From positions 1 through 64,000 of IMG/VR virus record IMGVR_UViG_3300030329_006476: DNA of 64,000 bases; one strand, given 5' to 3'. Below, in pieces: positions 1-64,000 of the stretch. Position numbers and translations under genes: made by a program. The stretch is from a virus. Below the pieces are notes generated by a model. The model had not been told where the DNA came from. It ran no database searches and saw nothing but the letters and a program-made list of their open reading frames with translations. Every line of letters begins with the position of its first letter. Positions within the stretch are counted from its first letter, which is position 1.

Positions 1-1370
1 GCAGCTATAGCGAATCTACCCCATAAATTAGTATCATAACATACATAGAAGTAATTGGAATCATAATCCGTATCTCCAGCGCTTCCGGCCCCATGGGCAA
101 CGGCGGCTAGAGCTATCCTCTTCCATGTATTAAGGGCCACGCACTTATAGAAGTAATTGCTGTCATAACAAACTTGCCCCGGAGAGCCGGGCGCCGTAGC
201 ACTGGCGGGAGGACAGCTAGGCGCAACAGTAGTAGTGGTGGTAGTAGTGGTAGTGGTGGTAGTAGTGGGCCCAAAGTGTCCCTGCAGAAAGATGCCCTTG
301 GTCGTCGTGGTGGCGTCGCTTATTGAGGTGCTAAAGGTGAGGTTTACCGTTTTATTATCGGTAAAGGAAGAGCTCATGTTCTGGGAGTCAAGAGTGGCTC
401 CCTTCATTTGATATACCATGCTTGTGCCGCTACCACATCTATTCTTTAGCGTAATAGTGATATTTCTCTCGGTAGCAGGATTGCACAAAATGTCTCGCAG
501 TGTGCCCGAGCTCATGCTTCGTACGTTAGCTACGACATTTAGCGTAGGCGTAATGGGAAAATCCAGCTTCCGGTCTATAGGGTAAAAATGATCCACGCAT
601 AAGAGGGGGGTTCTGGGCATTGGAACATCCAAACTCACGCTTTGCACATAGGCGCCGCTATCTCCGGCCACCGTCATTCCCTCCAATATCGTACCGCCTT
701 GCTGTAAAGTATCGGCTCCAAAATTCAAGAGAATGTCCCCGGGCCTTAAGGCCGCCGCACTCAATTCGCCCGTTGTCGAAACAGGGATAGTGATATTTTG
801 CGAAAGAGGTTCGGCCGTATCAGTATTGACTCCGGGATTCTGAATATTAGAACTGCTGGTATCAAATCTTATATTACTCCCCTCGACGCTTACGTTGGCG
901 CGGGGCAGCTCTCCAATGCTGGCCTCCATTCCATAACTCGTAATGAAGGCATTCCCAATTCCCAATGTCCCGTTTTTGCTTCCTACATATGAACCAGCTC
1001 CGTTACTCGCATCTTGTCCTTCAGGCACCGTAAGTACATAATAATTCTTTTCGTCCTTGCCGTTATCGGTCATTAATCCCGATAATAAATTAGTATCCAC
1101 CGAGGGACCCCCACTGCCTTTTACGCTGAAGCCCATGGTGCGTTCGTTCCTGCCGTCTACCGTCAAATAAGAAAAATCCAGCCCCACTACGGGAGACTCT
1201 ATCATTTCTTCCCCTAATTTTGCCAAATGCCCAAACTCGGTAATATCTACATAGGTTACATCTACATTATGCACCGCTTCTTGCACTCTGTACAATTGAT
1301 TGGGGCTGCCTTGACCCGTGCTGCCCACATACAGAGCTTCGCTTTGATATATTACTCTTTTACGTGCCAT
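1..1370 (-). CDS. Tail tube-like protein paralogue with poly-Thr linker and C-terminal duplicated fibre-like motif (runs off window, not in ORF track)
   Basis: Manual translation from ATG at 1370: MARKRVIYQSEALY..., colinear with 2394-3527 (EKNYY.TVPEG.DASNG, AAALRPGDI, DSQNMSS..DNKTV.LTFST), then a Thr run and two G..YD.NYFY.C...N.W.R.A repeats; no stop before base 1. Confidence 0.75.
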   Translation of the reverse strand, partial: MARKRVIYQSEALYVGSTGQGSPNQLYRVQEAVHNVDVTYVDITEFGHLAKLGEEMIESPVVGLDFSYLTVDGRNERTMGFSVKGSGGPSVDTNLLSGLMTDNGKDEKNYYVLTVPEGQDASNGAGSYVGSKNGTLGIGNAFITSYGMEASIGELPRANVSVEGSNIRFDTSSSNIQNPGVNTDTAEPLSQNITIPVSTTGELSAAALRPGDILLNFGADTLQQGGTILEGMTVAGDSGAYVQSVSLDVPMPRTPLLCVDHFYPIDRKLDFPITPTLNVVANVRSMSSGTLRDILCNPATERNITITLKNRCGSGTSMVYQMKGATLDSQNMSSSFTDNKTVNLTFSTSISDATTTTKGIFLQGHFGPTTTTTTTTTTTTTVAPSCPPASATAPGSPGQVCYDSNYFYKCVALNTWKRIALAAVAHGAGSAGDTDYDSNYFYVCYDTNLWGRFAIA

Positions 1371-1371
1371 T

Positions 1372-2319
1372 TTAGGGGGCTGGGGTTGTCGTGGTCGTAG
1401 TTGTGGTCGTGGTTGTTGTCGTGGTTGTTGTCGTGGTTGTTGTTGCTGGCGGAGCCTCAAATACTTTCGTGAGGGAGGTGATACTGTTATAGGACGATTG
1501 ATAGCTTAGGCTGGCACTCATGTTGTCTCCAATGCCGGCGGTGATACTTGAGTCGGTAAGCTTGGCACCGCTGAGCGTAAAATACCGCAGCACGTTACCA
1601 TCGCATTTCTCCTTCAGGGTAACCCCTATCGTACTGACGAAATCGTCGCTGCATAATGCCGACATGACTTCCTTGACCTCATAATCATTGACCGTAACGT
1701 CAAAATCCAAGGTGGCCACAATGGGATAATCTACCGTGACCGTACTTGCCTTAAGCTTGCTGCCTATCTTGTATATGGGGCTGACTCCAAAACTTAGTCC
1801 GAAACTATAAGATTGTATGGCATTTGTAGACCCGAATGGAGTGGTCAGAGTCATACTGTTCGGGGTAGCGACTTTAGGGGTGATAGCGGTATAGCTGGTA
1901 TCGGGAGTATAGGTGCTATTGCCCGCGCCGCCGTAAGAGGATAATGCAAAATCGCAAGTGGGGATATTGCCGATGGAAGCGCTCGAGCCGTAGGAAGTTA
2001 TATAGGCATCCGAAAAATTAAACGACTTGTCATACGATTCATCTTCCCCATAAAGCAAATAGCCCGTAACCGCCTTGCCGAAATAGCCCGTCAAGGGATC
2101 TTCTTTTCTTACGATCTGCCGCGAGACCGAGATATCCCCCACAAGAGCCCCCTCGATCTCATCGCCGGCAAATCCATGCCCGGCTGCCATCATGGCGGTC
2201 CGAGCAATAGACCATGACCCATCAAATGATTGCGTACCATGAACTTGTTCGACTACCGTCATGCCCCCTGTTCCCAAAAACAGAATTTGATCATTGTAGA
2301 AGTTTCGTCCGTACGCCAT
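1372..2319 (-). CDS. Divergent tail tube-like / tail structural protein ending in poly-Thr
   Basis: 315 aa; shares YITSYG.SASIG.IP and IGDN motifs with flanking paralogues; ends in about 20 Thr then PAP. Confidence 0.65.
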   Translation of the reverse strand: MAYGRNFYNDQILFLGTGGMTVVEQVHGTQSFDGSWSIARTAMMAAGHGFAGDEIEGALVGDISVSRQIVRKEDPLTGYFGKAVTGYLLYGEDESYDKSFNFSDAYITSYGSSASIGNIPTCDFALSSYGGAGNSTYTPDTSYTAITPKVATPNSMTLTTPFGSTNAIQSYSFGLSFGVSPIYKIGSKLKASTVTVDYPIVATLDFDVTVNDYEVKEVMSALCSDDFVSTIGVTLKEKCDGNVLRYFTLSGAKLTDSSITAGIGDNMSASLSYQSSYNSITSLTKVFEAPPATTTTTTTTTTTTTTTTTTTTPAP

Positions 2320-2340
2320 AGCCTATTGATTATTACACAA

Positions 2341-2372
2341 AAAAACCCCCAGCGAGAACCGGGGGTTTTTTG
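2341..2372. terminator. Intrinsic terminator (bidirectional shape)
   Basis: AAAAACCCCC-agcgagaacc-GGGGGTTTTT downstream of 2394-3527. Confidence 0.8.
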
Positions 2373-2393
2373 TTCTATGGTAGAATTTCAGTA

Positions 2394-3527
2394 TTAAAGC
2401 TTACCGGAAATAAACACACCGTTGTTCGTGTCGGTGGGACCCCCGATTTGAGTACTAAACGTCAAGTCGACGGTCTTGTTGTCGCCGATGGTCGAAGACA
2501 TGTTCTGAGAATCCATAATTGCATTCTTCATCTCGACTACCAAAGCCTTGCTGGCTTCACTTGTTCCGCATCGCGTACGCATCGTCAAGGTGATGTCGCG
2601 CTCGGAGGCGTCCGAGCAAAGCAAGTCCCGCAATGAACCAGACGAAATGTCGGCCAAATTAGCGGAAACGCTCAAGGTGGCGTTAATTGGAAAGTCCAAT
2701 TCCCGCGACTTGGGAAATACGCTACCCAAGCACTGTAATGGAGTACGGCCCAAAGGCAGGTCCAAGCTTACGCTTTGCACGCAGGCAATACCGGTATCTT
2801 GATCGCTATAACCCGGAAGAATAGCACCCCCCATTTGATTGAGAGTATTCCCAAAACTAAGCGTAATGTCGCCGGGTCGCAACGCAGCAGCTGCCAAAGT
2901 GCCCGTGTTCGAAATGGGAACTTCGACGTCGCCCGGCATAGCCGACCCGTCGGAAGTGCTAATGGCTGGATTGGGAACTCCACTGGAGCTCGTATCAAAT
3001 CTCAAATTTGAGGCTTCTACACTGACGCTCGCACTGGGAATCTCCCCAACGGAAGCTTCCAGTCCGTAACTTGTGATGTAACCATTACCGATGCCAATCA
3101 AACCGTTGGAGGAGGGGCTTGTATAAGTAGCGGCAGTGCCGCCATTGGAAGCATCTTCGCCTTCGGGAACAGTAACGATGTAATAATTCTTTTCTGCGTC
3201 GGTCGAATTTTGCTTCATGATGCCCGACAAACAATTCGTTGCCGAACTAACATTGTGACCATCGACACTAAAACCAAGGCCACTGGCCTCGTTTTGACCG
3301 TCTACTACATAGTAGGTAAAATCCAAACCAACAGTTGGGACTTCAATTACTTCTCGACTAAGAGCGGCCAATTTACCGAATTCATTAACATCGGTACGGG
3401 TGACTTCAACACTGTGGCTGACGTCTTGCACGCGATGAATCTGATTGATTCCGTCGCTGCCTTTGGTGGCTCCAGTCGCGCCCGCATAAAGGGCCTCGCT
3501 TTGATATATGATACGTTTTCTAGCCAT
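2394..3527 (-). CDS. Major tail tube protein (probable)
   Basis: 377 aa, beta/Ser/Thr/Gly rich, follows neck genes, has its own terminator. Confidence 0.65.
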   Translation of the reverse strand: MARKRIIYQSEALYAGATGATKGSDGINQIHRVQDVSHSVEVTRTDVNEFGKLAALSREVIEVPTVGLDFTYYVVDGQNEASGLGFSVDGHNVSSATNCLSGIMKQNSTDAEKNYYIVTVPEGEDASNGGTAATYTSPSSNGLIGIGNGYITSYGLEASVGEIPSASVSVEASNLRFDTSSSGVPNPAISTSDGSAMPGDVEVPISNTGTLAAAALRPGDITLSFGNTLNQMGGAILPGYSDQDTGIACVQSVSLDLPLGRTPLQCLGSVFPKSRELDFPINATLSVSANLADISSGSLRDLLCSDASERDITLTMRTRCGTSEASKALVVEMKNAIMDSQNMSSTIGDNKTVDLTFSTQIGGPTDTNNGVFISGKL

Positions 3528-3585
3528 GATAAAATAAATGCTTACCTAAACATACAGTAAAAACTTAAAAAAGAGAAACTTTTTT

Positions 3586-4491
3586 TTATATTTCTTGCTT
3601 AGGAAGCCTAGGAGTACTTAAGGTAAAGTCAATAAAGCCTATGCGCATGTTTCTGGGAATGTTCATTGCGGCCCCTGCAGTATCGTAAAGTTTGGAGGAA
3701 GACACCTTTTCCACAAAGGCATAGGGGCCGTTTGCGTTCATTTTCTGAGCATATAATCCGGAGTAGGTATAAGGCGGCGTTTTGAGATGATAATACTCCC
3801 CAAATGGGAAATCCCCAAAATCCACTATAGGCACGCACACTTCAGTAGAATCCCGAAATAAAGACAATGCTCCATCCAAGCTAAAATTGTCGTTTACCAC
3901 AACAACGGCGCGTATATTACTCTTGGTGTCTTGCATGCCTCCCAGCGCAAAAGGCTGGTTGTTGCTGGAATTATAACTCAAGAAGGCAGCGGGAACGGTA
4001 TAATTGGGAGTGCCTAAACCCGTAATGCTTTGGAGGAAAGATTGGTCATCATCGTCACTGAGCAAAAAATCCGTATTAAACAACAACTCTTCTTCGCTTT
4101 CATTGGTGATGTAGCAGTTGATGGTTTTTCTATTGAAGTTTCCGCTTATCGCGAGCGCACTTCCCATTCCCGAATTGAGTATAACGCGCCCCTTGTCAAA
4201 ATCTATCATTAACCCCGTGGTAGTATCGGGGCATTGATTTACAAAACTATATGAGCTTCCAAAGGCGCCACCGCTTATATATACGCCGGAGGGAACCCCC
4301 GTTCCGTTAGCCACCAATTGTCTGTCCGGACTGTAATAGGCAACCTGATTCGTGGGAACGTCCACATTTAAATCTGAATAGTAAAACTGCTGGCTGATGC
4401 CGGACTCGACGGCTTCTCCATATCGAGTCAACCTGTCGTCGAACCACAAATAAAAGCTGCTTAATACCTTATGGTCAAATTGGGGCTTCAT
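3586..4491 (-). CDS. Virion neck / tail-terminator-like protein
   Basis: 301 aa ORF between head-tail joining genes and tail tube; call rests on synteny only. Confidence 0.45.
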   Translation of the reverse strand: MKPQFDHKVLSSFYLWFDDRLTRYGEAVESGISQQFYYSDLNVDVPTNQVAYYSPDRQLVANGTGVPSGVYISGGAFGSSYSFVNQCPDTTTGLMIDFDKGRVILNSGMGSALAISGNFNRKTINCYITNESEEELLFNTDFLLSDDDDQSFLQSITGLGTPNYTVPAAFLSYNSSNNQPFALGGMQDTKSNIRAVVVVNDNFSLDGALSLFRDSTEVCVPIVDFGDFPFGEYYHLKTPPYTYSGLYAQKMNANGPYAFVEKVSSSKLYDTAGAAMNIPRNMRIGFIDFTLSTPRLPKQEI

Positions 4492-5099
4492 AGCCTTTTC
4501 AGCGAGTTTTCCATGCTCTTCAGCATGTTGTTTAATATTTTGGAGATATAGGGAGTGGGCGATGAATTTCCAGCAGCGCGCACCTCCACCTTGGCCTCTA
4601 TACCGCCCCCGGACCTACTGGTTGTAAATCTTCCCTTTCGTGAAGAATATAAATAACGACCCAAACCACTCATCCCCTTTTCTATAGCTTCAGTCCAGCT
4701 TTCCGTTGACCATGGAGAAGGCGTTACCTTGGCAATCTCTTCCTGAGTGGGAACGGTAAACTTTAATATCAACGCCAGCTCTTTCCTTTTTTTTCGTATG
4801 CTGGTGATCTTAATCGACTTAGCCAATAGACTCCTGATTGGAGAAATGGGATCCGACCCTGATTCAAATCCAATAAAAGTAAAAAGATTTCCATACCCCC
4901 CAAGAGTATGAGAGATGTTTCTTGCGCCTTCGCCGCCCTCGATTTCTTTGGTGACTAAATCCGCTTCAAATTCCGTCACCAGCTTTTGGGTTTCCTTGGC
5001 AAAGATTTTTTCTACCCGAGGAGTGACCTTTTCCTTGAACAGCTTGTACCCTTTTTGAGCCAACTCGGCCTTCAGGCCTCTCATGTTTATTTTAGCCAT
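4488..5099 (-). CDS. Putative tail completion / neck protein
   Basis: 203 aa basic ORF in head-tail joining cluster, ATGA overlap. Confidence 0.45.
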   Translation of the reverse strand: MAKINMRGLKAELAQKGYKLFKEKVTPRVEKIFAKETQKLVTEFEADLVTKEIEGGEGARNISHTLGGYGNLFTFIGFESGSDPISPIRSLLAKSIKITSIRKKRKELALILKFTVPTQEEIAKVTPSPWSTESWTEAIEKGMSGLGRYLYSSRKGRFTTSRSGGGIEAKVEVRAAGNSSPTPYISKILNNMLKSMENSLKRL

Positions 5100-5545
5100 T
5101 AATCCGCACGCCGCAAATATAAAGTATAAAACTTCACTACGAAAGGCCCTATCTTCGATGCGTCGCTTACAATGCGAAATGCTTCTCCGTCCACTTCTAT
5201 GTTGGAGGCCTTTTTAAAGAGGTTGTAGCCGGTTTCGTCTATCTTTACTCTAACTACCCCTTCACCCAGCGGCACATTAACCTGCGCTCTTGTCCCCGGA
5301 ATATCAATCTCCTTTTGTTCTTGCTGGTAGCGAATTCTAGCTTGAACCGTAGTTTGGGTTACTTTGGTCTTGGTGGTGTTTTCGTTGGCTATCCGCGCAT
5401 AGAGAGCATTATAGGTTCCGTTGGTCGCTACAAATATCTGATTCTCCTTTTGGAAGACCGTAACTGGCCTCGCAAAAGTATCGTGCATATCGTTGAAGAC
5501 ATTCCCGATTGCCGTTTTGTCGGCGCTGGAGATTAAGGAGCCCAT
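5099..5545 (-). CDS. Putative head-closure (stopper) protein
   Basis: 148 aa beta-rich, C-terminal IEVDGEAFRIV typical of head-closure proteins; synteny. Confidence 0.55.
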   Translation of the reverse strand: MGSLISSADKTAIGNVFNDMHDTFARPVTVFQKENQIFVATNGTYNALYARIANENTTKTKVTQTTVQARIRYQQEQKEIDIPGTRAQVNVPLGEGVVRVKIDETGYNLFKKASNIEVDGEAFRIVSDASKIGPFVVKFYTLYLRRAD

Positions 5546-5551
5546 GATTCA

Positions 5552-6049
5552 TTAATAAGGAGGGAAATAAAAAGGATATTGATAATACCCACTGCCCGAA
5601 ATGAATCCCCCGTCATAGCCAGCACTCTGCACCGGGGCCGCTTGATAGGAATTGTAGGAGTATATCAATTTTTCCAAGGCTTCGCCGGCGTCTTTCGCCA
5701 TCAATCTATAAGTACGCGCCGTATCCACTTTATTGGTCCGCACGATAGTGGTATCGCCTTCGGTTAAGCGGGTCCACTCGAGACTGCCTGTGGCGCCCAT
5801 GGAGAGTACCTTGCGGGCCTCTTTCGTGTAATAATCCTTGAGGTAAAGTTGGGTGAGGATGTTTTCCTCTTCCAGCTTGAACTCGCCAGTGGTGGCAAAG
5901 CTGGTATAGGTAAGATTGTTGAACTGACCGAGATTTCCCTCCAGCCAGCCCGATATGGCCTCTATCTTAAACTCTCGTTTAAGCTGAGTGGGTTCGTCGT
6001 CAAATTCGTTATCGTATATATTTGTCGCTATCTGCCCAATTTTAGCCAT
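5552..6049 (-). CDS. Putative head-tail adaptor
   Basis: 165 aa helical ORF with LTEGDTTI motif, just downstream of capsid genes. Confidence 0.5.
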   Translation of the reverse strand: MAKIGQIATNIYDNEFDDEPTQLKREFKIEAISGWLEGNLGQFNNLTYTSFATTGEFKLEEENILTQLYLKDYYTKEARKVLSMGATGSLEWTRLTEGDTTIVRTNKVDTARTYRLMAKDAGEALEKLIYSYNSYQAAPVQSAGYDGGFISGSGYYQYPFYFPPY

Positions 6050-6050
6050 T

Positions 6051-6476
6051 TCATAAGCCTTCGTTTGAAATTCTTAGAATTTCAGCGGCGGCTTCGCTAT
6101 TGGGATCGACGAGAGGTTTTTGATATCCAATGTTATAACCAGCTCCGGCTCCCGCATGAGAGAGGAACTCTTTGGTTATTTTATTCTTTAAACTTAATTT
6201 GTTGCCACTGGGCAGGATTCCTATCCTTACCGCAAAGGCTTGGAGATCCGTAAGGGTCATTTCATTCATTCTCTCTTCGAGAACCGCCTTATTCGTGGTT
6301 CCAAAGGGATTTGTTTGCTGGACCCCTAACAATTCCTCAAGGTCTTTTATTTTCTCAATATCGCTTTTGCCGTCCGCTACCTGCATTGAATCAATCACGC
6401 TTTCCTTCTTTTTTGGAGCAGCGCGCTTCTTCGCAGTCTTTCTGGTGGTTTTCTTCGCTTTTTTTCTGGTTGCCAT
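6051..6476 (-). CDS. Hypothetical protein with basic N-terminus and Rho-N/HeH-like helical motif
   Basis: KKAKKTTRK tail; LEERMNEMTLTDLQAFAVRIGI. Confidence 0.5.
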   Translation of the reverse strand: MATRKKAKKTTRKTAKKRAAPKKKESVIDSMQVADGKSDIEKIKDLEELLGVQQTNPFGTTNKAVLEERMNEMTLTDLQAFAVRIGILPSGNKLSLKNKITKEFLSHAGAGAGYNIGYQKPLVDPNSEAAAEILRISNEGL

Positions 6477-6540
6477 AATATATTAGATGATTAATGATAT
6501 ATTATATTCCATAATACACAGAATTCAAGTAGTTGAGAAT

Positions 6541-6570
6541 AAAAAACCCGCTCCAAGCGGAGCGGGTTTT
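6541..6570. terminator. Intrinsic terminator after major capsid gene
   Basis: AAAACCCGCTCC-aagc-GGAGCGGGTTTT. Confidence 0.85.
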
Positions 6571-6593
6571 CTAAAACTATTTGGACTCTATTA

Positions 6594-7721
6594 TTAATGT
6601 CCGGCAACCACGACGCCCGTAAGCACGCGATTATCGACAACCATGCGGCCTTCTTCGATAGAACCGAACCAACCGAGCTTTTGCTGGCGGTTGCTGTACT
6701 GATCATCAGCGATCAAGCTGAATTCAGCACCGGTTTCCGAATCAGTAGCAACTGCGCGAATAAGAGATTCACGCGAACGGTCGATACCGATTACGAGATC
6801 GTCCATTACGTCAAAGTCAACCTTTCCGGCTACGGTAGAAGCGTCTTGGAAGGCTTGGAACAGCTTGGTGAACTTTCTGGAACGTCCCAATTCGTTCAGT
6901 TCCATAAGGCCGATGCCGTAAAGCTCGGGCACTCCACCATTAGCGAAGACCTTTTCGCGATATCCTTCGGGAGCAGCAACTACCCCAGCGCTTTGACCAC
7001 CAGCAGGGGCTACCCCACCAGCAATGTTCACAGGGTTATAAGACATAGCCCGAAGATCTTCCATGGTTTCAGGAGAAATCAAGAGATCGGTAATACCCTT
7101 GATGGAATCGGTAGGCGTTCCTCCCGTCCATGCGGTATTGATCCGCTTGGCCTTCGTAACCAACTTGTTAAAGTCGGCAAGCGTAAATCCAAGAGTATCG
7201 CTCGCTTGCTCCATTACGTGAGCCTCGCCATTGGTTTCCGCATCAGCCAACGATCCCAAGATCAGGTTGGCGGAAGTGGATTCCTGCTTCAGCAAGATTT
7301 CCTGAGCGACTCTCGTCATCGACTTTCCAACCACATCAAGACGTGATTGAAGAGCATAACGACGATCAAAGCTCACTGCGCTGTCCAGACGATAAGTCGT
7401 GAACTTCAGTTCGCTTGCGGTCGGCAGAACTTGGTTGGTGGGAAGACCACCGGGAACCGTAGTACTGTAAACCTTGATGTAGTCATCGGCGTTAATGTCG
7501 TAATAGAGATCCAGCGGCAGGCTTGGATTGCTATCTGCATTAAATTGAAATGAGCTAAAGAGATTGCTCACGGTCGGGGCCTGATTGATAACTTCCGCAA
7601 GAACGGGGCCCATGAACTCAGCCAAAGCGGCTTGAGCTTCATAAGCTACGCGACGGTCACGGGAAGCCATGGCCTTTACAAGCTCGATTTGCTCGTCGGT
7701 ACGTTTAAGAGTAATATTCAT
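6594..7721 (-). CDS. Major capsid protein (HK97 fold, probable)
   Basis: 375 aa, follows portal-protease-decoration genes, followed by strong terminator; C-terminal LGWFGSIEEGRMVVDNR. Confidence 0.8.
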   Translation of the reverse strand: MNITLKRTDEQIELVKAMASRDRRVAYEAQAALAEFMGPVLAEVINQAPTVSNLFSSFQFNADSNPSLPLDLYYDINADDYIKVYSTTVPGGLPTNQVLPTASELKFTTYRLDSAVSFDRRYALQSRLDVVGKSMTRVAQEILLKQESTSANLILGSLADAETNGEAHVMEQASDTLGFTLADFNKLVTKAKRINTAWTGGTPTDSIKGITDLLISPETMEDLRAMSYNPVNIAGGVAPAGGQSAGVVAAPEGYREKVFANGGVPELYGIGLMELNELGRSRKFTKLFQAFQDASTVAGKVDFDVMDDLVIGIDRSRESLIRAVATDSETGAEFSLIADDQYSNRQQKLGWFGSIEEGRMVVDNRVLTGVVVAGH

Positions 7722-7746
7722 TATTCTATATCCTTTTGGTTAAAGG

Positions 7747-8442
7747 TTAACGGCTACCGCAATCAATGCGAGCTATGAGATAATGACCGGAAGCATTTGC
7801 AGCTCCAGTACCAACGGAAGGTCCAGCGAATTGGTCGCCAGCGACACCGCGATTAACACGGACTCCGGTACCCAAAACTTGACCAACGGTTTGCTGATTG
7901 GCTGGAATATCGTCCAATTGAGCGTAGCCCGTAACTTTACCAGCGTTAGAGCTGACGGTCAGCCAATAGCCGGGAGCGCAAGTTGAAAGAGGTCCATCGA
8001 CCGCATTAGGAAGCGTTCCGCCGCCCGCTGCAAGAGTAATGATACCCTTACCAAGGATGGGAACAGCCTCACCCGAGAGAACCGATTGCGTCTCTAACTT
8101 CTTCTGAGGATAGTAGAGAAGCTTTTCGTTATTCTCGTCGTATTGAGCGGTTTGCAGCAGCGTCACACCGAGACAAGCGTCTCCGGTAGTAGCGGCATTT
8201 ACTTTAAGCGGGACAACAGGATATTGATCGCGTCCAATAAAAGGATAATCCGTCTTACCGAGGTAAGAGTTGGTCTCATATTGAACAGGGTCAAGATTCA
8301 GGTCCCCAGCACTAACCTTTACGAAAACGCCGGCATCTCCTGCGCCACTGTCGGTAACTTGATTGTTAGCGGCAGAGTTGGCAAAGAGATTGACAACGTC
8401 TTCTTCGGCGTACTGACGGAATGGTAGTAGTCTAATAGCCAT
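7747..8442 (-). CDS. Capsid decoration/cement protein (putative)
   Basis: 231 aa Gly-rich, immediately upstream of MCP. Confidence 0.55.
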   Translation of the reverse strand: MAIRLLPFRQYAEEDVVNLFANSAANNQVTDSGAGDAGVFVKVSAGDLNLDPVQYETNSYLGKTDYPFIGRDQYPVVPLKVNAATTGDACLGVTLLQTAQYDENNEKLLYYPQKKLETQSVLSGEAVPILGKGIITLAAGGGTLPNAVDGPLSTCAPGYWLTVSSNAGKVTGYAQLDDIPANQQTVGQVLGTGVRVNRGVAGDQFAGPSVGTGAANASGHYLIARIDCGSR

Positions 8443-8447
8443 GATTC

Positions 8448-10073
8448 TTAATATTTAACAGTTATGTTTTCTTTTGAAAATGCTTGATTGAACTTTTCGC
8501 GCAGGGTAGGTTCTTCAGCGGCCGCAGCTTCATTATTATTAGTTAGGGCGGCGGAAGCTTCTTCTTCTACGTTTTCCAGTACTTCTTCAAGTACCTCTTC
8601 TACAGCTTCCTGTTCTTCGGCTTCAGCCGTTGAAGCAGTACTTTCTGAAAGAGTGGAAAGGCGCTTGTTCACTTCTTCTTCAAGACGAGCGTTGAAAAGC
8701 TCTTCCTGCTCATTCAAGTAGGCCTTTGTCTTGTGTTGCCACATGACGCTAATGCGCTCTTGATACTGCGTAAACGCTTCGTCGGCAGCCTCGAGCTCCG
8801 AAAGTTCGGAGGCAACGATTCTGAGATCTTCATCATTCAATTCGAAGGCTTCCGTTACGGCAGCCATGCGAGAATTAAATCGATCCTTAGCTTCACGAAG
8901 ACGTTTTTCTTCAGCCAGTTCACCCAATTGTTTTTCAGTAGCTACCAATTTTTCCTTCAGCTCTTCCATTTCACCGGAAAGGGCGTCATGACGTTCCTTG
9001 GCTTCCACTTCGGCATTTTCCTTATCTGCCTTGGCTTGGCGCCACTGTTCGTCTTTTTCCTTGATAGCGTCCATCATTACCTTGGAAACACTGGCAACGG
9101 TCTCTTCGAAATGCTGACTCTCGCCAACTTTTTCCGAAAGAAGACCTTCGATTTGTTTCAATAGATCTTGAGTATCCATAATTAAGGTGTTTGACTTGTT
9201 TACATCATTTTCTCCGGAAAGGGAACTGTTTTTTTTCATTTTTTTATTTTTTGTGTAAAAATCGCGGTTCTGAATTTCAATTTTTTCTTGTGTGACGGCA
9301 TCCTCCTGATCCATCTTTACCTTGATGGGCCTCTCGTTTTCAACCAAGACCCCTTCTACTTCTGCAGCGGGGTTGCTGGTGAATCCTATGCCTAGGGGAT
9401 AAATTTCTCCCACTACCAACCGATGGACCAGAGTTCCGTCATCCATTTTGCCTTCTCCATCATAAGCCTTAAGATATTTACTTAACTCACTAATCTGGTT
9501 TTTATCAGTGACTACTTCAGCTTCACTCAGGTCATCGCTTCCGAGCGCAATATAATAGTCATTAAATCCTATTTCCCAACTCGCCGAAATGATATTATGA
9601 AATTCTTCACCTTCATCGGTATTCTCCAGCATTTTTGCAAAAGCTGGATTTACTACCTTATATACAAGAGCTCCTAATGCAATATTGAAGGGGGCCGTAA
9701 TATCTTGAGCCTCCTCAGGGCTAATAAGCTCACTCGTCTTATGATCGCTAAATGAGGACGATATAATATGTCCGACGACCTTTTCCTTTTGATGCTCGAT
9801 ATTCGTAGGCTTATTTATAAAATAATCCTTTATCTCCAGCGCGGTGGCGGTATCTATGCCGTCACCGTTCTTATTGAACTTATTGACGACAGCCGCATTA
9901 AACGCAACGCCAAGTAAATCGATGTTTTTGCTTAGGTCTACTTCGGGGGGAATGAGCGGACGTAAGTGATCCAAGGAAGCTTCGCTGATTCCAAAACGCT
10001 GACAGGTTCCGTCAACGCAGGAAGCGCTGATTGCACTATGGAAGGCGCTAGTATATAAAAATGGTGTATTCAT
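8448..10073 (-). CDS. Prohead protease-scaffold fusion
   Basis: N-terminal NKNGD, KPTNIEH, SASWE, GIGFTSNPAA protease motifs; long acidic coiled-coil C-terminus. Confidence 0.75.
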   Translation of the reverse strand: MNTPFLYTSAFHSAISASCVDGTCQRFGISEASLDHLRPLIPPEVDLSKNIDLLGVAFNAAVVNKFNKNGDGIDTATALEIKDYFINKPTNIEHQKEKVVGHIISSSFSDHKTSELISPEEAQDITAPFNIALGALVYKVVNPAFAKMLENTDEGEEFHNIISASWEIGFNDYYIALGSDDLSEAEVVTDKNQISELSKYLKAYDGEGKMDDGTLVHRLVVGEIYPLGIGFTSNPAAEVEGVLVENERPIKVKMDQEDAVTQEKIEIQNRDFYTKNKKMKKNSSLSGENDVNKSNTLIMDTQDLLKQIEGLLSEKVGESQHFEETVASVSKVMMDAIKEKDEQWRQAKADKENAEVEAKERHDALSGEMEELKEKLVATEKQLGELAEEKRLREAKDRFNSRMAAVTEAFELNDEDLRIVASELSELEAADEAFTQYQERISVMWQHKTKAYLNEQEELFNARLEEEVNKRLSTLSESTASTAEAEEQEAVEEVLEEVLENVEEEASAALTNNNEAAAAEEPTLREKFNQAFSKENITVKY

Positions 10074-10107
10074 GCATCCTAATACACCTAAAATTTAAAA
10101 GAAGATT

Positions 10108-11250
10108 TTAATAGCACTCCGGGCAATTCATCGGAGCAGTGACTTTTTTAAGAGACTTTTCGTCTTCTTTCTCGTCCTTTTTTAAATCCTTGATTTGTTT
10201 TTTATCGTCCTTGATGGCGTCTTTCTCGTGCTCTTCTTTTTCCTTTTTGTCGTCGCGCTCGAGTTCGTCTTCATCTTCTTTCTCGTCATCTCCGGCGGTC
10301 TTTACCACCAATTGCTTCTGGTAGTCTAAATTGTTTAAGGGTGGAATTCCTTGAGCCTTCGACTCTTCTTTCTTTTTAGAGTCTTCTTTCTTTTTGGAGT
10401 CCTTGTCATCTGAATCTTTCTCGTCAGAGTCCTTGTCGTCATCATCTTTCTTTTGGAGCCATGGGGGAAGGTTTCCCTTCTTGGCCTTGGCTTTCGACTC
10501 GTTTTTCTTATCTTCCTTAATGTCTTTTTTAAGATCGTGAGTTTCGACACTCTTTTTTTCAGAAGGCTTATCCTTTTTGAGCTTTTCAAGCTTTCCCTCG
10601 TCATCCTTGACGGCATCTTTGTAGTGCTCCTTTTTTTCTTTCTTATCGTCCCGCTTGAGTTCTTTTTCGTCGATCTTCTCCCAATCTTTGGCCGAAGATT
10701 CATCTCTCCATGTTTTAGGCAGGGAGCTTTCGCAGCCCAATTTTTTAGCTCGGGCAGTAAGCTTCCGCTTGAACTCTTCAAAACTCATGGGCCCTTTATA
10801 CATGCCCCATGTACTTACAGCGGCACGAACATTCTTGCAGGAGACCACGGGGAAAGAGCGACGCTTGGGATCTAAAAATGCACTATCCTTCAATTCACTT
10901 CTTTTTTTACCATCATAACGCTCCGCACCCAGAGCTGTATCCTCGTCTACTTCAACACCCAACGCGGCAGCTTTAGCTTTTATAATAAGGTAGGCTTCGG
11001 CCTTGCCCTCTGCAGAAAGAGAGCTTTTTCCTAGCTCCGCCACAGATCTGGTGACAGAAGCTTCGTTATGCAGGGGAAAGCGTCGTAAGGAGTGGGGCAC
11101 CGTTTTACCGTCCACCTTTCTCCCTCCGGGCTCAATATAAGCAAAGGCGGAGTCAGGCAAAGCCGTGACCTCTTTGCGCGTTTTTTGCTCGGCCAACATT
11201 GTTTGCAATTTGTCCGAATCTTGTATTCTTTTAGAGAAGTCGAGTTCCAT
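10108..11250 (-). CDS. Head-associated protein with two DUF6582-like repeats and K/D/E-rich tail
   Basis: LPDSAFA...RRFPL and LKDSAFL...RSFPV repeats; highly charged low-complexity C-half. Confidence 0.55.
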   Translation of the reverse strand: MELDFSKRIQDSDKLQTMLAEQKTRKEVTALPDSAFAYIEPGGRKVDGKTVPHSLRRFPLHNEASVTRSVAELGKSSLSAEGKAEAYLIIKAKAAALGVEVDEDTALGAERYDGKKRSELKDSAFLDPKRRSFPVVSCKNVRAAVSTWGMYKGPMSFEEFKRKLTARAKKLGCESSLPKTWRDESSAKDWEKIDEKELKRDDKKEKKEHYKDAVKDDEGKLEKLKKDKPSEKKSVETHDLKKDIKEDKKNESKAKAKKGNLPPWLQKKDDDDKDSDEKDSDDKDSKKKEDSKKKEESKAQGIPPLNNLDYQKQLVVKTAGDDEKEDEDELERDDKKEKEEHEKDAIKDDKKQIKDLKKDEKEDEKSLKKVTAPMNCPECY

Positions 11251-11295
11251 ATCTTTTTAGGTTAAAAGTCGTTGCTAAAATAATACACTCGTTTT

Positions 11296-13395
11296 TTAGC
11301 TTTGAGAATTTTTTTCTTCGCCTTGGGCATGGTATACCAGCGCCGCCGGATAAATTTCAAGTTGGTGCTCTTCCGATGCCTGCAAAACCTCGGGAAGCGG
11401 ACTCAAGCCCTCAATCAAGGAAAAGTCTTTGACGCAAGCTTCCACTTCCGCCTCCCAATCTTCAGGCATTCTAGCCATGACGACCGACTGGCATAAATCT
11501 TCCAAAAGCTCCTTTTTTTTCTTGGAAAGACGCTTTATGTTGTTGGCGGCCTTCATTTCCTTTTGGGCATGCACCAATAAGTTTTCTGCCTGATAGACCA
11601 CTTCTTGCACTGCCTTGGTGGTCAATTTCATAGTATCACGCTTGTTAGAACCCGTGGGGCGCCCGTGTTGTTGGGGTGTGCGCGGATGGGGGCGCCCCAC
11701 TGTTACCGGACCCGCACCCGGTTCGATATCCTTGTCATCAACTACATCTTGCACGGTAGGGGTTTTGTCTTCAGGCTGATTGGTCTTGGAGGGATAGCCT
11801 TTGTCTCCCTCTTCTCCCATGTCAGGCATTAATGGTTGACCTCCCACTAAAGGAGTATAATAACCTTTTTGCCTTTCATCGATATAAGCTTCTTGCTTTC
11901 GAAGTAGTTCTTCCGTTTCAGGATACAGTCCAGTCTTGATGGTTTGAATACCTTGTTCTGGCGTGAGTATTCCGAGCTCCATGAGCCGAGTTGTAACTCT
12001 TTGTAATTGAACCTCGTCTTTGAGATCAATTTCTTGAAATGTTATGTTGGGGTATTTGCGGAATCCCATATTTTGGCAAACAAGCTTGACTTGCGGCTGA
12101 AGAAAGTCATTGATAAAGGCAGCGCGGGCTTCCTTTAATCGCTCGAGAAATATCTGAGCCTTGACCTGAGTATTGCTATACCGCTCATGCCCTACTACTA
12201 CATTCTGCAGAGCTTCCTTAATGTCTTTGTCGACAATTTCATATTTCTCCGGCCCAAGCACTTTGTTGAGGTCGGGTATCACAAAATCCGCCTTGGTGGT
12301 ATAATCGCTTACTAAAACGCGCCCAATACTTTCATTAGCAAACAAAGATTGCATTGCCTTGAGGTTATTTGGATTGATTCCCCCCTTGTCGGGAGTGTTG
12401 CCCATTGTAATCAACAGAATTACGTTTTCAATAGTTCTCGTGATGGCTTGATCCACCTTTTTCAATTCTAGCTTCCAATTCAGGTCGTCCAAAACGGGAA
12501 ACCCGAAAGGAATGGCAAAAGGTTCGTAATCTTGCTTTTTATAAAAAGAAAAGCTAAGCTTGACAGGATCGAGCTCCATGGATATTCCGTCATATCCATA
12601 TCCCCCATCCTTGATGAGTTGCTGCGTCTTTTTAGGGAGCCCCTCAAGGACTTCCTTATCATAAGGCGTCTTGGGCTCTTGGAGCCTCTCCAACTCAAAT
12701 TCAGAAAGTATCTTTCTATATACCTGCCCATGAAAATTGGTAGAGCGTACGGTAGCTATGTCATAAGGATTGAGAACGATATATTTGATCGGCAACTCCC
12801 CCGGGCGCAAAAACTTGGATCCGTAAATAGTGGAAAGCTTGGCAAAGTCTTCATCGGTAAACTTACTGTCAATCCTATATAAAAATACGTTACCGCTTCT
12901 GTAGTATTCTCTAAAAAATTGATCCTTGAGGTTCCATATTTTTATTTTTTGAAACCACTTGTCTATAAACGTCCTAGCCTTTTCAGTCCCCCCTTCTATA
13001 TAAAGTTCGGTATTGGCAAATTCGGACATGATGTCTATCACGTTCCGGAAAATGGGAATGTTCGCATAGGCCTTTTGGCATAAAAGTATACAATCCCTGA
13101 CATCTGCCCCCAGCTTTGTATAATAATACGGAAGCATACCCTCCCGGATATTAGAATACTTGAAAAGCTTGGGACCTATAGGGGCTCTATTGAGGCGGGT
13201 TTGAGTACGAGCGACGTCCGATCCCGGCCCATTTCTTTCGTAAGCTTTAGCTGTTTGGGTATAATATGAATCCCCCGCTAAAATGGGATTCCACGGAGGA
13301 TCTTCTCCTGCAATTTGTTGAGTAAGATCGTTTAGATCTTTGGGCTCAAACTGCTCCCAATACGAAGATCTTTTTGTATATTTTCGTTTTGCCAT
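11296..13395 (-). CDS. Portal protein
   Basis: 699 aa directly downstream of TerL; FRNVIDIMSEF, EYYRSGNVFLY, YEPFAIPF motifs. Confidence 0.8.
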   Translation of the reverse strand: MAKRKYTKRSSYWEQFEPKDLNDLTQQIAGEDPPWNPILAGDSYYTQTAKAYERNGPGSDVARTQTRLNRAPIGPKLFKYSNIREGMLPYYYTKLGADVRDCILLCQKAYANIPIFRNVIDIMSEFANTELYIEGGTEKARTFIDKWFQKIKIWNLKDQFFREYYRSGNVFLYRIDSKFTDEDFAKLSTIYGSKFLRPGELPIKYIVLNPYDIATVRSTNFHGQVYRKILSEFELERLQEPKTPYDKEVLEGLPKKTQQLIKDGGYGYDGISMELDPVKLSFSFYKKQDYEPFAIPFGFPVLDDLNWKLELKKVDQAITRTIENVILLITMGNTPDKGGINPNNLKAMQSLFANESIGRVLVSDYTTKADFVIPDLNKVLGPEKYEIVDKDIKEALQNVVVGHERYSNTQVKAQIFLERLKEARAAFINDFLQPQVKLVCQNMGFRKYPNITFQEIDLKDEVQLQRVTTRLMELGILTPEQGIQTIKTGLYPETEELLRKQEAYIDERQKGYYTPLVGGQPLMPDMGEEGDKGYPSKTNQPEDKTPTVQDVVDDKDIEPGAGPVTVGRPHPRTPQQHGRPTGSNKRDTMKLTTKAVQEVVYQAENLLVHAQKEMKAANNIKRLSKKKKELLEDLCQSVVMARMPEDWEAEVEACVKDFSLIEGLSPLPEVLQASEEHQLEIYPAALVYHAQGEEKNSQS

Positions 13396-13457
13396 ACGGT
13401 ATTATACACCAAAGTCTGGCAAAAGTCTAAGAAAAGTTAAAAGTCTACTTTTGACTT

Positions 13458-15365
13458 TCAGGCTACAAACATCGGAACGAATGTAGACTGAACTTCCTCG
13501 CCCTTAACATTCATCATGTCGTAATATATTTTTATCATCCAATTGCCCAATACTAAAGCCGAATACGAGTCCTTTCTCGCTTTTTCGGGACCCGTCTGAC
13601 GGCGCAGGTTATCCGGCAGATCAAACGTTTGGGTTCCTTGGGGTGTCGTTTTGATTTGTATGAGGGCACATTCAGCTTTTGTCTTTTCGATAAGATCTAC
13701 TTGATGCTCCACGAAGTCGATCATCTTCGCGGCGGCACTTTCCTTTTCCTCTTGAGCCATTCTAAGGTATCGAAGGGATTTTATAGGAATCCTTTTCTTT
13801 CTTTGACGTTTGTAATCATCATTAACGGCGCGGGCTCCAAAGAATATTTTCTTATGGTCGAAATTTGCTTGGAGTAACTCGTTAGCAATACGAATCCATT
13901 GGGATGTAGGCTTTCGAAGTATACAGATTTTCTTTTTATTTAAGTCATATTCCAGTTTAGCTTCTCTTAAAGCCTGCTGATAATTCTCTAAATTATCAAA
14001 ATTGCTACCAATAGTATGAATTTTCAGATCCGCCTGCTTGAAGAGGCTGCTCTCATTGCATGCGTTCAAAAATTGAACGCCGCCATTGTAGTCGCCGACG
14101 ATGGCCACTATATTAAAATGAGTAAGCAAGTAATGAAAATAGAAGATATGGTCTTTTAACCGCGCCCCGGAGAGGGCGTAGTTATGAACGAGAGTGCCAG
14201 TTTGGCTATCATCGTTTATCTTGAATACCTGCATGGCGAAATCATCGGAGCTTTCGCTTTCCGCCCAGCTAGGGTCAAATGACAAAACATATTTGTCCGC
14301 TGGCTCTCCAGCGACCTCGACGCAGGGAGACTGACCATCAGGAATAGTACAAGCCGCCATTTTGGATATCCGAAAATAACCGGAGCTGTCATCGGTGAAT
14401 ACCGCCCCGAACTCTCGGTCGAACTGGCTTTGGCTCATTGACGCCTTCGCTTGGGTGATCAAGTTCTGGTCATAGAGCTGTTGAGGAGCGCAATCATAGC
14501 TGAAATGCATTATGGTACGGTGTGCTGTACCTTTTTCCTTAGCCACTCCGGTGATAAGGTCCTCGAAGGTTTCGTACAGCTTGTACATGTATTCAAACTT
14601 GTAAGAAGCGGAAGAAAGCATAATAAGCTTATTGTTCGGCCACTGATGCCGATCCTCTTCCTTCATCTTTCCTTCGGCAATCATCTGAGTCTCGAGGTTA
14701 TACAAATCCTCCCTCTCGGTCGGATTTTCGACAACGGAAAGAAATGGAACTATAACTTCATTATATATTCTTTCGGGCATCAAGAGGAACTCATCGATAA
14801 TAATTCTATGAAAACGAAAGCCTCGAAGCTTCTCGCCGTCGCCTAAAGGGAGCGCATGAATCTTGCTTGCTCCGAGCTCCAGCGTCCATTGGTCATTATT
14901 CTTGGCTTTACGAGTTACGCATTGCGCAAGCATCGCCGCTTCCGGCTTAGCTAGGATATCCTCGATTTTCTTGAATATCATTTTCGATTGCCGAAATGAT
15001 TTGGAAATAATACCTATTTCAACGCCTTGATTCATTATGGCGTCAAGAAAGGCGAATATACCCGTAGTAAACGATTTGGACATGCCGCGAGACCATACTC
15101 CCATAAAATAATCGGATTCAAGCATTGCCTTGATTGCCATATGTTGAAATGGAAATAATTTAATTCCACTCAGCATGTCCACTGTAAAAGTGACATTACT
15201 GGAAAGAAATTTATAAAGCAATAGCTTTGCCTCGTGCTCGTCCAGAAATCCCTTCTTGGAAAGGATCTCTTGGTTGATCGCCGAGGAGTATTTGTCGCGC
15301 CCTTGCTGTTTGCCTGCAACCCAAGTCATTATTTCTCGTCCCCGGGCCTCCAGTGAATCGCCCAC
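13458..15365 (-). CDS. terL: Terminase large subunit (likely start 15329, TAATG overlap)
   Basis: Walker A-like SRGMSKS, LRGFRF, Walker B IIIDEF, LSSA motif III, nuclease LSFDPS...DD and KDSYSAL. Confidence 0.9.
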   Translation of the reverse strand: MGDSLEARGREIMTWVAGKQQGRDKYSSAINQEILSKKGFLDEHEAKLLLYKFLSSNVTFTVDMLSGIKLFPFQHMAIKAMLESDYFMGVWSRGMSKSFTTGIFAFLDAIMNQGVEIGIISKSFRQSKMIFKKIEDILAKPEAAMLAQCVTRKAKNNDQWTLELGASKIHALPLGDGEKLRGFRFHRIIIDEFLLMPERIYNEVIVPFLSVVENPTEREDLYNLETQMIAEGKMKEEDRHQWPNNKLIMLSSASYKFEYMYKLYETFEDLITGVAKEKGTAHRTIMHFSYDCAPQQLYDQNLITQAKASMSQSQFDREFGAVFTDDSSGYFRISKMAACTIPDGQSPCVEVAGEPADKYVLSFDPSWAESESSDDFAMQVFKINDDSQTGTLVHNYALSGARLKDHIFYFHYLLTHFNIVAIVGDYNGGVQFLNACNESSLFKQADLKIHTIGSNFDNLENYQQALREAKLEYDLNKKKICILRKPTSQWIRIANELLQANFDHKKIFFGARAVNDDYKRQRKKRIPIKSLRYLRMAQEEKESAAAKMIDFVEHQVDLIEKTKAECALIQIKTTPQGTQTFDLPDNLRRQTGPEKARKDSYSALVLGNWMIKIYYDMMNVKGEEVQSTFVPMFVA

Positions 15366-15550
15366 TTATAGCTGCGGGTAGCTATACCCTCCATATGCTT
15401 GGGGGGAAGGCAAGAAACCGCAGCTCGCAAGTTATGCTGCAAAGTCTCTATGACGACATAGAGGTCTTTAATCTGCTTGTCTTGTATATCTATTTTTCTT
15501 TCTAGGTGCTTATTCGAGTTCATGATGATCAAAAAAATATTGTAAATCAA
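15329..15550 (-). CDS. Small coiled-coil hypothetical protein
   Basis: ORF coupled to neighbouring genes. Confidence 0.5.
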   Translation of the reverse strand: MIYNIFLIIMNSNKHLERKIDIQDKQIKDLYVVIETLQHNLRAAVSCLPPKHMEGIATRSYKWAIHWRPGDEK

Positions 15551-16451
15551 CGTCCCATAGATCTTGGCCGTAATAAAGGAGCTTTGGCACTATTGATTGA
15601 GAGTTGGTTCGGGTTCCCGTAAAAAGAAATTGGCAATGGCCCTTGAATTCATGAGTTAGTACACGCATATTGTGCCATATGTAAGAAAGGTTGGATCTGT
15701 GTGGCCCGAAATTATTATTTTTCTTTATCTTCTCTATACTGCTTTCGGTAACTATATATAAGAATGCGCTAAATTGCCGCGCTCGTTCAAGCTCTCGCTT
15801 GAAGCGAGAAAGTCCCACCGTCATCGTTCCCTTGAAATCCCCCTCGCTTTTGCGGTCTACAAAGGTATAAGAATAATGATCTCCCCCCATGGTGTAATCT
15901 CCAAAATCCAATTTATGAGACTTGCTCTTCTTGAACCTCAAGGGCTTTTGTTCGCGGCTATCTATGTATATTGGAATTTCTTCTATTGAATTTTTTTTCC
16001 GGAAAAAGTTTTGTGTTATCCCTTTATTATATATTGGTTCAAGGCCAAGCTCTTTGCAGGCTTGTCCATAACCGCCGAAATTATTCTTATACAAATCAAT
16101 TGGCGGTAGTTTATTTAATTCTATTTCCAGATGATTAGGTCCATATTCAAGCTTATTCTTTTCTATTCTGTTCTTTAGTTGTCTTAAGATGTATTCCTTT
16201 ACTTCCTTTTTGTCTTTGTGCGTATTGCACCATTTAAGCATTTGCATACGGGTGGAGAAGTCCATCCCGAAGTAATCCGCTTTGTTCTTAAAGGGGAGAG
16301 GGTCTCCCGTAAGTCTATTGATTCGGGGATAGTAGGTGGTATAGTACTCCGCCACGGTTTTGCCGTGAACCTTTATATGACGGTGAAGTGCAGCATCGTT
16401 TGCAAATTCGTTGCCGCATTCCATGCACTTTACTTTTTCGCTACTTGCCAT
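15510..16451 (-). CDS. C2H2 zinc-finger + ERCC4-type nuclease
   Basis: CMEC-x12-HIKVH; IYIDSREQ, GDY, VDRKS..DF ERCC4 motifs. Confidence 0.75.
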   Translation of the reverse strand: MASSEKVKCMECGNEFANDAALHRHIKVHGKTVAEYYTTYYPRINRLTGDPLPFKNKADYFGMDFSTRMQMLKWCNTHKDKKEVKEYILRQLKNRIEKNKLEYGPNHLEIELNKLPPIDLYKNNFGGYGQACKELGLEPIYNKGITQNFFRKKNSIEEIPIYIDSREQKPLRFKKSKSHKLDFGDYTMGGDHYSYTFVDRKSEGDFKGTMTVGLSRFKRELERARQFSAFLYIVTESSIEKIKKNNNFGPHRSNLSYIWHNMRVLTHEFKGHCQFLFTGTRTNSQSIVPKLLYYGQDLWDVDLQYFFDHHELE

Positions 16452-17047
16452 CTTCTTAGTTTCCAGAATAATTTTACAAATAGACTGGGTATTCTTAAAT
16501 TAAGACCTTTTGTGTTTTTTACTAATGGTTTTTGCGCAAATATTGCTCTTGACAGGATTTTTTTGTAGAAGGGCATATTCATTAATCTGCAGTTTTCTAT
16601 CCGTATTCCTTTTGTCTTGGGCAAATCATCAATGTCGTAATCCGACCAATTTCCCAAGTCTATGCAGGCACCGTCCCACCAATGCCTGAAGGGATTCAGG
16701 AAGAGGCTGTTTTTTATAGTTACTTGAGATACTTGGCATTTGATGGTAAAATGATGCTTGGTGTTAAGCGCCACGAATACGCATCCGTCAAATGTTATTC
16801 GTCCTCCCCGCACTATGTCCACACAATCTTCATAACCCCCTGATATTATACAGTTTTTTACATTGACGTCCCATACGTTCGACAGCTTAAGCCCTTCGGC
16901 CACTCCATTCGCTTGAATTACGCAATTTACGATGGCTATGTCTCTGCAATTGCCGAAACCCAAGGCGTTATCGTCCCATTGACCTTTGGCCTTATCCGGA
17001 TCCCCCTTGAAAAAGGAATCCTTTATTACTATAGCTGGGTCAGCCAT
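16430..17047 (-). CDS. Right-handed beta-helix protein
   Basis: Repeating I.I.NC.I/F units, EDCVDI; start taken at MADPAI (17047). Confidence 0.65.
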   Translation of the reverse strand: MADPAIVIKDSFFKGDPDKAKGQWDDNALGFGNCRDIAIVNCVIQANGVAEGLKLSNVWDVNVKNCIISGGYEDCVDIVRGGRITFDGCVFVALNTKHHFTIKCQVSQVTIKNSLFLNPFRHWWDGACIDLGNWSDYDIDDLPKTKGIRIENCRLMNMPFYKKILSRAIFAQKPLVKNTKGLNLRIPSLFVKLFWKLRRWQVAKK

Positions 17048-17253
17048 ACGAAAAGAGGCATTCCGGCCCCTACCCAAGTAGCCCAGCAATCAGCCACATC
17101 AGAGGTGCCTCTTTTGCTTTTGTCGTCCCATACCTCCTTCGCCATGCCGGCTATAAAACCCAAGGCAAAAAGGGGCTCCCACACAAAACCGCAAGACGAA
17201 AACAACGCTCCGGCTACGAAATGAAGAAATTTATCGTAATGCTTAAAGTACAT
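17029..17253 (-). CDS. Small membrane protein (DKxLH...KEVWD type)
   Basis: Hydrophobic helices with DKFLHF and KEVWD motifs. Confidence 0.6.
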   Translation of the reverse strand: MYFKHYDKFLHFVAGALFSSCGFVWEPLFALGFIAGMAKEVWDDKSKRGTSDVADCWATWVGAGMPLFVWLTQL

Positions 17254-18301
17254 CTTCCTTCCTTAATCCCAATACCCGGGCCTTCCAATCCGGCATTGAC
17301 TCGAGGTTTCCCGCTTCTTCTTTCACGAGCTCCTTTTGCATCTCAGCTATTTTTATCATAACGTTCCTTTCTTCCTCTTGTTGAAATAATTGAACCAAAT
17401 TAAGAATAGATGCATTTTGCTGTTGTTTACTTTGGACTCTTTTTGCTCTATCCCCGTTTAAGCGGGTTATTAGGCTCTCCATGCGCTTTTCGCACTGATT
17501 ATACTCTTCACTCTTGGTTTTCAGCAATTCGGCCAACCGCACGGTCATATCCCGCTGGTCTTCGCACTGTTCAAACATGTAGTTTAATTTATCCACCGCT
17601 TTCTGAATATTCATTAAATTAACGTAGTCAATGCAAACGTTTATGTAGAGGTTGACTTCATCGGACGTCAGATCAGGCTTGTCCCATGTAGCGCGCACGA
17701 ATTCAGCCTCAAATAAAACGCGGTCTTGTTTGTTGGTATAATTACTGATAGTTTGAATCAGACGCGGCGATTGGAGAAAAGTTACGAGTGCCTCTATTCC
17801 ATTTTTTATCTGTAGGGGCATTTTACTCTCATCCAAGGCTTGGCTTGTGGTTTCATTTACTTTTTTCAATACAGCCTCAAAACCCTTAGGGGGGGAATAC
17901 CGGGTTCCAATGGCCGTATCCGCCGGATGAACGTCTTCGGGAGCATTTTCCTTAATAAAGGCCGCGACCACAATTGACTCCTTGCTTAGGGGCGTCAAGG
18001 ACTTTTCCTTAAACAGTAGTTGCGCTACGTCAAAGGCTTTCATGCCCGCATCTACATTTTCTAATATAAATTCTTTTTGATCATCCGTAAGTTTTACCGG
18101 CGGCACTCTTTTGGCTTTGGTAGTTTTATATTTGTAGTCTTTGGCGGCCATATATTCACGCACCGCGCGCCCCTCTTTGGAGCGGCCATCCAAATTTTCG
18201 GACATGAATACCGCACAGGTCAACTCGTTCAAGTTGCAGATTCTTTTGTGGTGAGAATCTATGTAAGCTTTTTGCTCGTCATTTAGTTTTATCTTTTCCA
18301 T
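17243..18301 (-). CDS. Hypothetical helical/coiled-coil protein, candidate terminase small subunit
   Basis: 352 aa, two HTH-like N-terminal repeats (LNDEQKAYI / LTDDQKEFI), upstream of terL. Confidence 0.4.
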   Translation of the reverse strand: MEKIKLNDEQKAYIDSHHKRICNLNELTCAVFMSENLDGRSKEGRAVREYMAAKDYKYKTTKAKRVPPVKLTDDQKEFILENVDAGMKAFDVAQLLFKEKSLTPLSKESIVVAAFIKENAPEDVHPADTAIGTRYSPPKGFEAVLKKVNETTSQALDESKMPLQIKNGIEALVTFLQSPRLIQTISNYTNKQDRVLFEAEFVRATWDKPDLTSDEVNLYINVCIDYVNLMNIQKAVDKLNYMFEQCEDQRDMTVRLAELLKTKSEEYNQCEKRMESLITRLNGDRAKRVQSKQQQNASILNLVQLFQQEEERNVMIKIAEMQKELVKEEAGNLESMPDWKARVLGLRKEDVL

Positions 18302-19007
18302 AGAATATATCCTTGGTCGCCAATATTCTTTCCGCTTTTTGCTTAAATTGTTTTTTGAGGTTCTTTATCTGCTTGTAACCGGCCTTTCTTCCTTTTTCGG
18401 TAGTCCGGTATCCCAATTCTTTGGCGGCGTCTTCCTCCGTCATGTTTTCGATAAAGAGCATTTGATAGATTCGGTAGTTTTTCTCGCTCAACACCTTTTT
18501 CATTTCCGCATGCAGCCTTATTTGCGCATCTTCTATCTCGAATGACTCGGCCCCCGAGCTTTCCAGCTCGTGCATATGATTCTCTATTGTTACGGCCATT
18601 TTGATATCGAAAGCGGCCTTCTTCGTCTTTTCCCATTTAGCGTAGAGGGGGCACTCATTGCATTGTAGTCGGCTCGTTGTAAACCCGCAAAAGCCTTGTT
18701 CCGTCTCATCCGTCACTCCGGTTTGATTGAAGGGACAATTAAGGCACGGTTTAGCGAAATTGCTGTAATAGTTGCGCAGAATGTTTTTTAGCTGATTAGT
18801 AATGATCCTGTTCAGCCATGGACGCAGGGGCCGTTCTTGGTCCCACTGCTCCCATTTCTTATAAAGATGAGTCCGGATTATTTGCTTAACATCGTCGAAA
18901 TCAACCCACGTCAGGGATTTTAGAAACCACTTGGCTCGACGCTTGTTAAGCTCTACTTCTATAATCTCGTACTTTTCTTCGTAGGTAATCTTAGGTTGTT
19001 TGGCCAC
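18279..19007 (-). CDS. Phage sigma70-family factor (probable late sigma)
   Basis: Region-2-like DFDDVKQII..KKWEQWD...WLNRII.NQLKN; region-4 HTH MTEEDAAKELGY. Confidence 0.7.
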   Translation of the reverse strand: MAKQPKITYEEKYEIIEVELNKRRAKWFLKSLTWVDFDDVKQIIRTHLYKKWEQWDQERPLRPWLNRIITNQLKNILRNYYSNFAKPCLNCPFNQTGVTDETEQGFCGFTTSRLQCNECPLYAKWEKTKKAAFDIKMAVTIENHMHELESSGAESFEIEDAQIRLHAEMKKVLSEKNYRIYQMLFIENMTEEDAAKELGYRTTEKGRKAGYKQIKNLKKQFKQKAERILATKDIFYGKDKTK

Positions 19008-19374
19008 CTACCTCTTTGGGTTCTCTAGCGGATCGACATTGATCCAATGTGGCCTGAATAATATCTTCCCCCGGGTTCTGAGCCATCTCAGGGCGCGGAG
19101 GCATTTTATTATATTCTCCCTTGGGGTCAGCTGATGCTTGGGCGACCAAGTCTCCAAAAGTAGGAATTCTTGGCGCGCCTCCTATCTCGTACTCTAAACG
19201 CGAAAGGCTCGGAAGTTGGTTTTCGGATTTATCGAGAGCTGTTTCCCCCTCGGCTATCTCCGTTGAGCTGATTTCCTTTGCGTTGATTGAGCACCCGCAA
19301 CTAGAACAAAAGTTTGGCTTTTTGAGAGTGTATTGCACTTTTCCGCCGCAATTGATACAGAATTCTGTATTCAT
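18991..19374 (-). CDS. Zinc-ribbon protein
   Basis: FCINCG...NFCSSCG. Confidence 0.65.
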   Translation of the reverse strand: MNTEFCINCGGKVQYTLKKPNFCSSCGCSINAKEISSTEIAEGETALDKSENQLPSLSRLEYEIGGAPRIPTFGDLVAQASADPKGEYNKMPPRPEMAQNPGEDIIQATLDQCRSAREPKEVGGQTT

Positions 19375-19412
19375 AACTTATATTATAATATAAAAATAAA
19401 TTTTTCCAGCAA

Positions 19413-20003
19413 TTAAATTAAGTAGCCCGAAATGATCCGAGCTTGCCTTTTCATGAATTTAAATTTTTCTTCGGACCGAATATCTTCCGGAGCGTCGCTT
19501 TTGACGTAATCGATTCCCAGAATACCGATAATCTTTCCATTAAGGGTCTTTATGGGTATGTTGTATATGCTTTTAACCCCCTTACCCTTGGCGAGTTTTA
19601 AAAAGGCCCTGTCGTGAATTTCCTCCATGTCGCGATATGCAAAGCGATTGTCGTTGATCATTTCGCTTATGTACTCATGGTAATTAGACACCCGGTGATT
19701 TTGAGAGTTTTCGCATTCAATGCTGATCCCATCGCTTACCACCTCATAGGTGCAGCTAAATTTTTGCTGACCCCGTCCGGAAAAATAATGTTCACCGTTA
19801 TGAAACTCCATAACGTAAACCCGGTCGGCGTCAGTCTCCCCAATAATGAATTTGAGTGCCATATAGACGTTTGCGTTCTGGACGGTTTCTTTAACTATGC
19901 AGTCTTTTTCTTTGCGGTTAATATAGCGGCGCCCCAGCCACACACTAAACAAGGTAGCGGCGGCAGTTATAAGAGCCGCGATTATAGAAGTAACTCCATC
20001 CAT
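19413..20003 (-). CDS. N-terminal TM + GAF domain protein, T4 T-like holin candidate
   Basis: One N-terminal TM helix; ADRVYVMEFHNG...GVKS...PI...GKIIGILGIDY GAF pattern. Confidence 0.6.
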   Translation of the reverse strand: MDGVTSIIAALITAAATLFSVWLGRRYINRKEKDCIVKETVQNANVYMALKFIIGETDADRVYVMEFHNGEHYFSGRGQQKFSCTYEVVSDGISIECENSQNHRVSNYHEYISEMINDNRFAYRDMEEIHDRAFLKLAKGKGVKSIYNIPIKTLNGKIIGILGIDYVKSDAPEDIRSEEKFKFMKRQARIISGYLI

Positions 20004-20017
20004 GTATTTATATACAC

Positions 20018-20731
20018 TTAACTGCCCGTTTCCTTCTGTAATTTAGTGATGATAAATTTCTGAATTTCACTTCTCATGATATCCTCCGTAGTAAATGAGA
20101 AGGAATGTATGCCCTTTTTCCTGCTGGGGGCATCGTCGAAAAGATCAAACATTTTACGAAACCCAGTTTTTCCGTTAATGTCGCTTTGCATGAAGTCACC
20201 GCAGACAAACATGGTGCTGTCTTTTCCTAGCCGAGTTATCAGGGTAGTCAATTCCTTAAAAGTGAAATTTTGAGCTTCGTCAGCTACCACGACTTTGTTG
20301 CTCCAGCTCGCGCCCCTCAAATAGTTTATGGGCATCGCTTGTATTCTATGACTCTCCAACAGGTCATGGCGGATACTGGGGCTCATGTTCTTAGGCAACA
20401 TTTCAAATAATTTGTCTTCTAGCGGCGCCATGTAGGGATTTATCTTTTCTTCGATATTTCCCGGCAATGCCCCTAGTCCTTTTTCGCCGCTTTCTATCGC
20501 CGTCCTTACATATAGCATGTCTAAATCAGAATAGGCGCTTAAATGCCTTAAAGCCGCATAAACTGCCATATAAGTTTTCGTTGAACCTGCTGGCCCGCTA
20601 ATGAACATAATGTTCGTCTTGTGATGGAGGGCAAGCGCCAAAAATTCCTTCTGACGATCAGAGAGGCGAAAATTATTAACCTTAAAGGTTATCTTAAGTT
20701 GAGGTATTTCGACCTTTTTACTGTTAGCCAT
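20018..20731 (-). CDS. phoH: PhoH-family ATPase
   Basis: GPAGSTKT, LGALPG, YLRGAS, DEAQN, TRLG, GD.MQSD motifs. Confidence 0.9.
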   Translation of the reverse strand: MANSKKVEIPQLKITFKVNNFRLSDRQKEFLALALHHKTNIMFISGPAGSTKTYMAVYAALRHLSAYSDLDMLYVRTAIESGEKGLGALPGNIEEKINPYMAPLEDKLFEMLPKNMSPSIRHDLLESHRIQAMPINYLRGASWSNKVVVADEAQNFTFKELTTLITRLGKDSTMFVCGDFMQSDINGKTGFRKMFDLFDDAPSRKKGIHSFSFTTEDIMRSEIQKFIITKLQKETGS

Positions 20732-20810
20732 TCGCAATATATATACACAAGGACTATTGGATTTTTTGCAGTTTTTTGGTATTATACGTAAATAAGGTGT
20801 ATATTACTTC

Positions 20811-21068
20811 GTGAAGCCACAGAAGAAAAAAGGGTCCGTCAAGAAAGGTGCAGACAGCATTGAATTTTGTCTGGGAGATGCCGGGCCGACAAAATATGAA
20901 ATCATGACCGCTATAGCTAAACGCTATACGGTTTATGGTGCGACAGTTTGGCTGAACGAACCGTTAGAGGAACTTGGTGGAAAGAGTCCCGCGAAATTGA
21001 TGCTCGAAGGCGACCTTGAGACTGTCGCCAAGTTAATCAAAGACTCTAATGAACGAGACAATATGTAA
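20811..21068 (+). CDS. Xre/MbcA/ParS antitoxin C-terminal domain protein (DUF2384-like)
   Basis: WLNEPLEELGGKSPAKLMLEGDLETV signature. Confidence 0.65.
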   Translation: MKPQKKKGSVKKGADSIEFCLGDAGPTKYEIMTAIAKRYTVYGATVWLNEPLEELGGKSPAKLMLEGDLETVAKLIKDSNERDNM

Positions 21069-21282
21069 TCTCTGCTGGGAATTTTGCTACGAAGTCATCC
21101 CGGCGCAGCTGAACAAGAACAACGAGCCCTGCGTTTTGATTCTTAATCTACCCCTGATTTTTTCAGAAGTAATCGAGTCCCTATTGAAGAAAAAGGGCTT
21201 TTCGTGCGTTACCTTCAAACCTCACGGCAAAAGCGCCGTGATTATGAAATTTGAAAAAGTGATGTCGGAGGTACAGGGTTAA
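21049..21282 (+). CDS. Hypothetical protein
   Basis: 77 aa ORF overlapping the previous gene. Confidence 0.45.
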   Translation: MNETICNLCWEFCYEVIPAQLNKNNEPCVLILNLPLIFSEVIESLLKKKGFSCVTFKPHGKSAVIMKFEKVMSEVQG

Positions 21283-21578
21283 GCGGGAGCGCCGGCCTCT
21301 TCGGCCACTACTTCAGCCGCGTCCTCCACGACTTCGACTTCAGCTTCTTCAACTTCTTTCTCACTCTCTTCCGACGCCGCTTTGGCAGCAGCTTCGGCAG
21401 CTTCTTTCGCTGCGGTAATCTGCTTTTCCAATTCAGCCTTTTCCTCGTCAGAGGCGTTTTCGTAAATCTCGGTGGCCTTTTCCACGCAGAATGAGCGCAT
21501 CATTGAAATGATATCATTGACGTTGGCGTTAGAGAACAAGTCGTTGGCGATTGCTGTGATTATTTCGTCTTTATCCAT
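21279..21578 (-). CDS. Acidic hypothetical protein
   Basis: 99 aa Glu/Ala-rich; upstream TAGAAA-N17-TATTAT. Confidence 0.7.
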   Translation of the reverse strand: MDKDEIITAIANDLFSNANVNDIISMMRSFCVEKATEIYENASDEEKAELEKQITAAKEAAEAAAKAASEESEKEVEEAEVEVVEDAAEVVAEEAGAPA

Positions 21579-21842
21579 ATTCCCTATAATATTCGCGGCA
21601 TGATGGTTTTTCTAATCTTTTTCAAACTTTAATAATTCCTTAAACAATAATTTGAAAGATCTCGCTTAAAATTGGTTCCGGATTTTTTTTGCTTCCGCCA
21701 TTATTTGAAATAACTGTATTGAATTTTGAAATTGAAAAAAGGGACCCCCCGCCACATTCTCACCAAAAGTTGACTGATTCAATCCATAAAAACGGTAGGG
21801 GTATCATGCAATAAAATAACCTAAAGTTCTTCATAAAAAAAT

Positions 21843-21871
21843 TTGCAATTAGATCATGGCTGTGTTACCTT
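21843..21871 (+). promoter_or_regulatory. sigma70-type early promoter (first of about 20 in 21.8-36.3 kb)
   Basis: A-tract, TTGCAA-N17-TACCTT; similar plus-strand -35 boxes at 22110, 22593, 22874, 24138, 24451, 24794, 25425, 25817, 26228. Confidence 0.75.
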
Positions 21872-21904
21872 ATAGTATAACAAATTAAAAAAGGAAAAAA
21901 AATT

Positions 21905-22093
21905 ATGTCCGTTAATCACATCGCAATCACTCCAGACGAAAACGACGAAGCTCTGCAAGAGTTCATCACGCAAGAAGGCTTCGTTCTCGTTGCTCCGGAA
22001 ATGGATCTCTTCGAATGTCCCGGCGGACACATCTGGCACATTGACCAGATCCTTGACCATATGAATGAATGCCTCAGGGAAAGCTGCCTATAA
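21905..22093 (+). CDS. Early hypothetical protein
   Basis: Promoter and AAAGGA RBS upstream. Confidence 0.7.
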   Translation: MSVNHIAITPDENDEALQEFITQEGFVLVAPEMDLFECPGGHIWHIDQILDHMNECLRESCL

Positions 22094-22144
22094 AAAGGCA
22101 AAATAAAATTTGACAAACAAGCCAAACTAGCGTAAGTTTATAAT

Positions 22145-22309
22145 ATGAATAATAAAGATAAAGCCGTCGTCGCCTTCTGGCAATCAGTCCAACGCAATGC
22201 TCAAGCCAACGGAATTCTGAAAGAGTTCCAAGCTTCCCAAGCTCCCAAGCTTAAAGCTCCCAAATTCACGCCCGCAATGCTGGCTTTCCTTGACACCTTA
22301 ACCAACTAA
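22145..22309 (+). CDS. Early small protein (54 aa, PKF.PA family)
   Basis: Manual ORF MNNKDKAVVAFW...PKLKAPKFTPAMLAFL, ATG 6 nt after the -10 box. Confidence 0.65.
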   Translation: MNNKDKAVVAFWQSVQRNAQANGILKEFQASQAPKLKAPKFTPAMLAFLDTLTN

Positions 22310-22329
22310 AAAAAACACACAAAACTATC

Positions 22330-22443
22330 ATGCACTATCTAGCTGAAAAGTACTCTCATGCAGTTAACGCCGTTGCCTATACGGTTAGCTTATACATCTG
22401 CCATGTTGTCCTAATGGACTGGATTCGTTTCCTAACTAGTTGA
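22330..22443 (+). CDS. Small hydrophobic peptide (37 aa)
   Basis: Manual ORF; stop lies inside repeat element 1. Confidence 0.4.
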   Translation: MHYLAEKYSHAVNAVAYTVSLYICHVVLMDWIRFLTS

Positions 22444-22512
22444 GCATCAACGAGTTACGACGCGGGCAGGGGGGCGCCGGCGTCATAAGTGCCTGACAGT
22501 CAAAGACTTACG
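22431..22512. repeat. 82-bp double-palindrome element, copy 1
   Basis: CCTAACTAGTTGA-gca-TCAACGAGTTACG + 24 bp GC-rich + CATAAGTGCCTGA-cag-TCAAAGACTTACG. Confidence 0.95.
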
Positions 22513-22655
22513 CAAATGCCGTACAAATACCGTGCCAATTCCGTGTAATGTGATTGTGCAAGAAAATAGTTGAATCTTTTTGATAAAAAAATTTGCAATA
22601 TCGGCAAAACTGTGATACCTTATAGTATAAGTTAAATTAAGAAAGGAAAAAAATC

Positions 22656-22856
22656 ATGAACATTCTCACCGATCAAGAACTTGCCGAAAGGCTCACCAAA
22701 AAAGAAGCCAACCTTGAATGGTGGGAGGCTAAGCTTGCCAAGTCTCGCAAGGCAAGCCTTATCGGGATTCGCTCTGCCCACTGTGCAATGCTCCGCAAAG
22801 AGATTGCCGAGATAAAAGGCGTTCAGTTTGCAAGGCATTGCGCCGAGCAAGTTTAA
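22656..22856 (+). CDS. Early hypothetical protein
   Basis: Promoter and GAAAGGA RBS upstream. Confidence 0.7.
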   Translation: MNILTDQELAERLTKKEANLEWWEAKLAKSRKASLIGIRSAHCAMLRKEIAEIKGVQFARHCAEQV

Positions 22857-22907
22857 AAAACTTCAGAAAAAATTTGACAAACCAGCAAAACTAGAGTAAG
22901 TTTAGGT

Positions 22908-23177
22908 ATGATAAAAATTAAAAGAGATCTACTCACAGGCAAAAAGGTTCCCCATGTCCTTTTCCGTCAGGCTGAAATCAAAATGAGCCTTTCCAGCGGT
23001 CGCACGCTTGGAACAGTTCAAACTCTGGACTTTCAAGAAGATGCTCCAACCAAAGAGCAATGGCTTGCAAAAGTCCGTAAATCTTGGGATGTCGCAGATA
23101 TCTCTTTCCGTGACTTTGGTGTCCAATCCTGCATTGCTCCTCGTGGGCATGATGCTTGGAAAACCGTAAATTCTTAA
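22908..23177 (+). CDS. Early hypothetical protein
   Basis: TTGACA-N17-TAAGTT, ATG 5 nt later. Confidence 0.7.
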   Translation: MIKIKRDLLTGKKVPHVLFRQAEIKMSLSSGRTLGTVQTLDFQEDAPTKEQWLAKVRKSWDVADISFRDFGVQSCIAPRGHDAWKTVNS

Positions 23178-23282
23178 AAATGATTGAAATAATAATGCTG
23201 CTAGTTTTCGCCTCTTTGGGGCATACAATTATCCACGCTTGGAAAGAAGCTTGACCTTTGTAAGAGTTTTTTTCTAAAAATT

Positions 23283-23321
23283 GACCGCTCTGTTTCCATG
23301 TTGGCAGGGCGGTCTTTTTTT
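23283..23321 (+). terminator. Intrinsic terminator
   Basis: GACCGCTCTG...CAGGGCGGTC followed by T7. Confidence 0.75.
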
Positions 23322-23335
23322 GCACGTATAATTCT

Positions 23336-23454
23336 CCTAACTCATTGACTATCAAGCACTTACGACGCTGGCGCGGGGCCCTCGCCGTCATAAGTCGTTG
23401 ATGTACAGGTAGTTACGTAAAATCTCCTAAGTCGTTGATAATCAACCCATTAAC
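23336..23454. repeat. 82-bp element, copy 2 (23336-23417) plus a third palindrome (23426-23454)
   Basis: Palindromes start at 23336, 23389 (+53) and 23426. Confidence 0.95.
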
Positions 23455-23508
23455 GAGGCGCGCCCGAAAAGATTCTATTTGTAAGGCCCGCGTTTCGAGG
23501 GCAAGCGC
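23455..23508. repeat. Secondary ~55-bp bulged-hairpin repeat, copy A
   Basis: GCGCCCGAAAAGATTCTATTTGTAAGGCCCGCGTTTCGAGGGC; near-copy at 24692-24746. Confidence 0.8.
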
Positions 23509-23591
23509 ATTGGGTAATAAATTAGTTTTTTATTCTTGGGCAAAAAATTTGACAAATAGCTTTTTATGCTGTATGTTGTAGATATAATAAG

Positions 23592-24026
23592 ATGAGGAAC
23601 ATACAAGACAGTTGCCCGTTGATAGTAATGCGAGACGATCCTAATCAGCTGACTCCTTGGCTAGATGATTGGAGTGACGATGATTGCCGACAGGTGCAAG
23701 CTATGGTTGACAGGCATGATGCAGTAATGAAGCCAACTCCGCTCACCAAGGATCAAGCGGGCGAAGCCCGACGCATGTGGGCAAGGTGGCAAGCCCACAC
23801 TACTGGCAAGAGCTTTGTTCTACAGGTGCAAAACAGGACTTGCGACCATACCTTTAGGGTTCACGCCCACGGCAAGAATGTGTTCCAAGCTGTCCTGAGG
23901 CATTACAGGGGATTAGGGCACAATGGCACCACCATATGGCAATGCACCAAGGTAGTTGCGGTATTCGACTGCGTTTGTGACCGAACTGTCCAAGCTGGCA
24001 AGTTGCTCTGCGGTAATCCAGTTTAG
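23592..24026 (+). CDS. Early hypothetical protein
   Basis: TTGACA promoter upstream; stop abuts element 3. Confidence 0.7.
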   Translation: MRNIQDSCPLIVMRDDPNQLTPWLDDWSDDDCRQVQAMVDRHDAVMKPTPLTKDQAGEARRMWARWQAHTTGKSFVLQVQNRTCDHTFRVHAHGKNVFQAVLRHYRGLGHNGTTIWQCTKVVAVFDCVCDRTVQAGKLLCGNPV

Positions 24027-24108
24027 CCTAAGTAGTTGGCTATTAATAGTTTACGGCCCGGAATCCCCCTGCGCGCCGTCATAAGTCGTTGACATTCAAT
24101 AACTTCTG
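24027..24108. repeat. 82-bp element, copy 3
   Basis: Palindromes at 24027 and 24080. Confidence 0.9.
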
Positions 24109-24172
24109 ACAAAATTAAAAATAAGTGATAAAAAAATTTGACTTTACCGCTAAAGTGGGGTATGTTGTTAGT

Positions 24173-24454
24173 ATGAATAAAGAATTACAATATCTATACT
24201 CAACGCAAGCTTTCGTGTCCACAAGGCATCGTAACGCCTTGCCTCTCTGGAACACGAAAACCAATTCCTTCGTGGATTCCACTAGCACTACGAACAACCT
24301 TGAATGCTGGGCAAAAAATGAATCTGAAGCCCGTGAAAAATTCTGCCGAATGGTTCGCCGTATTCAGAGCAAAGTCCAAATGCGTCAGAATTTCTTATGG
24401 AAAAAAGGCGATACTGCCGATTTTTACCTTACGCAAATTTGGCAAAAAATTTGA
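24173..24454 (+). CDS. Early hypothetical protein
   Basis: TTGACT-N17-TATGTT then ATG at 24173 (MNKELQ). Confidence 0.7.
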   Translation: MNKELQYLYSTQAFVSTRHRNALPLWNTKTNSFVDSTSTTNNLECWAKNESEAREKFCRMVRRIQSKVQMRQNFLWKKGDTADFYLTQIWQKI

Positions 24455-24484
24455 CTTTTCGCCTTAACTGAACTAGATTGAATT

Positions 24485-24592
24485 ATGATGAAAAAAATAA
24501 TAGACTTCCTAGAGGTAGCCATTCCCTTTATAGTAACAACGACGCTAGTAGTCACCATTGGCGGCTCCGCGTTTGCCTTGTGTTTTTTCTGA
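24485..24592 (+). CDS. Small membrane peptide (35 aa)
   Basis: Own promoter TTGACT-N17-TAGATT; hydrophobic ORF. Confidence 0.5.
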   Translation: MMKKIIDFLEVAIPFIVTTTLVVTIGGSAFALCFF

Positions 24593-24598
24593 AAATCC

Positions 24599-24680
24599 CC
24601 TAAGTACTTGAAGGTCAACGGGTTACGGCCCGGAGGCCCCGGCTCCGCTGTCGTAAGTCGTTGATAGTCAACACCTTGCA
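24599..24680. repeat. 82-bp element, copy 4
   Basis: Palindromes at 24599 and 24652. Confidence 0.95.
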
Positions 24681-24691
24681 TGACTCCAGCT

Positions 24692-24746
24692 GAGGGGCGC
24701 CCGAAAAGGTTCTATTTACAAGGCTCGCGTTTCGCGGGCCGGACGC
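24692..24746. repeat. Secondary ~55-bp bulged-hairpin repeat, copy B
   Basis: GCGCCCGAAAAGGTTCTATTTACAAGGCTCGCGTTTCGCGGGC. Confidence 0.8.
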
Positions 24747-24827
24747 TCTAGGATTAGTCAATAAAAATAAGCGAATTATGTAATACAAAAAATTTGCAAT
24801 CTCGCTGGAAATGGTTTACTTTGTATT

Positions 24828-24983
24828 ATGTTTATCTTACAAAGCATCTTGAACAAGGCTGGAGCCGTATGGGTTACGGAAACCCTCCCGCTGTCTAAAG
24901 CGAAAGCTCATAGAGTGATCGCTTCACGCCGTCAGAACGCAACTGGCAATCGACGCTTTCGCTTGGTAAAGGTGGGAACATGA
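24828..24983 (+). CDS. Early small basic protein (51 aa)
   Basis: TTGCAA-N17-TACTTT, ATG 5 nt later; ATGA-coupled to 24980-25087 and onward to 25084. Confidence 0.55.
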   Translation: MFILQSILNKAGAVWVTETLPLSKAKAHRVIASRRQNATGNRRFRLVKVGT

Positions 24984-25083
24984 AAAAAGTTAGGATTCCC
25001 ATGGTCTTTACTAAGGCTCGCCCTCACAAAAGAAAAAACAAAATTTTGCCACGCAAGGCAAAGCACAAGAAAGCTCTTATATC

Positions 25084-25416
25084 ATGACCCGTACTGTGAC
25101 GCATCACGCCTTCCAGAGGTTCGCGGATCGCTTGCGACCCTCCGAACAAGAAACAACCTTGAATAATGTCCGCACGGCTTGCCGTCAATATGGCTCCGAA
25201 TCGCTTGGGGTTATAGCATACAAGCTTCGCTCGCATCGTGGACAGCATTGGGGAATGTCAAGCAACGGGGATTATGTCGTCGCCATTGTAAGGAATGGTC
25301 AACTCGTCACGGCTTACTTGCGTCGAGGCACGCAAAGCTTTTGCACTAGCGTGACTCGCACTCGAGTCTTGGTGGACATGACGGGGAACCTACTGAAAAA
25401 ACCGATTTTTTCTTAA
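25084..25416 (+). CDS. Early hypothetical protein (THHAFQRFADR motif)
   Basis: 110 aa; T.HA.QR..R start resembles DUF4258/RelE-like small phage proteins. Confidence 0.65.
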   Translation: MTRTVTHHAFQRFADRLRPSEQETTLNNVRTACRQYGSESLGVIAYKLRSHRGQHWGMSSNGDYVVAIVRNGQLVTAYLRRGTQSFCTSVTRTRVLVDMTGNLLKKPIFS

Positions 25417-25458
25417 AAAATAATTTGACTTATGAGATAAACTGGAGTAGGTTATAGT

Positions 25459-25812
25459 ATGACAATTGAAAAAATAAAAGAAATTCTCGCCAATATAAAA
25501 GCCGAACTGGAAAAGGTTGAAAGCGTAGACATTGCCGAGGCGGTCAAGTCGATTAAATACATTGACTCCATGGGCGTAATGTCGACTTTGTCTGGAGCTG
25601 TCGAAGATATCGGAACCGATAGCTCCGAAGTTGCCGACTTGGACAATGCGTTTTTCTCGGCAAAAAGAAAGCTAGAAAATTCCTTGTACGCTTACGAGGA
25701 AAAAATCATCGAGCGACGAAAAGAGCTAGAGCTTGCCATTGACGACATCGAAAGCTTTCTGCATGATGGCGAGTTTGCGTATGCATCACGGGTCGCAAAA
25801 AACTTCGAATAA
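25459..25812 (+). CDS. Early helical hypothetical protein
   Basis: TTGACT-N17-TAGGTT, ATG 5 nt later. Confidence 0.7.
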   Translation: MTIEKIKEILANIKAELEKVESVDIAEAVKSIKYIDSMGVMSTLSGAVEDIGTDSSEVADLDNAFFSAKRKLENSLYAYEEKIIERRKELELAIDDIESFLHDGEFAYASRVAKNFE

Positions 25813-25850
25813 AAATTTGACTTTACCGCTAAAGTGGAGTAGGTTATAGT

Positions 25851-26054
25851 ATGAAGATTAAAAGAATAAGAGTAAAAGAATTCGATACTTTCTGGAGCAT
25901 TCGCATCTGGGACAGAGAAACGCAAGACCGCCCACGGGTTCGCACTGCAGGAATCGACGCCAAAGGGCGTGCGCCACATCTGGACAGGATTCTTGCCGAA
26001 GAAAAAAGCCCATGGGCAGGCGACTTCGACAGGGTCGAGGTGGTTTGGCAATAA
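25851..26054 (+). CDS. Early hypothetical protein
   Basis: TTGACT-N17-TAGGTT, ATG 5 nt later. Confidence 0.7.
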   Translation: MKIKRIRVKEFDTFWSIRIWDRETQDRPRVRTAGIDAKGRAPHLDRILAEEKSPWAGDFDRVEVVWQ

Positions 26055-26058
26055 AATC

Positions 26059-26140
26059 CCTAAACCCTTAAAGGTCAAGGAGTTACGACCCGGGGGCCGG
26101 GGGCACGCTGTCGTAAGTCGTTGATAATCAACAAGATACA
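26059..26140. repeat. 82-bp element, copy 5
   Basis: Palindromes at 26059 and 26112. Confidence 0.95.
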
Positions 26141-26262
26141 TTTTTGGAGACTCATGCACTTTTCCATTCGTTAGTTATTTAACCCTATTTGAATTGGTCC
26201 CCCGCGACAGATTTACTGAAAAAAAATTTGCATTCCTGTGCTTTATGTGCTAAGTTATTTAT

Positions 26263-26445
26263 ATGAAATCAAGAGAAGACCTAGAGCAAATCATCGACCG
26301 AGAATCTTCTGACGCAAACGACGGATGCGTTCGAGCAAGACTATTAGTTGTCAACGCCGAACTAGCCTTGGACGATTTGGACAACGCCGAACTAGCCATG
26401 AGGCTCAGACAACAAGAGGAGGAGGACGAATTATGCGCAATATAA
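26263..26445 (+). CDS. Early acidic protein
   Basis: TTGCAT-N17-TAAGTT upstream. Confidence 0.65.
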   Translation: MKSREDLEQIIDRESSDANDGCVRARLLVVNAELALDDLDNAELAMRLRQQEEEDELCAI

Positions 26446-26573
26446 TTAAAAATGCAAAAACGCTAGCGTTAGTAGCTCACCTGAAGAAACAGGAAACGGT
26501 TGCAACCCCCAAGCTGCAAAGGCCCAAGTTTTCCCCCGCTCAAATTGCATGGATGCAATCTAGTCGTAAGTAG
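26433..26573 (+). CDS. Early small protein (46 aa, PKF.PA family)
   Basis: GGAGG RBS; PKLQRPKFSPAQIAWM resembles 22145-22309. Confidence 0.6.
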   Translation: MRNIIKNAKTLALVAHLKKQETVATPKLQRPKFSPAQIAWMQSSRK

Positions 26574-26646
26574 CTCACCTTCAACGAGTTACGCGACGGC
26601 AGGCCCGGCGCCCGCGTCGTAAGTCGTTGGCTATCAAGGACTTACA
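26565..26646. repeat. 82-bp element, copy 6 (convergence point of + and - transcription)
   Basis: Palindromes at 26565 and 26618; both flanking stop codons lie inside it. Confidence 0.95.
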
Positions 26647-26887
26647 AAGAAACCCCCATCCCTTCAAGCCAATCGGCGAAAGCGAAAATGTGCCATCCCT
26701 CGGACAAGTTGACCTTTTCGGCAATGTCTATTATATTACCGCTTGCCCAATTTTTTTCCACACAAGCTTGCCCAATGCTAATGTCGTATTTTTCAGGGGT
26801 GCGGTCAGGATGTTGAGACGAACAAATCACGGGCATTCCATTGTCGCCTAGTTTTGTCAACACCCAAAAAGGTTTGTTCGATTCCAT
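26642..26887 (-). CDS. Early hypothetical protein
   Basis: 81 aa, TAATG-coupled to upstream gene. Confidence 0.65.
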   Translation of the reverse strand: MESNKPFWVLTKLGDNGMPVICSSQHPDRTPEKYDISIGQACVEKNWASGNIIDIAEKVNLSEGWHIFAFADWLEGMGVSL

Positions 26888-27612
26888 TAGGAATTTACCC
26901 CTTCCTGAACAAATCCTGTCTTATCCTTTTTTGCAAGACCCTTTTCAATTAGCCCCACGACTACGCCTTTTTTATCTAGAAAACGCAAATCGTTTTCGTC
27001 ACCGTTGACGACTTCAAATCCTTTCCAAGTCTTAGGAAGTTGATTGCGAAAAACTACGGCGACATTCCCGCCCATTTGCAAGACCATATCGCACAACGAA
27101 TCGTTATGTTCCGAGCGTGAAAAAGTCAAATGATAGTTTCTGGGAAAATCCTTTGCTTGGTTGACGAACTTTGCCATACGCTGAAAGGACTTGGTATAAT
27201 CGTAGAATTGAGAACCGCAGAAGTACTCAAAAATATTGTACGCAGGGTCTTTCATGAAAATCTTTTCCCATTCGATGTCGCTTGTGAGATTCAAACGGAA
27301 AACTGCCGTCATTTCCTTTTTGGTGGCAAGCTTAACTGTCGAAGCAATTTCTTTGCAAAGCTTACGCATGAAATCAGCTTGCTTTTCAAAAAACAATTTT
27401 GTCTTTGCAATGCGTGAATCTTGCGTGCGTTCCATGCGACCACGCCCTGCCGTATTCAAACAAGAGAAGGTGCAACCCTTGCTTCGCCAACGGCACGCCT
27501 CGTATCCTGAAAGATTTGCGGGAGCAAGATGAATACCCTTTGTAAGGTAACCAAGTTTTTCGCCTTTTACAATTTTGGCATTTCCTGCCGTGAGTAGAGT
27601 TTGCTTAATCAT
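26887..27612 (-). CDS. Gp88-like (radical-SAM-like Cys motif) phage protein
   Basis: C-x5-C-x3-CL..AGRG, RLNLTSDI.W, FYDYTK, NYHLTFS.SE, GD..DLRFLD. Confidence 0.7.
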   Translation of the reverse strand: MIKQTLLTAGNAKIVKGEKLGYLTKGIHLAPANLSGYEACRWRSKGCTFSCLNTAGRGRMERTQDSRIAKTKLFFEKQADFMRKLCKEIASTVKLATKKEMTAVFRLNLTSDIEWEKIFMKDPAYNIFEYFCGSQFYDYTKSFQRMAKFVNQAKDFPRNYHLTFSRSEHNDSLCDMVLQMGGNVAVVFRNQLPKTWKGFEVVNGDENDLRFLDKKGVVVGLIEKGLAKKDKTGFVQEGVNS

Positions 27613-27621
27613 GACTATAAC

Positions 27622-27783
27622 CTAACCTCTTTTGCTTTGTTTGTCAACAATTTCTTGTGCTTTTTTTATTCCCTTTTCCATGCCGAATTGGCTTACGAGT
27701 CGCTTGAATGTTTCCCAAGCAATCGTGTTTTCTGGCAAACTTTTCCATGCCTGCATTCTTTCTTGTGATGTGATGTTTTTCAT
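27622..27783 (-). CDS. Early small protein (53 aa)
   Basis: Manual ORF MKNITSQERM..., ATGA overlap. Confidence 0.5.
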   Translation of the reverse strand: MKNITSQERMQAWKSLPENTIAWETFKRLVSQFGMEKGIKKAQEIVDKQSKRG

Positions 27784-27953
27784 GAGTGTGCGGTTTTTCT
27801 GACGACTATCCAGTTTGACGCCATGCCCTCGACAAAGTCCTCGGCAACTTTTCTGCTAGGTGCTGTAATCTCGGCAACCTTTGGCTTGCCCGTGGTTTTG
27901 TCAACTGCTGCAATTTCAAACTTGAAAATCGCTTTAATATCGTTTTTGTCCAT
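27780..27953 (-). CDS. Early small protein (57 aa)
   Basis: Manual ORF MDKNDIKAIF..., promoter adjacent to element 7. Confidence 0.55.
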   Translation of the reverse strand: MDKNDIKAIFKFEIAAVDKTTGKPKVAEITAPSRKVAEDFVEGMASNWIVVRKTAHS

Positions 27954-28010
27954 GTCTTAATAAAACACAGATTCACTCAAAACGCAAATTTTTTCTTAAA
28001 CTTTTTTTGG

Positions 28011-28092
28011 CGCAAGTTGTTGATGTTCAAGCACTTACGACGAGGCGGCCGGGGCGCCAGCGACCTAAGTCGCTGACCATCAAGGATTTACC
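28011..28092. repeat. 82-bp element, copy 7
   Basis: Palindromes at 28011 and 28064. Confidence 0.95.
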
Positions 28093-28152
28093 CTACAATT
28101 TCTTTGTGCAGGATATAAAAGACAATTGCCCAAGTGATGACAAAGTAGAGAA

Positions 28153-28401
28153 TCATCCTAGAATCTTCTCAATGACTGGAGAGGCAATCAAATTGCGGAC
28201 AGCGTAACCTCGCTTACCGTACTGAGCACCCCTCACTACCGACTTGAAAGAGCGACTGACAAAATCATAATAGGCGGGAACGGCTGAACCTTCCCTGTTT
28301 ACATAGGTAAACCACAGCTTGTCACCTACCCTTTCAGCCTCTTGCGGTTGATAGTTGGCGACTGCGTGAGCCTTCTTGGCAAATGAGAACTCTTGTTGCA
28401 T
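28153..28401 (-). CDS. Early hypothetical protein
   Basis: GAAAGGA RBS. Confidence 0.7.
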   Translation of the reverse strand: MQQEFSFAKKAHAVANYQPQEAERVGDKLWFTYVNREGSAVPAYYDFVSRSFKSVVRGAQYGKRGYAVRNLIASPVIEKILG

Positions 28402-28425
28402 TGCTTTTCCTTTCTTTTGAGTTTT

Positions 28426-28731
28426 TTAATAGGCTTGAATTACCAAGCCACCGTTGTCCAATTCTAAAACCAAAGTTTCCTCTCTGAAATAGTTGAGGAC
28501 ATCGTCATCGTCCTCGCAATCTTCGGGAACCGAATAATCGCTCTTGAGTTCGTTCAGGTCTTCATATTCTGAAAACTCGCAACAAATGGCAATCGGGTCA
28601 AGTTCCATGTCGGGGCTTACTTCCTCGAAGAAATCAAACAAAGCCTTGCGACCTGCCACAGAGAAATTTTCTGACCTGTTCATCTGGTCAAAGGCGTTAA
28701 CGAAATCTCGCTCAGTAATTGTTTTAATCAT
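28426..28731 (-). CDS. Acidic conserved phage protein (ELDPIAICCEFSEY)
   Basis: GAAAGGA RBS; motif recurrent in phage early proteins. Confidence 0.7.
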   Translation of the reverse strand: MIKTITERDFVNAFDQMNRSENFSVAGRKALFDFFEEVSPDMELDPIAICCEFSEYEDLNELKSDYSVPEDCEDDDDVLNYFREETLVLELDNGGLVIQAY

Positions 28732-28750
28732 GGTTTTTTATTCCTTTCTT

Positions 28751-29146
28751 TTAGTTGTAAATCTCGGCTTGATGCTTTTCTTTTGCCAAATGTAAGTTGT
28801 CGATGAAATCCGTGGCTCCATCGCCTTGTAAATTGTTCATCAACTTGTTGATGTCGTCTTTGGTTTGCCATCCAAGCACATCGTCATAAGAAGCAAGAGG
28901 AATCATGGAATCATTTCTGAAAACCGCAACCTCATAAGTTCCCTTGGACGCATTGCCATAAAGCCCGCCGAAGGATTGGTCTTTATCTTTCATAGCGACC
29001 ACAGAAATCTGTAAACCATTTCCAAGGTCAAGCTTGGCTTGAATGGCATCTGCTTTAACAGCGTGTGCGTTAAACTTTAGGTCTTGGAAGCTATAATGCT
29101 TACGAAACAAAGACCTTAACCAATTTAATATCTTCTTTACTGTCAT
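28751..29146 (-). CDS. Early hypothetical protein (YEVAV...DVLGW type)
   Basis: Start taken at 29146, just after the promoter. Confidence 0.7.
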   Translation of the reverse strand: MTVKKILNWLRSLFRKHYSFQDLKFNAHAVKADAIQAKLDLGNGLQISVVAMKDKDQSFGGLYGNASKGTYEVAVFRNDSMIPLASYDDVLGWQTKDDINKLMNNLQGDGATDFIDNLHLAKEKHQAEIYN

Positions 29147-29209
29147 AGTAATAATATCGCACACTTTACCCCTAAACGCAAATAAAAAATGAACTTTTTT
29201 TAAAATAGT

Positions 29210-29291
29210 TCTAACTCGTTGGCAGTGAAGGGGTTATGACTCGCGCGGCGGGGCCCTCGGCCCCTAAGTCGTTGAGTATCAGCGGCTTACG
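29210..29291. repeat. 82-bp element, copy 8
   Basis: Palindromes at 29210 and 29263. Confidence 0.9.
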
Positions 29292-29292
29292 C

Positions 29293-29475
29293 CTATTGTG
29301 TCGACGCTTTGCCTATGGTGTAGGGCGAGTGACTCGCGTATCGGTCAATATTACGCTCCAGAATTTTAATCATCTCCACAGCAGCGTTCAAGGTATATAA
29401 ATCCTTTGTGCCGTCTGAAGCCCTCAAGGCTTTGCCGTGCTTTAGTATAACATAGTTGTTTAATTGTGAATCCAT
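29293..29475 (-). CDS. Early hypothetical protein
   Basis: Stop abuts element 8. Confidence 0.6.
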   Translation of the reverse strand: MDSQLNNYVILKHGKALRASDGTKDLYTLNAAVEMIKILERNIDRYASHSPYTIGKASTQ

Positions 29476-29481
29476 TGTATA

Positions 29482-29763
29482 TTAGTTTAAATACCCCCAA
29501 TTTTTTATAGGATTAACTTGCTTTCTTAACTCGCTAGGAGAATCTTCTTCTCTTTGAGCTAACCTCTTGACCTCCCTGTCAGACAATTCAAGACTTCTAG
29601 GGATGTCGGGAGACTTGGGGTCATCAACGATTAAATGTAATGACATTCCCGGGTCTGCTATTACCTTAAAGGTTTTTTCGCAAAAATCGGGAATCCTCTC
29701 AGCTTTAATCCCCAAGGCGTTTAGATGTTTAGTGGCTAGTTCAAAAGTTTTGTTATCAATCAT
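29482..29763 (-). CDS. Early hypothetical protein
   Basis: Start MIDNK at 29763. Confidence 0.6.
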   Translation of the reverse strand: MIDNKTFELATKHLNALGIKAERIPDFCEKTFKVIADPGMSLHLIVDDPKSPDIPRSLELSDREVKRLAQREEDSPSELRKQVNPIKNWGYLN

Positions 29764-29770
29764 GACACCC

Positions 29771-30055
29771 TTAGTCCTTTTGGTTGAATGTGGCAAGCAA
29801 TTCTGGGCTTGCGTCCGCATAAGCCTCGTCTTCCTCGTCTACGCTTTCAGCCGAGTCAGTGCCGAGAAAACTCAATTCGTCGCCCAAATCCGTCTGGTCA
29901 GGTGCAAGTTGCCCGTGTTCGGCAAGAAAAGCTTCGGTCGCTTCTTGCTCGACGATTTCCTCAACTTCTTGCTTGGTGAGGGCAGGTTGACCATTTTTTA
30001 CTCTCTGCAAGGTTGCCTCGTAGATTCTGCGTTTTGCTTCTTCAGTATAATCCAT
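29771..30055 (-). CDS. Early acidic protein
   Basis: GAGGAG RBS, start MDYTEE. Confidence 0.65.
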   Translation of the reverse strand: MDYTEEAKRRIYEATLQRVKNGQPALTKQEVEEIVEQEATEAFLAEHGQLAPDQTDLGDELSFLGTDSAESVDEEDEAYADASPELLATFNQKD

Positions 30056-30057
30056 TT

Positions 30058-30240
30058 TTAGATTTCTCCTCTCGTTACTAAGTTGCCCAAAAAAGAGAAT
30101 CCTGCATCCCCTTCTTTCTTGGCGAGTTTGTTGGCAAGGCGAAGTGCCTTTGCCCGACTTTGGACTTGCTCTACAAGGAATCCTCCAACAAAAATGTTGA
30201 ACCATCCTTGGAGATTTTCGTTTTTCTCAATCTTAATCAT
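30058..30240 (-). CDS. Early hypothetical protein
   Basis: TTGCAT-N17-TACCTT then ATG at 30240. Confidence 0.65.
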   Translation of the reverse strand: MIKIEKNENLQGWFNIFVGGFLVEQVQSRAKALRLANKLAKKEGDAGFSFLGNLVTRGEI

Positions 30241-30309
30241 ACTTACAAGGTAAACTAGTTTTGCGCAAAATGCAAATAAAAAATGAACTTTTTTTAAAAA
30301 TAAAGTGAA

Positions 30310-30493
30310 TGAGAGTCGAGCCGCCACACTCGATAAAGCTTTCAAGGGTTGACCTACTAGGCGTTGTACTGCCTCTCAAAATTGTGTCTCGTGCTGTGCC
30401 ACATGACTGCACCCAGATTTGTGAAGGTTGCGATCCTCCTGTCTTGAGGGGTTTATGTCTCAAGTCTGACACGAGACTGAAATGTTAAAGAAC
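30310..30493 (-). ncRNA. Candidate structured ncRNA unit (boxA + 92-nt and 69-nt closed domains)
   Basis: Promoter TTGCAA(30529)-N17-TATTGT; boxA-like GTTCTTTAACAT; closing stems GUCUCGUG/CACGAGAC and UGAGAG/CUCUCA. Confidence 0.6.
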
Positions 30494-30557
30494 TATAAAT
30501 ACAATAACCCCGAAACCTAATAATTGCAAGAAAAAAGTGAAGTTTTTTACAAATAGT

Positions 30558-30639
30558 CGTAACCCTCTGACTGTCAAGGAGTTACGACCGGCACGGCCCG
30601 GCGCCCGAGTCATAAGTCGTTGATAGTCAAAGACTTGCA
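30558..30639. repeat. 82-bp element, copy 9
   Basis: Palindromes at 30558 and 30611. Confidence 0.95.
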
Positions 30640-30655
30640 ACCAAATAAGTGATCC

Positions 30656-30693
30656 AAAAAAACCCCCAGAGATTTCTCTCCGGGGGCTTTATT
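30656..30693 (-). terminator. Intrinsic terminator after the DUF932 gene
   Basis: A7-CCCCC-AGAGA...TCTCT-C-GGGGG hairpin. Confidence 0.75.
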
Positions 30694-30723
30694 TGGTAGG
30701 GATTCGTTTCCTTTTTGGACGCC

Positions 30724-31557
30724 TTAGGACAGGGTGACCAATCCCTCTTGTACATCCACTTCCGCATAAGGGTCAAGTACGGAATGCAAAGCATAGGAGC
30801 GATTTCTCACATTCGTGGGCTGATTGAAGTTCACATGACTTCCCTTGTAGGTTTCGGTGAAGGCATTGTAAAGAGAATTTACATTCCTGTCCCAAAATTC
30901 GGAATGGTCGCTACTTTCCCATTGGTTGAGAACATCAGGAATTTGCGTGACATTTATCGCCTTCGCCTTGTAAGCTTGGATAATAAGGTCATTAGCCTCG
31001 GAATTGCTAATCTCTCTGTTCTTGTAGCCATCAACCCTTGTATCTTGGGTGTTCCACATGGTGAAGAGCTTTCCAATCCCCTCTACCATTCTTTGCCTGA
31101 ACGATTCAAGTAATTGTGGCAGTTCGCCAGTATGCTTATGCTTTACCTCAACCTCATTTGAGAAAATCAAATTATCACAAACAAAGGGTGCATCTCCTGC
31201 ACACATACCAACCGAAAACTTCTTGTCATTGGAGTTTCGCAATCCTACGACTGTCCCACGCTCGTTTTGACCCTTTCTGGTGGAATGGGTAACTTGAAAC
31301 AAACCAAAGTAACGCTTTCCTTCGTGACCAAGATTGTGGCATTCGTTCTCTACCCTGAAGTTTCTTTCGTTCAAAACGGAACGCAACGAGTCGATTACAT
31401 CCTTGTGGGGTAACGGTTGGTGGGAAATCGAAACGCTTCCATCCTTTCTGGCTTTTTGCCGATAAGTGGCTGGAGGGGTTGGGGTTGCTTTTACTCGTGA
31501 TAGGCAAACTACTTCGTGTTGGTTTCCGCAGATGCTTAAGTCTAATTTTTTTGTCAT
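30724..31557 (-). CDS. DUF932-family protein
   Basis: GLRNSND...AG...FVCDNL, KHT and SLYNAFTE motifs; start MTKKLD with AAGGA RBS. Confidence 0.75.
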   Translation of the reverse strand: MTKKLDLSICGNQHEVVCLSRVKATPTPPATYRQKARKDGSVSISHQPLPHKDVIDSLRSVLNERNFRVENECHNLGHEGKRYFGLFQVTHSTRKGQNERGTVVGLRNSNDKKFSVGMCAGDAPFVCDNLIFSNEVEVKHKHTGELPQLLESFRQRMVEGIGKLFTMWNTQDTRVDGYKNREISNSEANDLIIQAYKAKAINVTQIPDVLNQWESSDHSEFWDRNVNSLYNAFTETYKGSHVNFNQPTNVRNRSYALHSVLDPYAEVDVQEGLVTLS

Positions 31558-31623
31558 AATTTTATCCTTACTTTGTTGTTTTAATATATATACAATATAA
31601 TAATGGTGGGTTTTTGTCAATAG

Positions 31624-31866
31624 TTAATTTCGATAATTTTGATGTAATTTACCTTGCTCGTAAAGTTCTTCGTAGCTAATGGCTTTATCGGCAATAAGCT
31701 TGAGGTGGGCGCGGACTGCTCCAAGGATAACTTTGTCATCCAAGGAGAGCTTGGAATCCATAGGGCGAATTAAAAGTTCTGCAATTACTTCGAGGCAAGC
31801 CCCAAAGCTTTCGGCGGTTCCAAGGTCATCAACTAGAACTTCTTCTTTGTTATTGTTAAATCTCAT
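31624..31866 (-). CDS. Early hypothetical protein
   Basis: Promoter adjacent to element 10. Confidence 0.65.
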   Translation of the reverse strand: MRFNNNKEEVLVDDLGTAESFGACLEVIAELLIRPMDSKLSLDDKVILGAVRAHLKLIADKAISYEELYEQGKLHQNYRN

Positions 31867-31929
31867 TTTATAATAATCGCATAAAACAGAATAAAACGCA
31901 AGGAAAAAAATCGTTTTTTAAAAAAAAGT

Positions 31930-32011
31930 TGTAAACCCCTCTGCATCAACAAGTTACGACGGCAGGGGCCCCGCGCCGGCGCCGCAAGTCCTTGATGGTC
32001 AACGACTTACG
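31930..32011. repeat. 82-bp element, copy 10
   Basis: Palindromes at 31930 and 31983. Confidence 0.9.
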
Positions 32012-32034
32012 GCCCGGGAGGAGATTCGTGGCTC

Positions 32035-32253
32035 TTAGGCTCTTCGCTCCAAGTCGTAAAGCTTGTTCAGCAAATTGCGGTGATAATCCTTCTTTTGGTA
32101 ATAATCGGGAGTGTTTTCACCGTACATTTCCCGCACGGCAAGCTGGTACCCCAATTCTCTGAGGGCATGGCTTATTTTGAGGGCAGCTTTTCGCTCCCCT
32201 ATTTGCTTGTCGGTCAATTCCTTCCCTAGGAGTAGTTCTGGTGACGCAGTCAT
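32035..32253 (-). CDS. Early hypothetical protein
   Basis: ORF track; compact operon. Confidence 0.6.
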   Translation of the reverse strand: MTASPELLLGKELTDKQIGERKAALKISHALRELGYQLAVREMYGENTPDYYQKKDYHRNLLNKLYDLERRA

Positions 32254-32254
32254 C

Positions 32255-32491
32255 TTATACTCTATTCAATGCCACTACTCGGTCGTACCTGAACGAACGA
32301 TAGGCGTTACGATTGTGACAATAAGCTCGGAAGCCTGCCACCTTCACGCCTTCAGCCACATTTCCAAATTCCCGTTCGTGGTCGGGCTTATCGATGGTAT
32401 ACAACTCCGTCCTCCCGTCTTGCGTCTTGTAGACCAATTGGAATACGGGATTCTTGAGTAGGCGTTGGATTTTCTTTAGTGCTTTCTTCAT
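32255..32491 (-). CDS. Stand-alone WYL-like domain protein
   Basis: LVYKTQDG.T...AYCHNRNAYRSFRYDRV. Confidence 0.65.
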   Translation of the reverse strand: MKKALKKIQRLLKNPVFQLVYKTQDGRTELYTIDKPDHEREFGNVAEGVKVAGFRAYCHNRNAYRSFRYDRVVALNRV

Positions 32492-32498
32492 ATCGGTA

Positions 32499-32708
32499 TT
32501 AGTTTTCTTCGGGTTGCGTGTTAAGGTAAACTCGATTTGCCTCGTCTACTGTATCGAAGGGGATTTCCAGATAGTCTTTGTCCAACTTGTATGGACAATG
32601 AGGCGAATCAGCTTCCTCGTAAATTAAAAGGTACTGGTCGTTTTCCTTGTCGTATATGGGTTTGTCCTCCGCAGGGAGAACGCAATTTTCTCGAATGTAG
32701 TTAATCAT
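32499..32708 (-). CDS. Early hypothetical protein
   Basis: ORF track. Confidence 0.6.
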   Translation of the reverse strand: MINYIRENCVLPAEDKPIYDKENDQYLLIYEEADSPHCPYKLDKDYLEIPFDTVDEANRVYLNTQPEEN

Positions 32709-32725
32709 GGCGCTATTCTCTCAGA

Positions 32726-32983
32726 TTAAGAGGTGGTTGTCAAGTCTGCTTTGCTATCTTCCTCGACTTCCACCCCAAGGTGGCTCATTAGCTCGTACAT
32801 CGCGGGGTCATACTTGAAGTATTCATATGCGTGGTTGAGTAAACGAGTCAAATCAGAGTGGGAAGATTCGGTTCCCCTGTACCCTACATAAGAACTCATC
32901 TCCTTTACCTCATCGTATATCTCAAAGATATTGAGATTCCAATTCCAACCTTCGACTCTCGCTTCAATTTCTTTATCGGTCAT
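32726..32983 (-). CDS. Early hypothetical protein
   Basis: AAGGAG RBS. Confidence 0.65.
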   Translation of the reverse strand: MTDKEIEARVEGWNWNLNIFEIYDEVKEMSSYVGYRGTESSHSDLTRLLNHAYEYFKYDPAMYELMSHLGVEVEEDSKADLTTTS

Positions 32984-33260
32984 TTTTTTGCTCCTTTACT
33001 TTTTCGTTGTGTTCGTCTGCCCACTTGGCGAGACTAAGAAGTTCTTCCTTAATCTCCCTTTTGGATTGGTCGGACGCTTTTGGATTAGCGAGAACTGCTA
33101 CCATGGTGGGTATGAGTCCTTGCCATTTGGGTGTGATGTCGATTTCTTTCATTTAAAGCTAACTTCCAAAGTACTTTCCGTGATGATTATAGTGCCACCC
33201 CCTGCGTTCTTGAGGCGAGCTTGAAGTTCTTTTACCATTTCTGCGAATTCTTGCATTGTG

Positions 33261-33461
33261 CTATTCCCCCTGAAGTTTCTCCATATGGACAACAGACTCA
33301 TGCTCTTCCCATAGCTTCTCCCCCAATTCTCCAAGACTTTTATAGAGAGGCATCCACGGGTCACTCTTATCTACCTTTCCCCCCATCTCAGAGTAAAGTA
33401 TATGCTCTCTAAGTAGAGCAGACATTTCCAGTAATTGCTTGTAGTACTTTGTATCATTCAT
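33261..33461 (-). CDS. Early hypothetical protein
   Basis: ORF track. Confidence 0.55.
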   Translation of the reverse strand: MNDTKYYKQLLEMSALLREHILYSEMGGKVDKSDPWMPLYKSLGELGEKLWEEHESVVHMEKLQGE

Positions 33462-33473
33462 GCGTGTATTCTC

Positions 33474-33695
33474 TCAAATTTTGGTTGCGTTGTCAATAGA
33501 AAATTCAAAACTTTTCGCCTTGCAATAACATTCCGTTAAATACTCCTCAATCTCCTCGAATATAGAGTAAACATCCTGCCCGTATGCATAGATATCGTCT
33601 CCGTGCTCAAGTTCGTGCTCCATAGAGGTAGGGAGGCTATCCAACAAGTATTCATTGTCAGTTTCCCAGTTTATGTCGGTAATAGAGGCAATCAT
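33474..33695 (-). CDS. Acidic early protein (ITDINWETD type)
   Basis: ORF track. Confidence 0.6.
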   Translation of the reverse strand: MIASITDINWETDNEYLLDSLPTSMEHELEHGDDIYAYGQDVYSIFEEIEEYLTECYCKAKSFEFSIDNATKI

Positions 33696-33699
33696 GTCT

Positions 33700-34101
33700 T
33701 TACCACCAACAACTATAGTAAACCTTTTGTCCCTCAGAGATTGCTTCTCTTGCCTCTCTGATAAAGTTTAGGTCAGTTTCCTTGTAGTAATAGTCTCCAT
33801 CTTCAAATGGCTTCCCATCTTCATCTTCCCAAGAGAAAGAGTCTTCTCCGAAAAAGAATCCACCTGTTTCGGGTAGCGATTTGTTCTCAATATGAGCTTC
33901 AAGTTGCTCAAGGTCAGAAAGAGTAACCTCAAGCTCGATACAATTAAACCCACCTTCTTTTGCGTTTGGGCAACCCTTGTCCACCCAAAGTTGTTCCATC
34001 CAACCTTGGAGTCGATTATGCTTTCGCCAGTAAGCGAGTTCAATGTTTTCTTCCGAGGTTTCCTCTGGAAGCCTTCTGTATGCGTATTGGTCTAATCCCA
34101 T
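33700..34101 (-). CDS. Conserved phage protein (MGLD...YWRK.N...W family)
   Basis: MGLDQY, YWRKHN, GFFFG, VYYSCWW; AAGGAG RBS. Confidence 0.75.
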   Translation of the reverse strand: MGLDQYAYRRLPEETSEENIELAYWRKHNRLQGWMEQLWVDKGCPNAKEGGFNCIELEVTLSDLEQLEAHIENKSLPETGGFFFGEDSFSWEDEDGKPFEDGDYYYKETDLNFIREAREAISEGQKVYYSCWW

Positions 34102-34113
34102 TTTTTTATCTCC

Positions 34114-34404
34114 TTATAGTTGCGCTGAATTAAAAGAGGAGGTGATGCCAATCTCGTCTCGAAGCAAAGTCAAGTCTGTAATAATATCGTCGAGGACTTC
34201 CTCTGCCGACTGAATGGTATAACCTTCCTTGCCCTTATGAAATGCGTTTTTCACCCTGTCCATGCAAACTGGGTCATTCGGGGTGCAATAACGCAAATTG
34301 CCGTGAACTAGTTGAACGATTGTTTGTCGGATTTCTGATTGTTTCATGGGTTTTAACATATCAAATTGAGGTTTACTACGCAAGCCTAAAAACGAAATCT
34401 TCAA
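34114..34404 (-). CDS. Early hypothetical protein
   Basis: ORF track; true start probably later. Confidence 0.55.
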   Translation of the reverse strand: MKISFLGLRSKPQFDMLKPMKQSEIRQTIVQLVHGNLRYCTPNDPVCMDRVKNAFHKGKEGYTIQSAEEVLDDIITDLTLLRDEIGITSSFNSAQL

Positions 34405-34576
34405 AGTAATCTGGCTCTAGACCAAATTCTTGGACAAATTCATTTTGCCATTGGAAGATGTCGCCTCCAGCGTCGATGTCTTCACACATCTCGAAAAAGA
34501 AACGCCAGACTTGTTTTTTTGCGTCCGCTTGAGATAAACCGTCACGGGACATTAGGATTTTTATTGTTTCAATCAT
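34376..34576 (-). CDS. Conserved phage protein (ILM.RDG...FGLEPDY)
   Basis: Motif recurrent in phage early proteins; promoter next to element 11. Confidence 0.7.
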   Translation of the reverse strand: MIETIKILMSRDGLSQADAKKQVWRFFFEMCEDIDAGGDIFQWQNEFVQEFGLEPDYFEDFVFRLA

Positions 34577-34639
34577 GCCTCCATAATGACAGATTGGGGG
34601 TAAAACGCAAGAAAAAAATGCATTAAAAGCGAAAATAGT

Positions 34640-34721
34640 TCTAACCCCTTGGTATTCAAGGACTTGCGCGGGCGGGGAGGCACCCTTGGGCCCCTAAACC
34701 CTTTACGGTCAAACACTTAGG
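34640..34721. repeat. 82-bp element, copy 11
   Basis: Palindromes at 34640 and 34693. Confidence 0.9.
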
Positions 34722-35136
34722 ACGCTGACGCCCTAACCTCTTGGGGGTGCAGCTGAACGAATGAAGCGAACCACCGAGGCTTTTCCGTTCGTTGGTCTAC
34801 GAACGATTCGTACTTGTAGGGATTATAAGTGACTGGCGTCATTTCCCACCAACCCAAGTCATCCCAACAAGCAAACTCAGGTTCAGGATGGGATAAAAAC
34901 CCTCGCACCCCTGCATGAACATTCTTTCTTTGTTCTCGCAGGACTTTTTCTCTACCCTTGCGGTTTACCTTAAAGGCACATGAGTACAAGCGTATCACAT
35001 CATTTTTCTCGGTATGAGCCTTAACTAATCCATCTTGTTTTATCGACCAGCAATTCTTGTGAAGGTTCTTGTAAACAAATACCTTTCTGCTTTCGTCAAT
35101 TTTGTACCGTGGGTCTTCTTGCTTTAATTTAATCAT
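34717..35136 (-). CDS. Conserved phage protein (VY.NLHK..WS...KNVHA)
   Basis: Recurrent phage motif; stop inside element 11. Confidence 0.7.
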   Translation of the reverse strand: MIKLKQEDPRYKIDESRKVFVYKNLHKNCWSIKQDGLVKAHTEKNDVIRLYSCAFKVNRKGREKVLREQRKNVHAGVRGFLSHPEPEFACWDDLGWWEMTPVTYNPYKYESFVDQRTEKPRWFASFVQLHPQEVRASAS

Positions 35137-35387
35137 TACTTTACTCCGAATACTTCTTTTAACTTTTGGAAGCTTGAAGATTTAATAAAAACTTCTCTGC
35201 AGTAGTCTCCATGCAATCTCTCAACTGCCTCGATGCGATGAGCAACTCGGGACGCAGGACAGGCTTCTCTTGGAAGATAACCCCATTTAATAATCAATGT
35301 AGTATCGGGGAAATAGCAAGCAAGCTCTTGGCATTGCTCGGCATCCACATTACCCCATTGGGCGACAATCTCTTTTAGTAGTTTCAT
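35136..35387 (-). CDS. Early hypothetical protein
   Basis: TTGACT promoter adjacent to element 12. Confidence 0.65.
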   Translation of the reverse strand: MKLLKEIVAQWGNVDAEQCQELACYFPDTTLIIKWGYLPREACPASRVAHRIEAVERLHGDYCREVFIKSSSFQKLKEVFGVK

Positions 35388-35447
35388 GTCTCTAAATATG
35401 ACAGATTACACCTTTAAAGTCAAGGGGTTTTTTAAAAAAAGATTTCG

Positions 35448-35529
35448 CGTAACCCTTTCTCCCTCAATGACTTACGCGTCTAGACTCCCGCGCGCCGCGC
35501 CCTAACCCCTTGACCCTCAAGGACTTACG
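35448..35529. repeat. 82-bp element, copy 12
   Basis: Palindromes at 35448 and 35501. Confidence 0.9.
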
Positions 35530-35606
35530 ACTTAATGTTAATCTTTTCAGTTAAACTACAAAACTTATTCTAATAGGCGTTATTTATCTAATTTATGTTT
35601 GTATAT

Positions 35607-35735
35607 TTATTCTGGTTTTATTAGATTTTGTACTATCATTCCTCCTAGGGCAATCATAATAAGTGGTAAGTAAATTGCTATATTGGTTGGATTAATAAAA
35701 GATATAAAAAGTAATAAACCTAAAGTTTCTGTCAT
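35607..35735 (-). CDS. Small membrane protein (42 aa)
   Basis: Manual ORF MTETLGLLLF...; TTGACA-N17-TAGCAT upstream. Confidence 0.45.
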   Translation of the reverse strand: MTETLGLLLFISFINPTNIAIYLPLIMIALGGMIVQNLIKPE

Positions 35736-35814
35736 ATGGTATTGTTGTGTTGGTTAGTGTTTAGTGCTGTGTACTTAAAGGATCAATGCTAGCACATACT
35801 GGGTGAGTTGTCAA

Positions 35815-35857
35815 ATAAAAACCCCCCTCCCAACCGCAGGGAGGTCGGAAAGGGGGT
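35815..35857 (-). terminator. Intrinsic terminator closing the ncRNA operon
   Basis: ACCCCCUUUCCGACC...GGUUGGGAGGGGGGU then UUUAUUU. Confidence 0.65.
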
Positions 35858-35874
35858 ACCCACGAAAAAATAGA

Positions 35875-36059
35875 TGTGGGGAAGGATTACTGTATACCTT
35901 CAACTTTTCGGCGTGAACATCAGTTCATAGATTACCTACTTCGAACCACAGATCAGACATGGTATTAGTCTTATGCTCATCCGATTGGACTCCGCACCCC
36001 CACCACAGGGGATCTGCATACCTTAGCCCGCTCACGACAGGCTTGTTCGGTCACCCACA
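35875..36059 (-). ncRNA. manA-motif-like structured RNA (~185 nt)
   Basis: Terminal stem UGUGGG/CCCACA; GACCGAACAA, UAAGGU, GUGGUG, UACCA and GAAGGUAUACAGUAAUCCUUC blocks in the order recalled for the Rfam manA motif. Confidence 0.65.
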
Positions 36060-36155
36060 GGACGCCTCCGTCGAGACATCCAAAATACAACTCAAGACAG
36101 GCTGGGCAGATTACCCGTGAGAACCAGTGAGGCCTGTCCTGAGCTTAAAAAGAAA

Positions 36156-36167
36156 ATGTAAAAGAAC
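36156..36167 (-). promoter_or_regulatory. boxA-like antitermination site
   Basis: GTTCTTTTACAT, preceded by hairpin UCGAG-N9-CUCGA. Confidence 0.55.
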
Positions 36168-36245
36168 GTGGGGCTATTTTTTCGAGTCGCCCCTTCTCGA
36201 TCAGATTATTACGTATATACCTCACCTGAAGGCAAAGTATACTTT

Positions 36246-47347: not shown

Positions 47348-47823
47348 TGTTTGTCCTCTTTTCTCTCTGTGCGTATTATGTGATGCACTTCTTCCTCAAA
47401 TTCTTCAGTACAATACCATTCTACATGCGTAACCCCCTTGAGGGTATCGCAGTCATCGTCAAAAAAGGATTTAGTTATTCCAAGTGGAGGACTCCATGCC
47501 GTTCTAAAACAATACTCTACATGAGTGTCGGATTCATTGACAATTTCTGCATCCTGAGAGTTCCATTTAGTACCCCAATTATTTAAACTCCATACATACC
47601 AATTATTAGGCTTGCCTTCTTTGATAACAAGGTCGCCATCGACCATCTCCATGTCATCGCTATTTACTCCACCCTTCGCTTGAAACTTCTTTGAGTTTTT
47701 GGGCATAGGTATAATTTTATTAAAATCAAAGACATTATCTTTGGATTTAAATTTCTTTTTAAGCTCGGAAATTTTTTCCTTAGAAGCTTCAATTCTAAAT
47801 GTATTAGTAACCCAGTTAGGCAT
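47344..47823 (-). CDS. DUF1281 / YubB ferredoxin-like protein
   Basis: MPNW.TN, FDFNKIIPMP, WY.W...NWGTKW, F.TAWSPP. Confidence 0.8.
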   Translation of the reverse strand: MPNWVTNTFRIEASKEKISELKKKFKSKDNVFDFNKIIPMPKNSKKFQAKGGVNSDDMEMVDGDLVIKEGKPNNWYVWSLNNWGTKWNSQDAEIVNESDTHVEYCFRTAWSPPLGITKSFFDDDCDTLKGVTHVEWYCTEEFEEEVHHIIRTERKEDKQ

Positions 47824-48329
47824 TTTTTCTCTCCTTTTATTTATTATTGCGGATAATTATGATGATGTCTTAGCTCGTCTACTTTGTCAATCACTAAATC
47901 AAAATTATTGCAGGTGCATTCTTGGGAATCGTCTGAATCCGCAGGACACACATGGAAATCTGCGTCACGCAAATCCCTTATTTGTTGCATTATTTGTTCT
48001 AAATAAGATTCAAAATCAGTCATTGTCTTTAACTTTCTTTAATATTACTGCCCATGCTTTCTCAAGCTCTTGTAGCGCTTCCTCGTTGTCTCTGCCCACA
48101 CAATCCTCTGCATACCCCTCAAGGGCAATGTGGATAGTATCTAATGCTGATTCAATATTCATTTCTCGTACATATAAACATAGGATTCATCTAAGCCAAC
48201 AGACCTACAATACTTCACGCATTCTTTTTCTGTTTTGAATTTTAATATTTTATTGTTGTCATCCAAGAGATATTCATTTCCGTTTATACTCACTCCATTT
48301 ATTGGTCTGGCTATTACATATTTCATTAT

Positions 48330-48677
48330 TTATGCCTCGTACATAAAAATAGGTTTATTTGGGTCATCCATTGGCTCAAATGTCCCTGCAATATTGTAAT
48401 CAAAATGGTCTACGGCATCTTCCCAAGTTGCTCCATCGCACTCCATAATCGTAGAAATTAGCTCTTCGTAAGAATAAATTGCCCTGCCACACAATGAGTA
48501 ACCATGAATTGCATTGTCGTACATTTCTCTCGGCTCAAGTAGCATGGCATCGGGATTATATTCAGCTAGTGACTCGGTAAGCCATTCTAGGCGCTCTTTG
48601 CGCTTTACCCTAAGTTCGGCAATAATATCTTGCTCTTCGTTTTGATTCTCTATATCTTTTTCGCTCATGTGACTCAT
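48330..48677 (-). CDS. Acidic conserved phage protein
   Basis: D.AI.G...RAIYS...EDAVDHFDYNI.G. Confidence 0.7.
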   Translation of the reverse strand: MSHMSEKDIENQNEEQDIIAELRVKRKERLEWLTESLAEYNPDAMLLEPREMYDNAIHGYSLCGRAIYSYEELISTIMECDGATWEDAVDHFDYNIAGTFEPMDDPNKPIFMYEA

Positions 48678-49154
48678 GTGGCAGTTTCCTCTTGGTGAAT
48701 TTCCTTTAATTTGTTATATTCTTCTTCTCCAATCATGAACTTGGCTACATCATGGTCAATGGAGGGAAGTTCTCCATCCACGAAACCGTCTGTATCGTGA
48801 ATTGAAGCAATGAACCTATCATCCTCAACGACATAAGTCAAGGTAAATCTTATTCCTCTTTCGGAATTTTCTACGATGCTCTCAGAATAGTCTATGTATT
48901 TGCCGTGAGGGTCTGTATGATAATAGCCAAGCAGTTTCATTTTAATTCCTCGCAACTTAATGTTGTTCTATCTCCATGCGTATGCCTAGTATGATATTTA
49001 GATAAATCTTTTTTGTCTTCTGGAATTGGATAAAAGAGTCTATCGCATCCATATTCAGCCAACAACTCTTCCACAAGATTTTCTGCTTGGTTAGCATCTT
49101 TAGCTTCAACATCAATGTATCCGCTGAGTTCTTCCCATATTCCTACTCTATATT

Positions 49155-49637
49155 TCATGTTATATCTCCTAGTACCTTTAAAGGATTATCGAGGGTTTGG
49201 GAAATGTGGGAGTCTATTTCCTCCTCAAGACGACGAAGGCATTTTTTAGCTACATTACAGTTATTTAAGGGGGGCAAGTGTTCTTTTATTAAGTCTACCT
49301 CAAGCGAGCGGATTTCTGCAAGGGGATGCTCGCTAAAATAAATTTTATCAAAAACCTTATCCTTCTTATGGAGAGCTTTCCTTGAATGAAAATTTGTATC
49401 CGTATTAGCCTTTCCGATATACTCTATGCTCATATAATGATTATCAATTATTTTTACCAAAAAATAAACTATACCTAGAAGTGGCGACATGGGGTGTACG
49501 CCATATTCCTTTAACTCACCTTCTTCAGGCTTGCCCAAAAGCAGAAAATTCGTAAAGCGGGGGATGTAACGGCTTCGTTTAAGTGACAACGCCCGACTCA
49601 ACATTTCTTGTCTGAACTCTTCTACATATTTTTTCAT
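49155..49637 (-). CDS. GIY-YIG nuclease-like protein
   Basis: GIVYFL...YIGKA...R...H...LE..LI....PPLN. Confidence 0.65.
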   Translation of the reverse strand: MKKYVEEFRQEMLSRALSLKRSRYIPRFTNFLLLGKPEEGELKEYGVHPMSPLLGIVYFLVKIIDNHYMSIEYIGKANTDTNFHSRKALHKKDKVFDKIYFSEHPLAEIRSLEVDLIKEHLPPLNNCNVAKKCLRRLEEEIDSHISQTLDNPLKVLGDIT

Positions 49638-51093
49638 TATTGCTCCTTGTCTGACTCGACGGTTATTATTGATACTTCAGCATTTTCCTTCCAAGCTGTA
49701 CTGGTTTCTGCATCGGCGTCCAATACTTTATAGGCGAACCTTTCCGCTTGCTTCTTGCTAACGGCATTAACTTCATAAACTCGGTAGGTAGTGGACTTAA
49801 ATTCTACGGCATATTTTTTCATGTTAATTCTTCTATAAAATCTAAAACCTTCTTGTATTTCTTATGCACCAACCTTAACTTAACTTCCTTGGCTTTGTCA
49901 AGGTTTTTCGTCTTGTAATAAACGCATTGAGAAGAGGGGAGGTCGGGAGTCATTAATATTTGATAATATTTGTGACCATTCTTCATCCCGTAACTGGAAT
50001 AAGGAATCACCTCTTTCTTCTGGTTAGGAAGAAGTAACGCATAACTGCCTCCCTTTAATTTATTCCAACCAACCTCTAGTTCGCTCATCGTCCCCCCACT
50101 ATGACAGAAGAACGAAAAACTGTCAAGGACTTTTTTCCCCTCCCCAAAATTTTTCTTCAGCATCGCTAATGTAATCGCACAACCATAGCCCAAAATCCCT
50201 TAAATCATAGATGAAGCGCTTTGGGTCTTCTTCGTGCAACCAAAAGTCACCTTGGCGCATGAATATTTCCATGCGAGAGGCAATCTCCTCCAGTTGGGGT
50301 ACGGTCATATTGCCAAGGCAATTATCGACCAAATATTTTATTTCAGAAATTAAAAGATCAAGTTCGGGCGAATCCCATTCCCTCTCCTCTTCATTCCACA
50401 TGGGGGCGAGGAGAATGCTTCTGGGGGGTTATTATAGCCTCCACAAAATCCTGCAAATAAATATTTAATTCCTTCTCCAATGCAGTAGCAATCATTTCTT
50501 GAGCCGCTTTTGACTGAAGGTTTATTTGGCAGGATTCACCTGCATCATTACACCCAAATCTTCCTAAAACTTCAAGAATTATCTCTTTCATCGGCGTTGA
50601 TTATAGCATTTATTTGATCGGAAGTCAAGGGATTTTTCATATATTCATCGTAAGAGGATTGTGCAACTTCGGGATGTTCCGTTGCCTCAAACTTACGGCG
50701 CAACGCATTAGCTTGATCTTTAGTCATGCCAATGCGCTCGGTATAGTTTTCAAAAAGATTAAACTTGCCCTGCACCCATAAGTCCCATTCAGCTTGCGTA
50801 AAGAACCCCTGAAAAACTTCGGAAAATAAAGAGTCGTCAGCCATGCTTAAGAAGCACCATGCAAGGTGATAGGCGCAAAGGGAGAAACATTCCATTCAAG
50901 CAATTTGTCCATACCTTTAACATCCTGCCATAAATCATCCACTTGAATAAAGGTAGGCTCAAACTCCGACAAGCGCACGGACGGCTCACATTGTCCCTTC
51001 AAAACTTTCTCTTTTGCTTCTTTGGAGGTTTCCGCAATAACTTCATAATTGGAGGCATGTATTTCCTTGGCGGTAACAATATATTTCTTCATG

Positions 51094-51465
51094 TCACGGA
51101 GTGCTTGTTTCGATTAATTCACCTGTTTTTAAATCATAAAGGAAAAGGTCGTTATGGGACATGCCGTACTCATGTAGATAGCTCCGTGCGTCACGCAAAG
51201 AACGGGTATTGTAAAGCAGGTCGTCTCTGGCATCGTTTTTATGCCTAATTTCATAACGGTAATTTACAATGCGTACCTTGTAGTCATGCCCACTATCCAT
51301 GCTGTTGCGCTCGGCATAATCGAGCGCTTCTTGCTCGGTATTAAAGATAGGCTTGATTTCAGGCATGTCCCAAGAAGGATCATACGCTTGAAAATATACG
51401 CCCTTTTGAGGCGCAAGATTACAACCTAACGCAAACAACGGAAAAACTAAAGATATATATTTCAT
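51094..51465 (-). CDS. Putative lipoprotein with internal repeat
   Basis: MKYISLVFPLFALGC lipobox; FNTEQEALDYA / YNTRSLRDARSY repeat. Confidence 0.6.
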   Translation of the reverse strand: MKYISLVFPLFALGCNLAPQKGVYFQAYDPSWDMPEIKPIFNTEQEALDYAERNSMDSGHDYKVRIVNYRYEIRHKNDARDDLLYNTRSLRDARSYLHEYGMSHNDLFLYDLKTGELIETSTP

Positions 51466-51649
51466 TATAAATGGTGTCGGAATCCTATGCGAGCCAATTC
51501 CCGAAACTCAGCCTCTGTTTGTTTGATATAAAAAAGCATGGGGCGCAAAATCTCCTCAACCCAATAAGCGGAGGAATCATCTGGGAGGTTTGAGAGTTCA
51601 GCTATTTGAGCCTGTATCTTAACTTTTAATTTTTCTCTTTCTTTAGTAG

Positions 51650-51910
51650 TCATTTTGCCCCCAAGTTAGCGTTGAGTTCTTTTTGGCGCAAATACTCTAT
51701 CTTGCCATTGGTGAGGGCATGAAGATAATCTACATAGCGTATATTTAGGGAGCGCGCCCTCGCTCTGAGGAACTCCTCATCATAGCGCTCCAGAGGCACG
51801 GGACATTTGCTCGGGTCAATCACGGGATAATTGTGAAGAGTGTCGGCGCTTTTGTTCGGAGAAGCGCAGGATGAAAGGAGAAGTGCTAATGCGGTAAATA
51901 GTTTTTTCAT
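51650..51910 (-). CDS. Putative lipoprotein
   Basis: MKKLFTALALLLSSC lipobox. Confidence 0.65.
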   Translation of the reverse strand: MKKLFTALALLLSSCASPNKSADTLHNYPVIDPSKCPVPLERYDEEFLRARARSLNIRYVDYLHALTNGKIEYLRQKELNANLGAK

Positions 51911-53910
51911 CTTATATTAATTATAGCAAAATTTATTAAAATTTCTACAGCGAGTCAGCAACCGCAGTTACCTTTGTCGAACTCCCACAAGAACCAATAA
52001 AATTCCTCAAAGTTGTCACGGTTATACATCTTTCCAAAAATCAAATCCCTCCAGTTCAGGCTCCATTTCCTTCCCCAGAGGGAATAATTTAACAGACAAC
52101 CTGTCATCACGGTTGGAGATGAATAAAGACTGTCCATCAATCCTCAACCAAGCGCTTTTGCCTGTCAAGACAAAATCTTCTCCACCGTGAGAGCCATCGT
52201 TATTACCTATGGAATCATGGTTTACATCGGGCTGTATGTTCATTGTGCTATTCTGCATAATCATATTCTCCTGTTTCGGCATTAAAGGTATTTTCCAAAG
52301 TCACCTCAATATCATTAACCCTCGCCTTATGCGCAAGCCTTGAGAGGACTTGTTGGCGCAAATCATCGGGATTAGTTCCGACTTCGGCATCAACGGCAAT
52401 TATGCTGTCAACCCTGAAGTCAAAGGTAATCATCTGAGGCTGAGTCTTTTTTTCCATAATGTCCACGATTGCTTGTCGGTCATCATTCAACCACAATTCA
52501 ACAATCTTGTCAATGTTTTTATCGTCTGGATTGATATTATAAGACTCTCCCTTGTGATATATCGTTCCAAAGATATAATTCTCAAAAAATTGCAAGTCAT
52601 TATCTTCGGCAAACTTCTTTGCCAGAGATAAAAAGCTATTCTCCCTAGCCTCGTCTTCAAGATACCTCCAACCTTCCTGCCAACCCTCATGGAGAGAAAT
52701 AGAAAATTCAAACATACCCTTAAGTACCAAGTCTCTCGCCCAAACATGGTCATCGCCATGCTGAATTAATTCAACGGGATGCCCCATCTTTACATACTCC
52801 CTAAGAGGACACTCCGTAAAAAAGATTTTATTAAATTCTTTATGAAGTTCTTCCGTAGACCTAGTGGTCTTGCTAGTCCTTCTAAATGTATAACCTTTGC
52901 CTTCTCCGCTCATTTTTATTTTAATTAAGAATTAAGCTCCCTTGACCCATTCCTTTGACCTCCAAGCTTCTTCAAGATAGGCATCTCTGTAATCCTTGTC
53001 GCTAATTTCTAGCAACTCCCCAAGAATCGTCGTTCCACCTCCTTCTCGCAAAAGCTGTCTAGCTTCTTCTTCGGTGTCGGCATCTATCTCGTAGACACAA
53101 GTAGCAGGAACACTAAATATATAAGTATTCTTTTTGCTCAAATCCAACCTATCATTATAATTGCTTTTCATCTTTTTACCAATCTTTCATTGTTCGTTAT
53201 GACACTTAATCTCGCCACCTTTATAGGCAAACAAGGACTGAAAATGGTCGGTATTAATTCTAAAGAATTCTTCTTTGTCTAACTCAACTGCATAAGCAGA
53301 GCAATGCCACTCTAAAGACTCACCATCATATTCTTCGCCAAAATTTGCTTCATGCACATTAAAGTCGATTCTCTCATTAAAAGAAAACCAAGCATCGTAA
53401 GGGTCTACATCCTCCATTTGAATGTCGGGGTTATCTTCCACCGTTTTAATATGAGCCAACGCCTCTTCTATAATTTTAGATTTGGTTGCATCATCTAAAT
53501 GAAGCATTTTACTGCCCCTTAATTCCCTGTAGGGAAGGGGCGCAGGAGCAGATTTATGGTAGTCTGCCACAACTTGCTCGTATGTAGGATAATCGTCGCC
53601 TATAATTTCTTTATTCATTATTCAATGCCCCAATCTTTTCTATATTTAGCTCTTTCCTCGTCGGTGAGCTTCTCCCACCAATTCTCGTCAAAGTTTTCTG
53701 CAATAGTGTCCTTCCCGAAGCTCTCGACAGACCTACCTTCAGGCATCATGGACTGAATTACCTCCAACACTTTCTTGCCTACGCTGTCGTGTACTGCGCC
53801 CTTCTCGTCTCCAAAATTATAAGTCCACATATCTTTATCGCTACCATACCCAAACTGGATTTCGATGTAGCAATCGTCTATAAGGTCGGCTCTATCTGTT
53901 ACTGGACACT

Positions 53911-54531
53911 TCATTGCGTTCTTTCAAAGGATGATTTTTGCCAATCGGAAGGCGAGTCCTTCCCCATGCTGTCGTACTTCACAATATAGGTTTCTATCGG
54001 AGAGTCAAGAAAAATATCTTCTATAATGGCTTTTATTATTTTCCAGTTGCCTCCTGCAAGTCCGCAAGAAATGCCGTAAGGCAAGCCCAAGACTTGAGGT
54101 TGACCTGTTCCTTCCTGAATAGAGATTAAATCTTCTTGCATGGCTTTCAATGCTCGCCAAAAATATTCATAATTGACTTCTCTTTTCTTGGTGGAATATC
54201 CCGATTGGGTGTATAGATTGTAAATGGTAACCTGAGCTAATCTGCCATGAGTTAAAGGGGCAAATTTGGTTTTTATTACTGCTTTAGAGTAGTCCCCTAT
54301 TCGTACTTTCCAGTTCCCCCCTTCATTGTATTCGTTATTGTAACACTCCCTATCCGCTTTAAAAGCTTGGGGGTAGCGCTCCTTTATTTGCTTTGCAATA
54401 CCTGCGCCCATAACATTTTGACAATTGCAGGAGTGGGCAATAACATTGATTCCTAGATATTTGTCGGAGTCAGTTTTGCAGTAGGATGGGAAATCTAGCA
54501 GATTACCGCTGATAATGTGTATGCCGTTCAT
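53911..54531 (-). CDS. Macro-domain (ADP-ribose-processing) protein
   Basis: GNLL, IAHSCNC...MGAGIAKQIK, IYNLYTQ, LPYGISCGLAGG.W. Confidence 0.85.
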   Translation of the reverse strand: MNGIHIISGNLLDFPSYCKTDSDKYLGINVIAHSCNCQNVMGAGIAKQIKERYPQAFKADRECYNNEYNEGGNWKVRIGDYSKAVIKTKFAPLTHGRLAQVTIYNLYTQSGYSTKKREVNYEYFWRALKAMQEDLISIQEGTGQPQVLGLPYGISCGLAGGNWKIIKAIIEDIFLDSPIETYIVKYDSMGKDSPSDWQKSSFERTQ

Positions 54532-54547
54532 GGATACCCACTCTATA

Positions 54548-54745
54548 TTAAGAGGAATTCTCTGTCAAGCTTTTTTTATAATCAAGGTAGAATCCTATGG
54601 CTACGACTATATTCAAGCCACAAGAAGCTAAAATCTCATGAATGTCCTCGTAGATATTCATAGATAGATGCACATGACCTATCATCCAGAACGGGATAGC
54701 GAGGTTTTGGCTAATCCAAATCAGAGTGAAGCGCACCAACCTCAT
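54548..54745 (-). CDS. Small membrane protein
   Basis: Two hydrophobic segments. Confidence 0.6.
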   Translation of the reverse strand: MRLVRFTLIWISQNLAIPFWMIGHVHLSMNIYEDIHEILASCGLNIVVAIGFYLDYKKSLTENSS

Positions 54746-55032
54746 GGACGCAAGCGCTCGGCAATATCAACAATAAAATCGTCACGATTAATTTCAACAC
54801 CCAAAATCTCCGAAGCCTTAAGAATCTGCTCGGCGGTAAGCAACGCAAAGTCAGAAACTAGAGATTGGTCGGTTATAAATGAACACCTATATCTATCGTC
54901 TTCGTAAGAAGCAGAGAAAGCAGATAAAATACTGTCAATCTCCTTCTTGAGTGCATCTGACCGCAGAGTGGGGGCGGTAGTAAAGTGTTCTTCCATAAAT
55001 TGTCGGAAATATTCACAAGTTAATTCTTTCAT
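54742..55032 (-). CDS. Hypothetical protein
   Basis: GGAG RBS. Confidence 0.6.
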   Translation of the reverse strand: MKELTCEYFRQFMEEHFTTAPTLRSDALKKEIDSILSAFSASYEDDRYRCSFITDQSLVSDFALLTAEQILKASEILGVEINRDDFIVDIAERLRP

Positions 55033-55048
55033 ATGATCTCCAAGCTAT

Positions 55049-55474
55049 TTACATTACAATACTCCATTCTTCCGCTTTGTCAAGCCAATCTTTATATTTC
55101 TCCTTTCCCCCTCTAGCAGACCAATCGGAGTCAATAGTGAGCTTGGAAGAGATGCCTCCCCTCGGATTGAAGACCATGACCAAGCGCAACCTGTCTGGCT
55201 CATATGCCTCCATGAGATGGTCGTAAAAAATATTTATTAATCTTTCATAGGAAACCACTATATCTCTTAAATGAAAAACATATTGCTTGAGGCTTTTTAA
55301 TTCTATTATTTTTCCTTTGGGGTAAAAACTTATATAAGCATTCGCAAAGTCAGGCTGTTCCCTGACTCCAAGAAAGGTAAATTCAGGTATCTTGACCTTT
55401 ATTTCGTATGCACCTTTGCTCGGGTTGGGTAAAGATTTTAGGATGCCTTTATTTATTTGGTCGTATTTTTTCAT
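55049..55474 (-). CDS. queF: QueF-like T-fold protein (preQ0 reductase family) lacking the catalytic Cys
   Basis: PEFT...QPDFA, ELKSLKQY, SYE, FNPRGGI. Confidence 0.8.
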   Translation of the reverse strand: MKKYDQINKGILKSLPNPSKGAYEIKVKIPEFTFLGVREQPDFANAYISFYPKGKIIELKSLKQYVFHLRDIVVSYERLINIFYDHLMEAYEPDRLRLVMVFNPRGGISSKLTIDSDWSARGGKEKYKDWLDKAEEWSIVM

Positions 55475-55632
55475 CAGAGGAGAATGCTGAGAATAAACCC
55501 GCAGGTTTTCAAAAACTTAAGCTCAGGCAAACGAACGAAAGTAAAAAAGCGTTGGCAATATTTCCTCGAAAGGAATCTTCCTCTATAAAGGGCATATTTG
55601 GCTGTAATGTATTTCATAAGTCTTTTATTACA

Positions 55633-55905
55633 CTACCAACTATTAAAGGTTATGTTTTCTCTATTATTTAAATGCTCTTTAATTTCTTTTAATATTTGCC
55701 TTAGAATATCTTTCTGGGCAAGTATCTTGAGTCTGCCCTCTGACCTTGGGCATTTCTCGTATTGTTTATCAAGGTTCTTAATCATATCCTCTATTATCGA
55801 ACGATCAAATCTCCCCTTATAAGACCAACCTAGGTCGAAGCCTCGTTGCAGACCTTTTTGGTGAGCTTCCTCGAACTCGTTATTTATTCCATTATCCCAC
55901 ATCAC
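55633..55905 (-). CDS. Hypothetical protein
   Basis: ORF track. Confidence 0.6.
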   Translation of the reverse strand: MMWDNGINNEFEEAHQKGLQRGFDLGWSYKGRFDRSIIEDMIKNLDKQYEKCPRSEGRLKILAQKDILRQILKEIKEHLNNRENITFNSW

Positions 55906-56035
55906 AGACCCCTCAATAAACGAGGGTCAACATAATAACCCCCAGAAGAAACGCTCTCGGTCTCATCCCACAAAGGGTCAAGGAAATTTTCCACATACAA
56001 ATCCCAAATACTTTTGCCGTAGGTATCCGTATTCA

Positions 56036-56320
56036 TTATCCTCCCTCCTCCACGCATTGCCATCCTTCTTCATAAGCCCCTTCAGGGGGCGCAGGATAGG
56101 ATTCCTTGTCCTTTAAGTCAAAACCCTCGGGAACATACATCCAATGCGTCACATCGCCCGTAAGCCATCCATTCGCGCCTCCAAAGACATGACCAGTTTC
56201 AGGGCAGTAATCCACCTCAATCCCATCGTATTTTCCTGCATGAACACCCACGCCATCAAAAAAATAAAAAAGTAGCCTCTCTTTCTCAGGCACTTCGTCC
56301 TCTATATTAATCCACTTCAT
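56036..56320 (-). CDS. DUF551-like protein
   Basis: MKWINIEDEVP...VTHWMYVPE. Confidence 0.75.
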   Translation of the reverse strand: MKWINIEDEVPEKERLLFYFFDGVGVHAGKYDGIEVDYCPETGHVFGGANGWLTGDVTHWMYVPEGFDLKDKESYPAPPEGAYEEGWQCVEEGG

Positions 56321-56576
56321 TTATAAATTTATTTAAAGTTCCTTTTTCTATATATAATTCATCCTCTAGCATAGGTATGATTGTTTCACCTATTTCTATA
56401 TCATGATCCGCGCTCAAGGAATCAAGTAATGAAACTATACCTTTTCCTGTATTTTCCCTGCCTTCTGTACCACTAAGAAACAAGTTGTCGGCAGTTACAA
56501 GCATAAGGTCGTCAAGTTTAATGATGATTGCAGATACTGCATCTTCGGTTCCTCTTATTCCTAGTTTAATTTTCAT
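56307..56576 (-). CDS. Hypothetical protein
   Basis: ORF track. Confidence 0.55.
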   Translation of the reverse strand: MKIKLGIRGTEDAVSAIIIKLDDLMLVTADNLFLSGTEGRENTGKGIVSLLDSLSADHDIEIGETIIPMLEDELYIEKGTLNKFINEVD

Positions 56577-56809
56577 GTCGATATTTCGCTATTTTGTAAA
56601 CATGTATTTATGATCTGTCGATGAGATAAACATAAGCCTTGATTACAACATAGATACCAACGAATGTCAAGACAAATTTCCAGAAACCCATCTCTAAAAC
56701 ACCTTCACTCCAAAACATTTCGGTAAAAGTCTTTACAAGGTCGCCCATCTATCTCCAAAGGATCACAACAATAGCCACTGCTATCATCAACACCCAACCC
56801 CATGATATT

Positions 56810-57184
56810 TTATCTTCCATTATTTGAAAAAAGTTTAAACACACTTACAAGCGCCAATACCCCTGCGCATCCTGCACCTATGTCATCTAAATTAAAGTGT
56901 CTATTAGGGAAGATGGCTTGAGAGCCTTCCTCAACCAACAAAAGAGACATGACCCAAAAAGCTATGCGATTAGGACAAAAACGATGCCTACAGATATGAC
57001 ACATCATAAAGGCTATGGCGCCAGCACCCCAAAAATGAAGCATCTTGTCTCCCCCTGCATAAACCTCAATAGTTGTAGCTATACCCCCACCAATATTAAA
57101 AGTTTTAAAGATGGATAGACAACCAAGAAAAAAAACAAAAAGAACAAAAGCTATTTTTATTAAAATATCAACAGATTTCTCCAT
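56810..57184 (-). CDS. VanZ-like membrane protein
   Basis: GDKMLHF...EE.SQ...P.R.F.LDD. Confidence 0.7.
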   Translation of the reverse strand: MEKSVDILIKIAFVLFVFFLGCLSIFKTFNIGGGIATTIEVYAGGDKMLHFWGAGAIAFMMCHICRHRFCPNRIAFWVMSLLLVEEGSQAIFPNRHFNLDDIGAGCAGVLALVSVFKLFSNNGR

Positions 57185-57260
57185 TTACCTATTCCAGAAA
57201 TTCTTAATTATTTCAAATGTAAAAACTATAACCACAAAAGCGGCTATATAAAAAAAAGGG

Positions 57261-57488
57261 TCAGTCGTCATTTTTTATCTCCATCAACTCTTTTATCCAT
57301 TTTTTGGCATCTTCTAATTCATCAAAGATTTTACCCCAATTCTTTTTGTGTGGCTTGTTGACGGCATGAAGTAATTCAACCGCCAGTTCGTTTAGTTCTT
57401 CAGCGCACTTTAAAAAAATATGTTTTTCTTCGTCACTTAGTTTCATCTTGCTTGGGGAGGGAGGATAGCATGGCTCGGTAGTTTTCAA
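57261..57488 (-). CDS. Short MazG-like (all-alpha NTP-PPase) protein
   Basis: KCAEELNEL...DELED. Confidence 0.5.
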   Translation of the reverse strand: MKTTEPCYPPSPSKMKLSDEEKHIFLKCAEELNELAVELLHAVNKPHKKNWGKIFDELEDAKKWIKELMEIKNDD

Positions 57489-57714
57489 CGGTTATAGCTA
57501 CCTGTAGTTCTTTGGTGAGACATTTGTCGCACTCCTTGAGATATTCTTCGCCATGATGGATTATTTGTTTAGCAGTAGCAATATAGGTTTTATTTAATAC
57601 TCTTACTTTCTCGGGAAAATACTCCGTAGGATGCTTGAGTAGGTCTCTTTTGATTAAGGTAGCGCGTTGAATGCCCTCTTCGTAAGCGTTGTAATGATGA
57701 GATAAAGTGTCCAT
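57433..57714 (-). CDS. Hypothetical protein
   Basis: GTGTA motif upstream. Confidence 0.6.
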   Translation of the reverse strand: MDTLSHHYNAYEEGIQRATLIKRDLLKHPTEYFPEKVRVLNKTYIATAKQIIHHGEEYLKECDKCLTKELQVAITVENYRAMLSSLPKQDETK

Positions 57715-57729
57715 GAAGCAATTTACACT

Positions 57730-64000: not shown

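Follow-up and report, generated by a model that had tools for sequence, protein, structure and literature searches.

The early region of the 103,799-bp genome of an uncultured marine phage was found to be divided into cassettes by a repeated cis element of 82 bp, each copy consisting of two 29-bp palindromes (P1 and P2) on either side of a GC-rich spacer. Twelve copies, amounting to 984 bp, lie within the window analysed here (64,000 nucleotides, positions 1 to 64,000 of IMG/VR record IMGVR_UViG_3300030329_006476). The explanation that best accounts for them, to which we assign a probability of roughly 55%, is that each element belongs to a terminator/promoter boundary module like the promoter-early stem-loops (PeSLs) of T4-type phages, that its palindromes are docking sites for an architectural protein, and that recombination between copies shuffles the cassettes. 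This reading draws on the anatomy of the elements, the lack of pairing covariation in their palindromes, the fit of the latter to the IHF consensus, the coupling of elements to promoters, and the existence of indels that run from one element to another.

A symmetric weight matrix was built from the 24 half sites of the array and used to rescan the entire genome, a check proposed in the first-pass annotation of this DNA. All 24 expected half sites were recovered, with scores of 21–40, together with one extra half site (score 15.5) and one borderline match (8.0). When shuffled controls were scanned (n = 20), the top score was mostly <12, with a maximum of 16. The 24 half sites and the extra one were confined to 22.4–35.5 kb, none being present in the rest of the genome. 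The twelve copies reported in the annotation were all in place, none being assigned to a strand; they include elements 1 (22431..22512, with P1 at 22431–22459 and P2 at 22484–22512; matrix scores 35.0 and 33.1), 2 (23336..23417; 34.0 and 28.8), 4 (24599..24680; 35.4 and 29.8), 5 (26059..26140; 30.9 and 30.4), 7 (28011..28092; 32.3 and 31.3), 10 (31930..32011; 21.0 and 39.8) and 12 (35448..35529; 26.9 and 37.2), the others being described below. The extra half site (23426..23454, no strand assigned) has an exact core match and follows P2 of element 2 by 37 bp. The spacers are indeed 24 bp long in each case, the majority with a GC content >85%, and the units measure 506–2710 bp from start to start. 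Identity among the copies is 45–78%; they nonetheless agree in length and at the recognition positions. No Rfam family matched the element.

The elements typically lie 3′ of a gene's stop codon. In the source genome, element 1 contacts the stop of ORF 22330–22443 (of merely 37 aa), element 3 (24027..24108; 21.3 and 25.9) abuts that of ORF 23592–24026, element 8 (29210..29291; 27.8 and 35.6) contacts that of ORF 29293–29475(−), and element 11 (34640..34721; 28.1 and 26.0) overlaps that of ORF 34717–35136(−). Element 6 (26565..26646; 32.5 and 36.5) marks the strand switch, as had been claimed: plus- and minus-strand units converge on it, and its outer arms contain the stops of ORFs 26325–26573(+) and 26642–26887(−). 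Over a wider set, the centres of 29 of 350 elements fell inside an ORF of ≥90 aa, compared with 51% of the array span being covered by such ORFs. Beyond the elements lie outward-directed, sigma70-type promoters. Among 411 elements of relatives, the distance from the element edge to promoter-like sites peaked at 25–29 bp (53 cases) and 35–39 bp (31 cases), and this coupling is kept across distant lineages; on the plus strand of the source genome the distance varies from 30 to 131 bp. Examples are the early promoter serving the unit that follows element 1 (22586..22630, plus strand; A tract, TTTGCA and TATAGT, as read from the sequence, belonging to repeat family D13), that located 30 bp beyond element 3 (24138..24166, plus strand; TTGACT-17-TATGTT, with an ATG a few bases downstream), a minus-strand promoter with an A/T-rich upstream tract ∼28 bp beyond element 8, and that after element 12 (35395..35423, minus strand; TTGACT-17-CATATT). 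The centre of the nearer palindrome lies at about −78 relative to the promoter. The orientation of the elements showed no consistent polarity with respect to transcription.

The same palindrome was found in hundreds of IMG/VR phage contigs, a pattern search returning at least 119 loci, and most of the relatives retrieved via a GP88-like gene bear arrays. Within a genome the spacing between P1 and P2 is constant (±1 bp). The offset of 53 bp, present in 12 of 12 elements of the source genome, had been interpreted as five helical turns under selection. This fails as a general rule since the spacing in relatives ranges from 41 to 60 bp; all helical phases are thereby covered across lineages, and no single fixed geometry is therefore required.

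Every arm of the palindromes reads TCAA-N4-TTA beside a W-rich centre, and the motif is mirrored in both arms. The consensus for IHF binding is WATCAANNNNTTR (PMC1874591, PMC10380432). Most arms in the source genome match 7–9 of its nine specified positions, and 30 IHF cores were counted in the 984 bp of elements vs 100 in the whole genome. Inner arms are more conserved than outer arms (417 half sites, 433 elements). Known locations of IHF sites include oriC and the region upstream of early promoters in phages, which recalls the position of the palindromes near −78 and of some bacterial copies described below. E. coli-type IHF sites, however, are asymmetric, with an A/T-rich half, whereas here consensus pairs mirror each other and the N4 positions and an outer CG are likewise conserved; the resemblance is one of sequence, and the reader could therefore be a different dimeric protein. 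No HU/IHF gene was found in the source genome, nor in two other element-bearing phages, G001 (100% complete) and G002 (95% complete), which fits a host-encoded factor. The docking protein would thus most likely be of the IHF/HU (DNABII) type and supplied by the host.

Alternatively, the palindromes might be operators at which a dedicated regulator encoded by the phage, either a repressor or an activator, switches the early promoters. Palindromic sites would suit a dimer, their conservation among the many phages that have them is strong, a certain distance to promoters is preferred, and the products of the source genome include several HTH proteins and sigma-like factors. However, its HTH_8 protein has no homologue in G001 or G002, and no gene family is shared by every array locus, DUF932 coming closest (17 of 34). 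Moreover, single copies of the palindrome, matching also in flanking bases outside the search pattern, mark conserved sites on bacterial chromosomes from several phyla. A Fibrobacter has one 340 bp upstream of dnaA, in a Gemmatimonadaceae bin one directly precedes gyrB, and three Fibrobacter genomes share the position of a copy ahead of an M23-peptidase operon. Such copies point to a cellular binding protein, and we regard a phage-encoded regulator as unlikely. The stoperators of cluster A mycobacteriophages, 13-bp sites for a phage repressor that are thought to block elongation, offer a partial parallel in that many copies of one protein-binding site (here a predicted one) are spread across phage transcription units. 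They are asymmetric and oriented with transcription, while the present elements are symmetric, paired and intergenic.

A further possibility, which we consider quite improbable, is that the element works as RNA, each early transcript ending in three hairpins by which the mRNA is terminated, stabilised or processed in the manner of T7 RNase III sites or REP stabilisers. The location of the elements at the 3′ ends of units would agree with this, and a canonical intrinsic terminator forms the centre in some lineages: in the L139/L140 lineage it is bidirectional (A-tract, GC stem, T-tract), and in the 58-bp class it comprises a GC stem, a tetraloop and a T run (folding z −2.3). Some spacer positions also covary in the 41-, 42- and 50-bp classes. 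In the source genome the centre is merely GC-rich: a terminator scan reported 0 of 12 elements, and the spacers lack a T run and fold no better than shuffled GC-rich sequence (z ∼0), that of element 1 alone folding well (z −2.0). Elements 2 and 9 (30558..30639; 35.6 and 32.1) are preceded by terminators of their own, an intrinsic terminator at 23283–23314 directly upstream of the former and, on the minus strand, a terminator-like hairpin with a T run directly upstream of the latter. The RNA reading also sits poorly with the lack of polarity and of an Rfam match. When Watson–Crick pairs were counted in 433 elements (417 half sites having been examined as well) and compared with the numbers expected under independence, no covariation was detected in any pairing scheme tested, either within P1 (3937 vs 3844) or P2 (3805 vs 3781), or between the inner (4106 vs 4084) or the outer arms (3627 vs 3644). 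The palindromes are therefore best regarded as double-stranded DNA recognition sites rather than hairpins, and the element, judged by its sequence, behaves as a protein-binding site.

The differences between related phages include entire cassettes flanked by elements. Five independent cassette indels run exactly between elements, a pair in one genome corresponding to a single element in its counterpart, and in two of the five the junction element is a chimera; L150 and L151 differ in the order of their cassettes. In these cases the breakpoints coincide with elements, although many clean indels are not bounded by elements and the proximity of homology breakpoints to elements was not significant when compared with an intergenic-only null (44% vs 34%, P = 0.09). 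A role in recombination therefore rests on the clean indels and the chimeras. These same indels and junctions, and the form of the sites as short inverted repeats, could also be taken to indicate core sites of site-specific recombination (integron-like, pdif-like or for host XerCD), the first-pass annotation having parsed the 29-mer as an 11-7-11 tyrosine-recombinase core. That parsing did not survive: the arms are symmetric, unlike those bound by XerC and XerD, and the central 3 nt differ among copies, as do the central 7 nt of the 11-7-11 parsing, so that strand exchange by a tyrosine recombinase would be blocked. Core sites of the dif, pdif or attC type, which share a centre of 6–8 bp, were rejected as candidates on the same grounds. 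Tyrosine recombinases (PF00589) are absent from the source genome, G001, G002 and G003, and no Y1/RAYT transposase (PF01797) was found in the source genome. The earlier statement that the window holds no recombinase is accurate for tyrosine recombinases, in the window and genome alike, but outside the window the phage encodes a UvsX-like recombinase, which would provide a simpler, homologous route, and a TnpB-like protein (69.4–70.8 kb). Together with the indels that are not element-bounded, this makes site-specific recombination very unlikely. Least credible of all is that these dispersed, palindromic, intergenic copies are selfish miniature repeats (REP, REPIN or MITE-like) spreading with no benefit to the phage, since, the TnpB-like gene notwithstanding, they occur in the early region only and once per unit boundary, retain their recognition positions and length despite their divergence, lack REPIN-type hairpin covariation (433 elements) and a Y1/RAYT gene, and keep their promoter coupling in distant lineages.

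The PeSL-like boundary module bearing protein docking sites remains the reading we favour, and from it we infer the nature of the protein, its provenance and its effect on transcription along the following lines. The two palindromes would serve as double-stranded docking sites for a dimeric architectural protein and would flank a centre that acts as a terminator in some lineages and as a GC-rich clamp only in the source genome. The module would come after the stop of one unit, and beyond it an A/T-rich tract would precede a sigma70-type promoter driving the next, mostly leaderless, small genes. Sharply bent by the bound protein, the DNA might shield adjacent units from read-through or torsional stress and aid the next promoter, near −78 of which the closer palindrome is centred. 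As near-identical sites recur every 0.5–2.7 kb, recombination between them may add, remove and move entire cassettes, as is the case for the PeSLs of T4-type phages. A broader and more doubtful idea is that, in a very large group of uncultured aquatic phages, a conserved, mirrored pair of docking sites for a DNA-bending protein of the host is the standard connector of early genes. The pair of bound proteins would insulate in both directions, taking over from the terminator or backing it up, and would also activate the promoter that comes next; the early genes would then be hot-swappable cassettes, an integrase-free counterpart of integrons operating through phage homologous recombination.

The closest known system is that of the PeSLs, described as shuffling cassettes of T4-type phages composed of a terminator, an early promoter and small ORFan genes (Arbiol, Comeau and Krisch 2010, PMC2839356; Comeau et al. 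2014, PMC4122927). In both cases a composite motif is repeated between small, mainly ORFan early genes, an A/T-rich tract and a sigma70-like promoter come next (just downstream of a terminator-type element in the PeSLs and in some lineages with the present element), and copies cluster in a hyperplastic region in which cassette indels, replacements and moves occur at the motifs. The units studied here accordingly contain a sigma70-like promoter and small variable genes that show indels and exchanges between relatives. The array-region genes of the source genome are ORFans apart from GP88-like, DUF932 and L5 gp82-like genes. The PeSLs differ in being ordinary hairpins with no conserved sequence, while the present elements have two conserved 29-bp palindromes free of pairing covariation, and the centre in the source genome is not a selected hairpin. 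In addition, PeSL hosts are T4-type phages, a group to which this phage does not belong despite its rIIA/B and UvsX-like genes, since its polymerase is DnaE-type and no isolate is close to it. The system had been called undescribed; we found no paper on the double palindrome, but its general layout is that of the published PeSL concept (PMC2839356, PMC4122927).

Another comparison can be drawn with the RIB/RIP (BIME-1) repeats of E. coli, in which, as Boccard and Prentki (in 1993) and Oppenheim et al. (in 1993) reportedly described, an IHF site is enclosed by a pair of inverted REP units at operon 3′ ends. In these too, IHF-type sites and GC-rich palindromic DNA are combined in an extragenic repeat found where transcription units end. 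Here, however, the order is reversed, two IHF-like palindromes surrounding a GC-rich centre, and the elements are phage-borne, coupled to downstream promoters and mark cassette boundaries, while RIB/RIP repeats are chromosomal.

The element would provide a sequence-defined marker of early-gene cassettes, the usual location of anti-defence and host-takeover genes, in hundreds of uncultured phage genomes, and would indicate a candidate host factor on which the phages bearing it may depend. It would also extend the idea of regulatory repeats that drive modular shuffling beyond T4-type phages, with a putative protein-binding component added. Given the chromosomal palindromes in several bacterial phyla, including those beside dnaA and gyrB, the reader protein may be of wider interest. 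As to the host, the sole hint came from one array, whose contig had been assigned to the bin of an uncultured Enterobacterales MAG.

A family of twelve copies of the 82-bp element, lying between 22431 and 35529, was recovered directly by a repeat finder and the copies print in register, at the number and starts proposed in the first-pass annotation. The 53-bp offset between the two palindromes (P1 and P2, 29 bp each) is present in 12 of 12 copies and the 24-bp spacers are indeed very GC-rich; the contacts with stop codons described earlier are also correct, with the caveat that the ORF ending at 22443 is only 37 aa long. A symmetric weight matrix was built from the 24 half sites (single 29-bp palindromes), and the whole genome of the record behind the window (103,799 bp, linear, 79% complete) was rescanned with it. 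This rendered the 24 known half sites, with scores of 21–40, plus an additional half site at 23426 and a single borderline match; scores in shuffled genomes were seldom above 12. Direct and inverted identity among the 12 copies were equal (49.6 vs 48.8 positions of 82), so that an orientation cannot be assigned to the elements. No element was matched in an Rfam gathering scan of the window, megablast of the 22–36 kb region against isolate phages gave no match, and blastn of the whole element against isolates returned two short matches only, at chance level. Other repeats occur nearby: a GC-rich 48-nt segment with possible small hairpins, found at 23455–23502 and 24692–24739 (88% identical copies), follows elements 2 and 4 ahead of the next promoter, and three tandem units of ∼100 nt (family D8) lie past the array at 36298–36542.

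The element is not confined to this phage. A pattern scan of IMG/VR found at least 119 loci, many with arrays of the same double palindrome, and a protein search with the GP88-like gene of the array region added 65 further loci, most of them with arrays; at some of these GP88-like loci only one palindrome can be recognised, next to a terminator, and at others none. An exact-pattern scan was too strict for mapping the arrays of the phage genomes G001–G003. Within one contig the P1-to-P2 spacing is constant to within roughly ±1 bp; across contigs the values are 41/42, 46/47, 48, 49/50, 51–53, 55, 58 and 60 bp, so every helical phase is represented. Of the earlier proposal that a geometry of five helical turns is under selection, what stands is that the length is constrained within a lineage; five turns are not the rule. 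Among contigs of at least 50 kb (L128–L191), about half, including the complete 211-kb G001, have the GP88/array region no more than ∼12 kb from a contig end. The array could sit close to a terminus of the genome or to a terminal repeat; alternatively, the repeats could be breaking assemblies.

Whether the palindromes are DNA recognition sites or RNA hairpins was addressed by examining covariation. Among 417 unique half sites, Watson–Crick pairing of mirror positions equalled the expectation for independent columns, and 433 full elements showed no excess pairing within P1, within P2, between inner arms or between outer arms. The symmetry thus arises from a consensus constraint on each arm and not from base pairing, and symmetric arms lacking pairing covariation are the signature of a dimeric protein that would read duplex DNA. 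The invariant half-site columns are TAA..TTGA...TCAA..TTA; in the 433 full elements the spacer-side arms are the better conserved. Read from the centre outward, each arm spells W-A-TCAA-N4-TTA, the IHF consensus WATCAANNNNTTR (PMC1874591, PMC10380432), and the arms of the present genome agree with 7–9 of its 9 specified positions. Unlike textbook IHF sites, those predicted here are mirrored and carry additional conserved positions.

Hairpins do occur in the block between the palindromes in some lineages. In the class with 58-bp spacing, the spacer combines a T run with a GC stem and tetraloop; in the lineage of contigs L139/L140 the centre is a bidirectional terminator formed by an A-tract, a GC stem and a T-tract; and in the shorter spacing classes there is a small GC hairpin, some positions of which covary. 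In the present genome the GC-rich spacers have no T run and, copy 1 excepted, fold no better than shuffled sequence. The hairpin test gave a mean z of –0.45 overall and ∼0 in this genome, and was convincing in the 58-bp class only. Elements 2 and 9 have a terminator of their own immediately upstream. Our interpretation of the centre is a terminator which, in the lineage of this genome, turned mainly into a fixed-length GC-rich block.

The placement of the elements is that of boundaries: only 29 of 350 element centres fall inside any ORF of at least 90 aa, such ORFs covering 51% of the array spans, and outward-facing promoter-like sites cluster 25–29 and 35–39 bp from the element edge. The minus-strand copies of this genome are followed by a short A/T-rich tract, TTGCGT or TTTGCG, a –10 box and, 4–7 nt on, an ATG; the plus-strand copies carry additional inserted sequence and their promoter distances vary. 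In layout and in evolutionary behaviour the elements match the PeSLs (promoter-early stem-loops) of T4-type phages, although the phage studied here is not T4-type. The conserved double palindrome, which is missing from the PeSL description, is what sets the module apart from that known layout. The RIB/RIP of E. coli has similar ingredients in the reverse order. Taken together, we favour, with a probability of about 0.55, a PeSL-like terminator/promoter boundary module combined with putative docking sites for an architectural protein. Most early units (promoters at 22586–35423) look leaderless, with the ATG 4–7 nt past the –10 box, e.g. those after elements 3, 5, 7, 8, 10, 11 and 12, and likewise in relatives such as L139.

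The first-pass annotation had also proposed that the elements partition the early genes into cassettes and, as one of two options, that they are sites of cassette shuffling. That they divide this region into cassettes differing between relatives is borne out by five independent cases in which a cassette of 0.4–2.3 kb lies between two elements of one genome, both of which align onto the single element that a relative has there. In two of the five the single element is chimeric, with left flank and first palindrome from one copy and second palindrome and right flank from the other; cassette order is permuted between contigs L150 and L151. These structural indels and chimeras are stronger evidence for shuffling than breakpoint statistics. 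Homology breakpoints of related contigs lay within 30 bp of elements in 32% of cases, against 11.5% at random positions (P = 3 × 10–7), but the excess over intergenic positions alone was not significant (44% vs 34%, P = 0.09), so the predicted coincidence of breakpoints with elements stands against random positions but not against intergenic ones. Further clean indels have no element at their bounds, which makes the elements one route among several. Since the phage encodes a UvsX-like recombinase, homologous exchange is the simpler mechanism: the recombinase would promote exchange between elements, and cassettes would be gained, lost or swapped. The suggestion that the 29-mer is a tyrosine-recombinase core site is not supported, as no such recombinase was found in this genome or in G001–G003 and the central triplet varies between copies; a Y1 transposase was likewise not found in this genome. 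In contigs of four marine/estuary sequencing runs, variants depart from the reference at elements and promoters; most joint sides are only 21–32 letters long, and these joints may originate in other phages' elements and carry no inference on shuffling. Promoter scaffolds are also repeated in the window (21834–25875; families D5, D7 and D13), and contigs of other metagenomes have one promoter copy joined to another unit. Exchange may thus occur at promoters as well as at elements.

Returning to the boundary module with putative docking sites, its weakest link is the identity of the binding protein. An HU/IHF homologue (PF00216) is absent from this genome, from G001 (211 kb, complete), G002 and G003, which fits a host factor. 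An HTH_8 protein of this genome was considered as a shared binder and rejected, as it is not shared, and ORF clustering over 34 array loci revealed no universal gene family. Among the matches listed in a scan of bacterial genomes, one true array was found, on a contig assigned to the bin of an uncultured Enterobacterales genome, together with single palindromes whose agreement with the consensus extends to bases outside the search pattern. Single palindromes (L289:5616, L252:6661 and L228:6540; L282:3090; L204:511) were placed by their neighbouring genes: one lies 340 bp upstream of dnaA in a Fibrobacter, one immediately ahead of gyrB in a bin of Gemmatimonadaceae, and one at a conserved position upstream of a 136-aa ORF and M23 peptidase operon in three Fibrobacter genomes. 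Such chromosomal sites favour a cellular reader protein for the palindromes. Bacteroidota and Fibrobacterota were over-represented among the matches listed, but this was not taken as a host signal.

The phage encodes rIIA, rIIB, a large terminase, PhoH, sigma-like factors, a DnaE-type polymerase, a DnaB-like helicase and a TnpB-like protein besides the UvsX-like recombinase; no close isolate was found. The array region consists mostly of ORFans, the exceptions being GP88-like, DUF932 and L5 gp82-like genes. Marine and estuary metagenomes of 14 studies (2014–2025) contain the stretch, with no RNA runs among the sequencing runs listed. The sole Rfam match in the window is a full-length manA RNA (35871–36081, minus strand, 86.6 bits), just past element 12 (35448–35529) and just upstream of it in the sense of transcription; its counterpart in the syntenic relative L038 is 87% identical. 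Outside the window, the TnpB/Cas12f-like protein (PF07282) is encoded on the minus strand at 69428–70771 of the genome (L192:7428–8771), surrounded at 66.9–72.5 kb by genes for sigma-like and Fis-type HTH regulators.
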